Positions 1 through 64,000 of a stretch of DNA of 64,000 bases are shown here, in pieces (position 1 is the first letter of the stretch; each line of letters opens with the position of its first letter). The stretch comes from Tissierellales bacterium. Lineage in GTDB: Bacteria > Bacillota > Clostridia > Tissierellales > DATGTQ01. Location: contig DATGTQ010000130.1 of assembly GCA_035301805.1 (NCBI GenBank), forward strand, positions 300 through 64,299, read 5' to 3'. The translations under genes were made by a program, and so were the position numbers. Below the pieces are notes generated by a model. It worked only from the letters and a program-made list of their open reading frames with translations. It did no database searches and was not told where the DNA came from.

Positions 1-180
1 ATTGGTGGTTTAGGTAGTGCTGTATCAGAGGTAGTAGTGGAAAATCATCCAGTTTCGGTGTTGAGAATTGGAGTGGAAGACACTTTTGGAGAATCAGGAG
101 TTGGGGATGAATTACTTGAAAAGTATGGATTAACAGTTGAAAATATAGTTGAAAAGGCAAAAAAAATTTATAATTTATAA
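1..180 (+). CDS. Transketolase C-terminal subunit, 3' end only (gene begins upstream of window)
   Basis: Frame 1 reads [59 protein letters not shown] then TAA at 178-180. The ...FGESG...L...YGL... tail is typical of split transketolase C-terminal domains. A hairpin terminator follows. Confidence 0.65.
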
Positions 181-220
181 GATATAATAACCCTTGCCAA
201 TTGGCAAGGGTTATTATATC
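181..220 (+). terminator. Rho-independent terminator (40-nt perfect palindrome)
   Basis: gatataataacccttgccaattggcaagggttattatatc is a perfect inverted repeat lying directly after the stop codon. Confidence 0.7.
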
Positions 221-350
221 TTATAAATTTTGTAACTGGAGTTTTTGAGAATAGTAATATGCATTTTAGACTAGTTTAAGATATTAAACATATTCTATAA
301 CCTATAGGAATAAATATAATATGAGAAAATTTATATCTGGAGGGGGTAGG

Positions 351-791
351 ATGAGAAGAAAAATATTAATTGGAGTTATTATATTGGTTATTGTATCGGG
401 TATATTATTTATACCCAAATATTTAGGTAAGGGTGATCAAAACGTGAAATATGATACTTTAGCGACTCATGAAATTCCTGAGGAGATAAGTGAAGTTCTG
501 CCTAAATATTTATCAGAAGAAAGAGCTTTAGGGTGTAAAATAGATGAGGGAATATTTGTAGTAGTCACTAGAGGGGAAAAGAACACTGCAGGTTATTCTG
601 TAGAGATAGATAGAATAGAAAATGCAAAAAATAAAAAGGGAAAAGAAGAATTAAAGGTTTTTGCAAAGTTTAAAGATCCAAAACCTAATGAAATTGTACA
701 GCAAGTTATTACTTATCCATTTATCATTGTAAAGACAAACTTAAAAGAATTACCTGAAGAAATAACATTGGAAGTTGAATATAGGGATTAA
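351..791 (+). CDS. PrcB-like (protease complex subunit PrcB C-terminal domain) membrane-anchored protein
   Basis: ORF track 321-791. GGAGGGGG precedes the ATG at 351. N-terminal hydrophobic anchor ILIGVIILVIVSGILFI. The segment FVVVTRGEKNTAGYSVEIDRIEN...ITYPFIIVKTN resembles the PrcB_C pattern as I remember it. Confidence 0.5.
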   Translation: MRRKILIGVIILVIVSGILFIPKYLGKGDQNVKYDTLATHEIPEEISEVLPKYLSEERALGCKIDEGIFVVVTRGEKNTAGYSVEIDRIENAKNKKGKEELKVFAKFKDPKPNEIVQQVITYPFIIVKTNLKELPEEITLEVEYRD

Positions 792-872
792 CTATGGACA
801 AACATTTTAGCTAGTATAATTAGAGTAAATATGATAATATTAAATAAAAATATACCAAAGAGGTGATAGAAA

Positions 873-1964
873 ATAAAAAAACAAACTAATTACTTTAAAC
901 TTTTTTTCATATTAATAATTGCATTCCTATTATTTAAAATGGTAGACAATAGCAATTTTAATGAAGTAATAAAAAAGATAAGTAAGCCTTTTATTTGGGC
1001 TTTTGTAATTGCATTTTTCTTGAATACACTTTTGTTGAAGTTGGAAGAGAAATATAAGTTAAAAAGGTGGCTAAATATACTTATTGTATATGTTATCTTC
1101 TATGGTGTAATAATATTATTTTTTACAATAATTACTCCTACAGTAATAGACAGTATTAAAAATTTAGGCAAAGAAATTCCAGGTTATATAAGAGATACTG
1201 AACGCTGGCTATCAACTAAACCTAGTAAGATTCAAGAACTGGATAGGTTAGGGGTTCTATCAAGTTTACAGTCAATGTTAGATAAGTTAATAGTTAAAGT
1301 TGGTGAAAGTATAAGCCCTCTTCTAAATAAAACATTAACTCAAATAATTAATTTAACTTCTGGTTTCGCAAACTTTGTTCTTGGTTCTATTATATCTATA
1401 TATATATTAAAGGATAAGGAAGTTTTTGCAAAAAATATTAGAAATTTAACTTTTGCAGTATTTCCAATGAACAAAGCCAAAGTTCTAGTAGAGGTTCAGA
1501 AAGATGTAAAAACTTCTTTTTCAAAATTTTTCGTAGGGAAATTACTTGATTCTCTAATTATAGGATTTTTATGTTTTATTGGAATGTTGATTATGAGGAT
1601 TAATTATGCATTACTTATAAGCCTTATAGTTGGAATTACTAATATGATACCCTATTTTGGTCCATTTATAGGGATGATACCAGCAGCTATACTAACATTA
1701 TTTGATAGTCCTTTTAAAGCTTTATGGGTTATAATATTTATATTCTTATTACAACAATTTGATGGTTTATATCTTGGCCCTAAAATATTGGGAATACAAG
1801 TTGGCTTGAAGCCCTTTTGGATTATAACTGCTATTTTAATAGGTGGAGGATTTTTTGGAGTATGGGGAATGCTTTTTGCTGTTCCTATAGCTGCAGTAGT
1901 TAAGTCTTTATTGGCTAAGTATGTAGATAGAGAATTGAAAATCAAAGATATACCTAAAGAATAA
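873..1964 (+). CDS. AI-2E family transporter (PerM/YtvI-like permease), probably with a non-canonical ATA start
   Basis: The 341-aa ORF from ATG 939 has typical AI-2E multi-TM content (...MIPYFGPFIGMIPA..., LLQQFDGLYLGPKILG). The frame stays open back to 870 and encodes a missing first TM helix (KKQTNYFKLFFILIIAFLLFK). AAAGAGGTGA at 857-866 lies 7 nt before ATA 873, whereas ATG 939 has no SD. The stop is firm; the start is tentative. Confidence 0.8.
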   Translation: MKKQTNYFKLFFILIIAFLLFKMVDNSNFNEVIKKISKPFIWAFVIAFFLNTLLLKLEEKYKLKRWLNILIVYVIFYGVIILFFTIITPTVIDSIKNLGKEIPGYIRDTERWLSTKPSKIQELDRLGVLSSLQSMLDKLIVKVGESISPLLNKTLTQIINLTSGFANFVLGSIISIYILKDKEVFAKNIRNLTFAVFPMNKAKVLVEVQKDVKTSFSKFFVGKLLDSLIIGFLCFIGMLIMRINYALLISLIVGITNMIPYFGPFIGMIPAAILTLFDSPFKALWVIIFIFLLQQFDGLYLGPKILGIQVGLKPFWIITAILIGGGFFGVWGMLFAVPIAAVVKSLLAKYVDRELKIKDIPKE

Positions 1965-1966
1965 GA

Positions 1967-2012
1967 AATAGCGAATAGATAGTCAACTAAACTGTCTATT
2001 CGCTATTAATTT
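1967..2012. terminator. Bidirectional hairpin terminator between convergent genes
   Basis: aaatagcgaatagatagt / actgtctattcgctatt form a 17-bp stem with one G-U pair, flanked by A/T runs. Confidence 0.7.
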
Positions 2013-2013
2013 T

Positions 2014-3204
2014 CTATTCTGTAGCATAATTATCAAAGTAGCCTTGTATATAGACTATTGGTGTACCTTTATCACCACTACCGCTAGTTAAATCACATAG
2101 ACTTCCTAGTAAGTCAGTTATTTGTCTAGGGGTAGTACCTATAGATTCTTTTTTAGATATTAAATCATCCTTTTTATTAATTATTTTTTCTTTTATGGCA
2201 TTTTCTATTTCTTCACCTTTTAAATCTTGTAATTCAGTATCTGCTAAATATTTGATTTTTACCTCGTTAGGAGTTCCCCTTAAACCTTTAGTATACCCTG
2301 GAGATACTACTGGGTCAGCTAACTCCCAAATCTCGCCTATAGGATCTTTAAAAGCTCCATCACCAAAAACCATTACTTCGATATTTTTACCTGTCCGTCT
2401 CTTCATTTCTTTTTGAATTTCGTCCACATAGTGTTGACAGTCTCTAGGGAAAAGTTTTAAATGAGTTTCAGTGGCTAAATTAGAGCCATACAATCCATAC
2501 TCTGGGTTGTATCCACTACCATCACTAACAGGGCTATTTAATATGCCATCTAAGCCGTAAATAGTTTCAGCACCAGCATTTTTTAAGATTTTCATTAGCC
2601 TTTTTCGGTCGTGAACATTAGCTAGTAAAACATTTTTTGTATATTTTAAAACTGTTGTTGGATTATTAGTTAAATGTATTTCTATATTGTCATTAACGGC
2701 TAAATCTTTATACACTTTTACATAGTCTATACCTGTAAATGGATGAATAACTTTTTCACCAAAAAGTTCTCTGTATTCTTTTTCAGTTAAATTATCAGTA
2801 TAAGGGTTTATATTAAAGCTATCCATTTTATCAATATCCATTAAAGGATTTCCCACCTCATCACTAGGATAGTTTAACATTAAATAGATTTTTTTCTCTG
2901 TTGCAGCTATAGCTTTTAATATTAAAGAAAATCTATTTCTACTTAGAATAGGAAATACTACACCAATATCTCCTTTATATTTATTATTTATATCCTTTGT
3001 GATTTCTTCCATATTAACATAATTTCCTTGGGCCCTTGCGATTAAAGACTCTGTAACTCCTATAACGTCTTTATTATTAATTTCATAACCTTCACTTTCA
3101 GATGAATTTATTATACAGTCTACTACAATATTTATTATATCATCGCCCTTTTTAATAATAGGTGCTCTAATTCCACGAGCAGTAGTACCTACGGTTCTAG
3201 TCAT
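2014..3204 (-). CDS. CofE-like (F420-0:gamma-glutamyl ligase family, PF01996-like) protein
   Basis: 396-aa ORF with AGGAGG before the ATG. The N-terminus MTRTVGTTARGIRAPIIKKGDDI...VIGVTESLIARAQGNYV resembles the CofE-type ligase fold as I remember it. Function in a presumably non-F420 organism is unknown. Confidence 0.5.
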   Translation of the reverse strand: MTRTVGTTARGIRAPIIKKGDDIINIVVDCIINSSESEGYEINNKDVIGVTESLIARAQGNYVNMEEITKDINNKYKGDIGVVFPILSRNRFSLILKAIAATEKKIYLMLNYPSDEVGNPLMDIDKMDSFNINPYTDNLTEKEYRELFGEKVIHPFTGIDYVKVYKDLAVNDNIEIHLTNNPTTVLKYTKNVLLANVHDRKRLMKILKNAGAETIYGLDGILNSPVSDGSGYNPEYGLYGSNLATETHLKLFPRDCQHYVDEIQKEMKRRTGKNIEVMVFGDGAFKDPIGEIWELADPVVSPGYTKGLRGTPNEVKIKYLADTELQDLKGEEIENAIKEKIINKKDDLISKKESIGTTPRQITDLLGSLCDLTSGSGDKGTPIVYIQGYFDNYATE

Positions 3205-3237
3205 ACAAACTCCTCCTAAATCTAAAATATATTACCC

Positions 3238-3822
3238 TTATACATTATAGCACTTAATTAATCCATTTTCAGTAATAATAAAATTTACAGGTATATCATG
3301 ATCTTCATTTGGAACCTTATCCATAATTTGCATTTGAAAAGCTAGGCCAATTTTGATAGCATCTTTATTTAAAGTAGTAAAAAATGTATCATAGTAACCC
3401 CCACCGTAACCTATTCTATATCCCCGTTTATCAAAACCAGCCCCAGGGACTAGGACTAGGTCTATAGAACTAGGTTCCACTTCTCTAATATATTCTTTTT
3501 TAGGTGTTAATATATTGTAGAAGCCTAATTTTAGTTCTTTTTCGAAGTCTTTTAACTGTGATACTATTAGTTTTCTACTTTTTGGTACGGTAATAGGTAC
3601 ACCTATATCCTTGCCTTTTTTTAAAGAATTTTGTATAATACCTTTTGTAATAACTTCTTTGCGGAAATTAATATATGTCATAATGAAATTTGAGTTATTA
3701 TAATAAGTTGTATTATAAAGATGTTTAGCAATAGAATTACTTTTTACTATTATTTCATCATTTGATAGTTGACCTCTTTTGTTTAACATGGTTTCACGAA
3801 TTGTTTTTTTATTAGAATTCAA
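3238..3822 (-). CDS. 5-formyltetrahydrofolate cyclo-ligase
   Basis: 194 aa, TTG start 7 nt after GAGGTG. The C-terminal motif LVLVPGAGFDKRGYRIGYGGGYYD is diagnostic of the 5-FTHF cyclo-ligase family. Confidence 0.85.
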   Translation of the reverse strand: MNSNKKTIRETMLNKRGQLSNDEIIVKSNSIAKHLYNTTYYNNSNFIMTYINFRKEVITKGIIQNSLKKGKDIGVPITVPKSRKLIVSQLKDFEKELKLGFYNILTPKKEYIREVEPSSIDLVLVPGAGFDKRGYRIGYGGGYYDTFFTTLNKDAIKIGLAFQMQIMDKVPNEDHDIPVNFIITENGLIKCYNV

Positions 3823-4057
3823 AATGAATCACCTCAACATGTTTATTTTTCTTACAATCTATATTATAATATAATTTCAAAGTAATAAACAAGATTTAGA
3901 AAAATGTTGAAAGGATTTATAGTAAATCAAAGGGGTTTTAATGTAGAAGGTAGAATACATAATATAAGTGATTTTATAAATAGTAAAAAAGTATTAAAGG
4001 AATTTACAAAGATATAATGAAGGGGTTTATATTGATACCTAATAGAGGTGAAAAATA

Positions 4058-4753
4058 TTGATTAAATTGATAAATGTCACTAAGATATATGATAATGGAG
4101 TTCGAGCTTTATCAAATGTGAATCTTTCCATTGATAAAGGAGAGTTTGTTTTTTTAGTAGGAGCAAGTGGAGCAGGAAAATCCACTATAATTAAGCTTCT
4201 TCTTAAAGAAGAAAATCCTACTTCAGGAAGTGTTATTTTAAATGGTAAGGATATAACTAAAGTTAAGAATAGAAAAATACCATATATAAGAAGGGAAGCA
4301 GGAGTAGTATTTCAAGATTTTAGGTTATTGGAAAATAAAACAGTTTATGAAAATATAGCATTTGCTATGGAAATATTAGGGACTCACCCTGAGGAAATAA
4401 AGAAAAGAGTTCCCAGTGTATTAAGGATGGTAGGATTAAATGATAAGGCTCATTGTTATCCAAGTCAATTATCGGGAGGAGAGCACCAAAGAGTGGGAAT
4501 TGCCAGAGCAATAGTTAACAAACCTTCTATTTTAATAGCAGACGAACCTACAGGAAACTTGGATCCTAAGACCTCTTGGGGTATTATGGAGATCATAGCA
4601 GAAATAAATAGAAGAGGCACTACTGTATTGATGGCCACTCATGCAAAAAATATAGTTGATGATATGCAAAAGAGAGTTATAGCAGTAAGGTCTGGAAGAA
4701 TAGTAAGAGATGAAGAAGAGGGTGAGTACAAGCATGAGATTCCGAATATTTAA
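4058..4753 (+). CDS. ftsE: Cell division ATP-binding protein FtsE
   Basis: Walker A GASGAGKST, signature LSGGEHQRV, Walker B ILIADEPTGNLD. ftsX follows immediately. Confidence 0.9.
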   Translation: MIKLINVTKIYDNGVRALSNVNLSIDKGEFVFLVGASGAGKSTIIKLLLKEENPTSGSVILNGKDITKVKNRKIPYIRREAGVVFQDFRLLENKTVYENIAFAMEILGTHPEEIKKRVPSVLRMVGLNDKAHCYPSQLSGGEHQRVGIARAIVNKPSILIADEPTGNLDPKTSWGIMEIIAEINRRGTTVLMATHAKNIVDDMQKRVIAVRSGRIVRDEEEGEYKHEIPNI

Positions 4754-5624
4754 GAATATGATGAAACAAGGTTTTCAAGGACTTTGGAGAAATAGAGGAA
4801 TGGGTTTAGCTTCTGTTGGTTCTATTACAGCAGTATTATTGGTATTAGGTATGATATTAATACTTATATTAAGTATCAATAATGTAGCCCTTGAAGTAAA
4901 GCATAAATTTGATGAGATACAAATCTTTTTAGATTTGGATATAGACGAAGCCCAACGAGAGAGTATTGAAGAGGAAATTAAGAATTGTGAAGGAGTAGTT
5001 TCAATAGATTACCAAACAAAAGATGATGCTATGGCAATTCTCGAAAAAGATTTAGGAGAAGATTTATTAGAAGGAATAGAAGAAAATCCATTGCCAGAGT
5101 CTTTTATAGTAAAACTAGAAGATGTTGAAAATGCAGATGGTGTGGTAAAAAGCGTAGAGGACTTAGAAGGTGTGGATGAGGTTAAATATTACAAAGATAT
5201 AATATCTAAACTTATAACGTCCACCAATTATATAAGAACAGGTGGTATAATAGTAGTAGGTGTGTTATTATTTATATCTGTATTTATTATATCTAATACA
5301 ATAAAAATAACTGTAACAGCAAGGAAAGAAGAAATAAATATAATGAAATATGTGGGAGCTACTAATGGTTATATTAGGGGACCATTTATAGTAGAAGGAT
5401 TATTACTTGGATTGTTAGGATCAGTTTTATCAATATTTGTTGTTAATTATGGTTATAAATATTTCTTTACAAGAATAAGTGAAAAGCTGTATCTATTTTT
5501 TACTATATATTTAATTCCACCCTATGCTTTGACAAATGATATTATCATAATATTTACAGCTATAGGGGTAGGCATAGGCGTTCTTGGTAGTTTAGTATCG
5601 CTTAAACGTTTCTTAAATGTTTAA
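4734..5624 (+). CDS. ftsX: Cell division permease FtsX
   Basis: ORF track 4710-5624. ATG 4734 (MRFRIFKNMMKQGFQGLWRN...) is the typical FtsX N-terminus and overlaps the end of ftsE. It has one N-terminal TM, an extracellular domain and three C-terminal TMs. Confidence 0.85.
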   Translation: MRFRIFKNMMKQGFQGLWRNRGMGLASVGSITAVLLVLGMILILILSINNVALEVKHKFDEIQIFLDLDIDEAQRESIEEEIKNCEGVVSIDYQTKDDAMAILEKDLGEDLLEGIEENPLPESFIVKLEDVENADGVVKSVEDLEGVDEVKYYKDIISKLITSTNYIRTGGIIVVGVLLFISVFIISNTIKITVTARKEEINIMKYVGATNGYIRGPFIVEGLLLGLLGSVLSIFVVNYGYKYFFTRISEKLYLFFTIYLIPPYALTNDIIIIFTAIGVGIGVLGSLVSLKRFLNV

Positions 5625-5656
5625 ATATAATATGTAAGGAGGTGTATACCAATATA

Positions 5657-6883
5657 ATGAAGCGCAAGATTTTTTATTCGTTAACTGCAATGGCTTTAGT
5701 CTTAATTTTTACAATGGGTAATATATGTGTAGCAGATAATGTAGGAAATTTAAAAGATAAGAAAAGCAATGTAGAAAAAAATATTGAAAATAAGAAAAGT
5801 GAAATGAATAAAATGAAGAAACAATCGTCTAGTTTAACAGATGAAATAAAAGGTCTAGATGAAAAAGTAACTAAAGCAACTGATGAACTAGAAAAGGTAG
5901 AAAAAGAATTAGAAGGTTTAAACAAAGAAATTAAAGAAACTAAAAAAGAGATAGAAGCCGCAGAAAAACGTATGAATGAAAAACAAGAAGAGTTTAATTC
6001 TAGATTAAGAGTTATGTATAAGAAAGGTAATGTTGGATATTTAGAAGTTCTTTTATCCTCAGTTAGTATTGGAGATTTTCTAGCTAGGAAGGATATGGTC
6101 CAAGCAGTAGTAAATTATGATGTGGACCTATTAGAATACATAAAAGAACAAAAAGATATTGTTGACAAAAAGGAAGCAGAACTCAAATCTCAAAAATCTT
6201 CTGTAGAAGTTGCTAAAGAGAAGGCTAAGGAAAAGAAAGAAGAATTAGTAGCTGCTACAAGCACAAAAGAGGCCGCTATGAAAGAATTAGAAAAAGATAT
6301 TGAAACTATTGAAAAGGAATATGCAGAACTAGAAAAAGAATCTGAACAAATATCCGCAGAAATATCAAGTAAACAAATGGCTGCCGCTACTCCTTCACCC
6401 TCTAGAGGTACAAGCAATAGGACAACTGGAGGGAACAATAGAGGAAATAACAATGTAGCAAGCAATAAACCTAATAATAATACTCCTGCGCCTACACCAC
6501 CAAGTGGTGGTGGAGCTCTAGCTTGGCCATCTAGTGGGCCTATAACTTCACCTTATGGACCAAGATGGGGTAGTTTCCACTCGGGGATTGATATAGGGAT
6601 ACCTGTAGGCACTCCAGTACATGCAGCAGATAGTGGTACTGTTATTATTGCAAAAACAGGTTACAATGGTGGCTATGGAAATTATTTAGTTGTAGACCAT
6701 GGTGGTGGTATTTCAACTTTATATGCCCATAACTCTGCCCTCTTAGTAGGTGTAGGGTCTAAAGTAAGTCGTGGTCAAATGATAACAAGATCAGGAAATA
6801 GTGGTCGTTCAACAGGACCCCATTTACACTTTGAAGTTAGAGTAAATGGTGGACACGTAAACCCAATGCGTTACCTAAGGTAA
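5657..6883 (+). CDS. M23 family metallopeptidase with coiled-coil N-terminal domain (EnvC-like murein hydrolase/activator)
   Basis: Signal sequence, a long K/E-rich coiled coil, a low-complexity N/P/T linker, then M23 motifs HSGIDIG...HLHFEVRVNG. ATG 5657 follows AGGAGG at 5637. Confidence 0.85.
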   Translation: MKRKIFYSLTAMALVLIFTMGNICVADNVGNLKDKKSNVEKNIENKKSEMNKMKKQSSSLTDEIKGLDEKVTKATDELEKVEKELEGLNKEIKETKKEIEAAEKRMNEKQEEFNSRLRVMYKKGNVGYLEVLLSSVSIGDFLARKDMVQAVVNYDVDLLEYIKEQKDIVDKKEAELKSQKSSVEVAKEKAKEKKEELVAATSTKEAAMKELEKDIETIEKEYAELEKESEQISAEISSKQMAAATPSPSRGTSNRTTGGNNRGNNNVASNKPNNNTPAPTPPSGGGALAWPSSGPITSPYGPRWGSFHSGIDIGIPVGTPVHAADSGTVIIAKTGYNGGYGNYLVVDHGGGISTLYAHNSALLVGVGSKVSRGQMITRSGNSGRSTGPHLHFEVRVNGGHVNPMRYLR

Positions 6884-6912
6884 AATATAAATTAGAATTA
6901 TTTTTAATAAAA

Positions 6913-6943
6913 ATAGGGGAATGAAAATTCTCCTATCTTTTTT
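6913..6943 (+). terminator. Rho-independent terminator
   Basis: ataggggaat-gaaa-attctcctat stem-loop followed by cttttttg. Confidence 0.7.
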
Positions 6944-7039
6944 GTATATTTTTTTGTAAACAATCAGGTCTAATGGTATAATGTTTAAGAAGATCTAATA
7001 AAATAGATTACATGATGCTTAATTGTCGAGGTGAAGAGG

Positions 7040-8266
7040 ATGTCAAATAAAAGAAAAACAACCTTTCTAGTGGTTTTACTAATTGTTACTAACATACTCA
7101 CTTTTACTTTTACTAATGTTTTTTCTGTTCCATTGAAAAATAAAGTAATAGTTCCAAAAGGTGAGTATGAAGAGTTGACGGCAGCTGCCGAGAAATATTC
7201 TAAGGTTAGTGCATTAGAAGATTTTATCGAAAAGTACTATTTGAAGGAAGTAGATGAGGCAACCATGTTGGACGGACAGCTAAAAGGGTTGTTTCAATCT
7301 CTTGAAGACCCTTATTCTCAATATATGTCTAAAGATGAATTTCAGGACTTTATGGAGCATACAAAGGGCGTCTACGGTGGAGTAGGTGTTATTGTAACAC
7401 CAGGAGATGATAATTTAATAACAGTTGTATCCCCTATAGAAGATACTCCAGGGGAAAAGGCTGGAATTAAAACTGGTGATAAGATAATTAAAGTCAATGG
7501 GGAAGAATTTACGGCAGATAAGATGGATGCTGCAGTAAAGTTGATGAAGGGTGAACCAGGTACTAACGTTGATATGACTATAATGAGAAAAAATAAGGAT
7601 GGAAAAACCAAAGAAATGGATATATCTATAACTAGGGAAGAGATAAGACTTAAAACTGTAAAGTCAGAAATAGCAGATGATAATATTGGATATATTAAAG
7701 TTACGTCTTTTGATGATTTAACCTATGATGATTTTAAAGTTGAACTAGAGGAATTAAAGAAGAAAGATATAAAAGGTATTGTAATGGATTTAAGAAATAA
7801 TCCAGGTGGCCTTTTAGATGTTTGCGTAGATATAGCCGATGAATTTTTAGATGAAGGAGTAGTTGTATATACAGAAACCCGAGATGGAGAAAAGGAATAC
7901 TTAAAATCAGATAAGAAAAAAATAGATATACCCCTTGTTCTATTAGTAAATGAAGGAAGTGCTAGTGCTTCTGAAATATTGGCTGGAGCTATGAGGGATA
8001 ATGAAAGAGCTGTTTTAGTTGGAACTAAAACTTTTGGAAAGGGTATAGTGCAAAGAATAAAGGAACTTCCTGATGGCTCAGGATTCAAATTAACAGTTTC
8101 AGAATATTTTACACCAAAGGGAACAAGTATTCATGAAGTGGGAATTGAACCAGATGTTGTTGTAGAATTACCTGAAGATATAGAAGAAATAGGATTAGAA
8201 AATTTAGAAGAAGATGTTCAATTACAAAAAGCTTTAGAAATAATAAAAGAAAAAGTAGAGAAATAA
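7040..8266 (+). CDS. S41 family C-terminal processing peptidase (CtpA/CtpB-like) with PDZ domain
   Basis: PDZ region GEKAGIKTGDKIIKVNG, then DLRNNPGGLL and GSASASEI...TFGKG catalytic motifs. ATG 7040 lies 6 nt after GAGGTG. Confidence 0.85.
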   Translation: MSNKRKTTFLVVLLIVTNILTFTFTNVFSVPLKNKVIVPKGEYEELTAAAEKYSKVSALEDFIEKYYLKEVDEATMLDGQLKGLFQSLEDPYSQYMSKDEFQDFMEHTKGVYGGVGVIVTPGDDNLITVVSPIEDTPGEKAGIKTGDKIIKVNGEEFTADKMDAAVKLMKGEPGTNVDMTIMRKNKDGKTKEMDISITREEIRLKTVKSEIADDNIGYIKVTSFDDLTYDDFKVELEELKKKDIKGIVMDLRNNPGGLLDVCVDIADEFLDEGVVVYTETRDGEKEYLKSDKKKIDIPLVLLVNEGSASASEILAGAMRDNERAVLVGTKTFGKGIVQRIKELPDGSGFKLTVSEYFTPKGTSIHEVGIEPDVVVELPEDIEEIGLENLEEDVQLQKALEIIKEKVEK

Positions 8267-8267
8267 A

Positions 8268-8292
8268 GAAAGGAACCAATTTGGTTCCTTTT
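8268..8292. terminator. Bidirectional hairpin between convergent genes
   Basis: aaaggaaccaa-t-ttggttccttt palindrome, overlapping the stop of the minus-strand gene. Confidence 0.6.
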
Positions 8293-9886
8293 AATTATTT
8301 ATTTCTAATTGATTCAAATTTATAGAATAAATGATACTTTTGTCTGAATCATCAATGGCTGGGTTTAAAGTAATATACCCAGTATTTTGTTCTTCATCAT
8401 AAAATAGCTTATCCCCACTAATATTAATAAAAGGTTCTGATACTTGGGTATTAATATTATATTTATATAAGCTATAATTAGTGTTAGATTCATTTTTTAA
8501 AACAAAAATTAACCTTTCATCATCTATAGGAATATAACCTTGGATATTTGATTCTGAATTAACACTTTTAGTATTTCCATTTAAATCGTATATATTAAAG
8601 ATATTTTCTTCCTTGTTTTCTAGGTTTTTTAAATATAATATTTTGTTGTCACCAAAGAAGGTAGCTTTAAAACCATCATCTATTTCTTTAACAATTTTAT
8701 TATCCTTTGCAATATATATATTCTTGTTAATTTCATCTTTATTAAATTCCGTTAGTAAGAAAGTATCATCTTTTATATCAAAATCAAAAATATTTTTATT
8801 TAACTGCATAACTGATTCTAAACTTTTGTCTTCCATACTATATTTATAGATTGTAGATTTATAATTAGTATCATTATTAATAAAGTATAAATTATTATCT
8901 TGCCATTTTATTAGCCATGTATGTTGCATCTGACTATCAGGAGTTATATTTACAGTTTTTTTATCTTCTATTGAAACTAGTAGTAGATTTGTAATTTCTT
9001 CATTGTGTTTGTTATATTTGATAAATGCAACATTTGAATAATCTGAGCTAAAATTTGCATTATATATTGGATCCTTGGAAGAATATAATTTTTTCTTTTT
9101 ACCTGTTTCAAAACTGTATATCCATAATGTATTATAGTTGTCATCGTCATCATTCTTACCTCTTTTATATAGAAGGTATTTATTGGGTACATAGTCTAAA
9201 ATTACTCCATTGTCTATGTATTTAGAGATTACTTCTTCATAGGATGATAATATTTCACCAGTGTCTGCGTCTACTTTAACACTTAAATTAATAAGTGGAT
9301 TATTAGAGCTTTCCTTGTCAAAAATACCATTGAAATTTATATTCCAAATTAATTTGTCATTAAGACGGGTAAGGTCAACTTCCGGTATTGTGTTTGAGGC
9401 TATCTTAAATTGGGAATATATATTATTGAGTATTTCATTTTTACTAAATTTTAAGTTAATCGGCTTATAGTTTTGATTTATTATATTGAATTTAAGGTTT
9501 TCCAATTGTTTAAGGTTTAAGTCTTCTACTTCAATAATTACCTGAGGTATGGCTAATTGGGTTTCTTCACCTTGGTTTTCTTTATTAATATAAATATTTA
9601 TTTCGTCTCCGGATTTAGTTATTTTATCAATAGTTACTCCAGAACACTCAATTAGTCCTAAACTAGCTAATAATTTATATTGGTTATCTTTTTTTACAAT
9701 TTCAACACTAGGTTCTGTGGATTGATAACCTTTAGATAATACTATTTTTTCTATTTTATAACCTATATTTTTTTCCCTATTCTTTATTCTTCCAGCATTT
9801 ACAGTGGGAGATTTTTCTTGTTCATGGCACCCAGCTAAAACAGTTAGCATTACTATGGTTACTAATGTTAAAAACAATTTTTTCAT
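8291..9886 (-). CDS. Lipoprotein of unknown function (PrcB-like N-terminal module, PepSY-like segment, repeat-rich C-terminal half)
   Basis: Lipobox LAGC. LIECSGVTIDKITKSGDEINIYI...IPQVIIEVE resembles PrcB_C, and VKVDADTGEILSSYE resembles PepSY. The C-terminal 300 aa is rich in N/K/Y/D strand-like repeats, possibly a beta-propeller. Confidence 0.5.
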   Translation of the reverse strand: MKKLFLTLVTIVMLTVLAGCHEQEKSPTVNAGRIKNREKNIGYKIEKIVLSKGYQSTEPSVEIVKKDNQYKLLASLGLIECSGVTIDKITKSGDEINIYINKENQGEETQLAIPQVIIEVEDLNLKQLENLKFNIINQNYKPINLKFSKNEILNNIYSQFKIASNTIPEVDLTRLNDKLIWNINFNGIFDKESSNNPLINLSVKVDADTGEILSSYEEVISKYIDNGVILDYVPNKYLLYKRGKNDDDDNYNTLWIYSFETGKKKKLYSSKDPIYNANFSSDYSNVAFIKYNKHNEEITNLLLVSIEDKKTVNITPDSQMQHTWLIKWQDNNLYFINNDTNYKSTIYKYSMEDKSLESVMQLNKNIFDFDIKDDTFLLTEFNKDEINKNIYIAKDNKIVKEIDDGFKATFFGDNKILYLKNLENKEENIFNIYDLNGNTKSVNSESNIQGYIPIDDERLIFVLKNESNTNYSLYKYNINTQVSEPFINISGDKLFYDEEQNTGYITLNPAIDDSDKSIIYSINLNQLEINN

Positions 9887-9979
9887 TTTAGCTCCTCCTT
9901 CCTTAATAGTTTATAATATTATTAAAATAAGTGCAATATGGTTTATTTATATTTTGTACAAAGTTTTTTAATAAATACT

Positions 9980-10007
9980 TTGACTTTATATTTCCTTGTA
10001 TTATAAT
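9980..10007 (+). promoter_or_regulatory. SigA-type promoter of uvrBA
   Basis: TTGACT (9980-9985), 16-nt spacer, TATAAT (10002-10007). Confidence 0.65.
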
Positions 10008-10017
10008 ATGGATAGAA

Positions 10018-10031
10018 CGAACGTGCGTTCA
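10018..10031 (+). promoter_or_regulatory. LexA/DinR operator (Cheo/SOS box)
   Basis: CGAACGTGCGTTCA matches the Firmicute consensus CGAAC-N4-GTTCG in 13 of 14 positions. It sits just downstream of the -10 element and upstream of uvrB. Confidence 0.75.
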
Positions 10032-10049
10032 AACGAAGAGGTGAAATTC

Positions 10050-12017
10050 TTGGAAAAGTTTAAAGTTGTATCAAAATTTAAACCTACAGGTGATCAACCG
10101 GAAGCTATAGAAAAGCTTTCTGAAGGAATAAATAATGGTTTAAAACATCAAACCTTATTAGGTGTAACTGGTTCAGGAAAAACTTTCACTATGGCTAATA
10201 TTATTGAGAAAGTGCAAAAGCCTACATTGGTTATTGCTCATAACAAGACTTTGGCTTATCAATTAGCTAGTGAATTTAAAGAATTTTTTCCTAATAATGC
10301 TGTAGAATATTTTGTTAGTTATTATGACTATTATCAACCAGAAGCCTATGTACCACAAACAGATACTTATATTGATAAGGATGCTTCTATAAATGATGAA
10401 ATAGATAAATTAAGGCATTCAGCTACCGCATCTATATTTGAGAGACGTGATGTAATAGTAGTATCAAGTGTATCCTGTATTTATGGTTTAGGAGACCCTA
10501 TTGATTATGAAAATTTAGTTGTCTCTTTGAGACCAGGAATGATTAAGGATAGAGATGATATTATTAAAAAACTTGTAGATATTCAATATGAAAGAAACGA
10601 TATTAATTTTACAAGAGGAACTTTTAGAGTAAGAGGAGATGTGCTAGAAATATTTCCAGCATCTTCTAGTGAACAAACTGTTAGAATAGAGTTTTTTGGT
10701 GATGAAATAGATAGAATAGTAGAGATTAATTATTTAACTGGAGAAATAGTAGGACTTAGAAATCATATTTCTATATTTCCTGCATCTCACTTTGCTACGT
10801 CTCAAGATAAAGTTGAAAGGGCTATTTTAAGCATAGAAGAAGAGTTAAAGGAAAGATTAAAAGAATTAAGAGGACAAGAAAAACTGTTAGAAGCCCAAAG
10901 ATTAGAGCAAAGGACTAGATACGATATAGAAATGTTAAGGGAAATGGGCTACTGTCAAGGAATAGAAAATTATTCAAGACATATAAGTGGTAGGTCTAAA
11001 GGAAGTAAACCTTATACACTTATTGATTATTTTCCAGATGATTTTTTGATTATAATAGATGAATCTCATGTAACTTTACCTCAAATAAGGGGTATGTACA
11101 GAGGTGATAGATCTAGAAAGACTACCCTTGTAGATTATGGGTTTAGACTACCATCTGCCTTAGATAATAGGCCTTTATGTTTTGATGAATTTGAAGATCA
11201 TATAAATCAAATAACCTATGTAAGTGCAACACCAGGTCCTTATGAACGGGAACATTCAGAACAAGTAGTAGAGCAAATAATTAGGCCTACAGGGCTCTTA
11301 GATCCAGAAATAGATGTTAGACCGACTAAGGGGCAAATTGACGACTTAGTAAAGGAAATAAAGCTTAGGGAGGAAAAGAATGAAAGAGTATTAGTAACTA
11401 CATTGACAAAGCGTATGGCAGAAGATTTAACAAATTATTTCGAGGAAATAGGAATAAAAGTCACTTATCTTCATTCGGATGTAGAAACTATTGAAAGAAT
11501 GGAAATAATAAGAGATTTAAGATTAGGAAAATATGATGTATTAGTAGGTATAAATCTATTAAGGGAAGGCTTGGATTTGCCAGAGGTCTCTTTAGTAGTT
11601 ATATTAGATGCAGATAAAGAAGGATTTTTACGTTCTGAAACTTCACTTATACAGACAATTGGTAGGACAGCTAGGAATTCTTCCGGTAAAGTCATTATGT
11701 ATGGTGACCAAATTACTAAATCTATGAAAAATGCTATATATGAAACAAATAGAAGACGTAGAATACAAAATGAATTTAATAAAAAGCATAATATAACTCC
11801 AAGGACTATACAAAAAGATGTTAGGGATATTATAGAGGCGACTAAAGTAGTAGAGGAAGAAGCTGAATATAAGAAAGAAATATGGTCAGAAGAAGAATTA
11901 AATATTATGATTAATAATTTAAAAGAAGAAATGTTAAAAGAATCAGAAATGTTAAATTTTGAAAAGGCAGCTGAATTAAGAGATAAAATGCTAGAATTGA
12001 AAAAGATGATTCAGTAA
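10050..12017 (+). CDS. uvrB: Excinuclease ABC subunit B
   Basis: [17 protein letters not shown]..., GVTGSGKTF, helicase motifs, and the C-terminal UVR domain [11 protein letters not shown]. The TTG at 10050 follows GAAGAGGTG. The ORF-track start at 9996 would lie inside the promoter and SOS box. Confidence 0.9.
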
Positions 12018-12030
12018 AGAGGTGAAAACG

Positions 12031-14856
12031 ATGAAAGATGAAATAGTAATTAAAGGAGCCAAAGAACATAATTTAAAAAATGTGGATTTAACTATACCAA
12101 GGGATAAGATGATAGTTTTTACAGGTTTAAGTGGTTCTGGTAAATCTTCTCTTGCCTTTGACACAATATATGCAGAAGGACAAAGACGTTATGTGGAAAG
12201 TCTTTCTTCTTATGCAAGACAATTTTTAGGACAAATGGAAAAACCAAATGTAGATTATATAGAAGGTTTATCACCTTCTATTTCCATTGATCAAAAAACA
12301 ACTAGTAAAAATCCTAGATCTACTGTTGGAACTGTGACTGAAATATATGATTATTTACGTTTGTTATATGCTAGAATAGGAACTCCTTACTGTTATAAAT
12401 GTGGGAAAGAAATTTCTAGTCAGACAGTAGATCAAATGGTGGATAAGGTAATGAAACTGGAAGAAAGGACTAGAATACAAATTTTAGCCCCTGTAGTTAG
12501 AGGTAAAAAAGGTGAACACCAAAAGATATTAGATTCTATAAAAAAAGAAGGATTTATTAGAGTAATAGTAGATGGTGAAATGCATGAAATAATTGAGGAT
12601 ATAAAATTAGAAAAAAATAAAAAGCATACTATTGAAGTTGTAGTAGATAGAATAATTGTTAAGGAAGGAATTGAAGCACGATTAACGGATTCTTTTGAAA
12701 CTGCATTAAAATTATCTGATGGTTTAGCAGTGGCCCATGTAGTAGATGGTGAAAGAATAATATTTAGTCAAAAGCTAGCTTGTCCGGATTGTGGTGTTGT
12801 AATTGAAGAGTTATCACCACGAATGTTTTCATTCAATAGTCCCTTTGGAATGTGTATCACTTGTGATGGAATAGGACATTACAAAGAAATTGATGAAAAT
12901 TTAGTAATACCTAATCCTTCTTTAAGTATAAATCAAGGAGGAATTGCTCCTTTTAGTAATACTAACGATGGGACCTATTATTATGAAATTTTTAAAACTT
13001 TAGCTAAGGAGTATAACTTCGACTTGGATACTCCTTTAAAGGATGCTCCAAAGAAATTATTAAATGATATATTATATGGAACAGAAAAAGTCATAACTAT
13101 TAAATTTAATAGTAGATATGATGGATGGAAGACTTATAAAGGAAGATTTGAAGGTGTAATTCCTAATTTGGAAAGAAGATATAGAAGTACTAATTCAAAT
13201 CGTATGCGAGATAGAATAGATGACTATATGATAGAAAATCCTTGCCCAAAATGTAAAGGGTCTAGATTGAAAGATGAAATATTAGCTGTAAAAATAAATG
13301 GTTTAAATATTTCTCAAGTTACTGATTTATCTATAACTAGTTCAATAAAATTTTTTGGTAATCTAAAGTTAACAGATAGAGAAAAATTAATAGGTGAACA
13401 AGTATTAAAGGAAATAAAAGAAAGACTTACATTTTTAGAAGATGTAGGGTTAGGTTATCTAACCTTATCCAGAAGTGCTGGTACCTTATCAGGAGGAGAA
13501 TCTCAAAGAATAAGATTGGCAACTCAAATAGGTTCTAGTCTTGTGGGAGTAGTATATGTATTAGATGAACCTAGTATTGGACTTCATCAAAGGGATAATA
13601 ATAAATTATTGAAAACCCTTAGGAATTTAACAGATTTAGGGAATACTCTTATAGTAGTAGAACATGACGAAGATACTATGAGGATGGCAGATTATATAGT
13701 AGATATTGGACCAGGAGCAGGTCGCCATGGAGGCCATATAGTGGCTAATGGGACTATAGATGAAATAATGGAATCTAAAGATTCTATAACTGGTAGCTAT
13801 CTATCAGGAAGAAAGAAAATTTCAATACCTAAGGAAAGAAGAAAAGGAAATGGAAAGAGACTAAAAGTTTTAGGAGCAAGGGAAAATAACTTAAAGGATA
13901 TAAATGTAGAATTACCTCTAGGAGTATTTACATGTGTAACTGGAGTATCTGGTTCAGGTAAGAGTACATTAGTAAATGAAATATTGTATAAAAGTCTTGC
14001 CCAACAATTGAATCGTGCAAAGGCTAGACCTGGTAGACATAAGAGAATAAAAGGAATAGAAAATATAGATAAAGTAATAGTAATAGACCAATCACCAATT
14101 GGAAGGACACCTAGGTCTAATCCAGCAACTTACACAGGAGTTTTTGATGATATTAGAGATGTATTTGCTATGACACCAGAGGCAAAAATGAGAGGATATA
14201 AAAAGGGAAGGTTTAGTTTCAACGTAAAAGGTGGAAGATGTGAAGCATGTAATGGAGATGGTATTATAAAAATAGAAATGCATTTTCTTCCAGATGTATA
14301 TGTACCTTGTGAGGTGTGTAAAGGTAAAAGATATAATAGAGAAACTTTACAAGTTAAATATAAGGGTAAAAATATTTTTAATATATTAGATATGACAGTA
14401 GAAGAAGCTTTAGGTTTTTTTGAAAACATACCCAAAATAAAAAGAAAACTTCAAACATTATATGATGTAGGATTAGGTTATATTAAATTAGGGCAGCCTT
14501 CAACTCAACTTTCTGGTGGAGAAGCTCAAAGAGTAAAATTAGCTACGGAGTTAAGTAAAAGAAGTACGGGAAAGACTGTTTATATTTTAGATGAACCTAC
14601 TACAGGGTTACATGTAGCTGATATAAGTAAATTAATAGAAGTACTAAATCGGCTTGTAGATTCAGGTAATACAGTACTAGTTATTGAACATAATTTAGAT
14701 GTTATAAAAACGGCGGATTATATAATTGATTTAGGACCAGAAGGTGGAGATGAAGGTGGAAAAATTGTAACTCAAGGTACACCTGAGGAAGTGTGCAAAG
14801 TAAATAAATCTTATACAGGCCAGTTTTTGAAGAAAACATTAATTGATAAAAACTGA
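12031..14856 (+). CDS. uvrA: Excinuclease ABC subunit A
   Basis: [10 protein letters not shown], two ABC modules (GLSGSGKSS / GVSGSGKST) and zinc-finger Cys pairs. ATG 12031 follows GAGGTG. Confidence 0.95.
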
Positions 14857-14929
14857 TAAGAAATTGACACTCCTTTTGTTATGGAATATAATATTATTGT
14901 AATAAAATTAACAAATGGGGGGAATCATA

Positions 14930-15373
14930 ATGGCGGTTGAGGTATTAAAAGGAACAGCAAAATCTATAGAAGGTATGCAAGTTGAATGTAGTACAAGAGG
15001 TCACAAATTTATATTAGATGAGCCAACAGATTTAGGTGGAACAGATAAAGGTATGAACCCAATTGAAGCAACATTATGTGCTTTAGGTGCATGTAAATGT
15101 ATAGTTGCTCAATGTTTTGCAAAGGCAAAAGGTGTAAAAGTTGAAGAGATTAAAATAGAAGTAGAGGGAGATTTGGACCCAGATGGATTCTTAGGGAAAA
15201 ATAAAGATGCTAAAATTGGTCTACAAAATATTAGGACTAAATTTTATATTAAGTCAGATTCTCCTAAAGAAAAAATAGAAGAATTTGTTGAATTTATAGA
15301 CAGAACTTGCCCAGTTGCAGATAGTTTACAAAAACCAGCTAATTGTTCAACAGAATTAGTAATAGAAGATTAA
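14930..15373 (+). CDS. OsmC family protein (peroxiredoxin-like)
   Basis: GTDKGMNPIEATLCALGACKCI and the C-terminal ...RTCPV are the two conserved Cys regions of OsmC/Ohr. ATG 14930 follows GGGGGA. Confidence 0.8.
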   Translation: MAVEVLKGTAKSIEGMQVECSTRGHKFILDEPTDLGGTDKGMNPIEATLCALGACKCIVAQCFAKAKGVKVEEIKIEVEGDLDPDGFLGKNKDAKIGLQNIRTKFYIKSDSPKEKIEEFVEFIDRTCPVADSLQKPANCSTELVIED

Positions 15374-15384
15374 TATAAATATAG

Positions 15385-15420
15385 AAACTCCCTTTTAGCC
15401 ATTGCCAAAAGGGAGTTTTC
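15385..15420. terminator. Bidirectional terminator
   Basis: aaactccctttt-agccattgcc-aaaagggagttt, lying between convergent genes. Confidence 0.75.
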
Positions 15421-15439
15421 AGTTTTATTCATTTATTAT

Positions 15440-16213
15440 TTAATTAACAGCATCAAGTGATTCTGGTAATGTTTGACCACCGTCTACAGTTATTCCTTGA
15501 CCTGTAATATATTTTGCCTCGTCAGATGCTAAAAATAATGTAGTATAAGCAATATCTTCAGGTTCACCAAGCTTACCGGAAGGAATAGTGGCTTCTTGAG
15601 CTTTAATATATTCATCACCTAGAACCTCTTCCATTCCCTCAGTGAGTATGTTTCCAGGTTCTACACCGTTGACATTAATATTGTATTTAGCAAGTTCTAC
15701 AGCTGCAGATCTAATAAAACCATTTACTCCACCTTTAGATGCAGCATAATGAGTTAGGCCAGGTGCACCAGTTTTATTTCCAGTTATAGAGGAAGTAATA
15801 ACTATTTTCCCATATTTATTATTAATCATATTTGGTAGGCATGATTTTACTGCAAGGAAGGTTCCTTTTAAATTAATATCATTAACTTTGTCCCAATCCT
15901 CTACAGTCATATTTTCTAATCTTATTTCTGGGAATATACCTGCATTGTGACAAAGGATATCAATTTTTTCATATCTTTGAATACAAGTTTCAGCCATCTT
16001 ATTCATATCTTCCTCTTTGCTTACATCACCAATAAAGTAGGAAGCTTCACCGCCGTCGGCTTTAATTTCTTCTACTACTTTTTTAGCAGTATCTTCAGTT
16101 CTTACAACTATTAAAACTTTCGCTCCCTCTTTTGCAAAAACTTTTGAAATGCCTCTACCAATGCCTATAGCACCACCCGTAACAATAACAACCTTATCTT
16201 CCATTCTTTTCAT
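15440..16213 (-). CDS. SDR family oxidoreductase (FabG/glucose dehydrogenase-like)
   Basis: TGGAIGIGRG Rossmann motif, NAG, and YAASKGG (YxxxK). The ATG at 16213 follows GGAGGTG. Confidence 0.8.
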   Translation of the reverse strand: MKRMEDKVVIVTGGAIGIGRGISKVFAKEGAKVLIVVRTEDTAKKVVEEIKADGGEASYFIGDVSKEEDMNKMAETCIQRYEKIDILCHNAGIFPEIRLENMTVEDWDKVNDINLKGTFLAVKSCLPNMINNKYGKIVITSSITGNKTGAPGLTHYAASKGGVNGFIRSAAVELAKYNINVNGVEPGNILTEGMEEVLGDEYIKAQEATIPSGKLGEPEDIAYTTLFLASDEAKYITGQGITVDGGQTLPESLDAVN

Positions 16214-16413
16214 AAACCTAAACACCTCCAAAAGATATTCTATGTTTGCGGTTTACTTAAGTTATACCCATGCAACTAAAAATATAACAAAAAAATAACA
16301 ACAAAGATTTAACAAACTTTTATATAAGTAAAAAGGCCTAGAATTTTGGCACAATAAGTAATATGATATATAATTATAATATATTAATATACTTATATAA
16401 ATTGGGGGGTATT

Positions 16414-17496
16414 ATGAGTCAGATTATAATATACATAATGGTATTATTCTCTGTACTAGGAGCAGTAGATAATTTATTAGATAATAAATTTGGAATAGGA
16501 GAAAAGTTTCAAGAGGGAATAGAGGCTATGGGAAGTTTGGTTTTAACTATGCTTGGAATATATTGTTTATCTCCTGTTATAGCAGAAAGGTTAATTCCTA
16601 TTCTTTCATCTATGTCTAAGGCGACAGGAGTAGATCCTTCTGTATTTATTGCTAGTATATTGGCACCAGATATGGGAGGATATACTTCAGCTATGAAAGT
16701 TATGAATAATGAAGCTATTGGGCACTTTTCAGGGTTAATATTATCATCTTCTATAGGAGCGACTATATCTTTTACAACACCTATTGCGATAAATATTTTA
16801 AAGGATGATTTTCCCCAGTATGCTAAAGGTATAATGGCAGGTTTTATAACAATACCAATAGGGGCATTTGTTGGAGGAGTTATAATGGAGATTCCAGGGA
16901 AAGAGTTAATAATAAACTTAATCCCAGTATTAATTTTATCTGCCATATTAGTAGTTTACCTGATAAAAGCTCAAGAAAAAGTTGTGAAAGTATTTACTTG
17001 GATAGGTAAGATATTAATAATAATAAGCACCATGGGTTTAATAATTGGAATACTAGATTTTGTGTTGGATATAAAGCTATTTTCTAATATGATATCTATA
17101 GAAGAAGGATTAGTAGTTATAGGTCAAATAGCTATAATATTATCTGGTGCTTATCCTTTGTTTCATGTATTACATAAGTTATTTAATAAGCATTTATCTC
17201 AAATAGGTAATAAATTAGGCATAAATGAAGTTGCGGTCTTAGGACTTATAACTAGTCTTGTGAATAGCATACCAATGTTTCTTATATATAAAGACATGGA
17301 TGAGAGAGGGAAAAATTTAAATGCTGCTTTTTTAGTAAGTGGAGCTTATGCTTTTGGAGGGCAATTAGGGTTTATATCTAGTATTTCTAAGGAAATGGTC
17401 TCACCTTTCATTGTAAGTAAGTTAGTAGGTGGTATAACTGCAATATTGCTTTCTTATTTACTAACTAAAAATTTACTAAAAACCGAGTTAGAATGA
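16414..17496 (+). CDS. eutH: EutH family (ethanolamine utilisation) transporter homologue
   Basis: MSQIIIYIMVLFSVLGAVDNLLDNKFGIGEKFQEGIEAMG... is the characteristic EutH N-terminus. The protein is polytopic. ATG 16414 follows GGGGGG. Confidence 0.75.
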   Translation: MSQIIIYIMVLFSVLGAVDNLLDNKFGIGEKFQEGIEAMGSLVLTMLGIYCLSPVIAERLIPILSSMSKATGVDPSVFIASILAPDMGGYTSAMKVMNNEAIGHFSGLILSSSIGATISFTTPIAINILKDDFPQYAKGIMAGFITIPIGAFVGGVIMEIPGKELIINLIPVLILSAILVVYLIKAQEKVVKVFTWIGKILIIISTMGLIIGILDFVLDIKLFSNMISIEEGLVVIGQIAIILSGAYPLFHVLHKLFNKHLSQIGNKLGINEVAVLGLITSLVNSIPMFLIYKDMDERGKNLNAAFLVSGAYAFGGQLGFISSISKEMVSPFIVSKLVGGITAILLSYLLTKNLLKTELE

Positions 17497-17601
17497 TGTA
17501 TGAAATGTATAATTTATGTTAAGAAGTATTTTTAAATTAATAGAAATATTAAGAATAAGTGTTATTATGAAGATGAGTTTAATTTATAGGAGAGTGATTG
17601 T

Positions 17602-19380
17602 ATGAAGGTAAATGATAAGTTGGCAAGTTTAAGAAAGCTTATGGCGGAAAAAGGTATAGATGCATATATTATACCAAGTTCAGACCCTCATTTAAGTGAG
17701 TATTTAAGTGATTATTGGAAGACTAGAATGTGGATATCAGGATTTACAGGTTCTGCGGGTACTGTAGTGGTTACAATGGAAGGAGCAGGACTTTGGACAG
17801 ATGGCAGATATTTTATTCAAGCAGAAAATGAACTTAAGGGTAGTGAAATTAAATTATTTAAAATGAGAATGCCAAAAGTTCCAACAGTAATTGAATGGTT
17901 AAGGGATAATTTAGATGAAGATTCTACTGTTGGATTTGATGGAAAAGTTGTTTCCCAATCTTTAATAGAGAAAATGGAAAAAAAATTTAGTACAAAGAAT
18001 ATAAAACTTGAAGAAAACTATGATTTTATAGGAGAAATTTGGACAGATAGGCCTAAGGAATCAAAAGACAAAATATTTATCCACGATGTAAAATATGCAG
18101 GAAAAGCTCCAAAAGAAAAGCTAGAAGATGTAAGAAAAGAAATGAAAGAATCTAAGGTAGATTATTTCTTATTAGGTAGTTTAGATGATATAGCTTGGCT
18201 TTACAATATTAGAGGAAGGGATGTTGAAAATAATCCTGTTGTAACATCCTATGCTTTAGTTTCTATGGCTAAAAGTTGGTTATTTGTAGATAAATCTAAG
18301 GTAGATAAAGAAGTTGAAGAGTATTTAAATGAAAATGGCATTGAAGTAAAGGAATATGGTGATGTAAGAAATAATATTGAGAATATTAATAAAGATTCAA
18401 AAATATTTATTGACCCAGATAAAACTAATAGATGGATATATAATGGAATCCCTAAGGAATGTGAAATTGTAGAAGGTATGAATTTTACTACAAAATTAAA
18501 AGCTAGAAAAAATAATGTAGAAATAGAAAACTTAAAAAAATGTTATATAAAAGATGGTGTAGCATTGGTTAAATTTTTATATTGGTTAGATAAAAATGTA
18601 GGACATAAAGAAATAACCGAAATATCTGCAGATGAAAAGCTAGAATCCTTTAGAAGAGAACAAGATTTATTTGTGGAACCTAGTTTCGGCACTATAGCTG
18701 CATACAGGGAACACGCACCTATGATGCATTATTCGGCGACTGACGAAACAGATTACTCCTTAAAGCCAGAAGGAATGTTTTTAGTAGATTCTGGTGGACA
18801 ATATTATGATGGAACAACAGATACTACTAGGACTATTATACTTGGACCAATAACTGATGAAGAAAAAAGAGATTTTACTCTTACATTGAAGGGACTTATT
18901 AATCTTTCAAAAGCTAGGTTTTTACATGGAGCCACAGGGGCTAATTTAGATGTTTTAGCAAGATTGCCCTTATGGGAAGTAGGTATAGATTATAAATGTG
19001 GAACTGGTCATGGCATAGGATTCTTTTTAAATGTTCATGAAGGGCCTAATAACTTTAGCCAAAGCCCTACAAAAGTAGTAATAGAAGAAGGAATGGTTAC
19101 ATCTATAGAACCAGGTGTATATAAAGAGGGAAGGTATGGTATTAGGTTAGAAAATGTAGTAGTAGCAGTTAAAGACTATGAAAATGAATCAGGTCAATTT
19201 ATGAAGTTTGAAACATTGACTAATTGCCCTTTAGACTTAGAAGGAATAGATGCAGGATTATTGAGTGAAGAAGAAATAAAATGGCTCAATAACTATCATA
19301 AACAAGTATATAGTAACTTATCACCATACTTAAATGAAGAAGAAAAGGAATGGTTGAAAAAAGAAACTAGAGGAATATAA
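17602..19380 (+). CDS. M24 family Xaa-Pro aminopeptidase (aminopeptidase P-like)
   Basis: 592 aa with creatinase/prolidase N-domains and a C-terminal pita-bread fold carrying the metal ligands DSGGQY...D.TRT...GHGIG...EPG...R.E. Confidence 0.8.
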   Translation: MKVNDKLASLRKLMAEKGIDAYIIPSSDPHLSEYLSDYWKTRMWISGFTGSAGTVVVTMEGAGLWTDGRYFIQAENELKGSEIKLFKMRMPKVPTVIEWLRDNLDEDSTVGFDGKVVSQSLIEKMEKKFSTKNIKLEENYDFIGEIWTDRPKESKDKIFIHDVKYAGKAPKEKLEDVRKEMKESKVDYFLLGSLDDIAWLYNIRGRDVENNPVVTSYALVSMAKSWLFVDKSKVDKEVEEYLNENGIEVKEYGDVRNNIENINKDSKIFIDPDKTNRWIYNGIPKECEIVEGMNFTTKLKARKNNVEIENLKKCYIKDGVALVKFLYWLDKNVGHKEITEISADEKLESFRREQDLFVEPSFGTIAAYREHAPMMHYSATDETDYSLKPEGMFLVDSGGQYYDGTTDTTRTIILGPITDEEKRDFTLTLKGLINLSKARFLHGATGANLDVLARLPLWEVGIDYKCGTGHGIGFFLNVHEGPNNFSQSPTKVVIEEGMVTSIEPGVYKEGRYGIRLENVVVAVKDYENESGQFMKFETLTNCPLDLEGIDAGLLSEEEIKWLNNYHKQVYSNLSPYLNEEEKEWLKKETRGI

Positions 19381-19562
19381 AAGTATAAAAGAAACTCCTT
19401 TTTGGAAAGATTTAAGATACATAAAAAACCAGAAGGGAGTTTTAATATTCTCCTGCAGATTGTTCTCTACATGAAGTTTTCTATAGGGATACCGGGGAAT
19501 CTATTTGGGTATTGGTGTATCCTAAATACATTTCTATCTAAATCTAATATAAAATAATAATT

Positions 19563-19865
19563 TTATCGAGTCTGTGTGGTTTCTGGTGTCAGATGATGGG
19601 TTATTATTACAACAATTCTCTTCTGACTTAGTATATAGTTTTCAATCTCTCCTAAAATTACTTTCAATAAACTGCTTTTTCCTTATCCACTATTTACTAT
19701 GATTGCGTATTTCTTATTCTTTTCAAATGCACAATTATTAATGGATAGTGGGTAGTCTTTGTAGTGAATGGTAAAGTCTTTTGTTTTAATTAAAGAGATC
19801 TCATTAATTATATCTAGTTGTTTAATTTTTTCTTCATATAATGAATACTGTAAAATTTCTAACAA
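19563..19865 (-). pseudogene. Degenerate ABC transporter ATP-binding gene remnant
   Basis: The minus strand reads ...FTIHYKDYPLSINNCAFEKNKKYAIIVNSG-TAA-GKSSLLKVILGEIENY...IVVIITHHL...stop. An in-frame TAA (19683-19685) lies inside the Walker A loop, and most of the ABC domain between Walker A and the H-loop is missing. Confidence 0.6.
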
Positions 19866-19968
19866 TAAATAGATTAATATTAAAACCCTATATTGAAAAG
19901 GTTGGGGAATATTTATGCTTATAAATGTTTAAGGTATATTAATAGTGGTATATATATAATAGAATCAA

Positions 19969-19983
19969 TTGTAATGATTATAA
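19969..19983 (+). promoter_or_regulatory. Fur-family (PerR-like) 7-1-7 box upstream of dps
   Basis: TTGTAATGATTATAA versus the B. subtilis PerR consensus TTATAATNATTATAA, one mismatch. It lies about 55 nt upstream of the dps start, just after a TATAAT at 19955-19960. Confidence 0.55.
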
Positions 19984-20038
19984 ATTTGTATTTAGTACAA
20001 ATTAAAATATAATTATATTAAAAAGGGAGGCTGTTTAG

Positions 20039-20509
20039 ATGGATATTAATATAGGATTAGGTAAAAAAGGTAGAGAGGAGATTGCAGAGGCATTAAATAA
20101 ATATTTAGCCAATTTAAATGTTCTATACACAAAGCTCCATAACTATCATTGGAATGTAGAAGGTGAAGGATTTTTTACACTACATGAGGTTTTAGAAGAA
20201 CTTTATACTGAAATGGCAGATGAAATAGATGAAGTAGCTGAAAGAGTTCTTGTTTTAGGTATTAGACCAGCAGCATCTATGAAAGAATATCTTGAATTAG
20301 CAGTACTAGAGGAAGAAAGAAGCGTGGGAATTCAGAGTAAGGATATAGTAAAAAATTTACTAGAGGATTTTTCGGTTTTAATTGGTGAATTAAGAGAAGG
20401 AATTGAAATAGCAGGTAAATATGATGATGAGTCTTCAATTGATTTAATGGTTGAATCATTAGAGAATCTAGAAAAAACATCTTGGATGTTACGTGCATAT
20501 TTAAGTTAA
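20039..20509 (+). CDS. dps: Dps family DNA-binding ferritin-like protein
   Basis: LNVLYTKLHNYHWNVEGEGFFTLHEVLEELY...DEVAER are the Dps ferroxidase-site motifs. GGGAGG SD. Confidence 0.9.
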   Translation: MDINIGLGKKGREEIAEALNKYLANLNVLYTKLHNYHWNVEGEGFFTLHEVLEELYTEMADEIDEVAERVLVLGIRPAASMKEYLELAVLEEERSVGIQSKDIVKNLLEDFSVLIGELREGIEIAGKYDDESSIDLMVESLENLEKTSWMLRAYLS

Positions 20510-20534
20510 AAGTATAAAATTATAAATATTTAAT

Positions 20535-20571
20535 AAAAAGCTCCTTTTCGATTAACGAAAAGGAGCTTTTT
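20535..20571. terminator. Bidirectional terminator
   Basis: aaaaagctccttttcg-attaa-cgaaaaggagcttttt. Confidence 0.8.
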
Positions 20572-20572
20572 A

Positions 20573-21184
20573 TTAAATAAGTTCTCTTAAAACTCTAGAT
20601 ACACAGTCATAAGAATAACCTCTTCTCTGTAAATAACCTCCAAGTTTACGGTAAATAGCTTGTTTATCATCATTTTTATAGGATTTTATTTTTTTCTTTC
20701 CTATTTCTAAGGCACGTTCATACTGATTATCACTATAATTTTCTAGTACTTCATCGATTATTTCCTGGGAAACTCCTTTATTATATAATTCATGTTTAAT
20801 TCTATAATTACCAAGTTTTTTATTTTCTACTTTTTCCCTAGCATATGTTTCTGCAAATCTTTTATCATTTAAAAAGTCATATTTTTTTAAATAAAAAATA
20901 GTTTCTTCAACTATGTGTTCATCATATTCTTTTTTTGTTAATTTATCTCGAATTTCTTTCTCTGTTCTCCAGCGATATTTTAATAAATTTAATGAATAAT
21001 TATTTGCCTTTTGTTGTTCTTCAGTTTTTAATATATCTTCAAGGAATGTCTCATCAATATCCATTCCTTTTTCTAAATTATATTTGCAGACAATTTCTTT
21101 GAAAGTTCCGAAAGCAAATTTATTATCTAGATATACATTTACTCGATTTTGATTTTTTTGAGGTTCTATTTTTGTTATCTTCAT
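20573..21184 (-). CDS. recX: Recombination regulator RecX
   Basis: 203 aa with three-helix repeats typical of RecX (...YSLNLLKYRWRTEKEIRDKL..., ...LYNKGVSQEIIDEVL..., ...LQRRGYSYD...). Confidence 0.8.
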   Translation of the reverse strand: MKITKIEPQKNQNRVNVYLDNKFAFGTFKEIVCKYNLEKGMDIDETFLEDILKTEEQQKANNYSLNLLKYRWRTEKEIRDKLTKKEYDEHIVEETIFYLKKYDFLNDKRFAETYAREKVENKKLGNYRIKHELYNKGVSQEIIDEVLENYSDNQYERALEIGKKKIKSYKNDDKQAIYRKLGGYLQRRGYSYDCVSRVLRELI

Positions 21185-21450
21185 TAACTATCTCCCTTTT
21201 CTTCTATAACAACTTCTTCTACTACATTATAAAGTAGTTCATTACTATACTTTATCATTCCTTTTTTTATACCATGAATATTGCTTAGTATTTTTAATTC
21301 TTTACCTGTTATTTCTACAAGTTCTTGGCTGGATATTGGTTTGCCTCTGTAATCATGGACTTTACAAAGATACACAGTATTATCATCTAAGTTTGATGGT
21401 TCAATGTCTAAAGTTTTAAGTTTTTTAGTACCAAATAGAGAGCCAAACAT
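21184..21450 (-). CDS. Hypothetical small protein (88 aa), translationally coupled to recX
   Basis: Its stop overlaps the recX start (ATGA at 21184). GGAGGTG precedes its ATG. I recognise no family. Confidence 0.5.
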   Translation of the reverse strand: MFGSLFGTKKLKTLDIEPSNLDDNTVYLCKVHDYRGKPISSQELVEITGKELKILSNIHGIKKGMIKYSNELLYNVVEEVVIEEKGDS

Positions 21451-21656
21451 TTTAACACCTCCTTTATGCCTACTTTTTAATATAGAATAGTTTATTTAAA
21501 AATAGGTCTTAAGGATGTATATTTTGGAATATTTGTCTCTTTACTATATCTTAACATAATTTAAGAGAATAGTTAATTTTAGTTTATTAACTAATTGGTA
21601 TATAATATTATAGAAAGTATATAAGGAAAATAGAAAGGAAATTAATAGGTGATAAT

Positions 21657-23522
21657 GTGTTTAATATAGATGAGGAATTAAATAAGCTTCCTAACAAGCC
21701 GGGAGTTTATATAATGAAAGATGAAAAAAAGGAAATTATTTATGTTGGGAAAGCAAAGAAACTTAAAAATAGAGTTAGACAATATTTCCAATCTTCAAGA
21801 AGTAAAACACCAAAAGTAAATGCCTTAGTAAAAAATATAGAAGAGTTTGAACATATAATAGTTGATAATGAGATAGAAGCTTTGATTTTAGAAGCAAATT
21901 TAATAAAAAAACACAAGCCAAAGTATAATATTCTATTAAGAGATGATAAGCAATATCCATATATTAAAATTACTAATGAAAAGTTTCCTAGGGTAATTAA
22001 AACTAGAAATGTATTAAAAGACGGAGCAAAATATTTTGGACCTTATCCTAATGGCTATGCAGTAAATGACACTTTGGAGATAATTAGAAATCTTTATCCT
22101 ATTAGAACATGTAAACTTAATTTAAGTAAAATTCCCGCGAATGATAGACCTTGTCTAAATTATTACATCGGACGATGCTTGGCACCTTGCCAAGGTTATG
22201 TAAAAGAGGAAGAGTATAATTTAATGATAGAAGAAATAATAATGTTCTTAAATGGCAAGGAAGAGCATTTAGTTGAAGTAATAGAAAAGAAAATGAAAAA
22301 GGCAGCTGAAAATTTAGACTTTGAAAAAGCTGTTAAATACAGGGACCAAATTAATTCCTTGAATTTAATATTGGAAAAACAAAAAATTGTGTCTACAAGT
22401 TTAATAGACCGGGACGTAATAGGAATGGCTAAGGGTATAGAAGATGTTTGTATGCAAATATTTTTTATACGGGGAGGTAAAATTGTTGGAAGAGAGCATT
22501 TTATACTACCGGATGTAGCATTAGAAGATAGAGAGGAAATATTAAGTTCTTTTATTAAACAATTTTATCTTGGTACGGCTTATGTTCCCAAAGAAATATT
22601 TGTTGAAAAAGAGTTTAAAGATATGGAAGTAGTTGCAGATTGGCTTAGGGAAAAAAGAGGTTCTAAAGTTACTATTCACGTGCCTAAAAGGGGAGAAAAA
22701 AGCGAGTTAATGGAAATGGTAAAGGAAAATGCTTCAGACACATTGAAACATTATGGGGATAGAATAAAGATTAAACAAAAGAAAAGTGAAGATACATTGA
22801 AAGAATTACAGAATATTCTTCAATTAGAAGAGCCACCTTATAGAATAGAAGCTTTTGATATTTCAAATATACAAGGAGTGGAGCCAGTAGGTTCTATGGT
22901 AGTATTTGAAAATGGGGTACCTAGAAAAAGTGATTATAGAAGGTTTAAAATAAGGACAATAATTGGTCCTGATGATTATGGTAGTATGGAGGAAGTTGTA
23001 AGAAGGAGATTTGTTAGAGGTTTAAGGGAAAAAGAGTTAATTAAGAAGAAGAGTATAGATACGGGAGGATTTTCTACTTTTCCAAATTTGGTGATGATGG
23101 ATGGAGGTAAGGGGCAGGTCAACGTAGCAGAAAAAGTTTTAGAAGAGTTAGATATAAATGTACCAGTATGTGGTATTGTAAAAGATGACCATCATAATAC
23201 TAGGGGTATAATATTTAACAATAAAGAAATAGATATATATAAAAACAAAGAGACTTTTATGCTAATAACCAGGATACAAGACGAAGCTCATAGATTTGCC
23301 ATTAGTTATCATAGAAGTCTAAGAAGTAAAAAAATGTTTAAGTCAGTTTTAGATAATATTCAAGGAGTAGGGGAAAAAAGGAAGAAATCCCTACTTAGAC
23401 ATTTTGGTTCTATTGACAATATAAAAAAAGCAAATGTAGAAGAATTGACACAGGTAGAATCTATTAATAGAAAGATTGCTGAAAATGTGTATAATTATTT
23501 TAGGGAGAATAAGGGGGAGTGA
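21657..23522 (+). CDS. uvrC: Excinuclease ABC subunit C
   Basis: GIY-YIG N-terminus (PGVYIMKDEKKEIIYVGKAKKLKNRV), UVR domain (FEKAVKYRDQI), an Endo V-like domain and a C-terminal HhH. GTG start after AGGTGA. Confidence 0.95.
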   Translation: MFNIDEELNKLPNKPGVYIMKDEKKEIIYVGKAKKLKNRVRQYFQSSRSKTPKVNALVKNIEEFEHIIVDNEIEALILEANLIKKHKPKYNILLRDDKQYPYIKITNEKFPRVIKTRNVLKDGAKYFGPYPNGYAVNDTLEIIRNLYPIRTCKLNLSKIPANDRPCLNYYIGRCLAPCQGYVKEEEYNLMIEEIIMFLNGKEEHLVEVIEKKMKKAAENLDFEKAVKYRDQINSLNLILEKQKIVSTSLIDRDVIGMAKGIEDVCMQIFFIRGGKIVGREHFILPDVALEDREEILSSFIKQFYLGTAYVPKEIFVEKEFKDMEVVADWLREKRGSKVTIHVPKRGEKSELMEMVKENASDTLKHYGDRIKIKQKKSEDTLKELQNILQLEEPPYRIEAFDISNIQGVEPVGSMVVFENGVPRKSDYRRFKIRTIIGPDDYGSMEEVVRRRFVRGLREKELIKKKSIDTGGFSTFPNLVMMDGGKGQVNVAEKVLEELDINVPVCGIVKDDHHNTRGIIFNNKEIDIYKNKETFMLITRIQDEAHRFAISYHRSLRSKKMFKSVLDNIQGVGEKRKKSLLRHFGSIDNIKKANVEELTQVESINRKIAENVYNYFRENKGE

Positions 23523-23523
23523 A

Positions 23524-23712
23524 ATGGCAAAAAGGCTTTACCGTTCAACTCATGATAGAATGGTCTGTGGTGTATGTGGTGGTATAGGAGAATATTTTGA
23601 AGTAGATCCTACATTTATTAGATTATTATGGGTCATACTGTTAATCTTGACTAAAGGATTTGGAGGTTTATTAGGATATTTTTTAGCATGCATAATTATT
23701 CCAGAAAGATAG
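23524..23712 (+). CDS. PspC domain-containing membrane protein
   Basis: MAKRLYRSTHDRMVCGVCGGIGEYFEVDPTFIRLLWVIL is the PspC domain consensus. ATG 23524 follows GGGGGAG; the ORF-track start at 23476 overlaps uvrC. Confidence 0.8.
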   Translation: MAKRLYRSTHDRMVCGVCGGIGEYFEVDPTFIRLLWVILLILTKGFGGLLGYFLACIIIPER

Positions 23713-23722
23713 GGGTTGTGAA

Positions 23723-24658
23723 ATGGAATCTATTTTACTAGAAGATATAATAAAAGAATTAAATTTAGAAATTATTCATGAATCATCAAATATAGGTGAT
23801 ATAAAAATAACTAAAAGTGAAGTTAATAGGCCAGGATTACAAATTATTGGTTATTTTGAGTATTTTGCGTATAAAAGGCTTCAAATAATAGGAAATGTAG
23901 AATGGTATTTTATTCATAGTTTATCTCAAGAGGAACGTTCCAAGAGAATAGAAGAAATGCTAAGTTATCCTTTGCCAGCTATAATTTTTGCAAGGGGATT
24001 AGATGTGTTTCCAGAGGTAATAAAATATGGAATACAAAATGATATAACTATATTAAGATCCAACCTTTCTACAACAAAATTAATAAATAAAATTATAAAT
24101 TATTTAGACATAGCCTTAGCCCCAGAAATAACAATACATGGGGTTTTAGTAGAAGTTTATGGTATGGGCATACTTCTAACCGGTGATAGTGGCGTAGGTA
24201 AAAGTGAGACAGCCCTGGAGCTAATAAAAAGAGGTCATAGGCTAGTTGCAGATGATGCTGTAGAAATAAAAAGAGTAGATGATAAACTACAGGGAATATC
24301 TCCAGAATTAGTTAGGCATTTTATGGAGATAAGAGGTATAGGGATAATTGATATTGAAAGATTATATGGAGTAGGAGCTGTAAAGGCCTGGGAATTCATT
24401 GATTTAGTTATCGAACTAGAGTTTTGGGATGAAAAGAAAGAATATGATAGATTAGGGCTAGATGAATGCTATGCAGAAATATTAGGATTAAAGGTGTCAA
24501 AATTAGTAGCCCCTGTAAGGCCAGGAAGAAATATAGCTATGATAGTGGAAGTGGCTGCTAGAAATACAAGACAAAAAAATCTAGGTTATAACGCAGCAAT
24601 AGAATTGGATAATAGGATAAAGTCCTATATAGAGGAAAAGAATAAAAGAGGGTATTAA
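23723..24658 (+). CDS. hprK: HPr kinase/phosphorylase
   Basis: HGVLVEVYGMGILLTGDSGVGKSETALELIKRGHRLVADD is the signature P-loop region of HprK/P. Confidence 0.95.
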   Translation: MESILLEDIIKELNLEIIHESSNIGDIKITKSEVNRPGLQIIGYFEYFAYKRLQIIGNVEWYFIHSLSQEERSKRIEEMLSYPLPAIIFARGLDVFPEVIKYGIQNDITILRSNLSTTKLINKIINYLDIALAPEITIHGVLVEVYGMGILLTGDSGVGKSETALELIKRGHRLVADDAVEIKRVDDKLQGISPELVRHFMEIRGIGIIDIERLYGVGAVKAWEFIDLVIELEFWDEKKEYDRLGLDECYAEILGLKVSKLVAPVRPGRNIAMIVEVAARNTRQKNLGYNAAIELDNRIKSYIEEKNKRGY

Positions 24659-24737
24659 GAATTAATGGAAGTTAGGATTATAGAATTAGACCCATTTTGA
24701 AGGACTAATTTTGTAGAAAAATAAATGATTTTGACGG

Positions 24738-24766
24738 TTGACTTTATTACTAATGTTTAATATACT
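24738..24766 (+). promoter_or_regulatory. Candidate SigA promoter of the PFOR gene
   Basis: TTGACT (24738-24743), 17-nt spacer, TATACT (24761-24766). Confidence 0.45.
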
Positions 24767-24772
24767 AAAACT

Positions 24773-24821
24773 GTAATAGGACATAACAAAATTTGTCAAG
24801 TAATAGGTAATAGGTTGACAA
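24773..24821 (+). promoter_or_regulatory. Leader motif: three GTAATAGG octamers, two of them bracketed by the inverted repeat TTGTCAA/TTGACAA
   Basis: ctGTAATAGGacataacaaaatTTGTCAAGTAATAGGTAATAGGTTGACAAtt. The 7-nt arms sit at 24793-24799 and 24815-24821. This could be an operator or an RNA hairpin in the 5' UTR. Confidence 0.35.
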
Positions 24822-24863
24822 TTATAATACAATGTATTTTCATTTTTTAAAGGGGGTCTATAG

Positions 24864-28397
<3,534 letters not shown>

Positions 28398-28405
28398 AAT
28401 AAATA

Positions 28406-28438
28406 AAAGGTAGAGGTGAAACATTCCTCTACCTTTTA
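28406..28438 (+). terminator. Rho-independent terminator
   Basis: aaaggtagagg-tgaaacatt-cctctacctttt. Confidence 0.75.
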
Positions 28439-28542
28439 ACTGTTTAAGAGAAATATTACATAAAGGTCTTAATCATTGAATATTTTATAATATATAGGAA
28501 AGTATAGTCTCCTATATATTTTTATATTGAGGAGTGACTTTT

Positions 28543-29859
28543 ATGAAGTATGGTAAAATTAATTATATATTAGCAGCAGTATTATTAGGATTTATAATTT
28601 TTTGGACATATAATATTTTTTTTAACGATTTATTTCCTGTTGTAGAAGTAGAGGAAGAACCGTATAAAGGTATTATAAATATTTGGGATTATCCTAGATT
28701 AAATGTAGAGACAGGTAGTAGATATAGCTGGATAGAAGAAAAAATAGAGAGTTTTGAAAAAAGGAATCCAGGTGTATATATTAAGTTTACTCCTATGGAT
28801 TGGAATACTTTAGAAGATATAGAGAAAGAGTTTAGTAAAGGGGATAAACCGGATATAATACCCGTAGGAAATGGTTTTAATTATATAAATATGTTGGAAC
28901 CTTTAGATGAATACATTGAAGATGAAGAATTAAAGTCTATTAAAATCCAAGCTTTGAATGGTGTTGATTATAAAGGACAGATAATAGCCTATCCAGTGGC
29001 TTTAACTACATATTCAATGTATTTAAATTTGGATTTATTTAATAAAAAAGGAGTTCCTCCACCTAATGATGGTAATTGGTCCTATGAAGAATTTGTAGAG
29101 ACACTGGAAAAACTTACATATACAGATGAAGAAGAAGGAATAGTTGATTATTTTGGTTTTAATTCTTTTATAACGCCAGGTTATTATAATTTATGGGGTA
29201 TTATTATGTCTGATGGAGCAGAGATATTTAATGAAAAGACTGATGATTATAATTTTTATGGAGAGGAAGTTATAAATGGATTGGAAAAAGTAATTGATTT
29301 AAAGGAAAAATATGAGGTTACACCAGGTTTTTTCGGCATAATGAATGAGGAAGAATGTTGGGAAATGTTTTATAAAGATAAAAAGGTAGCTGTATATCCA
29401 ACGGGAAGTTGGGCGGTAAAGGTTTTGGAAGACTTAGAGGAGAAGGGGGAAGGTTTTAATTTTGATGTAGCTAATTATCCCATAGGAAGTATAAATATGC
29501 CTATTGTAGTAAGTGATGGAATATTATCCTATGGTATAATGGAGCAGGAAGATGAAAAAAAGAAAGAAATGTGTGTCAAATTTTTAAAAAGTTTAACAGA
29601 AGATACTAATCAAAGATCATTAGAAGATATTGGTCTTTTTACCGTGAAGAAAGATATAAATGATATGTATGTAAATAGCCCTAAAATGAAAAAAATAGAA
29701 GAAAGCTTATCCTATACTTTTTATTTACCATTAAGAGATAATTGGATAGATATAGATAGAATACTTCAAGAAGAAATTAAAAAAGCAATTATAGGTGAAA
29801 AGGACTCCAATAAAGCTATAGAAGATGGGGAAAAACGGATAGAACAGTTGACAAAATAG
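28543..29859 (+). CDS. Extracellular solute-binding protein (ABC SBP family 1-like), membrane-anchored, without adjacent permease or ATPase
   Basis: N-terminal TM anchor (INYILAAVLLGFIIFWTY) with no lipobox Cys. The body resembles sugar-type SBPs (...WNTLEDIEKEFSKGDKPDIIPVG..., ...YPTGSWAV...). ATG 28543 follows GAGGAG. Confidence 0.6.
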   Translation: MKYGKINYILAAVLLGFIIFWTYNIFFNDLFPVVEVEEEPYKGIINIWDYPRLNVETGSRYSWIEEKIESFEKRNPGVYIKFTPMDWNTLEDIEKEFSKGDKPDIIPVGNGFNYINMLEPLDEYIEDEELKSIKIQALNGVDYKGQIIAYPVALTTYSMYLNLDLFNKKGVPPPNDGNWSYEEFVETLEKLTYTDEEEGIVDYFGFNSFITPGYYNLWGIIMSDGAEIFNEKTDDYNFYGEEVINGLEKVIDLKEKYEVTPGFFGIMNEEECWEMFYKDKKVAVYPTGSWAVKVLEDLEEKGEGFNFDVANYPIGSINMPIVVSDGILSYGIMEQEDEKKKEMCVKFLKSLTEDTNQRSLEDIGLFTVKKDINDMYVNSPKMKKIEESLSYTFYLPLRDNWIDIDRILQEEIKKAIIGEKDSNKAIEDGEKRIEQLTK

Positions 29860-29890
29860 GGTATAATATTTATTATAGGATAGAAAATAA

Positions 29891-30784
29891 ATGCTAGGAG
29901 TGGTTTTATTGAAAATATTGTATAATGAACTAATGAAGAATTATACATCTTTTAAAATTGGTGGGCCAGCAGATAAGGTTATTGTGCCAGAGACTGAAGA
30001 CGAATTAATCGAAGCTGTTAAAAGTTGTGAAAAAGAAAAAGTTAATTATTATGTTATGGGAAATGGAAGTAATATTTTAGTTAGAGATGGTGGAATAAGA
30101 GGAACTGTTATAATAATAGAGGAAAATTTGAGTCATATTAATATTAGAGGAAATAAAATTAGAGTTCAATCTGGAGCTTTGTTATCGAAATTAAGTAAAA
30201 GAGCATTGAAACATTCTCTAAAGGGATTGGAATTTGCTAGTGGAATTCCAGGCACTGTAGGAGGAGCAATTGCAATGAACGCTGGAGCTTATGGTGGAGA
30301 AATGAAGGATGTAGTATCTAAAGTAAAGGTATTAGATAAAGAAGGTAAAATAGTAGAGTATTCTGGAGAAGAAATGAATTTTAGATATAGAGGTAGTAGG
30401 GTACAGGACCAAGAACTTATAGTCTTAGAAGTAGAAATGGAATTAGAAGAAGGAAATTATGATGAAATCAAGGAAAAAATGAATGATCTTACGAGAAGAA
30501 GAAAAACAAAACAGCCTTTAGAATATCCTAGTGCAGGAAGTACTTTTAAGCGACCAGAAGGCTATTATGCAGGGAAACTTATACAAGATTCAGGATTAAA
30601 AGGTCTAAGACATGGAGGGGCCCAAGTTTCAGAAAAACATTCGGGCTTTATAATTAATGCTGAAAATGCAAGTTCTGATAATGTGGAAAACTTAATTAAG
30701 GTTATACAAAAAACAGTAAAAGATAAATACAATGTAATTTTAGAACCAGAATTGAAGGTTATAGGAGAAAAACAGAAAGGATAA
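29891..30784 (+). CDS. murB: UDP-N-acetylenolpyruvoylglucosamine reductase
   Basis: MKNYTSFKIGGPA...MGNGSNILVRD...SGIPGTVGGAIAMNAGAYGGE...PSAGSTFKRP. An alternative TTG start at 29909 follows AGGAG. Confidence 0.9.
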   Translation: MLGVVLLKILYNELMKNYTSFKIGGPADKVIVPETEDELIEAVKSCEKEKVNYYVMGNGSNILVRDGGIRGTVIIIEENLSHINIRGNKIRVQSGALLSKLSKRALKHSLKGLEFASGIPGTVGGAIAMNAGAYGGEMKDVVSKVKVLDKEGKIVEYSGEEMNFRYRGSRVQDQELIVLEVEMELEEGNYDEIKEKMNDLTRRRKTKQPLEYPSAGSTFKRPEGYYAGKLIQDSGLKGLRHGGAQVSEKHSGFIINAENASSDNVENLIKVIQKTVKDKYNVILEPELKVIGEKQKG

Positions 30785-30795
30785 AATAATAAAAT

Positions 30796-31533
30796 ATGAA
30801 AATACACGGGGATTATCATACCCATACTATATATAGTCATGGCATAGGTACTATTGAGGAAAATGTAGAGGAAGGAATAAAAAAAGGACTGAAGGAAATA
30901 GCTATATGTGACCATGGACCTGGACATTTAACTTATGGTGTAAAAAGGGAAAAGTTATATGAAATGAGAAAAGAAATTGATTTTTTGAATCAAAAGTATA
31001 AAGATGAAGGTGTGAAAATTCTCCTAGGCGTAGAGGCTAATCTTATAAGTTATGATGGTAGTATAGATGTAGATGATGAAATAATAGAGATTTTAGACAT
31101 TTTATTATTAGGCTATCATTTTGGAGCATTACCAAAAACTTTTGGCGATTTCTATAAAGTGTATTTTTATAACTTCATTTCAAAATGGAACAAAAAATTG
31201 GAAGATAGGATTAAAAAGATGAATACTATAGCTTTTATAAAAGCCATGGATAAATATCCCGTTGATATTATTACCCATCCAAATGCAAAAATAAGGGTAG
31301 ATATAAAGGAACTTTCCAAAGCAGCGGCTAAAGCAAATACTGCATTAGAAATAAATTCACATCATGGTGAATTATCCTCAGAGAATTTAAAAATAGCCTT
31401 AGAAGAGGATGTGAAATTTTATATAAATAGCGATGCTCATGATCCTAAGGATGTAGGAAAGGTTGAAAAAGGTATAAAAATAGCGATAGGAGCCAATGTT
31501 CCCATAAGTAGAATTATTAATGTAGAAAAATGA
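30796..31533 (+). CDS. PHP domain phosphoesterase (histidinol-phosphatase family)
   Basis: DYHTHTIYSHG...ICDHGPGH...THP...NSDAH are the PHP metal-binding motifs. Confidence 0.75.
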   Translation: MKIHGDYHTHTIYSHGIGTIEENVEEGIKKGLKEIAICDHGPGHLTYGVKREKLYEMRKEIDFLNQKYKDEGVKILLGVEANLISYDGSIDVDDEIIEILDILLLGYHFGALPKTFGDFYKVYFYNFISKWNKKLEDRIKKMNTIAFIKAMDKYPVDIITHPNAKIRVDIKELSKAAAKANTALEINSHHGELSSENLKIALEEDVKFYINSDAHDPKDVGKVEKGIKIAIGANVPISRIINVEK

Positions 31534-31550
31534 TTTTGGAGGTGAAGTAA

Positions 31551-32411
31551 ATGGATATAGAGTTTGTAATTGTAACTGGTATGTCAGGAGCGGGGAAGAG
31601 TCAAACTTTAAATGCTATGGAGGATATGAGTTATTATTGTATGGACAATCTTCCACCAACTTTATTACCTGATTTTGCTGAACTATGTTATGAATCAAAA
31701 AGAAACATTGAAAAAGTAGCAGTAGTTGCAGATATTAGGGGTGGGAAATTTTTTAATGATTTATTTGAAAGTTTAAAAACACTAGAGGATAAAGGAATAA
31801 AATATAGAATTCTTTTCTTAGATGCATCGGATAGTGTATTAATAAAAAGATATAAAGAACATAGAAGGCCTCACCCTTTAGCTATTTATGGTAGAATAAA
31901 TGATGGAATTATAGAAGAAAGACAAATATTAGAGGAGGTTAAACAAAAAGCTGATTACGTCATAGATACTTCTAATTTAACTATTGCTATGTTAAAAGAA
32001 GAGATAAATGGAATTTTTTTAGAAGGAAAAGAATTAAAGAAGCTAACTATTTCGGTAGTTTCTTTTGGTTTTAAATATGGGGTACCTTTAGATATTGATT
32101 TAGTATTTGATGTAAGATTTTTGCCTAATCCTTATTATATAGAAGAACTTAAAGAATTAACTGGTATGGATGAAGGTGTAAGAAATTATGTACTAAAATG
32201 GGAGGAAGCACAGGTTTTTATTGATAAACTATATGATATGATAAGTTATTTAATTCCACATTATATAAAGGAGGGGAAAAGCCAATTAGTCATAGGTATT
32301 GGTTGTACAGGGGGTAAGCATAGATCTGTGACTATTGCAAATGTACTTTATGAGAAACTGTTAAAGGATGATAATAGGGTTATTGTAAGTCATAGGGATT
32401 GTAACAAGTAG
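31551..32411 (+). CDS. rapZ: RNase adapter protein RapZ (YvcJ)
   Basis: VIVTGMSGAGKSQTLNAMEDMSYYCMDNLPP...IGCTGGKHRSV. Confidence 0.9.
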   Translation: MDIEFVIVTGMSGAGKSQTLNAMEDMSYYCMDNLPPTLLPDFAELCYESKRNIEKVAVVADIRGGKFFNDLFESLKTLEDKGIKYRILFLDASDSVLIKRYKEHRRPHPLAIYGRINDGIIEERQILEEVKQKADYVIDTSNLTIAMLKEEINGIFLEGKELKKLTISVVSFGFKYGVPLDIDLVFDVRFLPNPYYIEELKELTGMDEGVRNYVLKWEEAQVFIDKLYDMISYLIPHYIKEGKSQLVIGIGCTGGKHRSVTIANVLYEKLLKDDNRVIVSHRDCNK

Positions 32412-32427
32412 AAAAAGGGGAAAGAAT

Positions 32428-33450
32428 ATGAAAAATTCAAGTAAAAGAAATACCTTAGCTAAAGGACCTAAGGTTGTAGTTATAGGTGGAGGTACAGGAG
32501 TTTCAATTTTATTGAGGGGACTAAAGGAATTTACTTCAAATATTACTGCTATAGTAACAGTGGCAGATGATGGGGGAGGCTCAGGAGTTTTAAGAGAAGA
32601 TTTGGGCATGCTACCTCCGGGAGATATTAGAAGTTGCATACTAGCATTAGCTAATACTGAGCCTTCTATGGAAAAATTGCTTCAATATAGATTTAGTGAG
32701 GGAAAATTTGAGGGTCAAAATATAGGAAACTTATTTATTGCTGCGATGAATGAGATATATGGAAGTTTTGAACTAGCTGTTAAAGAAACTTGTAATGTTT
32801 TAGCAGTAACAGGGAAAGTATTACCTATGACCTTAGAAGATGTCAAATTATACGCAGTTTTTGAAAATGGACAAGAGGTAGAAGGGGAATCTAATATACC
32901 TATAGTTGGAAAAGAAATAAAAAGTAGGATTGATTATGTATATATGGAGCCAAAGATGAGTTATCCATTGGAAGAAACAGTAGAGTCCATTGAAGAAGCA
33001 GATGTAATAGTACTAGGACCTGGTAGTTTATATACTAGTGTTATTCCTAATTTATTAGTCAATAATATAGTAGATAAAATTTATCATTCAAAAGGAATTA
33101 AAATATATATTCCTAATGTAATGACTCAGCCAGGAGAAACGGATAATTACACTGTTTTAGATCATGTAGAAGCAATTTTAAAACATAGTAGGGAAGATTT
33201 ATTGGATTATATTATAATTAATGAGGAAACTATACCAAGGGAAATTTTAGAGAAATATAGTGAAGATGGGGCAGAACCAGTATTAATTACTAAGGAAGAA
33301 GAAAAAATACTTAAATCTAAAAATATTAATCTATTAAAATATGATTTAATAGATGTAAAGAAAAATTATATTCGTCATGATAATATTAAAATAAGTAAAA
33401 TAATTATGGAATTAGTAGAAGAAAAGAAAGCAAAGAAAACTTATAATTAG
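32428..33450 (+). CDS. yvcK: Gluconeogenesis factor YvcK (CofD-like, UPF0052)
   Basis: KVVVIGGGTGVSILLRGLK...TAIVTVADDGGGSGVLREDLGMLPPGDIRSC...GPGSLYTSVIPNLLV. Confidence 0.9.
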   Translation: MKNSSKRNTLAKGPKVVVIGGGTGVSILLRGLKEFTSNITAIVTVADDGGGSGVLREDLGMLPPGDIRSCILALANTEPSMEKLLQYRFSEGKFEGQNIGNLFIAAMNEIYGSFELAVKETCNVLAVTGKVLPMTLEDVKLYAVFENGQEVEGESNIPIVGKEIKSRIDYVYMEPKMSYPLEETVESIEEADVIVLGPGSLYTSVIPNLLVNNIVDKIYHSKGIKIYIPNVMTQPGETDNYTVLDHVEAILKHSREDLLDYIIINEETIPREILEKYSEDGAEPVLITKEEEKILKSKNINLLKYDLIDVKKNYIRHDNIKISKIIMELVEEKKAKKTYN

Positions 33451-33459
33451 TTTTCTTTG

Positions 33460-33948
33460 CTAATGACCTCTATTTTGCTTATCAATTAGTTGAGCTATTA
33501 TATTACTGGCAGCTTTTTTTGTTAAATTATCATAAGATGTATTAAATTCCTGGTTTCTAGATAGCTTTTTAATAGTTTCAATTTGTCTTTTAGTAGCAGG
33601 TTCTTCTACTGGCTGTTCAATTATTTCTTCTAAAGCAGTCATTCCAATATTAGTTATATCTCTTAAAACTCTAGCCTTAGCTCTAGTAGATGCTATACGT
33701 ATTAAATGAGGCATTACAGTAGTATTTACAGATTTGGGACTAGCGTCTCCAATATCTGAGAAAGTTCCTCTGTCAGTGGTAGCAGTAGCTTTGCAAATAG
33801 CCGTCATATTATTTTCATCTTTAGGGATTTGTAGAAGCTCTACGTATATGGAACTTAAATTGTTTTGATGGGCTAAATCTAATAACCCTTCATAAGTTAC
33901 ATAATTATTGCCTTGAAGATCTATTATAAATTTTTCATTTAAGCTCAT
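33460..33948 (-). CDS. Hypothetical protein (162 aa), possibly phage-derived DNA-binding protein
   Basis: I cannot name a family with confidence. The core ...GDASPKSVNTTVMPHLIRIASTRAKARVLRDITNIG... and the tail ATKRQIETIKKL...LTKKAASNIIAQL resemble motifs I have seen in phage recombination or replication accessory proteins. Confidence 0.4.
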   Translation of the reverse strand: MSLNEKFIIDLQGNNYVTYEGLLDLAHQNNLSSIYVELLQIPKDENNMTAICKATATTDRGTFSDIGDASPKSVNTTVMPHLIRIASTRAKARVLRDITNIGMTALEEIIEQPVEEPATKRQIETIKKLSRNQEFNTSYDNLTKKAASNIIAQLIDKQNRGH

Positions 33949-34023
33949 TTTATCACCTCTAAAACTAGTTTTATACTATAATAAATAAATAAACCATGAA
34001 AATATTAGAGGTTTTGGTAAAAG

Positions 34024-35061
34024 TTATTTTGTTAAGTAAAGTATTCCTAGCTTTATAGTACTTTCTATAGCATCTTGGTGAGTTCTTTCAAAAGAATGGG
34101 ATGCATCTACCCCTGGGCCAATAAGTGCTACTTTAAAATCGTAACCAGCTTTTAAAGCAGCACTACCATCAGAACCATAGTAGGGATATATATCTACTTT
34201 ATAATTAAGGTTGTTTTCCTTAGCCAGATTTATAAGTTTTTTTCGAAGTTCTAAGTTATAAGGTCCTGAAGAATCCATAGCACAAATAGTTACGCTATAT
34301 TCATCAGAGGTTTGCCCTTCGCCAGGGGCTGCCATGTCTATAGCAATAAATTCAAATGTATTTTCTGGCAATGCAGCACTTGCACCATGGCCTACTTCTT
34401 CATAATTGCTAATAAAGAAATTAGTAGTATATTTAGGTGTAATATTATTATCTATTAGATATTTGGCAATTCCTAACAAAGCTGCAACCCCGGCTTTGTC
34501 GTCTAAATGTCTGGATTTTATATATCCACTTTCTGTGACAGTGGTCCTAGGATCAAAGAATACATAATCTCCTACAGATATACCAAGATTTTCAACATCT
34601 TCCTTAGACCTAACTTTTTTATCAATTCTAATTTCTAAGTTTTGTTGATTTCGTTCTAATTTATCAGTTTCCGATCCGTGGACATGGGATGAAGCTTTAG
34701 TAGTCAATATTGTACCAGTATAATTTTTCCCATTACTAGTTTCAATAATACAATATTCACCTTCAATTGTGCTCCAAACGTAGCCACCAACTTGTGATAG
34801 TTTTAAGCGGCCATTACCTTTTATTTCTTTAACCATACCACCTAAAGTATCTACATGACCTGAAAGTGTAACTTCTTTTGACTTGTTTTCCCCCTCAATA
34901 GTAGCAATTAATGCACCCTTATTAGTTCTTTTAGTTTTAATTCCTAAGTCATTGAATTTCTTTTCGACAAAGTCAATTGCTTTTTCTGTGTTTCCAGATG
35001 GACTAGGAATGTTTAATAAATTTACTAAGTTTTTAATTGAATAATCTAAATTAATTTTCAT
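34024..35061 (-). CDS. M42 family metallopeptidase (glutamyl aminopeptidase / FrvX-like)
   Basis: MKINLDYSIKNLVNLLNIPSPSGNTEKAIDFV..., SGHVDTLG, RHLDDKAG, and EEVGHGA metal ligands. The ATG at 35061 follows GGAGGT. Confidence 0.8.
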   Translation of the reverse strand: MKINLDYSIKNLVNLLNIPSPSGNTEKAIDFVEKKFNDLGIKTKRTNKGALIATIEGENKSKEVTLSGHVDTLGGMVKEIKGNGRLKLSQVGGYVWSTIEGEYCIIETSNGKNYTGTILTTKASSHVHGSETDKLERNQQNLEIRIDKKVRSKEDVENLGISVGDYVFFDPRTTVTESGYIKSRHLDDKAGVAALLGIAKYLIDNNITPKYTTNFFISNYEEVGHGASAALPENTFEFIAIDMAAPGEGQTSDEYSVTICAMDSSGPYNLELRKKLINLAKENNLNYKVDIYPYYGSDGSAALKAGYDFKVALIGPGVDASHSFERTHQDAIESTIKLGILYLTK

Positions 35062-35208
35062 GAAAAATCTACCTCCATAAGTATAATAAGTATATATCTC
35101 TATTTTAATATAGATTTTAGACAAAATCTATAAATCTTTTAAATTAAAGGTATAAATATAGTATAATGAATTTAATTAATATAAAGAAGGATTTTAGGAG
35201 GTTGGAAG

Positions 35209-36177
35209 ATGTCTTTCTCTTCATCAACTAAAAATGAACTATCTAGGCTAGAAATAAAGAGTAAATCTTGTGCAAAATCAGAATTAGCTGCTTTAGTTAG
35301 AATGGGTGGCTCTATTTCTATAAAAGGACAAAGAAATATTAGTTTGAAGTTTTTAACGGAGAATGCAGCAATAGCTAGGAGAACTTTTACTTTATTAAAA
35401 TATTTATATAATATTAATGTAGATGTAATGGTAAGGAAGAACAAACAATTGAAAAAGAATAATAATTATTTAATAGTAGTGCAAAATACGAAGAATACTA
35501 AAAAGATCCTTAAGGATATAGGTTTCTTAAATAAAAATGAAGAATCGAGTTTCGAAATTAATCACAGAATACCAAAGTATATTGTGGAGAATAACTGCTG
35601 TAGAAGAGCCTATATTAGAGGTGCATTTTTAGGAAGTGGTTCTATTAGTAATCCTGAAAAGACTTATCATTTAGAGTTTGTATCTAGTAACAGAGAACAT
35701 GCTAAAGATTTATCTAAATTAATTAATGCTTTTGAGCTAAATTCAAAAATTGTTACGAGGAAGGAGGATTATATAGTTTACCTTAAAGAGGGAGAACAAA
35801 TAGTTGACTTATTAAATATTATAGGAGCTCATTCAGCTCTCTTAGAGTTAGAAAATATTAGAGTTTTAAAAGATGTAAGAAATAATATAAATAGATTAGT
35901 AAACTGTGAAACTGCTAATTTAGGAAAAACTATAAATGCTTCTATAAGGCAAATCAATAATATTAGATATATAGAAGAAACTGTAGGATTAGAAAAATTA
36001 CCGAAAAATTTACTAGAGGTAGCATATTTAAGATTAGAAAATAGGGATGCAAGTCTTAAAGAATTAGGTGAAAAATTAGATCCACCTGTAGGTAAATCCG
36101 GAGTGAATCATAGATTTCGAAAAATAGATGAGATTGCAGAAAAGTTAGGAAAAAAAGAAACCCCTATGATAGAATAA
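35209..36177 (+). CDS. whiA: DNA-binding protein WhiA
   Basis: MSFSSSTKNELSRLE...ELAALVRMGGSI N-terminus, a LAGLIDADG-like middle region and a C-terminal HTH (LKELGEKLDPPVGKSGVNHRFRKI). Confidence 0.9.
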   Translation: MSFSSSTKNELSRLEIKSKSCAKSELAALVRMGGSISIKGQRNISLKFLTENAAIARRTFTLLKYLYNINVDVMVRKNKQLKKNNNYLIVVQNTKNTKKILKDIGFLNKNEESSFEINHRIPKYIVENNCCRRAYIRGAFLGSGSISNPEKTYHLEFVSSNREHAKDLSKLINAFELNSKIVTRKEDYIVYLKEGEQIVDLLNIIGAHSALLELENIRVLKDVRNNINRLVNCETANLGKTINASIRQINNIRYIEETVGLEKLPKNLLEVAYLRLENRDASLKELGEKLDPPVGKSGVNHRFRKIDEIAEKLGKKETPMIE

Positions 36178-36206
36178 TATATATGTAGAAAAATTTTAGA
36201 AAGGAC

Positions 36207-39200
36207 ATGATTATGGAGAATAAAGGAAAGTTTGTCCATCTTCACGTTCATACTGAATACAGTCTTTTAGATGGTGCAAATAGGATTAAGGATTTGGTTT
36301 CTAAGACTAAAGAATTAGGAATGGATGCTATAGCTATTACTGATCATGGTAATATGTTTGGAGTAGTAGATTTCTATAAAGAAGCTAAAAAACAAGGAAT
36401 AAATCCTATTCTTGGTTCAGAAGTATATGTGTCTAAAGGTGCCTATACAGAAAAAAATCCAAAAAAGAAAGAACAATATCATTTAGTATTGTTAGCGAAA
36501 AATAATAAAGGATATTTAAATTTAATGAAGATAGTATCGGAGGGCTATGTTAATGGTTTCTATTATAAACCAAGAGTGGATTATAATGTTCTGGAAAGGT
36601 ATAGTGAAGGTATAATAGCTTTAAGTGCTTGTTTAGGTGGGGAGGTTCAGAAAAAACTACTTAATGGTGACTATTCTGGCGCAAAAGTTTCAGCAACTAA
36701 ATATAAGGAAATATTTGGAGAAGACAATTACTTTTTAGAGCTTCAAGACCATGGCTTAAGGGAGCAAAAGCTAGTTAATCAGGAACTTATTAATTTATCT
36801 AAAGCATTGAATATTCCTTTGGTAGCTACTAATGACGTCCATTATTTAAAACAGGAAGATGCTTTAGTACATGATGTATTATTATGTGTTCAAACAGGAA
36901 AAACTGTCGATGAAGAAGATAGGATGAAGTTTCCAACAGATCAATTTTATTTAAAATCTTACGAGGAAATGGAAAGCCTTTTTGGGGATGTGGATGGAGC
37001 TTTAGAAAATACTGTAAAAATAGGACAAAGATGTAATGTAGATTTAGAATTTGGAAAGCTACATTTACCTAAATATGAAACTCCTGAAGGATATACAAAT
37101 GAAGAATACTTAGAAAAATTATGTAAAGATGGTTTAAAGGAAAGATATGGAGAAATAACAGAAAAAATTGAAAAGAGATTTTCCTTTGAATTTAATACTA
37201 TAGTAGATATGGGCTATGTAGATTATTTTTTAATAGTGTGGGATTTCATAAAATTTGCTAAAGATAATGGAATAATGGTAGGACCTGGTAGAGGGTCAGC
37301 TGCTGGATCTCTAATTTCTTATGCCTTAGGAATAATAGATATTGATCCTTTAGAATATGGTTTAATATTTGAAAGGTTTTTAAATCCTGAAAGAGTTACT
37401 ATGCCAGATATAGATGTAGATTTCTGCTATGAAAGAAGGGAGGAAGTTATAGATTATGTTGTAGAAAAATATGGAGAAGATAGAGTGGCTCAAATAGTAA
37501 CCTTTGGTACCATGGCGGCAAGAGGGGCAATTAGAGACGTGGGAAGAGCAATAAATATGCCTTATGGAGAAGTAGATTATATAGCTAAGCAAATTCCTAT
37601 GGAATTAGGAATGACTATTGAAAAAGCTTTAAAGGTAAATAAAACTTTAAAGGGTATATACCAAGAAAGGGATGAAATTAAAAATCTTATAGATCTGGCT
37701 TTAGCTGTAGAAGGGCTACCGAGACATACTTCTACCCATGCAGCAGGAGTGGTAATATCTAAGGACCCTATTACGGAATACGTGCCATTGTCTAGAAATA
37801 AAGATTCTATAACTACCCAATTTACTATGACGGAATTAGAAGAATTAGGTCTATTAAAAATGGACTTTCTAGGCCTAAGAACTTTGACAGTTGTTAGAGA
37901 TGCTATTACTTTAATAGAAAAAAATCATGGAAAGAAAATAGATTTTTCTTTTATCACCTTTGATGACACGGAAATTTTTAAAATGTTTGAAAAAGGTGAA
38001 ACCCTAGGAATATTTCAGTTTGAAAGTGGTGGAATGAGACAGTTTTTAAAGGAGCTAGAACCAGATAATTTTGAAAATATTATTGCAGCAAATTCTCTTT
38101 TTAGACCTGGACCTATGGATCAAATTCCAATCTATATAAAAAATAAAAATGCACCAGAGAATATTGAATATGCCCATGAAAAATTAAAACCTATATTAAA
38201 TGTAACTTATGGTTGTATTGTTTATCAAGAGCAAGTAATGCAAATAGTTAGGGATATAGGTGGCTTTACTTTAGGAAGAGCTGATTTACTTAGAAGAGCA
38301 ATGAGTAAGCAACAAATGGATACAATGGAAGAAGAAAGAGAGCATTTTATTTATGGAGAAGTAGATGAAGATGGAAAAGTCATAATTCCTGGAGCTATTA
38401 GAAATGGTGTAGATGAAAAAACTGCAAATAAAATTTATGATCAAATGGCAGACTTTGCTAAATATGCTTTTAATAAATCCCATTCAGCAGCTTATGCAGT
38501 AATTGCTTATAGAACTGCTTGGTTAAAACATTATTATCCAGTAGAATTTATGGCTGCATTAATAAGTAGTGTAATGGGGAATACTAATTCAGTATCTTTA
38601 TATATTCAAGAATGCAAAAGGTTAGGAATAGAGGTACTACCGCCAGATATAAATGAAAGCTATGAAAAATTTACTGTTTCTAAGGATAAAATTCGCTTTG
38701 GACTGATGGCTGTAAAAAATGTAGGGGAAAGTTTTATAAAAGCTATAGTAAAAGCTAGAGAATTAGATGGACCTTTTATTAGCTTTACTGATTTTGTTGA
38801 ACGAGTAGATGGAATAGATTCATCTGTTATGAACAAAAGGGCTGTAGAAAGTTTAATAAAATGTGGGGCTATGGAAAGTTTAAGTGCAAATAGGGCTCAG
38901 TTATTAGCAGTCTTTGAAAAGACTATTAATAGTATTAATCAAGATAGAAAACGAAATATAAAAGGTCAATCCTCTTTATTTGATTCTATAGATACAGAGG
39001 TATCTCATGAATCTTTCCCAGACTTAAAAGAATTTACCCAGGATACACTTTTAACTATGGAGAAAGAAATATTGGGAATATATATTAGTGGACATCCTTT
39101 GGCACCTTATGAGGAAAAGCTTAAAAAGATATCTAATATAACGACTACAAATTTATTTGGGATATCTGATGATGTAGGTGAGGAACTTTCTACAATGAAA

Positions 39201-39695
39201 TATAGAGATGGGCAAAAAGTGGTTATTGGTGGAATAATTAGTGCTAAAAGAAATATGGTAACTAGAAATAACAATATAATGGCCTTTTTAAACTTAGAAG
39301 ATTTATATGGAGTAGTAGATGTTATAGTATTTCCACTGACTTATGAAAAATTTTCCCAATATATAGAAGAAGATAATTTGGTAGTAATAGAGGGAAAATT
39401 AAGTATAAGTGAAGAAGACGAACCTAAAATAATATCTGATAAGATTTATCCGTTAAAAGAGTATAATAAGGATAAATTATATGTAATGGTCCCAAAAGAT
39501 CGTTCGCCCAATACTTTAAATTCCCTAAAAAGTATTTTTATTAAATATAAAGGAAGTACACCAGTATATGTGTATATGGAAAAAAATAATAAGACTTTTA
39601 TGGCAGAAAGGGATTTATGGGTGGATGTGAAGAATAATAATTTGCTAAATGAACTAAAACAAATAGTTGGTAAAGACTCTGTTAAACTTTGCTGA
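36207..39695 (+). CDS. dnaE: DNA polymerase III subunit alpha
   Basis: 1162 aa. PHP N-terminus [16 protein letters not shown], the palm region [21 protein letters not shown]...PDIDVDF, and a C-terminal OB fold. Confidence 0.95.
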   Translation: [1162 protein letters not shown]

Positions 39696-39744
39696 TATAT
39701 ATGCTATAATATTTTTACAATATTTATCCGGGGAGTGCAAGAAT

Positions 39745-39939
39745 ATGTGGACTGCAGTCTATGTGGTGGAAGGACTAGGAAAGGCTAAGAAAATAGAAAA
39801 AACATTAACGGAAGAGGGATTTTTAGTAGAAATAAAATTCTTTTCAAAAGATGGATATAAAGAATTATATGAAATACTGACACCAGAATTTGAGGCAGAG
39901 GATGTCTATTCAATGTTAATAGAATTAGGATATATATAA
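39745..39939 (+). CDS. Hypothetical small protein (64 aa)
   Basis: ATG 39745 follows GGGGAG. It sits between dnaE and pfkA. No family recognised. Confidence 0.45.
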   Translation: MWTAVYVVEGLGKAKKIEKTLTEEGFLVEIKFFSKDGYKELYEILTPEFEAEDVYSMLIELGYI

Positions 39940-39979
39940 TATTTAAATCTATATTTTTTATAATGTAAGGAGGATAAAG

Positions 39980-40939
39980 ATGAAGACAATAGGAGTAATA
40001 ACTAGTGGAGGAGATGCACCTGGAATGAATGCAGCTGTTAGAGCTGTAGTAAGAACTGGTATTTATAATAATGTTAGAGTTGTTGGTATTAAACAAGGGT
40101 ACAATGGACTTTTAAATGGTAATATTAATGATATGAATCTTTCTAGTGTTGGAGATATTATTCATAGAGGAGGAACAGTTCTTAGAACCGCAAGAAGTGA
40201 GGAGTTTTCCACAGAAGAAGGTTTTAATAAGGCTTTAAATATAATAAATGTATTTGGAATTGATGGATTAATAGTATTAGGGGGGGATGGTTCTTTTAAA
40301 GGAGCTAAAACTTTAAGTGATGCTGGAATACCAACAATATGTGTTCCTTGTACTATAGATAATGATATGGGATATACTGACTATACTATTGGATTCTTCA
40401 CAGCCGTTGAGACTGTAGTAGATGCAATTAGTAAAATTAGAGATACTTCAGCTTCTCATGGTAGGGCAAATATTGTAGAGGTAATGGGAAGAAACTGTGG
40501 TGACATAGCTCTATATGCAGGAATGGCCGGGGGAGCAGAAAGTATAATAGTTCCGGAGGTAGAAATAGATGTAGACAATGTTTGTAAACGTGTTATAAAA
40601 GGAAAGAATAGGGGAAAACTTCATAGTATAATCGTTCTAGCAGAAGGAGTAGGAAATTCTTTTGAATTAGCAGAAGAAATAGAAGAAAAAACAGGAACAG
40701 AAACTAGGGTTACAATTTTGGGCCATATTCAAAGAGGAGGAACACCTACAACTTTTGATAGAGTAACTGCAAGTACTATGGGAAATAAGGCAATGGAACT
40801 ATTGATTAATGGGCAATCAGCTAGAGCTTTAGGATTAAAAGAAAATAAAATAATCGACATGGATTTAGATGAAGCTCTTTCCGTTAATAAAGAGTTTGAC
40901 GAAGATATGTATAAAATAGCTAGAGTATTATCTATATAA
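39980..40939 (+). CDS. pfkA: ATP-dependent 6-phosphofructokinase
   Basis: [22 protein letters not shown]...LGGDGSF...TIDNDM...[10 protein letters not shown]...GHIQRGG. Confidence 0.95.
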
Positions 40940-40957
40940 TTGATGAGGGGTGTAAGT

Positions 40958-42715
40958 ATGAAAAAAACTAAAATAGTATGTACAATAGGGCCAGCTTCTG
41001 AGGAAGAAGATATTTTGGAAAAGTTAATGGATTGTGGTATGAATTTAACTAGGTTAAACTTTTCTCATGGGGATCATAACGAGCATAAAAAAAGAATAGA
41101 GACTATAAAAAAGGTTAGAGAAAAAAAGGATTATACTGTGGGAATTTTGTTAGATACTAAGGGACCAGAAATAAGATTAGGAAAATTTAAAGATGGAGAA
41201 ATTCAATTAGAAAAAGGTCAGCGTTTTACATTGACTACGAGAGAAGTTTTAGGAGATGAAACAATTGTTAACATTGGGTACAAAGGATTGTCAAAGGATG
41301 TAAAAGAAAAAGATACCATACTCATAGATGATGGATTAATAGAACTGGAAGTAATAGAAATTATTGATGAAACTGACATAGTATGTATAGTTAAGAATAA
41401 CGGAATATTAACTGACCATAAGGGTGTAAATGTACCAGGGGTAAAAACTAATATGCCTGCTGTTACAAAGAAGGATATTGGTGATATAGTATTTGGTATA
41501 GAAAATGATATTGATTTTATTGCAGCATCCTTTATTAGAAAAGCTTCAGATGTGTTAGAAATAAGGAAAATATTAGAAGAGAATAATGCAGATCATATAG
41601 AAATAATATCTAAAATAGAAAATCAAGAGGGAGTAGACAATATAGATGATATTATAAATGTGTCTGATGGAATTATGGTAGCAAGGGGGGATTTAGGAGT
41701 AGAAATAACTACTGAAGAAATCCCCATGATACAAAAAACTATTATAAGAAAATGTAATAAAGCAGGTAAACCAGTTATTACGGCAACTCAAATGTTAGAT
41801 TCTATGATAAGAAATCCAAGGCCGACTAGGGCTGAGGTAAATGATGTAGCCAATGCAATATTGGATGGTAGTGACGCTATTATGCTATCTGGTGAAACAG
41901 CAGCAGGAAAGTATCCTGTAGAAGCAGTGAAGACTATGAGAAATATTGCTTTAAGAACGGAAGCCTCTTTAGATTATAGAGAAATATTCCATTTAAAAGC
42001 TTTAGAAAAAGAATATACTACTACCAATGCTATTAGTAGGGCAACTTGTAGTACAGCAGAAGATTTGGGGGCAAGTGCTATTTTAACTGCCACATCTTCT
42101 GGTAATACAGCAAAAGCTGTGTCTAAGTTTAGACCGAAAGCACCTATAATTGCTGCAACTACTTCAAGAAAAGTAATGAGAAAATTATCATTAACTTGGG
42201 GAGTATATCCGACTTTGGCAGTTAAAAGTACCTCTACTGATGAAGTAATAGAGATGGCAATACACAGTGCTTTAGAAAAGGACTTTATTAGTGAAGGAGA
42301 TCTTATAGTAATTACAGCTGGAATCCCTGTATCCGTTTCAGGTTCAACAAATTTACTTAAAGTTCATACAGTAGGGAAAATTTTGTTAAAAGGTATTGGG
42401 ATAGGTAATAAGGCTGTTACAGGAAAAGTATGTATAGGAAATACTCCAGAAGAATTAGAAGATAAGTTTGAAGATGGGGATATATTAGTAAGCATATCAA
42501 CAAATAAGGATATGGTAGAATATATGAAAAGGGCATCAGCAATTATAACAGAAGAAGGTGGTCTTACTTCTCATGCTGCTATAGTAGGTTTTAATGTTGA
42601 AAGGCCAACTGTTGTAGGGGCCAATGATGGAACAAAATTATTAAAAGATGGAGAATTAATTACTGTAGATAGTATTACAGGATTAATTTATAAAGGTGAA
42701 GCTAGAGTTTTGTAA
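40958..42715 (+). CDS. pyk: Pyruvate kinase with C-terminal PEP-utilising (swivel) domain
   Basis: MKKTKIVCTIGPAS...NFSHG...MVARGDLGVE...SGETA, plus a C-terminal ...TEEGGLTSHAAIVG... domain. ATG 40958 follows GAGGGG. Confidence 0.95.
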   Translation: MKKTKIVCTIGPASEEEDILEKLMDCGMNLTRLNFSHGDHNEHKKRIETIKKVREKKDYTVGILLDTKGPEIRLGKFKDGEIQLEKGQRFTLTTREVLGDETIVNIGYKGLSKDVKEKDTILIDDGLIELEVIEIIDETDIVCIVKNNGILTDHKGVNVPGVKTNMPAVTKKDIGDIVFGIENDIDFIAASFIRKASDVLEIRKILEENNADHIEIISKIENQEGVDNIDDIINVSDGIMVARGDLGVEITTEEIPMIQKTIIRKCNKAGKPVITATQMLDSMIRNPRPTRAEVNDVANAILDGSDAIMLSGETAAGKYPVEAVKTMRNIALRTEASLDYREIFHLKALEKEYTTTNAISRATCSTAEDLGASAILTATSSGNTAKAVSKFRPKAPIIAATTSRKVMRKLSLTWGVYPTLAVKSTSTDEVIEMAIHSALEKDFISEGDLIVITAGIPVSVSGSTNLLKVHTVGKILLKGIGIGNKAVTGKVCIGNTPEELEDKFEDGDILVSISTNKDMVEYMKRASAIITEEGGLTSHAAIVGFNVERPTVVGANDGTKLLKDGELITVDSITGLIYKGEARVL

Positions 42716-42727
42716 AGGAGCTATCAT

Positions 42728-43141
42728 ATGGGGAATATAACTACTGTAAAAGTAAGATATAAGGAAACGGATCAAATGGGTGTAGTTTATTATGGTAATT
42801 ATTTTACTTGGTTTGAAGTCGGAAGAAATGAATTTTTTAGAAAATTGAAGTCAAGTTATGAAGAATTAGAAGTAGAGAATATACTTTTACCTGTAATAAA
42901 AACAGGATGTGAGTATTTAGTTCCTGCTAAATTTGATGATGAAATATGTATAGATACGCAACTTGTTAAATTAAAAGGTGTAAGGATAGAGCTTAGATAC
43001 AAGATATATAGGGAGAAAGATAATACTTTACTAGCAAAAGGATTTACTGAACATGTTTTTGTGGATAAAAATCTTAAACCAATAAATTTCAGAAAAAAAC
43101 ATAAGGATATTTGGAATGAACTTCAAGGAATGATAGAGTAA
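42728..43141 (+). CDS. Acyl-CoA thioesterase (YbgC/4HBT hotdog family)
   Basis: VRYKETDQMGVVYYGNYFTWFEVGRNEFF is the 4HBT class II N-terminal motif. Confidence 0.8.
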   Translation: MGNITTVKVRYKETDQMGVVYYGNYFTWFEVGRNEFFRKLKSSYEELEVENILLPVIKTGCEYLVPAKFDDEICIDTQLVKLKGVRIELRYKIYREKDNTLLAKGFTEHVFVDKNLKPINFRKKHKDIWNELQGMIE

Positions 43142-43220
43142 AAATATAAGGCTGGAATGATTAATTTTATATTTTTAAAAGTTAGGTATTTAAAATTGCT
43201 TAGTAAAAGGAGAAAAGATT

Positions 43221-43616
43221 ATGGGAAAATTGGTGACATTATTTATTTTAACACCTATTATAGACCTATATATTTTAATTAAGGCTTCCAAATCTATGGG
43301 ATTTTGGACCACTGTATTACTTATTATAATTACGGGAATCGCTGGATATTTTTTAGCTAAAAGTGAAGGAAAGGTTGTAGTAAGTAAAATTAACGAAGAG
43401 CTATCACAGGGGAATATTCCAGGGGAAGATATTTTAAATGGTTTTTGTATATTAATAGGCGGGTTCCTTCTTTTATTGCCAGGAATTTTAACAGATATAG
43501 TAGGAATTACTATGATATTACCTGGAGCAAGAGATTTATATAAAGAGTATATAAGAAGAAAGTTTACAAGTATGATAGAAAGAGGAGATAGAACTTTATT
43601 TTTTAGATGGTATTAG
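43221..43616 (+). CDS. fxsA: FxsA family membrane protein
   Basis: LFILTPIIDLYILIKASKSMGFWTTVLLIIITGIAGYFLAKSEG...LLLPGILTD. Confidence 0.8.
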   Translation: MGKLVTLFILTPIIDLYILIKASKSMGFWTTVLLIIITGIAGYFLAKSEGKVVVSKINEELSQGNIPGEDILNGFCILIGGFLLLLPGILTDIVGITMILPGARDLYKEYIRRKFTSMIERGDRTLFFRWY

Positions 43617-43637
43617 CCTTTATTCAAAGAGGATGTT

Positions 43638-43670
43638 GGGAAATGGATAGCTACAACTATTTCCCTTTTT
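43638..43670 (+). terminator. Rho-independent terminator of fxsA
   Basis: gggaaat-(14 nt)-atttccc followed by ttttt. Confidence 0.6.
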
Positions 43671-43805
43671 GTTATAGTGAAAATTAGAATACAAAATGAC
43701 ATTTTTGGAATTTATAAATTATATAGATTTCAAGATTGTAATAAGTGTAAGTATATGGCAAAATGTTTATACAGATATAAAGAAGAAAAAGATATAGATA
43801 AAAAT

Positions 43806-43865
43806 AAAGAGTGCTTAGGAATTTGCTTCTTAAAAGAAGTTAGTTCCTAAGCACTCTTTATTTTA
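43806..43865 (+). terminator. Long near-perfect hairpin (orphan terminator-like element)
   Basis: aaagagtgcttaggaa (43806-43821) pairs perfectly with ttcctaagcactcttt (43844-43859). There is an inner cttctt-aa-aagaag stem, and attttag follows. No annotated gene ends here. Confidence 0.5.
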
Positions 43866-44048
43866 GGCCTGAGGGATTAAAACTTGCTTTTTCCCGACAG
43901 CTATTTTTATGTTTTTCAACCTATAAGGGATATTAATAACTTTAAAAAAGCTATTAATATTTCCAATTATAAATATATTTTATTCTGTGTTATAATTCAT
44001 ATGCTAGGTAAACATTTAACACTATACTATAAAAAAGGAGGCTAGTTC

Positions 44049-45014
44049 ATGAAGGAAAGTAATAGAAAAAGATTAAGTTTAATAATGGTTTTAGTATTAG
44101 TATTGTCTCTTTCTTTAATTGGATGTTCAAAAGATGCAGGAACAAATGAGGTTAAAGATCTCAATAAGAATGTAGAAGAAAATATTAAATTTGAAGACGA
44201 TACATATATTGTAGATGCTGAGTGGTTAAAGGAAAACATGGAGAAGGAAAATTTATTAATATTAGATGCTAGGGGGCAAGAAGCTTATGATAAGGGACAT
44301 ATACCAGGTGCAATAGCTGTTATGTGGCAACAGTTTGCTGATATTGATGGAACTCCAGGAGAAGATCTAAACTGGGGAACAGTCCTTGAGCCAGACACTT
44401 TATCCCAAAGGTTTTCTGAAGTTGGGATAGACGAGGATAAAGAGATAGTAGTTTATACCAACACAAAAAAAGGTTGGGGAGAAGATGGAAGAATTGTATG
44501 GATGCTTAGAAGATCAGGATTGGATAATACAAAAATCTTAGACGGTGGATGGGACTATTGGAAATCAGAAGGCTATGAGGTATCAAAGGAACCAGTAGAA
44601 CCAACGTCTACAAATTTTAAAGTAAAAGAGTTAGACTCTAAAACAAATATAGAAACTGAAGAATTAGTTAATAAAGTAGACGATGTAGTTATTATAGATG
44701 TAAGAGAAAAAGATGAGTATGAAGGAGCTACAAAGTATGGAGAAGTAAGAGGTGGACATTTACCAGGAGCAATCAATATACCATTTAATAGCTTTTTAGA
44801 GAAAAACGGTACAATAAAAAATCCAGAAGAAATTAAAGCCATACTTGAAGAAAATGGAGTTAATAAAGATGATGAAATAGTTACATATTGTACAGCGGGT
44901 ATTCGTTCAGCTCATATGCAGATAGTCTTAACTATGTTAGGATATGATAATGTACAGAACTTTGATGCAAGTTTTCATGCATGGGCCGGGAGCCCAGAGC
45001 TTGAATTAGAGTAA
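44049..45014 (+). CDS. Exported tandem-rhodanese sulfurtransferase lipoprotein (YnjE/thiosulfate sulfurtransferase-like)
   Basis: Lipobox LIGC. Two rhodanese domains: the first is inactive-type, and the second carries the catalytic loop YCTAGIRSAH (C-x2-G-x-R). AAGGAGG SD. Confidence 0.8.
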   Translation: MKESNRKRLSLIMVLVLVLSLSLIGCSKDAGTNEVKDLNKNVEENIKFEDDTYIVDAEWLKENMEKENLLILDARGQEAYDKGHIPGAIAVMWQQFADIDGTPGEDLNWGTVLEPDTLSQRFSEVGIDEDKEIVVYTNTKKGWGEDGRIVWMLRRSGLDNTKILDGGWDYWKSEGYEVSKEPVEPTSTNFKVKELDSKTNIETEELVNKVDDVVIIDVREKDEYEGATKYGEVRGGHLPGAINIPFNSFLEKNGTIKNPEEIKAILEENGVNKDDEIVTYCTAGIRSAHMQIVLTMLGYDNVQNFDASFHAWAGSPELELE

Positions 45015-45035
45015 TTAAAAGGAGAGATGTATAAA

Positions 45036-45479
45036 ATGAAAAAATTTACTGTAGCAGTAATTGCATTGTTAACATTGACACTATTAATGACAGGCTGTGG
45101 AAAAAAAGAAACGGATGGAGTTGCTGACGAATTTAAATATCATACTGCAGAAGAAGTAAAAGAATTTATTGAAAAAGATGAGGATATGATTCTATTAGAT
45201 ATTCAACCTGAAGAAGATTGGGACAAACACCATATTAAAGGAGCTATAGCAACTTATGCTTTCCCTGCAGATGATGATGAAGGCAAAGCAAAGTTAGATG
45301 AAGTTCTACCTACTCTTGAAGAATCAGAAGATAAGATAATAATAATATGCCCTCGTGGTGGTGGTGGAGCTGAAAATACCCATAAATACTTAGTAGAAAA
45401 AGGTATAAAAGAAGATCGTCTTTATATATTAGAAAAAGGTCAAGAGGGTTGGCCATATGATGAACTTTTAGAAGATTAA
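45036..45479 (+). CDS. Exported single-domain rhodanese-like lipoprotein
   Basis: Lipobox MTGC. Rhodanese fold (LLDIQPEEDWDKHHIKGA) with the Cys loop ICPRGGGGAE. ATG 45036 lies 9 nt after AAGGAGAG. Confidence 0.75.
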   Translation: MKKFTVAVIALLTLTLLMTGCGKKETDGVADEFKYHTAEEVKEFIEKDEDMILLDIQPEEDWDKHHIKGAIATYAFPADDDEGKAKLDEVLPTLEESEDKIIIICPRGGGGAENTHKYLVEKGIKEDRLYILEKGQEGWPYDELLED

Positions 45480-45500
45480 AGTAAATTTAAGAAAGGCTGA

Positions 45501-46232
45501 TTGATAAGATTGAGAAAGTTAAGCAAATCTGTATGGATTAAAATAGGTGTTCTTGTGGTAGTTGCATTAATATGTATATTTGTAACACCAGTTAGAAATG
45601 GAATTAAAAACATTGTCCATTTATTTAGTCTTTTAGATGTGGAAGCTGTAAAAGAATATATACTATCTTTTGGGATATGGGCGCCAGTAATATCTTTTTT
45701 TCTAATGATCTTCCAGTCAATAGCTGCGCCACTTCCTGCATTTTTAATAACCTTTGCAAACGCTAGTTTATTTGGTTGGGTAAAAGGAGCAATATTATCC
45801 TGGTCTAGTGCAATGGCAGGTGCGGCACTGTGTTTCTATATTTCAAGGATTTATGGCCGGAATGCAGCTGAAAAGTTTACTAGTAAATTTGCCCTAGATG
45901 AAATAGAAAAGTTTTTTGAAAGATATGGTGATTATGCAATTCTTATAGCAAGATTATTACCTTTCATATCTTTTGATATTGTAAGTTATGCAGCAGGTCT
46001 TACCCCTATGAATTTTTGGTCATTTTTCTGGGCTACAGGATTAGGACAACTTCCCGCAACTTTGATCTATTCTTATGTTGGGGGAATGCTTACAGGAGGA
46101 GTAAAAAAATTTGTAACTGGACTTCTAATTCTATTTTCATTAAGTGCTTTAATATTCTTAATGAAGAAAATTTACAATGATAGAACTGCCAAAAAAGAAA
46201 CGAAGATGAAAACTGCTGAAAAGAATCAGTAA
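45501..46232 (+). CDS. TVP38/TMEM64 (DedA superfamily, SNARE-associated PF09335-like) membrane protein
   Basis: ...FFLMIFQSIAAPLPAFLITFANASLFG...RLLPFISFDIVSYAAGLTPMNFWSF... is the typical TVP38 core. The start (TTG 45501 or 45510) is uncertain. Confidence 0.7.
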   Translation: MIRLRKLSKSVWIKIGVLVVVALICIFVTPVRNGIKNIVHLFSLLDVEAVKEYILSFGIWAPVISFFLMIFQSIAAPLPAFLITFANASLFGWVKGAILSWSSAMAGAALCFYISRIYGRNAAEKFTSKFALDEIEKFFERYGDYAILIARLLPFISFDIVSYAAGLTPMNFWSFFWATGLGQLPATLIYSYVGGMLTGGVKKFVTGLLILFSLSALIFLMKKIYNDRTAKKETKMKTAEKNQ

Positions 46233-46240
46233 TTTAATAA

Positions 46241-46273
46241 AAAGGGGTTGTTTCTAGTAGAGACAATCCTTTT
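46241..46273 (+). terminator. Possible weak internal terminator or attenuator hairpin
   Basis: aaaggggttgtttc-tagta-gagacaatcctttt forms a 14-bp stem including 3 G-U pairs, with only a short U tract. Confidence 0.3.
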
Positions 46274-46293
46274 AGCTTGATAAGGGTGAAAAT

Positions 46294-47445
46294 ATGGAAA
46301 AGATTAATATTGAAAAAAGAATCTTAGATAGAATCAACATAGAGTATGAGAAATGTATAGGCTGTAAACTATGTATGAAAGGCTGTCCTATGCTAGATGA
46401 GTTTTGTGATTCTCCAAAAGAATTATTAGGGAAATTGATAGGAGAAGGAAAAGTAGATTACAAACTGCCTTATTCATGTTTACTTTGTGGTTATTGTACA
46501 AAAGTTTGTCCTAAAGATGTGGACCTAAAAAAATTATTTTTCCAGTTGAGAAATAATATTATTAAGGAATCAAATGGAGAACCTCCTAAAGAATTAGGTT
46601 ATGCATCGATAAAATTTCATCAAAAAAATAGTTTCTCCAAATTATTTAGCACAGATATAAAAGGTATGGATAATGATTCTGATATTATCTTTTTTCCCGG
46701 CTGTAGCTTAATGGCTTATAGCCCTAAAATAGTTGAGAAAACCTATGAATATTTAAAAGATAATATACCTGGTATGGGAATTTATATAAAATGTTGTGGT
46801 AAACCAACTTTATTTATGGGAGACGAAAAAAGGTTTATTAAATATTATGACATAATAAAGGAAGATTTTGAAAAAAATAGTGTGAAACGAGTAATAACAG
46901 CCTGCCCTAATTGTTTTAATACTATAAAAAATACTAGCGAGAATGTGAAAGTAATATCTCTATGGGATGTTATATCAGAAGTTGGAGTTCCTAAAAATGT
47001 AAAGGGGAAAGGGGAAAATGTTGAACTAACTTTTTCTATACATGATCCATGCCCTACAAGAGATGAAAGAAAGACTCACAATGCCATTAGAAATATTTTA
47101 GATGGAATAGGGCTTAAGTATAAAGAAAATGAGTTTTCTGGAGAAGAAACTCTTTGCTGTGGAGCAGGGGGGATGGTTTTTTTAGCTAACGAATCCATAG
47201 CTCTAGGTCAAAAGAAGAAAAGAGCTACTGAATTAGAAGAAGAGCATATAATAACCTATTGTGAAGAATGTGTTCAGTCTATGAAAAGTGGGGGTAAAAA
47301 ATCCTTTCATGTTCTAGATTTATTATTCCATGAGGAAATATATGAAAGCTTCAATCAAAAAGATGTAAGTTTTATAGGTAAATGGATAAATAGGTATAAG
47401 GGAAGGGCAAGGATAAAATGGAAAAATCAAGACAAGGAGTATTAA
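46294..47445 (+). CDS. (Fe-S)-binding protein: two 4Fe-4S ferredoxin motifs plus two CCG domains (HdrD/GlpC/LutA-like)
   Basis: CIGCKLCMKGCP and CLLCGYCTKVCP. CCG-type cysteines follow: FFPGCSL...IKCCGKP and HDPCP...TLCCGAGG. Confidence 0.75.
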   Translation: MEKINIEKRILDRINIEYEKCIGCKLCMKGCPMLDEFCDSPKELLGKLIGEGKVDYKLPYSCLLCGYCTKVCPKDVDLKKLFFQLRNNIIKESNGEPPKELGYASIKFHQKNSFSKLFSTDIKGMDNDSDIIFFPGCSLMAYSPKIVEKTYEYLKDNIPGMGIYIKCCGKPTLFMGDEKRFIKYYDIIKEDFEKNSVKRVITACPNCFNTIKNTSENVKVISLWDVISEVGVPKNVKGKGENVELTFSIHDPCPTRDERKTHNAIRNILDGIGLKYKENEFSGEETLCCGAGGMVFLANESIALGQKKKRATELEEEHIITYCEECVQSMKSGGKKSFHVLDLLFHEEIYESFNQKDVSFIGKWINRYKGRARIKWKNQDKEY

Positions 47446-48110
47446 AATATGTATTTGCTTTTATTATAATAGGGGTAATAATTTTTATTCTTAATAAATT
47501 TAATATTTTTAAAGGCTATGGGGCTAATGAAATGAAAGAATATGTAAAATCTTTTGGGGTATGGGCTCCTATAATTTATTTAGGAATACTTTCTATACTT
47601 CCTCTTCTTTTATTTCCAGACTCTGTAATGGTTATGGCTGGGGGAATGATTTTTGGTTTGTATAAAGGAACACTATTAACCTTATTGGGCTCTTTAATTG
47701 GGGGTACTGTGGCTTTTTGCATTTCTAGAAATCTAGGACAAAATGCAGTTAAGAAAATTATAAAAAAGGATTTAGTTTTGTTTAGAGAACAATCTGAGAA
47801 AAATGGATTTATTATAATATTACTTCTTAGACTTGTGCCCCTTTTTCCTTTTAAAGTAGTGAGTTATAGTGCTGGACTATCAGATATAAAATATAAAGAT
47901 TTCTTATTAGCTACTGCAATAGGAGCATTACCAGGAATGATTGTATATACCAATGTAGGAGATAAGTCTACTGCTATAGGTAGTACTAGCTTTTATATTT
48001 CCATAGGTCTATTATTATTGCTTATAGTTGTATCTCTATGGTTAAAAAAGAAATTTTCAACAAAAGACATAGGAGGGATTGAAAGTGAAGAGAAAGATGT
48101 TCAAAAATAG
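47418..48110 (+). CDS. TVP38/TMEM64 (DedA superfamily) membrane protein, second copy
   Basis: ...LLLFPDSVMVMAGGMIFG...RLVPLFPFKVVSYSAGLSDIKYKDF... Its start overlaps the end of the Fe-S gene by 28 nt. Confidence 0.7.
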   Translation: MEKSRQGVLKYVFAFIIIGVIIFILNKFNIFKGYGANEMKEYVKSFGVWAPIIYLGILSILPLLLFPDSVMVMAGGMIFGLYKGTLLTLLGSLIGGTVAFCISRNLGQNAVKKIIKKDLVLFREQSEKNGFIIILLLRLVPLFPFKVVSYSAGLSDIKYKDFLLATAIGALPGMIVYTNVGDKSTAIGSTSFYISIGLLLLLIVVSLWLKKKFSTKDIGGIESEEKDVQK

Positions 48111-49335
48111 TTTAATACTTTTATTAATAGGAATTTTAGCATTAAATTTAGTTGGTTGTGGGAAAAAAGAAATAAATGATGAAGATGTATTAGAAAAGGA
48201 TTGGGATGAAATATTAGAAGTTGCAAAAGGGACTACTGTTAATTTTTATGGTTGGGGTGGTAGTCAACAATATAATTCTTGGGTTGACGGATATTTATCA
48301 GACAAGCTTAAAGAAGAATATGATATAACCCTTAATAGAGTAGGTATGGACATAGATGAGATACTAAATAAATTATTAAATGAGAAGCAAGTAGATGCAA
48401 AAGATGGAGATATAGATATGGTTTGGATAAATGGGGAAAACTTTTTTACTGCAAAAGAAAACGACTTATTATTTGGTCCTTTTACAGACAAGCTTCCAAA
48501 CTTTGAAAAATATTTAGATGTGGATTCTGTTGAAGTTAAATATGACTTTGGTTATCCCGTGGAAGGTTATGAATCTCCTTATGGAAAAGCTCAATTTGTG
48601 TTGGTATGTGATAGTGAGAAAGTAGAGGAACCTCCTAAGGGTCATGAAGAATTATTCAATTGGGCTAAAGAAAACCCTGGCAAATTTACTTATCCTGCAT
48701 TACCTGATTTTACAGGTTCTGTATTTGTCAGAAATATTATATGTGACATAGTCGGTTATGAACAATTTATGGATATGGAAGCAGACGAAGAAACAGTAAG
48801 AGAAGCTATTGAACCTGCAATGGATTATTTAAAAGAATTAAAACCTTATTTATGGAAGGAAGGAAAAACTTATCCAGCTGACTCTGCATTATTAGATAAT
48901 ATGTATGCAGATGGAGAAGTAGTAATGACTATGACTTACAATCCTAATTCTCCTTCAGGGAAAATAGTTACAGGAGAGTATCCAGATTCTACAAAAACTT
49001 TTGTATTTGACAAAGGAACTGTAGGAAACACTCATTTTATAGGGATACCTTTTAATGCACAGAATAAAGCTGGAGCTATGGCAGCTATAGATTATATATT
49101 AAATGTTGAAGTTCAAGCATCAAAGTATGTGCCTGGAAACTGGGGGGATTTACCAGTTGTGGACAATAATAAATTAAGTGCTGAAGAAAAAGAAATTTTA
49201 GAATCAGTAGATCTAGGTAAAGCAACTCTTCCTCAAGATGTATTAGCAGAACATAGGATACCAGAAATACCAGCTGATTTAGTACCTATTATAGAAAAAA
49301 TTTGGATGGAAACTATTCCAGGCGAGAGTGATTAG
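48085..49335 (+). CDS. ABC transporter substrate-binding lipoprotein, YnjB (COG4134) family
   Basis: Lipobox LVGC. Colinear with E. coli YnjB as I remember it: FYGWGGS, DMVWINGENF, FTYPALPDFTGSVF, LKPYLWKEGKTYP, GNTHFIGIP, NWGD. GTG 48085 lies 7 nt after AGGAGGG and overlaps the upstream gene. Confidence 0.75.
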   Translation: MKRKMFKNSLILLLIGILALNLVGCGKKEINDEDVLEKDWDEILEVAKGTTVNFYGWGGSQQYNSWVDGYLSDKLKEEYDITLNRVGMDIDEILNKLLNEKQVDAKDGDIDMVWINGENFFTAKENDLLFGPFTDKLPNFEKYLDVDSVEVKYDFGYPVEGYESPYGKAQFVLVCDSEKVEEPPKGHEELFNWAKENPGKFTYPALPDFTGSVFVRNIICDIVGYEQFMDMEADEETVREAIEPAMDYLKELKPYLWKEGKTYPADSALLDNMYADGEVVMTMTYNPNSPSGKIVTGEYPDSTKTFVFDKGTVGNTHFIGIPFNAQNKAGAMAAIDYILNVEVQASKYVPGNWGDLPVVDNNKLSAEEKEILESVDLGKATLPQDVLAEHRIPEIPADLVPIIEKIWMETIPGESD

Positions 49336-50201
49336 TGTTGAAGGGCAAAATAAAACCTTATATTTTAATAACTCCTATTATGATTATTATATTAGGAATA
49401 TTTGTTACAGGTTTAATTATGGGATTTATTCAAAGCTTAGGTCATTTCAAAGCTATAGGACTTAATGGATTTACACTGAAGTACTATAAAGAAGTGTTAA
49501 CAAGTAAAGATTTTTTATCTTCTTTAGGCTTTAGTTTTTATATATCAATAGTTTCTTCAGTAATTGCTATAGTATTAGGAATACTTTTATCTTATTCTAT
49601 ATTCAGGATTGATAGTAAGAGAAAAACTATAGACTTTATGTATAAGTTTCCCATCATAGTACCTCATATTGTGGCTGTATTACTTGTATATAATATATTG
49701 GTTCAAAATGGAATACTTCCTAGAATTTTATATTTTATTGGTTTAATAAAGGAGCCCTTTCAATTTCCATCCCTTCTATATGAGAAGAATGGAGTTGGAA
49801 TAATCATAGCTTACCTGTGGAAGGAGGTACCTTTTGTGGCTATGGTTACTTATACAATTTTAGGCAATTTAAGTTATAATCTTTCTGAAGTAGCCCTGAA
49901 TCTTGGGGCTACTAATAGACAGGTGTTTTTTCACGTATTTCTTCCATTAATAATGCCATCAGTATTGTCAGCTTTTATAATAATATTTGCATTTTCTTTT
50001 GGAGCTTATGAGGTGCCCTTTCTTTTGGGAGCTACATCTCCAAAAGCATTATCTGTTAAAGCTTTTATAGAATATAGTAATCCTGATTTAACTAATAGAC
50101 CTTATGCTATGGTTATAAATATGATACTGACCTTTTTATCTTTTATTTTAGTAGGGTTCTATCAAAAGACTTTTGAGTTAATTTCTGAATATAAGGGGTG
50201 A
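49335..50201 (+). CDS. ABC transporter permease (YnjC N-half-like)
   Basis: Six predicted TMs and an EAA-type loop (...EVALNLGATNRQVFFHVFLPLIMP...). Its start abuts the SBP stop. Confidence 0.75.
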   Translation: MLKGKIKPYILITPIMIIILGIFVTGLIMGFIQSLGHFKAIGLNGFTLKYYKEVLTSKDFLSSLGFSFYISIVSSVIAIVLGILLSYSIFRIDSKRKTIDFMYKFPIIVPHIVAVLLVYNILVQNGILPRILYFIGLIKEPFQFPSLLYEKNGVGIIIAYLWKEVPFVAMVTYTILGNLSYNLSEVALNLGATNRQVFFHVFLPLIMPSVLSAFIIIFAFSFGAYEVPFLLGATSPKALSVKAFIEYSNPDLTNRPYAMVINMILTFLSFILVGFYQKTFELISEYKG

Positions 50202-50205
50202 TTAT

Positions 50206-51015
50206 TTGGATAACAAAAATTCATTTATATTTAAAATAATAACTTATATTTTCCTAATATTTTTAGTGTTGCCCCTTATAGTCATTGTTATCTGGAGTTT
50301 CACTAAAAATTGGCCTTGGCCAAATTTAATGCCAAAAGAATTTGGACTAAGAGGATGGAAGCATTTTTTTAATCCTTCTAGTAGGTCATTAGAAACACTT
50401 TTAAGTAGCATTTGGTTGTCTTTAGTCGTAACTATTATTGCTTTAATAATAAGCATTCCAGCTGGAAAGGCTTTAGGAATATATGATTTTAAAGGTAAAA
50501 AGGTAGTAGAACTTTTAATATTTGCACCAGTAATGGTTCCTACTGTTGCAATAGCTATGGGGATACATCTTTCCTTTTTAAAAGTAGGTCTTGCAAATAC
50601 TTTCCAAGGTGTTGTTCTAATTCATCTAATTCCTTGTATTCCCTATAGCGTAAGAATACTACAAAATGTCTTTGAAATAGTAGGAGATTCATTAGATATG
50701 CAAGCTAAGGTATTAGGGGCTAGTCCATTACAAGTCTTTATTCATGTAACTCTACCCTTAATAGCACCGGGAATAGTTTCAGCAGGTAGTATGGTTTTTA
50801 TAGTGTCTTTTAGTCAATATTTTTTAACGCTTTTAATTGGTGGAGGAAAAATTGTAACATTTTCTATGATTATGTTTCCCTTTATTCAAAGTGGAGATAG
50901 AATGATGGGGGCTGTTTATAGTATTGTATTTATTTTAGCCACTCTTATATGTTTAGGTATAATGGAAAAGGCTATTAAACATTTTTATAAAAGTGGAAAC
51001 TTCTTTTTTAGCTAG
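50206..51015 (+). CDS. ABC transporter permease (YnjC C-half-like)
   Basis: Polytopic, with an EAA-type loop (...MQAKVLGASPLQVFIHVTLPLIAP...). TTG start after AAGGGGTGA. Confidence 0.75.
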   Translation: MDNKNSFIFKIITYIFLIFLVLPLIVIVIWSFTKNWPWPNLMPKEFGLRGWKHFFNPSSRSLETLLSSIWLSLVVTIIALIISIPAGKALGIYDFKGKKVVELLIFAPVMVPTVAIAMGIHLSFLKVGLANTFQGVVLIHLIPCIPYSVRILQNVFEIVGDSLDMQAKVLGASPLQVFIHVTLPLIAPGIVSAGSMVFIVSFSQYFLTLLIGGGKIVTFSMIMFPFIQSGDRMMGAVYSIVFILATLICLGIMEKAIKHFYKSGNFFFS

Positions 51016-51047
51016 TTTAAATGAATTTAAGTTAAAGGAGTATTTAT

Positions 51048-52064
51048 ATGTCTAGAATTGATTTGCAAAATATATCTAAAAGCTTTGACAAAAAGAGGGT
51101 ATTAGATAATATTAATCTTGTAGTTCCAGAAGGGAAGTTAATATCCTTACTTGGACCCTCTGGATGTGGGAAAACGACAACTTTAAAAATTATTGCTGGT
51201 TTGTTAAATCCAGATGAAGGAGATATATTGCTTGAAGGTAGTTCCGTATTAAAGGTTCCAGTAGAGAAAAGGGGAGCTGTAATAGTGTTTCAAGATTATC
51301 TATTATTTCCTCATTTAAATGTGGGAGATAATATTGGTTTTGGTCTTAAAATGGCAAAGGTAGATAAAGAAATAATAAGAAAACAAGTTCAAAAAATGTT
51401 AAGATTAGTCCAATTAGAAGGATATGAAAAAAGAATGCCCCATGAATTGTCTGGAGGTCAGAAACAAAGAGTTGCTTTAGCTAGAGCATTAGCCATAGAG
51501 CCAAAAGTACTTCTTCTTGATGAACCATTTTCTAATTTGGATAGGAAGCTTAGAGAAGATATGAGAGATTTTATATTAAACTTACAAAGAAGGCTTAATA
51601 TTACAACTGTATTAGTCACTCATGATAAAGAGGAGGCTTTGATGACTTCAGATAAAATAGCAGTTATGTTAGATGGGAAAATAAAACAATCTGGTACACC
51701 TTTAGAATTATATGAAAAGCCATATTGTCCAGAAGTAGCAAATTTTCTTGGTGAAAAAAACTACATTAAAGGTAATATAATAGATGGGTATTTTATAAGT
51801 AATATTTTTAAAATTAAAACTGATGTTCCTAATGAAAAGAATGTAAAGGCTATGATAAAACCTGAAGAAATAAAATTATTACCCCTGAGTGGGACAAATA
51901 TAAAAGGTAAGGTAATAGTAAAGAGATATGCAGGAGATAGAATATATTATACAGTTAAAATAGGAAATGTTGAATTGAAGTCAATATCTGACTCCAATAC
52001 AATATTTGAACCAGGAGATGAAGTTTCTATTTTAATAGATTATGACAAGATGATATTTTTTTAA
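51048..52064 (+). CDS. ABC transporter ATP-binding protein (PotA/FbpC-type with C-terminal TOBE-like domain)
   Basis: GPSGCGKTT, LSGGQKQRVALARAL, LLLDEPFSNLD, THD, plus a C-terminal beta-rich domain of about 100 aa. Confidence 0.85.
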   Translation: MSRIDLQNISKSFDKKRVLDNINLVVPEGKLISLLGPSGCGKTTTLKIIAGLLNPDEGDILLEGSSVLKVPVEKRGAVIVFQDYLLFPHLNVGDNIGFGLKMAKVDKEIIRKQVQKMLRLVQLEGYEKRMPHELSGGQKQRVALARALAIEPKVLLLDEPFSNLDRKLREDMRDFILNLQRRLNITTVLVTHDKEEALMTSDKIAVMLDGKIKQSGTPLELYEKPYCPEVANFLGEKNYIKGNIIDGYFISNIFKIKTDVPNEKNVKAMIKPEEIKLLPLSGTNIKGKVIVKRYAGDRIYYTVKIGNVELKSISDSNTIFEPGDEVSILIDYDKMIFF

Positions 52065-52081
52065 AATAAGGAGCCATTAAT

Positions 52082-52756
52082 ATGATTTCTATAATTATAC
52101 CAATTTTAAATGAAGAAGGAACAATAGAAAAGACTTTAGATCAGCTGAGCAAGCTAGAAGGAGATAAAGAAATTATAGTTGTAGACGGTGGTAGTACCGA
52201 TAATACAGTTGAAATTGCAAATAAGTATTGTACTGTAATAAATAGTCCTAAGGGAAGGGCAAGACAGATGAATTGTGGTGCCCAAATAGCAAAGGGAAAT
52301 ATATTATGGTTTTTCCATTCTGATTCTAAAGCATCTGTAGATTCTTTAAACAGCATAAAAAATACTATTGATGATGGATATATCGGTGGAGGATTTCAGT
52401 TATATTTCTATGATTTAGATACCTTATTTATGAAATTCATTGCTAAGACATCAAATATAAGAGCTAAATATTTTCATTTGTTTTTTGGAGATCAAGGTAT
52501 ATTTGTAAGAAAAGATGTATTTGAATATATGAATGGATATAAGGATATAGAGCTTATGGAAGACTTTGACTTTTCTAGAAGATTTCATAAACTAGGAAAG
52601 ACTAAAATGACAGAATCTAAAATTGGCACATCGGCTAGAAGGTTCAACTCTGGTGGTCAACTAAAGACTTTTTTCCTTATGAAAAAGATACAATTATTGT
52701 ATATATTAGGAACACCACCTTCAAAACTAAATCAGATGTATAGAGAGGTGAGATAA
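52082..52756 (+). CDS. Family 2 glycosyltransferase-like protein (resembles TIGR04283, 'rSAM/selenodomain-associated transferase 2')
   Basis: ISIIIPILNEE...EIIVVDGGSTDNTVEIA...SPKGRARQMNCGAQIAKGNILWFFHSDS. The GRA.QMN.GA motif is what I remember as characteristic of that subfamily. Confidence 0.65.
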   Translation: MISIIIPILNEEGTIEKTLDQLSKLEGDKEIIVVDGGSTDNTVEIANKYCTVINSPKGRARQMNCGAQIAKGNILWFFHSDSKASVDSLNSIKNTIDDGYIGGGFQLYFYDLDTLFMKFIAKTSNIRAKYFHLFFGDQGIFVRKDVFEYMNGYKDIELMEDFDFSRRFHKLGKTKMTESKIGTSARRFNSGGQLKTFFLMKKIQLLYILGTPPSKLNQMYREVR

Positions 52757-53440
52757 GTGAATGCTTTAATTCTTATGACTAGGATACCGATACCCGGCAA
52801 GACAAAAACTAGACTAATGGATATATTAACAGGAATTGAATGTGCAGAAATTCATAAGGCTTTTTTATTAGATCTATTTAATCTATTCAATTATTTGAAA
52901 GATGATGTAGATATATACCTTACCTATACACCAGAAGATTCTTTTCACATTTTCGGAGATATGATTCCAAACTATATTAAAACCTTTCCCCAAAAAGGTG
53001 GAGACTTAGGTGAAAAAATGAGAAATGCTATGGAAGAAGTTTTAGACAAAGGATATGACTCGGTAATATTAATAGGCTCCGATATACCTAATATTCAACC
53101 AGATGACATATATAAGGCTTTTGATTTATTAGAAGAGAATGATATTTGTTTAGGACCGAGTTTTGATGGAGGATATTATTTGATTGGTATGAAAAGATTA
53201 TACTCTGTAATATTTGATAATGATTTAAAATGGGGTAAAAAATCTGTTCTTGAAAGGACTGTTGATATAGCAAATAGGGAGGGGCTTTCAGTAGGTTTAG
53301 CTATCAAGCATATGGATATTGATACAAAAGAAGACTTATTAAAGTTTTCTGAAGAAATGGAAAAGAATAATAAAAATATGATTATTCCACAAAATACCTT
53401 GGAATATATTCAGAATATGGAGTGGATTCATTATGCTTAA
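52757..53440 (+). CDS. DUF2064 / CofC-like nucleotidyltransferase-fold protein (resembles TIGR04282, 'rSAM/selenodomain-associated transferase 1')
   Basis: LILMTRIPIPGKTKTRLMDIL N-terminus, QKGGDLGEKM, LIGSDIPNI, and GPSFDGGYYLIG are the DUF2064 hallmarks. GTG start directly after the GT2 stop, preceded by GAGAGGTGA. Confidence 0.7.
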   Translation: MNALILMTRIPIPGKTKTRLMDILTGIECAEIHKAFLLDLFNLFNYLKDDVDIYLTYTPEDSFHIFGDMIPNYIKTFPQKGGDLGEKMRNAMEEVLDKGYDSVILIGSDIPNIQPDDIYKAFDLLEENDICLGPSFDGGYYLIGMKRLYSVIFDNDLKWGKKSVLERTVDIANREGLSVGLAIKHMDIDTKEDLLKFSEEMEKNNKNMIIPQNTLEYIQNMEWIHYA

Positions 53441-54446
53441 AGAGAATCTAATAAATAAAATTAATGAATATATTAATAAATATAGGAATAAAAATGTTTT
53501 AAATATTAATGTTGGAGAAGATTATAATGTTTCATTTTTAGCTCAAGGAGAGTATAATATAAATTTTATTCTAGAATCTAATTTAAATAAAAATGTTTTT
53601 AGAGTTAATACTGGGAGTCAATTAGAATTAAAAAATCAAATAAAATATGAATATTGTGCATTAAAATCATTAGAGGTATCCGGTGTTACGCCAAAAGTAT
53701 ATTACGTAGATGATACTAAGAATTATTTTGATTATGGAATTCTAATAATGGAATTTTTAGAAGGAAGACCATTAGAGTATAATAAAGACCTTAAAAAGGC
53801 AGGAAAAATATTTTCTAAAATACACTCTATTGACTTAAATAAAATAAATAATGATAACTTTATTGTAGAGTCAAATATTTTTACAGAGAGAGTTAAAGAA
53901 GCAGAAAGACTATTAGATAAATTTTGGGATTCATCTATTGTAAATATAGAATTAAAAAGATATTTTGATAGATTTCTTAATTGGGCTATAAAGAATAAAG
54001 CAAAGGAAAAATATTTTATTGAAAATAAATGGCATGTAATAAATAATACAGAGGTTAATTCTCATAATTTTATTATAGGCGATAATGGAAATTATCTAAT
54101 AGACTGGGAGAAACCGGTTATTAGTGATCCTTGTCAAGATTTAACTCAATTTTTAGCGCCTACTACTACTTTATGGAGGGCTGATTACTTATTAAGTAAG
54201 GAAGAGGAAGAAAGTTTTTTTAAAGAATATATAGATGGCTTGGGAGGAGAAGATAGAAATATTAGGGATAGAGTCTATATGTATAATCCATATTTATATT
54301 TAAGAGCATTGTCTTGGTGTGCATATGCATATATAGAATATCATGATCCAAACAAAGAAATTAAGAATATGGATACTTTTAATAAAGTAAAAGAATATTT
54401 GCAAATAGATTTTATGGATGATCTTTTAAAAGATTATTTGGTTTAA
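53433..54446 (+). CDS. Phosphotransferase-family (APH / choline-kinase-like) small-molecule kinase
   Basis: The N-lobe (FLAQGEYNINFIL...VFRVN) and C-lobe (...NFIIGDNGNYLIDWEKPVISDPCQDLTQFL) match the APH/ChoK fold. Its start overlaps the upstream stop by 8 nt. Confidence 0.65.
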   Translation: MLKENLINKINEYINKYRNKNVLNINVGEDYNVSFLAQGEYNINFILESNLNKNVFRVNTGSQLELKNQIKYEYCALKSLEVSGVTPKVYYVDDTKNYFDYGILIMEFLEGRPLEYNKDLKKAGKIFSKIHSIDLNKINNDNFIVESNIFTERVKEAERLLDKFWDSSIVNIELKRYFDRFLNWAIKNKAKEKYFIENKWHVINNTEVNSHNFIIGDNGNYLIDWEKPVISDPCQDLTQFLAPTTTLWRADYLLSKEEEESFFKEYIDGLGGEDRNIRDRVYMYNPYLYLRALSWCAYAYIEYHDPNKEIKNMDTFNKVKEYLQIDFMDDLLKDYLV

Positions 54447-54511
54447 TGATACTACAACTAATTTTTATGACCTTGAAACATATAAAAAGTGGATATAAAA
54501 GGAGATTATAA

Positions 54512-55099
54512 ATGTTAGATACTTATGGGAGAAAATATATAAGCGCTCTAATTAAAAATGTTGCAGACTTTTTTATCAAATTAAACTTTACAGCAAATCA
54601 AATTACTAAATTAGCCTTTATTATTGGTATATTCTCAGGAGTATTTGTCTATTTTGACAAAGCTGTAATGGCTGTAGTAGTTCTTTGGGTATCTGGGCTC
54701 TTAGATGCAGTAGATGGAGAAATTGCTCGACGACAAAAAGATACTACAGATTGGGGAACAGTTATGGATATAACTTTTGATAGGATAGTAGAAATTTCTG
54801 TAATAATAGGATTAGGATTAAGATATACAGATTCAAGAATCCATTTGTTATTTTTATCATGTTCAATAATTATTTCAATGACTATTTTTTTAACTGTAGG
54901 TGCTCTTTCTGAAAAAAAGAGTAGTAAGTCTTTCTATTATCAGGCTGGTATTATGGAAAGAACAGAAGGGTTTATTATGTTTACATTAATGATACTATTT
55001 AGTGGTAAATTAAGTCTATTTACGGTAATATACGCAGTATTGGTGTTTATAACAGCTATGCAAAGATTAGCAGAGGCAAAGGATATACTTGAAGATTAA
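54512..55099 (+). CDS. CDP-alcohol phosphotransferase family membrane protein
   Basis: The complete signature D-x2-DG-x2-AR-x8-G-x3-D-x3-D is present in DAVDGEIARRQKDTTDWGTVMDITFDR. 195 aa with several TMs. Confidence 0.85.
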   Translation: MLDTYGRKYISALIKNVADFFIKLNFTANQITKLAFIIGIFSGVFVYFDKAVMAVVVLWVSGLLDAVDGEIARRQKDTTDWGTVMDITFDRIVEISVIIGLGLRYTDSRIHLLFLSCSIIISMTIFLTVGALSEKKSSKSFYYQAGIMERTEGFIMFTLMILFSGKLSLFTVIYAVLVFITAMQRLAEAKDILED

Positions 55100-55582
55100 T
55101 ATTAGGTGCTTTGTAAGACTTTTCTTGTATTATTAAATTATATTTGAACTTTTAAATGACAAAAGTTTATCAAGTATATCTATAAGGTTTTCATATTCAT
55201 AAATAAAATGAATTTAATTATGTAATTAAATTGTATTACAATGTCAATACAACTGTATAAGTAATTGGTTTTTTTGAGATCTATTTAAAAGTGGGGATTT
55301 TTGTAGTCCATATTTTGTAAACTTGGTTTATATTAGGATTTCAATTGGTCTCTACTAGGTATGAATTTTAGTGGACGACTTTCTGATTTCAACCTTTTAC
55401 ATATATCAACTAATATATAATATTTTAGAATCTATTATATATAATCAGAAGATGATACTAAAGGCAATGTGTTTAGGATGATTTATCATAACAATTTATT
55501 AAGTAGAATGACTTAAATAAATAGAGTTAATAGTAAATATGGAAAGAATATAAATAAATTTTTATCATGTTTTCTCGCGTTT

Positions 55583-55771
55583 ATGATGATTTTTTCCATA
55601 GAAGAAGTAAATGAAGTAGAGGAAGCAATTAATAAAGCTATAAAAGCTTTAAAAGAGGAAAACCAGAAGAACCAGGGTTTCCCCATTATTTCATTAATCC
55701 ATCACGTCAACAAACTTTCAGGGGTTACTTCCAACACATGGAGATGTATGCTGAAAGCATTGAAAAATTAA
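55583..55771 (+). other. Doubtful 62-aa ORF, possibly a frameshifted small gene
   Basis: No SD is visible. A second frame (+2) stays open from 55636 to the TAG at 55831 and encodes an E/P/Q-rich tail. A-runs at 55641-55663 could host a frameshift. Confidence 0.2.
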
Positions 55772-55935
55772 AGGACTCAAAAGAACCACAAGAACCGGGA
55801 CAACTAGAACAACTGGAACCAAAGAGGAGATAGAATATTTTTTTAGATGATATTAATTTAATTCTAAGATTAGGTGCTTTTACATATTTATGTTATAATC
55901 AATCCATAAGTGTCAAAAAAAGAGGAGGGGTCTCG

Positions 55936-56532
55936 TTGAGGAATAAAAAAACGTTATCAATTATTTTAATTGCAATTTTATTAATTAGTATTACTGGATG
56001 TAGTGGTCCTGATCCAAAAGAAACAGTAGAGGCTTATTTAGAAACAGTAAAAAAAGGGGAGCTTGAAGAATCAGAGAAGTATCTGGTAGATGGTAGTTCA
56101 GATATTGATAAAGACAATGATTTAGATGAAGAAAGTGAAGAATTATTAGATGAAATTACTAATAATATCTTTAGTAAAGTAGAATATGAATTGTCTGATT
56201 CAGAAGTTGATGGTGATAAGGCAGAAGTTGAAGCAAAAATAACAGCTCCAGATCTTGAGAAAGTAATTTATGAGGTTTTTGGAGATTCCTTTATGATGAC
56301 TTTAATGGAGTTTATGGATGAAGAAGGGGAAATAAACGAAGAAGAGCTTGAAAAACGAATAATGGATAAATTTAAAAATATATTAAATAAAGAGGATTTA
56401 GAAACAGTTACGCAGAATGTTAAAATTAATTTGGAGAAAAAAGAAAATGAATGGTTAATAGTGATGGATGATGATTTATTAAATGCATTATCAGGTAATT
56501 TATTTAATACTATAGACCTTTTAAGTCAGTAG
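55936..56532 (+). CDS. Acidic lipoprotein of unknown function (DUF4878-like)
   Basis: TTG start after GAGGAGGGG. Lipobox ITGC. ETVEAYLETVKKGELEESEKYLV is the typical opening of NTF2-like DUF4878 lipoproteins as I remember them. Confidence 0.55.
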   Translation: MRNKKTLSIILIAILLISITGCSGPDPKETVEAYLETVKKGELEESEKYLVDGSSDIDKDNDLDEESEELLDEITNNIFSKVEYELSDSEVDGDKAEVEAKITAPDLEKVIYEVFGDSFMMTLMEFMDEEGEINEEELEKRIMDKFKNILNKEDLETVTQNVKINLEKKENEWLIVMDDDLLNALSGNLFNTIDLLSQ

Positions 56533-56560
56533 GACAAGTTAGGACTTATTTATAAATGAA

Positions 56561-56665
56561 TATAAATTTAGGGGTGCTTATATTGATAGGCTGAGATAGA
56601 AATGTTATTTCTGACTCTGTGAACCTGATTTGGGTAATTCCAATGGAGGGATATATTAATTTATA
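56561..56665 (+). promoter_or_regulatory. TPP (THI-box) riboswitch aptamer
   Basis: GGGGTGC (56571), CTGAGA (56591), and ACTCTGTGAACCTGATTTGGGTAATTCCAATGGAGGGA (56614-56651) match the conserved THI-element cores (GGGGUGC...CUGAGA...ACCUGAU.UGG.UAAU.CCA...GGGA). A P1 candidate pairs tataaatt (56561-56568) with aatttata (56658-56665). Confidence 0.85.
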
Positions 56666-56675
56666 TAGTGATGAT

Positions 56676-56713
56676 AAAAAGCTATGTACCTTTGTTGGGT
56701 GCATAGCTTTTTA
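56676..56713 (+). terminator. Riboswitch expression-platform terminator
   Basis: aaaagctatgtacc (56677-56690) pairs with ggtgcatagctttt (56698-56711) in a 14-bp stem with one G-U pair, ending in a U run. Confidence 0.8.
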
Positions 56714-56845
56714 GGTACAAATAAAGATTAAATTAAGCTGATTTATAAATGAATAAAATTTATCTATGCTAAGAATATTTTATTATTAAATGAATACCTA
56801 TATAAAATAGAACGATTATATTAAATTACATATGGAGGCATTAAA

Positions 56846-57088
56846 ATGAATAATTCTATTTTATATGAAAATATTTATTCCGCCCTTTTAAGGTTAGCAG
56901 AGAAAAATAGTTTAAGGAGGGTAAATAATATAAAGATTTTGGTAAATAAAAATATTGATATTAGTGAAAAAGACCTTCTTAAATATCTAAAGATTGAAAA
57001 TAATATTTTATTTGGAGAATGGACATCCATAGATATTGAAAAAGATGAAATAGAAATAATTAAAGCAGTTATAAAAGTTGTAGATTAA
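56846..57088 (+). CDS. Hypothetical protein (80 aa), first ORF downstream of the TPP riboswitch
   Basis: ATG after GGAGGC. No family recognised. It shows a loose resemblance to the N-terminal domain of HypA-like proteins but has no metal-binding motif. Confidence 0.5.
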   Translation: MNNSILYENIYSALLRLAEKNSLRRVNNIKILVNKNIDISEKDLLKYLKIENNILFGEWTSIDIEKDEIEIIKAVIKVVD

Positions 57089-57149
57089 CTCTGATTTTAT
57101 GATATAATTAACAATGTTATATACTGAAGATATAAAAGGAGGAGAACCT

Positions 57150-57692
57150 ATGATAAAGACAATAAAGAAGAAATTTGACATGGTTGAAATGCTATATTAC
57201 TACTGGCAAGTGACTAGTGAAAGAGGTAAAGTAGGAGAGGCTTATATAATAGATGTAGCAAACAGATTAGAAATGAAGTACATTTATGATGAAGAATTTA
57301 ATGAAGAAGAAGCAAGAAAAGTATTAAGTTGTATATCTAATAGTGAGCCTTTAAACAGTAAATCTCGTAAGGCTAGGAAATTCTGGAACAATAATATGTG
57401 GATGTTAGAGGATTTAGAATATACAGATATGATGATAACTCCTGTAAAAACCTTAAATTTAGATTCTTTAATTGATAAAATAAATACAAGGATTGAAAAT
57501 CCTAAATATGAGGAAGTAGAAGTTTTGTTTATACCGTCTACAGATGAAGAATATCTAATTAAAGAAAATAAATTGATAATTAATTTCTTTAGAGTTAAAC
57601 CAGATTTATATGAAGAGGGAAAAGTAACTATAGGAGAACTACCTTTTATTGATTTTATTGAAGAAAAATTAATTGAGTTACTTGGTGAATAA
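57150..57692 (+). CDS. Hypothetical protein (180 aa)
   Basis: ATG 57150 follows AAAGGAGGAG. Soluble and acidic. No family recognised. Confidence 0.55.
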   Translation: MIKTIKKKFDMVEMLYYYWQVTSERGKVGEAYIIDVANRLEMKYIYDEEFNEEEARKVLSCISNSEPLNSKSRKARKFWNNNMWMLEDLEYTDMMITPVKTLNLDSLIDKINTRIENPKYEEVEVLFIPSTDEEYLIKENKLIINFFRVKPDLYEEGKVTIGELPFIDFIEEKLIELLGE

Positions 57693-57714
57693 GTGAATAA
57701 ACAAGTTCTTAACT

Positions 57715-57755
57715 TTTAGGAGAAAATATTATATTTTCTCCTAAATTATTTTTTA
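57715..57755 (+). terminator. Rho-independent terminator
   Basis: tttaggagaaaatat-t-atattttctcctaaa followed by ttatttttt. Confidence 0.75.
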
Positions 57756-57808
57756 TAATGGTATAATTAAGTAGTATTGCCAAAAAGGTAATAAAGGAGT
57801 TGTTCATT

Positions 57809-59563
57809 TTGAAATTAGAAACATTATTATTTAATACTGTGAAGTATTTAAAAGAAAGCCTTAAACGTTTTCCAGTAACAATATTAACTTCAACTGCTTT
57901 AGTTATTATGCTTATAATAACTGGGGAACAATCTTCTACTCTAAATAGTGAAACTTTAAGTATTTTAGAAAGAATAAATATGGTAATAGGTCTTGGTATA
58001 CCATTATCTTTGTGTATTAAATTAGTATTTGAAAGAAAGAATGGAAAAAATCAATATAAATTATTAGGGCATATTTTAGGTGCAGGATTTTTGATACTAT
58101 ATTATTTTTATTTTTTATCAGAAATTAATATGGTAAGTCGTACAAGATATATTGCTATAAGTTTATTTTTATATATAGCATTTATGTATATACCATGGTT
58201 AGGAAATAAAAAGGATTATGAATATTATGTTGTAAAAGTTCTAGGAAGTTTCTTTATTACAGCTATTTATTCATTTGTATTGTATATTGGATTTACAGCT
58301 ATAATTTTTTCTATTGATAAACTTTTTTTAATAAATATAGAAGGAAGATTATATTATTATATGTTTTTAGTTATAGTTGGAATTTTTGCACCATCATATT
58401 TTTTAGCAAAACTACCAAATAATAATGAGAATTTTTCTAATAACAAACTACCAAAAGCATTTAAAATATTACTTTTATATATAATTATACCGCTAATTGT
58501 TATATACACTGCTATACTCTACGCATATTTTATAAAAATAATAGTTACGAGGAATTGGCCTATTAATTTAATATCTCATTTAGTACTATGGTATTCAATT
58601 GTAACAGTAGGAGTTATTTTCTTTATTACACCAATAATTAAAGAAGATAAAGTGGCTGAATACTTTGTAAAATGGTTTCCCAATATTATTATTCCGATTA
58701 TTTTAATGATGTTTTCATCTATGTATATTAGGATAAATGCCTATGGGATAACAGAAAACAGATATTTTGTGTTAGTACTTGGCTTATGGGTATTTGCCAT
58801 GATGATATATTTTGGATTTAGAAAAAGATTTAGAAATATAATAGTACCAATTTCAATGTCTATTTTAGTATTAATTTCAGTAATAGGACCTTTAAGTAGT
58901 TATTCAATATCTAAATATAGTCAAAATAAAAGACTGGAAAGGATTCTTATAAGAAATAATATGATTGAAGATAATAAAATTATAAAATCTAATTCCAGCA
59001 TTTCTTCAGAAGATAAAGCAGAAATAAGTAGCATATTAGATTATTTTAAAAATAATCATGATGTAAATAATATAAAATATCTTTCTAGTGATTTTAAAAT
59101 TAATGATATGGAGAGGGTTTTTGGTTTTTCTTATACCTATGATGTTCAAGGAGAAGATATGAATAGCTATTTTTATTATGATAATGATAAAATAGGAAAT
59201 GTATTAGAGGTACGAGGATTTGATTATTTTGCAAATATTAATAACTATGTTGATGAAGTAAAAATATCTACAGATACAGTACTAAAATTTGATTTTGATA
59301 AGTTTACATTCAAAATTATAGATAAAGAAAATGATATATATGAAAGAAATTTTTATGATTTTGTAGAGATAATTAATAGTAAATATGAAGGTAAAAATGG
59401 AAGTAAAGACATTGTAGATCCAAAAGATTTAATTTTTAGTGATGAAAATAAAAAAGTTAAGGTTTTGTTTATCATTAATCATATATCGGGTTTGAAAGAT
59501 GGCTCTCAAAGAGGAACTCAAATTCAAGATGTAGAATTTAATGTGCTAATAAAAATTAAATAA
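57809..59563 (+). CDS. Large polytopic membrane protein with soluble C-terminal domain (DUF4153-like)
   Basis: About 10-12 hydrophobic helices over the first 370 aa, then a soluble domain of about 200 aa. The TTG at 57809 lies 9 nt after AAGGAG. The family name is from memory only. Confidence 0.55.
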   Translation: MKLETLLFNTVKYLKESLKRFPVTILTSTALVIMLIITGEQSSTLNSETLSILERINMVIGLGIPLSLCIKLVFERKNGKNQYKLLGHILGAGFLILYYFYFLSEINMVSRTRYIAISLFLYIAFMYIPWLGNKKDYEYYVVKVLGSFFITAIYSFVLYIGFTAIIFSIDKLFLINIEGRLYYYMFLVIVGIFAPSYFLAKLPNNNENFSNNKLPKAFKILLLYIIIPLIVIYTAILYAYFIKIIVTRNWPINLISHLVLWYSIVTVGVIFFITPIIKEDKVAEYFVKWFPNIIIPIILMMFSSMYIRINAYGITENRYFVLVLGLWVFAMMIYFGFRKRFRNIIVPISMSILVLISVIGPLSSYSISKYSQNKRLERILIRNNMIEDNKIIKSNSSISSEDKAEISSILDYFKNNHDVNNIKYLSSDFKINDMERVFGFSYTYDVQGEDMNSYFYYDNDKIGNVLEVRGFDYFANINNYVDEVKISTDTVLKFDFDKFTFKIIDKENDIYERNFYDFVEIINSKYEGKNGSKDIVDPKDLIFSDENKKVKVLFIINHISGLKDGSQRGTQIQDVEFNVLIKIK

Positions 59564-59864
59564 AAAGAAAGGGTTTAAAAATTTATTAAGGAATAGAAAA
59601 ATAGTAATAAGAATAATATATTGGTAGTATGATAAGAAAATATTGCAAATAATATTAAATCAATATATAATGTGGTTAGTGGTAAAAAATTAATAAATTA
59701 TGATTTTTATTTAATAAGATAAAATGATTTATATACTATTATTAGTATAGTAATTAGTTATTATATGAGTGATAATAAAAGTATTAAATGTATAATAACA
59801 CCATTAGATATAGTATAATTAATAATATTATAACATTAAAATAATTAAACATAATAAAACTAGT

Positions 59865-59898
59865 AGCGAATAAAATATATATTTTATTCGCTTTTTTT
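59865..59898 (+). terminator. Orphan terminator-like hairpin in a very AT-rich spacer
   Basis: agcgaataaaata-t-tattttattcgct followed by ttttttt, about 300 nt after the nearest upstream stop. Confidence 0.55.
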
Positions 59899-60022
59899 AA
59901 TTCTAAAGAAATAATTAATTTTTATTTATTTAGAGGCCCTAAGTACTTTATTATTTCTTATATACATGGTACAATATATATTGTGAAATATATTTAAATA
60001 CTTTAATTGGGGTGATGTATTG

Positions 60023-61399
60023 ATGAAGGAACAGGAACGAAAAAAATTAATATTAAATGGAGATATGTATAAGGTTATACTAACACTTTCACTTCCTTTA
60101 ATGGTAAATAATTTGATTCAGACTTTATACAATTTGGTAGATGGTATCTGGGTTAGTAAACTTGGATCAGTTCAGTTTGCTTCTACATCTTTTGTATGGC
60201 CTGTAATTTTTTTGTTTATATCTATAGGTATAGGTGTTTCTGTAGCAGGTACTTCAATATTATCTCAATTAGTTGGAGCATCAAAATACGATGAAGCAGA
60301 TGAATATGCTAGTCAATTAATTGCAATTTCTTTAATCATTTCTATTTTTTTTGCTATCGCGGGTTATTTGCTAAGTCCCTTTATTATAAAATTAATGGGG
60401 GGAACTGGAGATTTAGCTGAATACGGTAATACTTATTTACGTATTTCTTTTTTAGGATTTCCTTTTGTATTTATCTTTTTTAATTTTAACTCTATTATGA
60501 ATGCACAAGGTAATACTTTAGCTCCAACAATACTTAGTGGGATTAGTGCTATTCTAAATGTTATATTGGATCCTATCTTTATATTTAATTTGAATATGGG
60601 AGTAGCAGGCGCAGCTATAGCAACAATAATATCTCAAGCCGTACTTGCTGTTTTCGGTATAATATATATATTAAAATTTTCAACTAGTGAAATTAGACCA
60701 AACTTTAAAGATTTTAAATTTAATAAAGCTATTGTAAATAAAATAATTAAGGTAGGATTGCCAGCAAGTATCGGGCAATCAGGTGCGGCCTTAGGTTTTG
60801 TTGTTTTAAATAGTTTTATAGCCTCTTATGGTACATCAACTATGGCTGCTTTCGGAATGGTTAATAGAATAACTTCTTTAATAATGCAACCGCCTATGGG
60901 TATAGGTGCAGCTCTCACATCGATAATAGGTCAAAATTTAGGTGCTGAACAGGGAGTAAGAGCAAAGGAAGCCTTTAAAAAATCTTCTATAATAGTATTG
61001 TCAGTTTCTATAGTAGGTTGTATTTTTATGTTATTGAGGGATAAAGAAATTATAAATTTTTTCATTAGAACTAAAGATGATCCAGAGGTAATAAAACAAG
61101 GTATTAGTTATTTAAGATATATATCATACTCAATGCCATTAATGGGGATGTTTAGTATATTCCAGGGTGTTTTTCAGGGTTCAGGCCACACTAAATATTC
61201 AATGGCAATGGCTGTTGGAAGGCTTTGGTTTATTAGAATTCCTATGATATTAATCTTTAAACATTTTTCTAATTGGGGTCCTACTGGAATATGGTTTTCT
61301 ATGAGCTTTAGCAATTTATTAATATGTATATATGGTTATGTTGTATACAAAACAAAGGATTGGGAAAGCAAAATTATAGAAGTGGAAAATACAATGTAA
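60023..61399 (+). CDS. MATE family efflux transporter
   Basis: 12-TM protein with the typical MATE opening LSLPLMVNNLIQTLYNLVDGIWVSKLG and an internal repeat. ATG follows GGGGTGA. Confidence 0.85.
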   Translation: MKEQERKKLILNGDMYKVILTLSLPLMVNNLIQTLYNLVDGIWVSKLGSVQFASTSFVWPVIFLFISIGIGVSVAGTSILSQLVGASKYDEADEYASQLIAISLIISIFFAIAGYLLSPFIIKLMGGTGDLAEYGNTYLRISFLGFPFVFIFFNFNSIMNAQGNTLAPTILSGISAILNVILDPIFIFNLNMGVAGAAIATIISQAVLAVFGIIYILKFSTSEIRPNFKDFKFNKAIVNKIIKVGLPASIGQSGAALGFVVLNSFIASYGTSTMAAFGMVNRITSLIMQPPMGIGAALTSIIGQNLGAEQGVRAKEAFKKSSIIVLSVSIVGCIFMLLRDKEIINFFIRTKDDPEVIKQGISYLRYISYSMPLMGMFSIFQGVFQGSGHTKYSMAMAVGRLWFIRIPMILIFKHFSNWGPTGIWFSMSFSNLLICIYGYVVYKTKDWESKIIEVENTM

Positions 61400-61431
61400 T
61401 ATATTCTATATTATATATAAAATGTACAATT

Positions 61432-61456
61432 AAAAGCCCTGGAAACCAGGACTTTT
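61432..61456. terminator. Bidirectional hairpin
   Basis: aaaagccctgg-aaa-ccaggactttt with one mismatch, lying between convergent genes. Confidence 0.5.
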
Positions 61457-61458
61457 AA

Positions 61459-62238
61459 TTATACATGTACGTCTAAATCTTTCCAAATAGTATTAAAATA
61501 ATGTCTGAATTCTGGTGCTTCTCTACATTTCATAGGTGTCCGTACTTTATTTGGACAAGTTAATTCTATAGGAATAATATGCTTTATTGTTGCTGGACGT
61601 TTCGATAAAATAACAATTCGATCAGCCATAGATATAGCTTCTGCTATATCATGTGTTACCATTAGAGCAGTCTTTTTTTCTTCTTTTAGAATAACACCGA
61701 TTTCATCAGCTATTGCTAATCTAGTCTGATAATCAAGGGCAGAAAAAGGCTCGTCTAGTAATAAAAGTTCTGGTTCTGTTATGAGAGTACGTATTAAGGC
61801 GGCCCTTTGCCTCATACCTCCAGAAAGTTGTCTTGGGTAGCTATTTTTAAAATCCTCTAAACCATAGGCTCCTAATAGTTTTTCTGCTTTATTGTAAACT
61901 TCTTTATTTACATTACCTTGTATTTCTAGTCCTAATAAAACATTTTCTAATATTGTTCGCCATTCAAAAAGATGGTCCCTTTGAAACATATATCCTATAT
62001 CTTTAGAAGGTCTGGTAATGGTCTTTCTATTGACAATAACTTTCCCCTTATTAGGTTTTATTAATCCAGCAATAATAGATAATAAAGTAGATTTTCCACA
62101 ACCACTAGGGCCTACAATAACCACAATTTCTCCTTCATATATATCTAAATTAATATTTTTAATAGCCTCTGTTTCGCCTTTTAGGGTATGATAAGTCATA
62201 CTAATGTTATCTATTTCAACTATTTTTTTTTCCGTCAT
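61459..62238 (-). CDS. ABC transporter ATP-binding protein (NitT/TauT, SsuB-like), with no adjacent permease
   Basis: GPSGCGKST, LSGGMRQRAALIRTL, LLLDEPFSALD, THD. The ATG at 62238 follows GAAGGAGG. Confidence 0.8.
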   Translation of the reverse strand: MTEKKIVEIDNISMTYHTLKGETEAIKNINLDIYEGEIVVIVGPSGCGKSTLLSIIAGLIKPNKGKVIVNRKTITRPSKDIGYMFQRDHLFEWRTILENVLLGLEIQGNVNKEVYNKAEKLLGAYGLEDFKNSYPRQLSGGMRQRAALIRTLITEPELLLLDEPFSALDYQTRLAIADEIGVILKEEKKTALMVTHDIAEAISMADRIVILSKRPATIKHIIPIELTCPNKVRTPMKCREAPEFRHYFNTIWKDLDVHV

Positions 62239-62356
62239 TAAAATTCCTCCTTCAGGCAATTCTGTATTACTTTATTTTATTCTTAGTAGATAATTATGTG
62301 CTAGAATTAAATTATGATATAATAGCATTTATAATTTAGTTAAAGGGTGATAAAGA

Positions 62357-62950
62357 ATGCATCAATATACAGGCAAATTAATAGTACATACTGGATCAAT
62401 GTTTTCAGGAAAAACTTCTAGTTTAGAAAAGGATGTTAATAGATTTACTATTGCAGGATATAGGACTATAGCTTTTAAACCTATAATTGACAATAGGTTT
62501 GATAGAAGTGAAATAGTGACTCATAATTTTACATCTTTAAAGGCTATATTGGTAAAGGATATTTATGAACTAAAAGAATATTGTGAAGAATTAAAACCTC
62601 AAGTTATAGCTATAGATGAAGTACAATTTTTAGATGGTGAAACGGAAAAAATAGTAGAAATAATAAATGGGTTTTTAGCTAAGGATTTAACAGTAATAGT
62701 AGCAGGATTAGATATGGATTTTTCTAGCAGACCTTTTGAAGTTGTTAAAGAACTAATGCCTTTATCTGATTACTTATATAAGCATCATGCAGTATGTGTG
62801 GGATGTGGTACAGATGCCTGGGTAAGCCATAGAAAGACTGATGATGTTGAAAGAATAAAAATAGGGACTTCTGATGAGTATGAGCCTTTATGTAGAAAAT
62901 GTTTTTTAGAAAGAAATAAAAGTAACGGGGAGTCAGATGGTCTTATTTAA
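62357..62950 (+). CDS. tdk: Thymidine kinase
   Basis: GSMFSGKTSSL P-loop, IAIDEVQF, and the C-terminal zinc ribbon CVGCG...CRKC. Confidence 0.9.
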   Translation: MHQYTGKLIVHTGSMFSGKTSSLEKDVNRFTIAGYRTIAFKPIIDNRFDRSEIVTHNFTSLKAILVKDIYELKEYCEELKPQVIAIDEVQFLDGETEKIVEIINGFLAKDLTVIVAGLDMDFSSRPFEVVKELMPLSDYLYKHHAVCVGCGTDAWVSHRKTDDVERIKIGTSDEYEPLCRKCFLERNKSNGESDGLI

Positions 62951-62974
62951 TTTTAAACTGAAAGGAGTTTTATA

Positions 62975-63571
62975 GTGGCTATTTTTGATAAAGAGGCTAG
63001 TTGTTATGATGGGTGGTATGAGACTAAAATGGGGTCTTATGTAGATAAAGTAGAGACTGAACTTCCAGTTAAGACTATTAGACCAACTTATGTAAATCGT
63101 AAAGAAGAACTGTTAAAAGAGTCCTTTGAATTTGCGTAGAAAGGTGGAATTATTGATTTAACCTATGGTTCACGTGATTACTTAAAGCTAGGTAAGATCA
63201 TTGAAAAAGCAAAACATGATTCTATTCTTTTAGAGAATATTACCTTTAGTTCTGATGGCTATGGAAGTTAGTCTAGGTATGATGAAGATGGAAACATTAT
63301 TAAAATTGGAGTATTTCAAGTAAATGGTCTTTATAAGGAAATAAAAATGATGGTATTAGAGTTAAACTTTACTTTGGAAGAAGCATTAAAGTTTGTAACA
63401 ACCAATGTATCGAAAGTTCTAAAGCTTTATCCTCAGAAGGGTGTAATAATGGAAGGTTTAGATGCTAATTTATTGATTATTGATGAAAATTTAAGATTAG
63501 AAAGTGTTATTGCAAATGGAGAATTGATGATGGAAGAAAGTAAGGTGTTGAAAAAAGGAACGTATGAATAG
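62975..63571 (+). pseudogene. Chimeric pseudogene: methyltransferase N-terminus fused to the C-terminal half of isoaspartyl dipeptidase (iadA-like), with two in-frame TAG codons
   Basis: A single frame reads MAIFDKEASCYDGWYETKMGSYVDKVETEL (class I SAM-MTase-type N-terminus), joined near 63062 to PVKTIRPTYVNRKEELLKESFEFA-TAG-KGGIIDL...ITFSSDGYGS-TAG-SRYDEDGNIIKIGV...KGTYE. The second part is colinear with E. coli IadA (...PTHVNRN...EFARKGG...SSDGNGSQP...KGTFE). The TAG codons are at 63137 and 63269. Confidence 0.7.
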
Positions 63572-63969
63572 GATAATGATATACTAAAAGAAATAAATTT
63601 AACGTGAGATAGTTGACTTAGTGAAACTAATTGTATGGATTGTTGTCAAAATGGTTAAATTATAGTAATATATAATTATTGAATAATAAAGTAATAAATT
63701 TTAAGAAGAAAGGTATGGTAATAAGAACAATGAGCATATAATCCTTTTATGAAAGAACATGTTAGTTAAAATATTTATTTAAAAGCCTATTTTAATAGGT
63801 AATATTGTTGTATTTAAATGTTCTGGAAAGGATTATATTTATTATAATTTATTGAATACTTGATTACAGAATAACGCTATTTATTTTGTAATATGATTTT
63901 ATATTATTTTAAAGTATTTCAATTTAATTACTATTTATAGTCCTTCTAGTGTAATAGGAGGGATTTTTT

Positions 63970-64000
63970 ATGTTATGTTTTGAAGCTAATAATGTAAAAA
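63970..64000 (+). CDS. Start of an unidentified gene, truncated by the window end
   Basis: ATG 63970 lies 7 nt after AGGAGGGA and reads MLCFEANNVK.... This is too short to identify. Confidence 0.3.
   Translation, partial: MLCFEANNVK

Follow-up and report, generated by a model that had tools for sequence, protein, structure and literature searches.

A Firmicute Version of the Escherichia coli ydjX-ynjF Locus Carries ArsS-Associated Transferase Genes

An array of 13 genes in a Tissierellales bacterium is a Firmicute version of the ydjXYZ-ynjABCD / ynjE / ynjF locus of Escherichia coli, with ArsS-associated transferases in addition. The family memberships of its products, its gene order, its synteny with E. 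coli and the recurrent co-location of its genes, including co-location with ArsS and with ars operons, are observed. We propose tentatively, and with somewhat less than even confidence, that the array encodes an envelope system for the uptake and processing of an organoarsenical, which it would probably attach to a membrane lipid. What we infer in this reading is the arsenical nature of the substrate, the sequence of steps, the direction in which the rhodaneses work and the lipid product.

Results

Gene content and limits of the cluster

The window, that is, the whole stretch of 64,000 nucleotides that was analysed (contig DATGTQ010000130.1), contains 13 co-directional and tightly spaced genes on the + strand between 44049 and 55099, which form one operon-like unit. 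The features are as follows.

43806 to 43864, + strand: terminator-like hairpin, 16-bp stem AAAGAGTGCTTAGGAA / TTCCTAAGCACTCTTT followed by a T-run
44049 to 45014, + strand: exported lipoprotein of 321 aa with two rhodanese domains (PF00581, 2 stretches, E 5e-40)
45027 to 45479, + strand: exported single-domain rhodanese lipoprotein, 150 aa (PF00581, E 5.7e-12)
45501 to 46232, + strand: VTT/DedA (TVP38-type) membrane protein, YdjZ orthologue (PF09335)
46294 to 47445, + strand: cytoplasmic Fe-S/CCG protein (PF02754 CCG and Fer4 families)
47418 to 48110, + strand: second VTT/DedA membrane protein, YdjX-like (PF09335)
48085 to 49335, + strand: YnjB-family substrate-binding lipoprotein, 416 aa, lipobox LVGC (NF008633)
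49335 to 50201, + strand: ABC permease 1, counterpart of the N-terminal half of YnjC, which is a fused protein (PF00528, BPD_transp_1)
50206 to 51015, + strand: ABC permease 2, counterpart of the C-terminal half of YnjC (PF00528, BPD_transp_1)
51048 to 52064, + strand: ABC ATPase, YnjD-like (PF00005, PF08402)
52082 to 52756, + strand: family-2 glycosyltransferase, TIGR04283 "arsenosugar biosynthesis glycosyltransferase" (243.5 bits, cut-off 182)
52757 to 53440, + strand: DUF2064 / CofC-like protein of nucleotidyltransferase fold, TIGR04282 (191.6 bits against 134; PF09837, PF01983)
53433 to 54446, + strand: APH-fold small-molecule kinase, choline/thiamine-kinase-like (PF01636)
54512 to 55099, + strand: CDP-alcohol phosphatidyltransferase, YnjF orthologue (PF01066)

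The hairpin, which was read from the sequence and is absent from the output of a simple terminator scan, ends the fxsA unit that lies upstream and delimits the cluster on its 5' side, and a ribosome binding site, AAAGGAGG, lies ahead of the ATG at 44049. All open reading frames named in an earlier note on this DNA are present on the + strand, but that note passed over the two VTT/DedA genes and the Fe-S/CCG gene between the rhodaneses and the binding protein, and it ended the cluster at 52064, where in fact the array runs on through four further genes. ArsS, ArsM, an ars operon and a nucleoside hydrolase were all absent from the 64-kb window. The host of the cluster is a low-GC anaerobe.

Binding protein and transporter

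The binding protein scores 495.6 bits on the NCBIfam YnjB-family model NF008633/PRK11622 (cut-off 203) over its full length (residues 20-411 against profile positions 9-394 of 397), where E. coli YnjB itself scores 559.9 bits, and it is 35% identical to YnjB by BLASTP (377 aa, E 1e-73), which bears out its earlier identification as a YnjB counterpart. The motifs named in that identification, WINGENF, TYPxxPDFTG, PYLWxEGK and GNxHF, are all conserved in both proteins when they are aligned. The GTG start at 48085 is correct, the 416-aa product being identical to that of a gene called on an ENA contig. A better fit to a family of defined substrate was looked for, and the next-best profile was PotD, at 16.5 bits (cut-off 582). 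In an AF2 model (pLDDT 89.9) the protein has a predicted cluster-D fold without a close solved relative; its structural neighbours are PhnS, FutA/FbpA, PotD, AfuA and TbpA, at 12-20% identity, and the modelled fold offers no feature that points to a ligand.

Two permeases and an ATPase follow, as had been described. The permeases resemble the fused YnjC only weakly (E 5e-5 and, for permease 2 against YnjC residues 368-463, 9e-10). Over 194 aa the ATPase shares 40% identity with YnjD, but at 338 aa it has an extra C-terminal TOBE domain, whereas YnjD is 217 aa long.

Rhodaneses, membrane proteins and Fe-S protein

Both rhodaneses at the head of the cluster carry lipoprotein signal peptides, with the lipoboxes LIGC (LSLSLIGC/SKD) in the larger and MTGC (LTLLMTGC/GKK) in the smaller, as first reported. 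The catalytic loop of the larger, CTAGIR at residue 281, occupies the same alignment columns as the YnjE loop CGTGWR, a likeness proposed earlier; the protein is 22% identical to YnjE (E 6e-18) and has two domains, whereas YnjE has three. It also gives sub-threshold matches to NF040901 ExtH and NF045521 rhoda_near_glyco. Closer YnjE-type rhodaneses, with the loop CGTGWRA and 36-43% identity where compared, occur in other Firmicute loci of the same kind, and almost all full-length rhodaneses of YnjB loci bear signal peptides or lipoboxes. The 150-aa rhodanese has the loop CPRGGG, its start is placed at 45036 by the gene call on a near-identical contig, and its orthologues adjoin the binding protein in two other loci (L019 and L049).

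The first VTT/DedA protein is 53% identical to E. coli YdjZ (229 aa, E 4e-81), its start being put at 45555 by the gene call on L162; the second is 30% identical to YdjX (E 5e-27). The Fe-S/CCG protein, a 2x[4Fe-4S] ferredoxin part with two heterodisulfide-reductase-like CCG domains, corresponds to the C-terminal two thirds of NF045663 "diclust_near_Sec" (271 bits, profile positions 301-661) and falls under the cut-off of 530 because the flavoprotein part is missing; one related locus (L011) holds a full-length member at 550 bits.

Transferase and kinase genes

The kinase gives weak matches to GntI and ThiK. The YnjF orthologue (30% identity, 196 aa, E 3e-17) has a readable D-x2-DG-x2-AR-x8-G-x3-D-x3-D motif. 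The names of TIGR04282 and TIGR04283, both labelled "arsenosugar biosynthesis" transferases, were themselves inferred from gene neighbourhood.

Comparison with E. coli

The cluster covers almost the whole of the uncharacterised ydjX-ynjF locus. The correspondence to ynjBCD-ynjE drawn in the earlier note is supported, but it was too narrow, since synteny takes in ydjZ, ydjX and ynjF as well. The Fe-S/CCG protein stands in the place of YdjY, to which it has a weak, ferredoxin-like match (E 0.03), and the present cluster carries TIGR04283, TIGR04282 and kinase genes that the E. coli locus lacks. FNR is a direct activator of ydjXYZ-ynjABCD and of ynjE in E. coli (PMC3688515). ArsS and ArsM are likewise absent from the E. 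coli locus. E. coli is not known to carry ArsS or ArsM anywhere in its genome, and the core function therefore does not depend on these genes.

Survey of related loci

We surveyed 80 loci anchored on the binding protein, from Firmicutes (Bacillota) and one Anaerolineales genome (L080). Permease 1 follows the binding protein in 74 and permease 2 is found in 77, and every locus has at least one recurrent partner: DedA/VTT (56), CDP-alcohol phosphatidyltransferase (42), rhodanese (35), Fe-S/CCG (27), kinase (23), nucleoside hydrolase (23), TIGR04283 (23) and TIGR04282 (19). The conserved neighbourhood was also seen in E. coli-type loci from metagenomes.

In 35 of the 80 loci, or in 18 of 33 groups when binding proteins are collapsed at 70% identity, a rhodanese is found no more than 10 kb from the binding protein, against an expectation of about 4% that is a rough figure derived from the nine rhodanese genes of E. 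coli (PMC10215317) per 4.64 Mb. The rhodanese link is thus enriched, yet it is lineage-dependent: among 22 distant loci only two have a rhodanese, one of which (L127) is actually 74% identical to YnjB. Both tests by which the earlier note could have been refuted, a better fit of the binding protein to a family of defined substrate and a lack of enrichment of adjacent rhodaneses, favour its reading. In distant lineages it is the CDP-alcohol phosphatidyltransferase YnjF that remains as a partner, in 10 of the 22 loci.

The kinase and TIGR04283 genes occur together in 21 of 23 loci. Beside the transporter, the CDP-alcohol phosphatidyltransferase (41 loci) and TIGR04283 (22 loci) are almost mutually exclusive, and they meet only in L011 and in the present cluster.

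Links to ArsS and arsenic

ArsS is the radical-SAM enzyme with which arsenosugar synthesis begins. It converts dimethylarsenite to 5'-deoxy-5'-dimethylarsinoyladenosine by adenosylation (PMC13598754). Accessory genes of YnjB clusters surround ArsS in five of six distinct ArsS-anchored Firmicute loci. L168/L175 combines ArsS with a rhodanese, a TIGR04282-kinase fusion, two VTT genes, TIGR04283 and Fe-S/CCG; L170 has in addition a nucleoside hydrolase, and its rhodanese is 43% identical to YnjE; L171 has a flippase-like gene, a PrdB-like selenoprotein, a rhodanese and ArsS, and adjoins arsB/R/C/D/A. ArsS and a YnjBCD-type transporter share one array in L026 and L174, the latter with orthologues of YdjY (51%), YdjZ (54.5%), YdjX (33%) and YnjE (39%). 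TIGR04283 orthologues lie within the ArsS operons L168 (217 bits), L170 and L174, and the TIGR04282-kinase fusion is found in L026, L032, L168, L170 and L174. The YdjZ-type VTT gene is 52-62% identical between transporter loci and ArsS operons, the product described here reaching 58-62% with those of L168 and L170.

Only one of the 80 loci has ArsS at 10 kb or less from the binding protein, and the ArsS-anchored loci contain no CDP-alcohol phosphatidyltransferase. The Tissierella orthologue of the cluster has arsR-arsP-arsR-arsD-arsA-acr3-arsC as its divergent neighbour; 8 of the 80 loci have ars genes no further than 10 kb away, an adjacency that comes from only about three genera. In Bacteroidota, ArsS is placed between TIGR04169 and an arsenosugar-type ArsM.

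Discussion

The ArsS-associated transferases point to a substrate class that the earlier note had not considered. In the pathway that we propose, the two rhodanese lipoproteins on the outer face would prepare an organoarsenical by sulfur transfer or reduction, for example by interconverting its thio, oxo and trivalent forms; the YnjB-type lipoprotein would capture it, and the two permeases and the ATPase would import it. Reducing power would come from the Fe-S/CCG protein in the cytoplasm, the kinase and the CofC-like TIGR04282 protein would activate the compound to a nucleotide-linked intermediate, TIGR04283 and the YnjF-type transferase would transfer it to an acceptor, either glycerol or a lipid, to yield a phospholipid of arsenosugar type, and the two VTT/DedA proteins would move this lipid, or an intermediate linked to lipid, to the other side of the membrane. 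This single line may really be two alternative branches, because the CDP-alcohol transferase and TIGR04283 are nearly exclusive and the former is missing from ArsS loci.

Counted against the arsenical pathway are, besides the absence of ArsS, ArsM and ars genes from the window and the rarity of ArsS near the binding protein, the many neighbours that are classic sulfur or selenium trafficking genes. Acquisition of these chalcogens without arsenic, the model implicit in the earlier note by analogy with YnjE, PspE and YeeE/YeeD, would have the rhodaneses draw on thiosulfate, polysulfide or selenite to mobilise sulfane sulfur or selenium; the product would enter through YnjBCD, and its reduction would fall to the Fe-S/CCG protein and flavoprotein reductases. 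The rhodanese loops are of the six-residue sulfurtransferase type, and the larger rhodanese matches ExtH of selenite/tellurite operons below threshold; related loci have a split YedE/FdhT with a TusA/YedF-like protein (12), a cysteine desulfurase/selenocysteine-lyase family protein (5), a TIGR03169 "N-terminal to SelD"-like oxidoreductase (18), a PrdB-like selenoprotein (12) and NF045663, and SelD and SelB adjoin L174. These neighbours do not separate the two models, because arsenic chemistry would also use sulfur transfer and selenocysteine. We nevertheless judge a chalcogen system unlikely: it has no role for the persistent CDP-alcohol phosphatidyltransferase or for the kinase, nucleotidyltransferase, glycosyltransferase and nucleoside hydrolase set, it leaves the adjacency to ArsS and ars operons unexplained, and YnjE acts poorly on thiosulfate and 3-mercaptopyruvate (PMC10215317).

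Slightly less likely still is a salvage route that supplies the head group of an ordinary membrane lipid free of metalloids. YnjBCD would bring in a polar alcohol, which YnjF would couple to CDP-diacylglycerol in the way that phosphatidylcholine synthase uses imported choline, or a Kennedy-type route would lead from kinase through nucleotidyltransferase to CDP-alcohol transferase; flipping of the lipid would be the task of VTT/DedA proteins, with an accessory or unrelated role for the redox and rhodanese genes. Salvage agrees with YnjB-YnjC-YnjD-YnjF being the arrangement kept in the most distant loci, with the presence of DedA genes in 38 of 42 loci with a CDP-alcohol transferase, with the kinase-nucleotidyltransferase fusions, which imply consecutive steps, and with a predicted binding-protein fold whose class includes binders of amines, phosphonates and sugar phosphates. 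Redox or chalcogen-handling partners in 75 of 80 loci are, however, too many for chance neighbours, and the YdjZ-type VTT protein is conserved specifically between transporter loci and ArsS operons. That the transporter is an ordinary polyamine, thiamine, phosphonate or iron importer among chance neighbours we regard as highly improbable. Homologues are annotated "putative spermidine/putrescine transport system" in source records, the permeases and ATPase match PotB/C, PhnU/V and PotA models below threshold, and PhnS, FbpA, PotD and TbpA are among the structural neighbours; the distance of the binding protein from PotD, the low identity to those neighbours and a neighbourhood conserved in all 80 loci and in metagenomic E. 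coli-type loci speak against it.

The helper genes shared with ArsS loci suggest a testable function for the orphan YnjBCD transporter.

Gene content of the cluster

Thirteen genes, all on the + strand, lie between a terminator-like hairpin at 43806-43864 and a gene-poor stretch past 55099, with spacing within the array ranging from overlap up to 65 nt. Gene families were assigned using Pfam and NCBIfam. The earlier note described a Firmicute counterpart of the E. coli ynjBCD-ynjE association at 44049-52064; the genes it named are present, and its boundaries and the genes it passed over are corrected here to the following set, which ends at 55099.

Genes of the cluster (start or range, strand, product)
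44049, +, two-domain rhodanese lipoprotein, 321 aa
45027, +, rhodanese lipoprotein, 150 aa
45501-46232, +, VTT/DedA membrane protein (first, YdjZ-like)
46294, +, protein with two [4Fe-4S] and two CCG domains (Fe-S/CCG protein)
47418, +, VTT/DedA protein (second, YdjX-like)
48085, +, binding lipoprotein
49335, +, permease
50206, +, permease
51048, +, ABC ATPase with TOBE domain (49335-52064 together with the permeases)
52082, +, family-2 glycosyltransferase (TIGR04283)
52757, +, DUF2064/CofC-like protein (TIGR04282)
53433, +, APH-fold kinase
54512, +, CDP-alcohol phosphatidyltransferase

The surrounding genes are housekeeping genes (pfkA, pyk, a thioesterase gene and fxsA upstream), and GC content is approximately 30% throughout. 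Promoter and terminator scans gave no excess over shuffled controls, and the hairpin was recognized by eye. No riboswitch or leader was found with Rfam in the 430 nt upstream of 44049. The sole Rfam match in the window is a TPP riboswitch (RF00059) outside the cluster, at 56560-56669 (+), with 64.4 bits where the gathering threshold is 54.3. Downstream of it lie a small ORF, a TDE2712-family gene (57114-57692) and a gene for a DUF4153 membrane protein (57800-59563), which could encode a thiamine-related transporter. The 64 kb window contains no ars genes, ArsS, nucleoside hydrolase, YedE or PrdB-like genes, and no ArsM (NF038099) was detected among the 29 window ORFs scanned with NCBIfam.

A metagenome contig in ENA (L162) is 99.9-100% identical to window positions 43475-59335 and lacks 490 bases (44247-44736) of the large rhodanese gene, a length that is not divisible by three. 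Either a sister strain has lost DNA between the two rhodanese domains, or the gap arose during assembly.

The binding protein and its transporter

The product of 48085 matches NF008633 / PRK11622 along its full length (residues 20-411 on profile positions 9-394 of 397) with 495.6 bits against a cut-off of 203, where E. coli YnjB itself scores 559.9 bits. It is 35% identical to YnjB (E 1e-73) and conserves all four motifs from which the earlier note had placed it in the YnjB family; that placement is confirmed. The protein does not align better to any family with a defined substrate. PotD, the only other NCBIfam match, reaches 16.5 bits against a cut-off of 582, and the Foldseek neighbours of the AF2 model (pLDDT 89.9), namely PhnS, FbpA, PotD, AfuA and TbpA, are 12-20% identical, with TM scores of 0.5-0.64. 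Membership in a polyamine, thiamine, iron or phosphonate family was rejected on these HMM scores and low structural identities. Since the ligands of the structural neighbours range from iron to sugar phosphates, no ligand can be read from the fold; a sequence search returned no related solved structure, and the literature searched names no substrate for the YnjB family.

The closest relatives of the binding protein are found in Tissierella and allied Clostridia. Its start is GTG 48085, as in an independent gene call of the identical sequence; TTG 48079 was considered, and gene callers use the GTG instead. The gene adjoins those of its own permeases and ATPase, an order kept in 77 of 80 related loci. 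The earlier reading of these three genes as counterparts of YnjC and YnjD holds; the ATPase is 40% identical to YnjD, and the resemblance of the permeases to YnjC is weak.

Exported rhodaneses

Both rhodanese proteins carry PF00581 and a lipobox, and are predicted to reside outside the cytoplasm with a catalytic cysteine. That two such proteins head the cluster, as first noticed from the sequence, holds, and so does the alignment of the CTAGIR loop with CGTGWR of YnjE. The other six-residue active-site loop headed by cysteine, CPRGGG, was read from the sequence. The two-domain rhodanese is a distant relative of YnjE (22% identity, two domains versus three, with the C-x2-G-x-R loop aligned). 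Rhodaneses clearly of the YnjE type are encoded at other loci surveyed, with the CGTGWRA loop and 36-43% identity where compared; nine rhodaneses of related loci have exactly this YnjE loop. Almost all full-length rhodaneses in 80 Firmicute loci anchored on the binding protein bear signal peptides or lipoboxes.

A rhodanese lies within 10 kb of the binding protein in 35 of these 80 loci (18 of 33 groups), compared to an expectation of approximately 4%, which is a rough estimate from E. coli (nine rhodanese genes in 4.64 Mb) and not a measured control. The proposed association of rhodanese and transporter is therefore real, but it depends on lineage: only 2 of 22 distant loci have a rhodanese, and one of these (L127) is in fact a locus at 74% identity. 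In several loci (L019 4789-5211, L007 6121-6552, L032 17294-17695 and L026 16484-16960), the YnjE-type rhodanese directly adjoins a small membrane protein, about 135-160 aa long, that matches no family. YnjE is periplasmic, acts poorly with thiosulfate or 3-mercaptopyruvate, and has a physiological substrate that has been called unclear (PMC10215317).

Rhodaneses outside the cytoplasm are also known from PspE, from TsuA/YeeE with TsuB/YeeD, and from ExtH of the selenite/tellurite reduction operon. All window scores on these models, however, are below cut-off (ExtH, NF040901, 78.9 versus 200), the window has no YeeE/YedE gene, and the partner of its rhodaneses is an ABC importer rather than a YeeE channel.

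Comparison with the E. coli ydjX-ynjF locus

In the MG1655 record, b1750-b1758 comprise ydjX (DedA), ydjY (Fe-S type), ydjZ (DedA), ynjA (AhpD-like), ynjB, ynjC, ynjD and ynjE, and, on the other strand, ynjF (CDP-alcohol phosphatidyltransferase). Common to this locus and the window are two TVP38-type VTT/DedA proteins flanking a redox protein, a YnjB-family protein with its permease(s) and ATPase, and a CDP-alcohol phosphatidyltransferase. Each also encodes an exported rhodanese of more than one domain whose loop fits C-x2-G-x-R, the window protein being a tentative counterpart of YnjE. Pairwise identities range from 22 to 53%. The first window VTT protein is 53% identical to YdjZ and the second 30% identical to YdjX, and the product of the last gene (PF01066) shares 30% identity with YnjF across 196 aa (E 3e-17). 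Because relatives of YdjZ, YdjX and YnjF lie within it, the window cluster is, judged from sequence, the counterpart of the entire E. coli locus, beyond ynjBCD-ynjE. The identity of 45501-46232 to YdjZ represents unusually high cross-phylum conservation for a membrane protein without an assigned function; other gene pairs are mostly 30-40% identical, with YnjE at 22%.

The two loci differ in several respects. The window cluster lacks a YdjY-domain protein (NF040466) and instead has the Fe-S/CCG protein between its VTT genes, which resembles YdjY only weakly, in a ferredoxin-like stretch (E 0.03); YdjY-domain genes are present in L174, a locus anchored on the radical-SAM enzyme ArsS, as well as in 8 of the related Firmicute loci. 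The AhpD-like YnjA has no match in the window, nor in the 80 Firmicute loci at E 1e-5. Two separate genes encode the window permeases, the ATPase carries an added TOBE domain, and the rhodaneses, which are distant relatives of YnjE, are lipoproteins whose genes come first in the cluster. There are three additional genes (TIGR04283, TIGR04282 and the kinase), and the ynjF counterpart is co-directional. In E. coli, FNR directly activates ydjXYZ-ynjABCD and ynjE (PMC3688515).

Conservation of the neighbourhood

A genome scan gave 80 Firmicute loci (L002-L081) with relatives of the binding protein at 43-78% identity. ORFs were labelled by BLAST and a rhodanese HMM, and collapsing the binding proteins at 70% identity resulted in 33 groups. 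At least one partner gene is present in all 80 loci.

Partner genes beside the binding protein (loci of 80; groups of 33)
VTT/DedA: 56; 23
CDP-alcohol phosphatidyltransferase: 42; 18
Fe-S/CCG: 27; 15
Kinase: 23; 9
Nucleoside hydrolase: 23; 10
TIGR04283: 23; 8
TIGR04282: 19; 5

Other recurrent neighbours are a MerA-like flavoprotein, a TIGR03169-like oxidoreductase, a GltD-like flavoprotein completing NF045663, YdjY-domain proteins, cysteine desulfurase, and a flippase-like protein paired with a PrdB-like selenoprotein with an in-frame TGA. Split YedE/YeeE and TusA-like genes replace the VTT genes beside the transporter in about 12 related loci. Two Clostridiaceae loci, L020 and L021, have a radical-SAM-like protein (350 aa, CxxxCxxC, faint CofH/PylB similarity; L021 14039-15091) and a short-chain dehydrogenase after the ATPase, replacing the transferase genes.

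The CDP-alcohol phosphatidyltransferase and TIGR04283 are nearly mutually exclusive beside the transporter (41 versus 22 loci), both being present only in L011 and the window. One linear pathway through the two enzymes is therefore doubtful, and they may represent alternative branches rather than serial steps.

In a second scan, of metagenomes and seeded with E. coli YnjB, enterobacterial loci kept the entire E. coli arrangement. Loci at 45-59% identity have mainly ynjB-ynjC-ynjD-ynjF (10 of 22), sometimes with a MerA-like gene, and of all partners it is YnjF that is kept in distant lineages.

Association with ArsS and ars operons

Two window proteins score above the cut-offs of models named for arsenosugar biosynthesis, TIGR04283 with 243.5 bits (cut-off 182) and TIGR04282 with 191.6 (134), names which at NCBI derive from the neighbourhood of ArsS (TIGR04167). 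ArsS is reported to adenosylate dimethylarsenite to 5'-deoxy-5'-dimethylarsinoyladenosine (PMC13598754). It lies within 10 kb of the transporter in 1 of the 80 loci, L026 from Facklamia, where it scores 336.6 bits against 300. The L026 protein was used as a query for homologues and nine contexts were examined; genes accessory to the transporter in the window surround ArsS in five of six distinct Firmicute contexts.

Gene arrangements in Firmicute loci anchored on ArsS
L168 and L175 (same arrangement): rhodanese, TIGR04282-kinase fusion, two VTT, TIGR04283, Fe-S/CCG, ArsS
L170: TIGR04282-kinase fusion, PrdB-like selenoprotein, rhodanese, VTT, TIGR04283, YnjE-like rhodanese (43% identity to E. 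coli YnjE), nucleoside hydrolase, ArsS, rhodanese
L171: flippase-like gene, PrdB-like protein, rhodanese, ArsS, then arsB, arsR, arsC, arsD, arsA
L174: YnjE orthologue, YnjB-type protein, two permeases, ATPase, rhodanese, TIGR04282-kinase, TIGR04283, PrdB-like protein, ArsS, DsbD, thioredoxin-like protein, YdjZ and YdjX orthologues, nucleoside hydrolase, YdjY orthologue, rhodanese
L167: only an ArsR-type regulator and a flavoprotein-rhodanese-TusA-DsrE fusion

The VTT gene of the ArsS operons is 58-62% identical to the YdjZ-like gene of the window. No CDP-alcohol phosphatidyltransferase was present in the ArsS-anchored loci examined. In Bacteroidota, ArsS is located between TIGR04169 and an arsenosugar-type ArsM (NF038099, 561 bits).

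L174 (251-16830), from a Facklamia-like Firmicute, is a 'Rosetta' locus in which orthologues of ydjX, ydjY, ydjZ and ynjB-E stand with ArsS in one array, SelD and SelB being encoded just downstream. Its YnjE, YdjZ, YdjX and YdjY are 39%, 54.5%, 33% and 51% identical to the E. coli proteins, and its binding protein is 55% identical to that of the window. The view of ArsS and the transporter as 'front ends' that strictly replace one another is weakened, as both occur in one array in L026 and L174.

In 8 of the 80 loci (L002-L004, L010, L051, L052, L059, L061), representing approximately three genera, ars genes are located within 10 kb. In Tissierella (L165, 581-6185), the orthologous cluster is flanked by a complete, divergently oriented ars operon (arsR, arsP, arsR, arsD, arsA, acr3, arsC).

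The PrdB/GrdB-like protein (L007 8957-9709, L170 4599-5273, L171 8032-8718, L174 9092-9832) is probably a selenoprotein, given its in-frame TGA (..ILNPG-U-YIC..) and UxxC motif. It is paired with a flippase-like TIGR00374 gene in Bacillus-type loci and L171, and adjoins the YnjB transporter in Bacillus-type loci and ArsS in others. Fusions of TIGR04282/DUF2064 to the APH kinase (L026 16945-18459, L032 7902-9392, L168 5623-7107, L170 3014-4522, L174 6875-8389) suggest that these two proteins act consecutively.

The ArsS/ArsM pathway (TIGR04167, NF038099, TIGR04169, TIGR04282, TIGR04283) shares TIGR04283 and TIGR04282 with the window, and its Firmicute operons also share the rhodanese, the YdjZ-type VTT protein, the Fe-S/CCG protein and the kinase. 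To our knowledge, only the ArsM and ArsS steps of this pathway have been shown biochemically. ArsS and TIGR04169 are absent from the window, which has the ABC importer and the CDP-alcohol phosphatidyltransferase instead. No ArsS-module gene is found at the E. coli locus in the MG1655 record; YnjA was considered as the ArsS-associated peroxidase-like TIGR04169 and rejected, as its best match was to a YciW-related model and stayed under the cut-off. In the genes it contains, the window cluster combines the E. coli locus with the ArsS/ArsM arsenosugar pathway. The interpretation put forward in the earlier note is supported but was too narrow, as it left out the rest of the E. coli locus and the ArsS-associated genes.

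Proposed function

From the observed family memberships and co-location statistics we infer a single envelope system of four sub-modules. Extracytoplasmic processing would be carried out by the exported rhodaneses and, in relatives, by YdjY or by DsbD and thioredoxin; the YnjBCD-type importer would then bring in the product. Cytoplasmic reduction may involve the Fe-S/CCG protein here, and elsewhere a flavoprotein, the AhpD-like protein or the PrdB-like selenoprotein. Fixation would proceed from the kinase to the CofC-like nucleotidyltransferase and on to the glycosyltransferase and/or the CDP-alcohol phosphatidyltransferase, with the VTT/DedA proteins acting on the lipid.

An organoarsenical is, tentatively, the most likely cargo. 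The nucleoside hydrolase of relatives would fit removal of adenine from an ArsS-type product, and sulfur transfer by the rhodaneses, a purely inferred step, would fit known thio/oxo arsenical chemistry. Against an arsenical we count that the window lacks ArsS, ars genes and nucleoside hydrolase, that the E. coli locus has no ArsS module, that ArsS stands beside the transporter in only 1 of 80 loci, that the ArsS-anchored loci examined lack the CDP-alcohol transferase, that this transferase and TIGR04283 so seldom occur together beside the transporter, and that the binding-protein fold points to no ligand. It is also conceivable, though rather doubtful, that YnjBCD, YdjX-YdjZ, YnjE and YnjF, including those of E. 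coli, serve widespread anaerobic uptake of environmental organoarsenicals (arsenic in methylated or thiolated form, or arsenoribosides that are already preformed), the rhodaneses switching between thio, oxo and trivalent forms and the arsenic becoming locked into membrane phospholipids.

The many sulfur and selenium trafficking genes among the neighbours would suit a system handling these chalcogens only, which we regard as unlikely. Plain salvage of a lipid head group seems to us less likely still. Choline ABC import with phosphatidylcholine synthase, or the Kennedy-type route through LicA and LicC, follows the same logic of importer, kinase, nucleotidyltransferase and CDP-alcohol transferase; however, the binding protein, kinase and nucleotidyltransferase of the window fall outside the ChoX, LicA and LicC families, and the nucleotidyltransferase is CofC/DUF2064-like.

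Beyond FNR regulation and the negative YnjE kinetics, the literature searched assigned no function to YnjBCD, YdjX/YdjZ or YnjF, nor did it connect them with arsenic or selenite. The NCBIfam names 'rhoda_near_glyco', 'diclust_near_Sec' and 'arsenosugar biosynthesis glycosyltransferase' show that curators saw parts of this neighbourhood. The families are all known already, and Firmicutes commonly have such clusters; the novelty lies in the connection, through which the transporter and the y-genes of E. coli acquire a function that can be tested.

YnjBCD, YdjX/YdjZ, YnjE (which has a crystal structure) and YnjF are long-standing E. coli y-genes without a physiological function. The comparative evidence joins this problem with the post-ArsS steps of arsenosugar and arsenolipid formation, and both become testable. 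If the widespread organoarsenical uptake considered above is real, the orphan transporter and the YnjE rhodanese would gain a function and the missing post-ArsS steps toward arsenosugar lipids would be identified. Should the link to arsenic hold, anaerobes, gut bacteria among them, would possess a pathway dedicated to taking up dietary or environmental organoarsenicals and building them into lipids, with a bearing on arsenic speciation and toxicity, and the DedA/VTT proteins would gain a defined lipid cargo.

Follow-up and report, generated by a model that had tools for sequence, protein, structure and literature searches.

The genes at 52082–55099 are the 3′ end of a 13-gene operon and not the complete, self-contained cassette that a sequence-only reading of this DNA had proposed. 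Within the window (the whole 64,000-nucleotide stretch of a Tissierellales bacterium contig that was analysed), 13 co-directional genes occupy 44049–55099, with every intergenic distance at or below 65 nt. From 5′ to 3′ they encode two rhodanese lipoproteins, a TVP38/DedA protein, an HdrD-like Fe–S protein, a second TVP38/DedA protein, a YnjBCD-type ABC importer, a GT2/DUF2064/kinase trio and a YnjF-type transferase (Table 1). The best reading of the four-gene tail is that it comprises two separate add-on modules rather than one head-group pathway. We give about an even chance to the explanation as a whole, namely one operon in which a conserved base carries two independent plug-in modules, the trio for sugar activation and the YnjF-type gene for a separate phospholipid. 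In the tail, the tight packing (0 nt, an 8-nt overlap and 65 nt), the coordinates and the motifs first given were exact; the family assignments hold at Pfam/NCBIfam scores above cut-offs, and it is still the case that the four genes are without a known product.

Table 1 Genes of the operon at 44049–55099 and their family matches.
Coordinates	Strand	Product	Family evidence
44049..45014	+	Two-domain rhodanese lipoprotein, distantly YnjE-like, first operon gene	PF00581 twice, 136.5 bits
45027..45479	+	Single-domain rhodanese lipoprotein	PF00581 46.4 bits; lipobox MTGC
45501..46232	+	TVP38/DedA-family membrane protein, YdjZ-like	PF09335 100.4 bits
46294..47445	+	Fe–S protein, two 4Fe-4S ferredoxin motifs and two CCG (HdrB-type) domains	PF02754 CCG twice and Fer4 families
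47418..48110	+	Second TVP38/DedA-family membrane protein, YdjX-like	PF09335 105.4 bits
48079..49335	+	YnjB-type substrate-binding lipoprotein (SBP) of ABC importer	NF008633 (PRK11622) 495.6 bits (cut-off 203); lipobox LVGC
49335..50201	+	ABC importer permease 1, one half of YnjC	PF00528; weak YnjC match
50206..51015	+	ABC importer permease 2, other half of YnjC	PF00528; YnjC match E 9e-10
51048..52064	+	ABC importer ATPase, C-terminal TOBE domain, YnjD-like	PF00005 and PF08402
52082..52756	+	GT2 glycosyltransferase, TIGR04283 (224 aa)	TIGR04283 243.5 bits (cut-off 182); PF00535 84.8 bits
52757..53440	+	DUF2064 protein, TIGR04282 (227 aa)	TIGR04282 191.6 bits (cut-off 134); PF09837 106.5 bits; CofC 48.5 bits
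53433..54446	+	APH/choline-kinase-fold small-molecule kinase (337 aa)	PF01636 (APH) 31.4 bits (cut-off 23.2)
54512..55099	+	YnjF-family CDP-alcohol phosphatidyltransferase, PIP-synthase-like, last operon gene (195 aa)	PF01066 57.6 bits (cut-off 22)

The division of the tail was apparent from neighbourhood counts in 80 YnjF-anchored genomes and 77 kinase-anchored loci. YnjF-type genes were accompanied by DedA in 70 of the 80 genomes, by SBP and ATPase in 65 and by a redox protein (PNDR, CCG or YdjY) in 75, and the trio stood beside them in only 3. The kinase-anchored loci contained DUF2064 (53), GT2 (50), ABC ATPase (42), rhodanese (33), IU-nucleoside hydrolase (32), DedA (30) and, in a single case, YnjF. 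The trio of GT2, DUF2064 and APH-fold kinase is strongly conserved and functionally linked: all three genes are present in 48/77 loci, and in L148, L151 and L152 one protein is a fusion of DUF2064 with GT2. The idea of one functional set is supported for the trio, whose DUF2064/GT2 linkage to a kinase is not chance, and is not supported for the transferase, whose family lacks the trio in 77/80 genomes. The conserved partners of both modules are instead the upstream genes: the YnjBCD-type ABC importer, DedA, rhodanese and Fe–S or FAD reductases. In C. tagluense the two modules lie at separate loci, and in Sporanaerobacter, whose SBP is 81% identical to that of the window, the ATPase is followed directly by YnjF without the trio. 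The arrangement of the four genes is far beyond chance, and this gene order is found again in unrelated genomes and metagenomes. At least four lineages, differing in arrangement, have YnjF adjoining the kinase (window/L089, L071, L054/L080, L097 and L142), so it is possible that one module genuinely hands over a metabolite to the other.

Judged by homology and synteny, the base of the operon (44049–52064) is the Firmicute counterpart of Escherichia coli ydjXYZ-ynjABCDE. The E. coli K-12 order is ydjX(DedA)-ydjY-ydjZ(DedA)-ynjA-ynjB-ynjC-ynjD-ynjE(rhodanese)-ynjF(CDP-OH transferase), and the two clusters are alike in families and order: DedA, redox protein, DedA, SBP, permease, ATPase, rhodanese and CDP-alcohol phosphatidyltransferase. 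Six window families match the cluster, with identities of 53% to YdjZ (over 229 aa, E 3e-81), 30% to YdjX (E 5e-27), 35% to YnjB (E 1e-73), 40% to YnjD, 30% to YnjF (full length) and 22% to YnjE (two-domain rhodanese, E 6e-18). The window differs in having the HdrD-like CCG Fe–S protein where E. coli has YdjY and the AhpD-like YnjA, in rhodaneses that stand first and are lipoproteins, in a permease split into two genes, in a co-directional YnjF-type gene and in the presence of the trio, which the E. coli cluster lacks. To our knowledge, the E. coli cluster (b1750–b1758) is uncharacterised, the YnjE rhodanese being the sole member studied.

Among the base proteins, the first rhodanese has a signal peptide with a lipobox Cys (LIGC) and the active-site loop CTAGIRS, and the single-domain rhodanese was found again in related loci. 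The Fe–S protein, a candidate disulfide reductase, matches the C-terminal part of NF045663 with 271 bits, under the cut-off of 530; CCG Fe–S proteins occurred in 24/80 YnjF-anchored and 28/77 kinase-anchored loci. A close solved structure was looked for with the SBP and none was found. The roles of the importer, rhodaneses and Fe–S protein would be those that their family names suggest.

In the trio, the GT2 carries the motif GRARQMNCGA, has no transmembrane segment and shares 37% full-length identity with the TIGR04283 gene beside MTA phosphorylase on a B. thailandensis plasmid. The DUF2064 protein (motif PGKTKTRL) is a putative sugar-1-phosphate nucleotidylyltransferase of CofC/MobA-like fold, and it matches PDB 3CGX (E 4e-30), itself a function-unknown entry. 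The kinase belongs to a family with 1202 relatives, in which N204-N205-T206-E207...N212 and D224-W-E are invariant; its catalytic loop is a variant N-x-E-x4-N, departing from the canonical HxDxxxxN. Its AF2 model (pLDDT 82) has a generic APH/ChoK fold, whose neighbours include, as a generic match, the APH-fold anomeric sugar kinases NahK and MtnK; there was no specific family match to MTR kinase.

The product of 54512 is, in sequence and modelled fold, a PIP-synthase-like member of the YnjF family and not PgsA. Its signature is complete (D65-x2-D68-G69-x2-A72-R73-x8-G82-x3-D86-x3-D90), as in PIP and archaetidylinositol-phosphate (AIP) synthases and DIPP synthase (PDB 6H53, 5D92 and 4MND), which are its best family, profile and fold matches. 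It shares a KSFYY motif with E. coli YnjF, and the HMM of its family scored YnjF at 80.4 bits and E. coli PgsA at 18.5 bits. No NCBIfam PgsA, PssA or Cls family matched, in support of the suggestion that it is none of these, although the supporting remark that 195 aa is short for PgsA was mistaken, E. coli PgsA having 182 aa. Foldseek placed the model, which has six transmembrane helices and an N-terminal interfacial helix, near Mtb PIPS, DIPPS, AF2299 and Rs PIPS (TM 0.62–0.74), with PgsA at 0.60. PIPS and DIPPS were the PDB profile matches; two motifs of the protein, AER-x-E and Q-R, align to PIPS, Arg residues included. The top family scores, AIP synthase (102.4 bits) and PIP synthase (67.6 bits), were under the curated cut-offs of 180 and 170, respectively; the family, with 481 relatives among 185,579 species genomes, also has its own invariant KSFYYQAG insert, and an inositol-phosphate synthase gene is absent near 54512.

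Links between the trio and nucleoside chemistry were seen in other loci. NCBI names TIGR04283 and TIGR04282 'arsenosugar biosynthesis glycosyltransferases', a name taken from gene neighbourhood and not from assays; this label, the E. coli counterpart and the upstream partner genes had been overlooked by the sequence-only reading. ArsS makes 5′-deoxy-5′-dimethylarsinoyladenosine (PMC13598754). In other phyla, GT2 and DUF2064 occur with MTA phosphorylase, DedA–reductase fusions and ArsS/ArsM. The B. thailandensis plasmid has MTA phosphorylase-TIGR04283-TIGR04282-TIGR03169 oxidoreductase and a DedA–PNDR fusion, and an Acinetobacter plasmid has ArsS-DedA/PNDR-DUF547-TIGR04283-TIGR04282-ArsM-like-...-MTA phosphorylase. 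A Legionella plasmid (YiiX-TVP38-FAD oxidoreductase-YnjF-like-DUF547-AhpD-like) is organised like the Acinetobacter ArsS locus, except that YnjF stands in for GT2/DUF2064. In L118, L148 and L151 genuine ArsS (414–442 bits) adjoins a member of the window's kinase family, accompanied by a DUF2064–GT2 fusion. ArsS/ArsM clusters (for example the Acinetobacter portensis plasmid, L176, and metagenome loci L148 and L151) resemble the window in GT2 and DUF2064 proteins of the same curated families, above cut-off, and in pairing DedA with a disulfide-reductase partner; both cluster types also share rhodanese, AhpD-like and C-GCAxxG proteins. Unlike them, the window has an ABC importer instead of making the adenosyl compound and adds the YnjF-type transferase, and where proteobacterial ArsS clusters use MTA phosphorylase it has the kinase, to which relatives add the hydrolase. 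Neither nucleoside hydrolase, MTA phosphorylase, the radical-SAM enzyme ArsS nor ArsM was found in the 64-kb window, which leaves the sugar without a visible source there.

In the preferred two-module explanation, the trio (52082–54446) would be a line for sugar salvage and activation. The APH-fold kinase would form a sugar-1-phosphate, most likely from a 5-deoxy-5-substituted ribose of nucleoside or riboside origin; in related loci nucleoside hydrolase may release this ribose, and in the proteobacterial versions MTA phosphorylase would replace hydrolase and kinase. The DUF2064 protein would then convert the sugar-1-phosphate to an NDP-sugar, and the inverting GT2 would move the sugar to an acceptor, for example a glycerol-type alcohol or lipid phosphate; the 5-substituent could be dimethylarsinoyl or methylthio. 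The YnjF module (54512–55099) would use CDP-diacylglycerol and a polar, probably anionic, alcohol to form a minor phospholipid. Both modules would make membrane-associated conjugates, and transfer by the DedA proteins could bring these to the outer leaflet, the site of the rhodanese lipoproteins.

By analogy, the logic of the trio may be that of the post-ArsS steps of arsenosugar synthesis and of the mycobacterial methylthioxylose (MTX) pathway. In the latter, as reportedly set out by Angala and co-workers in 2017, MTA is converted to MTR-1-phosphate and a nucleotide sugar, from which MtxS (GT2) forms decaprenyl-P-MTX for MtxT. MtxS makes the lipid donor in MTX capping (PMC12088412). The order of 5-substituted ribose-1-phosphate, nucleotide sugar and GT2 is that proposed for the trio; MTA phosphorylase adjoins TIGR04283/TIGR04282 in Burkholderia and a GT-C (GT87) adjoins TIGR04282 in Methylobacterium, whereas the window has neither epimerase nor GT-C. 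AmgK/MurU and NahK are salvage pairs of anomeric sugar kinase and nucleotidylyltransferase. They share with the trio an APH-fold kinase, a nucleotidylyltransferase-fold protein and a glycosyltransferase, but no sequence-level relationship was detected, and DUF2064 resembles CofC/MobA, not a classical sugar-1-phosphate nucleotidylyltransferase.

An arsenic-specific version, a special case of this explanation, is possible if somewhat unlikely. Here the operon would take up and reduce arsenicals, or take up arsenosugars or arsenonucleosides; kinase, DUF2064 and GT2 would make a glycerol arsenosugar from 5-deoxy-5-dimethylarsinoyl-ribose, and phosphatidylation by the YnjF-type enzyme would then give an arsenosugar phospholipid. 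The GT2 and DUF2064 proteins pass the curated cut-offs of the 'arsenosugar' families, but those names rest on neighbourhood; genuine ArsS and ArsM are found together with the kinase family, DedA, CCG or PNDR, rhodanese, AhpD-like (TIGR04169) and C-GCAxxG proteins, but about 45 of 48 long kinase-anchored loci have neither within 10 kb, as the window has neither in 64 kb. In Planococcus, PNDR-DedA-ABC is followed by arsR-arsC(-arsD) on the same strand, many carriers are marine or sediment taxa, and an inverting GT2 acting on alpha-NDP-ribose would yield an arsenosugar-type beta-riboside. Against this, a methylthio substituent suits the MTA phosphorylase and MsrA/MsrB neighbours just as well, none of the loci examined showed a YnjF-type gene next to ArsS, and E. 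coli K-12, which has the base cluster and YnjF, is not known as an arsenolipid maker. A role in sulfur/selenium trafficking or envelope redox is improbable: the base would import and reduce chalcogen species or shuttle reducing power, and both modules would serve only to provide a lipid-anchored carrier, whether thioether, thiol or sugar, for example a methylthio-sugar lipid serving as a sacrificial antioxidant, the role proposed for mycobacterial MTX. The rhodanese lipoproteins are in keeping with it, as are YeeE/TusA genes in DedA's place in Crassaminicella-type loci, TIGR03169 ('N-terminal to SelD') oxidoreductase in 38/80 loci and in Burkholderia, MerA/Lpd-like PNDR in 47/80 loci, a Niallia GrdB-like UxxC candidate selenoprotein, and MsrA/MsrB, thioredoxin, CcdA and peroxiredoxin neighbours. 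FNR activation of E. coli ydjXYZ-ynjABCD and ynjE (PMC3688515) also fits. However, SelD was not found in 2.7 Mb of related loci save the E. coli case, which is probably fortuitous, many 'seleno' family names mean Sec residues in the protein and not a selenium substrate, and the proposal is too unspecific to predict a product.

The Kennedy-type chain first put forward, in which the kinase makes a phospho-alcohol, DUF2064 a CDP-(NDP-)alcohol, the 54512 enzyme passes the phospho-alcohol to lipid and GT2 glycosylates the product, is quite improbable. The four genes lie side by side and are probably co-translated, CofC-like enzymes make NDP-linked non-sugar phosphoesters (DUF2064 matches TIGR03552), and all four share one operon, in differing orders, in Tissierellales, Fusobacteria and two other metagenomic lineages. 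Yet the 77/80 YnjF-type loci without kinase and DUF2064, and the nearly complete absence of YnjF from trio loci, argue against a single chain, as does the nature of the nearest characterised relatives (PIPS and AIPS), which take a CDP-lipid (CDP-diacylglycerol or CDP-archaeol) and an alcohol phosphate, not a neighbour-made CDP-alcohol. DUF2064 is fused to GT2 and not to a CDP-alcohol transferase, and enzymes that cleave nucleosides make up the rest of the trio's conserved partners. That unrelated genes, sharing no function, came to lie together by chance is extremely improbable: the two modules usually occur apart, but the spacing fits an operon, the synteny counts already contradict chance, and both modules are independently and repeatedly tied to the same base genes in Firmicutes, Fusobacteria, Synergistota and Proteobacteria.

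The four genes that the sequence-only reading had described as a head-group activation cassette, encoding a GT2 glycosyltransferase, a DUF2064 protein, a kinase (together the trio) and a CDP-alcohol transferase, were all located on the plus strand, and the motifs quoted for them were found in the ORFs. The first two abut without a gap, the next pair overlaps by 8 nt, and 65 nt separate the last two. A longer upstream operon had been overlooked, and the supposed cassette is the end of it. The upstream genes are co-directional with the four, all gaps are ≤65 nt, and the array is flanked by gaps of 432 nt before and 836 nt after.

Genes of the operon, in order along the window
Feature	Position	Strand	Length (aa)
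Two-domain rhodanese lipoprotein	44049-45014	+	
One-domain rhodanese lipoprotein	45027-45479	+	
TVP38/DedA protein	45501-46232	+	
Fe-S protein, two ferredoxin motifs and two CCG domains	46294-47445	+	
Second TVP38/DedA protein	47418-48110	+	
ABC importer: PRK11622/YnjB-type binding lipoprotein, two permeases, TOBE-domain ATPase	48079-52064	+	
GT2	52082-52756	+	224
DUF2064	52757-53440	+	227
Kinase	53433-54446	+	337
CDP-alcohol transferase	54512-55099	+	195

Inside the 432-nt gap 5′ of the operon lies a ~60-nt hairpin (43802-43863), with sub-threshold matches only to microRNA families, that may either terminate the preceding gene or have a regulatory role. Promoter and terminator scans performed no better than on shuffled sequence. 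An Rfam scan gave no riboswitch or leader for the operon, its sole above-threshold match being a downstream TPP riboswitch (RF00059; 56560-56669, plus strand; 64.4 bits; gathering score, 54.3). Two ORFs lie 3′ of this riboswitch (56846-57088, 80 aa; 57114-57692, 192 aa), neither with a Pfam match, which could be unrecognised thiamine-related genes; a DUF4153 membrane protein (57800-59563) comes after them. Thiamine-related import was considered as the main reading of the operon, as hinted by a weak thiamine-kinase match, ThiQ/ThiP similarity and the nearby riboswitch, and was rejected, since the riboswitch is part of another unit, 3′ of the operon; in a 96%-identical relative (L089), a 1142-codon ORF separates that unit from the operon. 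Comparison of the importer's substrate-binding protein (SBP) with solved structures, profile included, gave only weak PotD and MalE matches, which offer no hint of the ligand.

By sequence comparison, operon 44049-55099 is the counterpart of E. coli ydjXYZ-ynjABCDEF, annotated in K-12 in the order DedA (ydjX), ydjY, DedA (ydjZ), AhpD-like (ynjA), SBP (ynjB), permease (ynjC), ATPase (ynjD), rhodanese (ynjE) and CDP-alcohol phosphatidyltransferase (ynjF). The two arrays share, co-linearly, two DedA proteins, the YnjB SBP, YnjC permease, YnjD ATPase, rhodanese and YnjF, with identities of 53% to YdjZ, 40% to YnjD, 35% to YnjB, 30% to YdjX, 30% to YnjF (full length) and 22% to YnjE (blastp E values of 3e-81 to 6e-18 against the ydj/ynj proteins). 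They differ in that the YdjY-domain protein and AhpD-like YnjA are not in the window, where the CCG Fe-S protein stands; no YdjY homologue was found in the window, and YdjY is present in some relatives of the operon. FNR activates both ynjE and the E. coli operon (PMC3688515); our literature search turned up no study on the function of ynjF, ynjB or ydjXYZ. In E. coli K-12 (1833401-1848008; L083 and L173), selD (b1764) lies ~5.5 kb past ynjF, probably by coincidence, as no SelD gene was found at any other of ~170 related loci.

The association of the four genes was assessed by locus counts. A scan with the transferase, using one genome per species, returned 481 relatives, from which 80 loci were taken and partners counted within 8 kb. 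DedA was found at 70 of the 80 and the YnjB-type SBP plus ATPase at 65. A redox partner was present at 75, namely a MerA/Lpd-like FAD disulfide reductase (47), a CCG Fe-S protein (24) or YdjY (4); a TIGR03169-type FAD oxidoreductase occurred at 38/80 and rhodanese at 12/80. The full trio occurred at only three. From the other side, 77 kinase-anchored metagenome and genome loci contained DUF2064 (53), GT2 (50), the full trio (48), an ABC ATPase (42), rhodanese (33), a nucleoside hydrolase (32), DedA (30) and CCG (28), and the transferase lay within 8 kb in one of the 77, as well as further off in L097 and in the near-identical L089. The linkage of GT2/DUF2064 to the kinase holds up, and that of the transferase to the kinase and DUF2064 does not. 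In all three genomic contexts examined, the kinase is the last gene of an SBP-permease-permease-ATPase-GT2-DUF2064-kinase array, near YdjY, DedA, rhodanese, YeeE/TusA, Pyr_redox+CCG and inosine-uridine nucleoside hydrolase genes, and no CDP-alcohol transferase was found in these three. The two modules are at separate loci in Clostridium tagluense, and in Sporanaerobacter, whose SBP is 81% identical to that of the window, the ATPase is followed directly by the transferase and the trio is missing. Given these counts, and modules that stand apart or are swapped, the four genes are two plug-in modules on a common base of rhodanese, DedA, CCG Fe-S and importer genes rather than a single pathway. 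All four are nevertheless found together within one operon, in differing gene orders, in the window and L089, L071, L054 and L080, L097, and L142; this recurrence in several lineages argues for a functional relation through the base and against chance. In Sporanaerobacter sp. (L003, ~4800-7340), ~2.5 kb with ORFs of 526 and 253 aa is inserted between the SBP and permease genes of the orthologous operon and may be a mobile element.

The transferase carries the complete signature D-x2-D-G-x2-A-R-x8-G-x3-D-x3-D (D65, D68, G69, A72, R73, G82, D86 and D90), invariant across 19 sequences, and matches PF01066 with 57.6 bits (cut-off 22). Its best curated matches, both below cut-off, are archaetidylinositol-phosphate (AIP) synthase (NF040950, 102.4 versus 180) and PIP synthase (NF045883, 67.6 versus 170). 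No NCBIfam match to PgsA (E ≤1e-3), PssA or Pcs was obtained, and against an HMM of the family E. coli YnjF reached 80.4 bits (residues 2-194) and E. coli PgsA 18.5 bits, in the signature region only; a family-specific KSFYY motif is common to the window transferase and E. coli YnjF. The structural model (pLDDT 82) has an N-terminal interfacial helix and six transmembrane helices. Its nearest folds are the M. tuberculosis and Renibacterium PIP synthases, DIPP synthase and AF2299 (TM 0.62-0.74), with S. aureus PgsA (TM 0.60, ranked 20th) and PSS (TM 0.4) poorer. PgsA identity is rejected on the family scans, family HMM and fold search, and the earlier suspicion that the enzyme is neither PgsA nor PssA is borne out. 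Profile alignment to PIPS showed that the Arg of A-E-R-x-E and the Arg of Q-R are kept in the transferase. In PIPS structures both arginines touch the phosphate of the acceptor; the first is missing from E. coli YnjF. We infer that the enzyme transfers a phosphatidyl group from CDP-diacylglycerol to an alcohol that is polar and probably anionic.

GT2 scored 243.5 bits against TIGR04283 (cut-off 182) over profile positions 1-221 of 221 and also matches PF00535. DUF2064 scored 191.6 bits against TIGR04282 (cut-off 134) and 106.5 bits against PF09837, with a weak CofC match; with its N-terminal G-K-T-K-T-R-L nucleotide-binding motif within residues 13-20, it is most simply read as a putative nucleotidylyltransferase of the CofC/MobA fold. 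NCBI labels TIGR04283 and TIGR04282 'arsenosugar biosynthesis glycosyltransferases'. The two genes, which abut in the window, are fused into single proteins of 442-445 aa in L148, L151 and L152; the L148 fusion (8669-9997) scores 195 bits for TIGR04282 and 222 bits for TIGR04283.

The kinase has a weak but significant match to PF01636 (APH; 31.4 bits, threshold 23.2), no equivalog, and nothing specific among solved structures by sequence. Its family comprises 1202 relatives, with no homologue in the plasmid collection. The model (pLDDT 82; Foldseek against 3dxp, E 4e-9, TM 0.70) has a generic bilobal APH/ChoK fold, a match that does not tell sugar, choline and antibiotic kinases apart. The anomeric sugar kinases NahK and MtnK are among its fold neighbours with no specific match; the kinase has no NCBIfam MtnK match, and 2pun ranks 48th by fold (TMq 0.51). 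The kinase may still have an activity analogous to that of MtnK. The canonical H-x-D-x4-N is replaced in the family by an invariant N-N-T-E-V-N-S-H-N (residues 204-212), in which N205-T-E207-V-N-S-H-N212 reads as N-x-E-x4-N and places Glu at the position of the catalytic Asp, in a part of the model that is of low confidence. The D-W-E metal motif (residues 224-226) is kept.

As the DUF2064 homologue search gave close Clostridial relatives only, distant contexts were taken from the plasmid collection. A B. thailandensis plasmid, whose TIGR04283 protein is 37% identical to the window GT2 over the full length, has MTA (methylthioadenosine) phosphorylase-TIGR04283-TIGR04282-TIGR03169 oxidoreductase, plus a fused TVP38(DedA)/FAD oxidoreductase. 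An Acinetobacter portensis plasmid has the arsenosugar enzyme ArsS (radical SAM, TIGR04167)-TVP38/FAD oxidoreductase-DUF547-TIGR04283-TIGR04282-ArsM-like methyltransferase and, further on, MTA phosphorylase; a Methylobacterium plasmid has TIGR04282 with a GT-C (GT87), a radical-SAM protein and a GT2. The kinase family itself adjoins genuine ArsS (414-442 bits, cut-off 300) in metagenome loci L118, L148 and L151. Such ArsS/kinase loci include a 442-aa DUF2064/GT2 fusion and DedA, rhodanese, CCG, C-GCAxxG and TIGR04169 AhpD-like neighbours, with ArsS, the AhpD-like protein and the fusion in the same locus in L148 and L151. The recurring partner of GT2 plus DUF2064 is always an enzyme that strips the base from (5′-substituted) adenosine, either MTA phosphorylase, giving ribose-1-phosphate directly, or a nucleoside hydrolase together with the kinase. 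A route from a freed 5-substituted ribose through its 1-phosphate and an NDP-sugar to a GT2 has reportedly been proposed for mycobacterial methylthioxylose. MtxS makes the lipid donor there (PMC12088412). ArsS adenosylates dimethylarsenite to 5′-deoxy-5′-dimethylarsinoyladenosine (PMC13598754), and in the literature searched no enzyme was assigned to the steps from this compound to arsenosugars or arsenosugar phospholipids, only ArsM (arsenite methyltransferase) and ArsS being characterised.

None of these base-removing or arsenic genes was found in the window: there is no nucleoside hydrolase or MTA phosphorylase, no CxxxCxxC ORF of ≥150 aa in the 64 kb, and no tblastn match to two ArsS proteins or to the Acinetobacter ArsM-like protein. 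The sugar would therefore be brought in by the ABC importer or supplied by genes outside the window. Compared with the ArsS clusters, the locus is best described as a variant of their activation of a 5-substituted ribose, fed by the importer and with no radical-SAM enzyme nearby.

The constant core of the base pairs TVP38/DedA with a disulfide-reductase-type protein; Proteobacteria have the two as a single fusion. It is joined by rhodanese, AhpD-like, DUF547, C-GCAxxG, YeeE/TusA, MsrA/B and thioredoxin/CcdA proteins as frequent extras. This set suggests that the membrane is the site of redox chemistry on thiols, selenols or metalloids, with arsenic, sulfur (methylthio) and selenium as the candidate elements. 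A selenium utilisation trait was downgraded: SelD is absent from 2.7 Mb of related loci bar E. coli, and selenium reviews do not mention the system. Literature searches gave no functional study of DUF2064, TIGR0428x or a selenium, rhodanese and DedA combination. In a Legionella pneumophila plasmid (YiiX-TVP38-FAD oxidoreductase-YnjF-DUF547-AhpD-like), the transferase takes the GT2/DUF2064 place of the Acinetobacter ArsS skeleton, which supports alternative plug-ins on one core. Seven Planococcus loci (L016, L018, L034, L039, L047, L056 and L070) have PNDR (FAD disulfide reductase)-DedA-SBP-permease-ATPase followed on the same strand by arsR, arsC and often arsD, a link of the base array to arsenic resistance that is limited to this genus.

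To the mechanism that best accommodates these results, two modules on a ydj/ynj-type base, we give an even chance. A nucleoside would lose its base to yield 5-X-ribose, which the kinase would convert to 5-X-ribose-1-phosphate and DUF2064, through its CofC/MobA fold, to NDP-5-X-ribose; the inverting GT2 would transfer the sugar as a β-riboside, and the YnjF-type enzyme would be a phospholipid synthase grafted on the same base. An arsenic-specific form of this scheme would agree with GT2 and DUF2064 exceeding the cut-offs of the NCBI 'arsenosugar biosynthesis' families, but ArsS and ArsM were not found in the window, and we regard it as unlikely. Very improbable is the Kennedy-type chain first proposed for the four genes, from kinase through cytidylyltransferase to CDP-alcohol phosphotransferase, with the trio in 3/80 transferase loci and the transferase in 1/77 kinase loci. 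The head-group interpretation is upheld in part: the trio stands, with no product on record, and the four-step chain finds no support.

The two-module scheme also admits a fuller reading, improbable as a whole, in which the operon would provide those late steps of (arseno)ribosyl-lipid formation that are still missing. A 5′-substituted nucleoside, imported or made in the cell, would lose its base, the dedicated kinase and DUF2064 would re-activate the sugar, GT2 would glycosylate glycerol with it, the YnjF-type enzyme would phosphatidylate the product to an arsenosugar-phospholipid-like lipid, and TVP38/DedA would flip this lipid outward, where the rhodanese lipoproteins would act on it. If true, this would be the first function assigned to YnjF and to the entire ydj-ynj cluster of E. 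coli, and every step that follows ArsS on the way to arsenosugars and arsenolipids would have candidate genes. Apart from that reading, the locus and its relatives offer a coherent set of candidates for the route from the ArsS product: nucleoside hydrolase or MTA phosphorylase for base removal, the new APH-fold kinase family for anomeric phosphorylation, DUF2064 for nucleotidyl transfer and the TIGR04283 GT2 for glycosyl transfer. The comparison ties nine E. coli y-genes (ydjXYZ-ynjABCDEF) to arsenosugar-type clusters through the widely conserved TVP38/DedA, disulfide reductase and rhodanese core, on which YnjF-type phospholipid synthases are an alternative plug-in. Whichever the substituent (As, S or Se), the outcome would put a function to thousands of genes. 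Public annotation already gives the components family names, and only ArsS among them has a tested function.

Two further observations concern relatives of the operon. In Niallia sp. (L086, 3639-4397), a GrdB-like ORF (PF07355) with an in-frame TGA in G-U-Y-I-C (UxxC) sits inside a YdjY-DedA-...-ABC-GT2-DUF2064-kinase cluster, and a second assembly splits the gene at that codon; this ORF is a candidate small selenoprotein. The DedA/FAD-oxidoreductase core is also found on conjugative or mobilizable pathogen plasmids, accompanied by the YnjF-like gene in Legionella (L178) and by ArsS/ArsM/GT2/DUF2064 in Acinetobacter portensis NDM-1 (L176).
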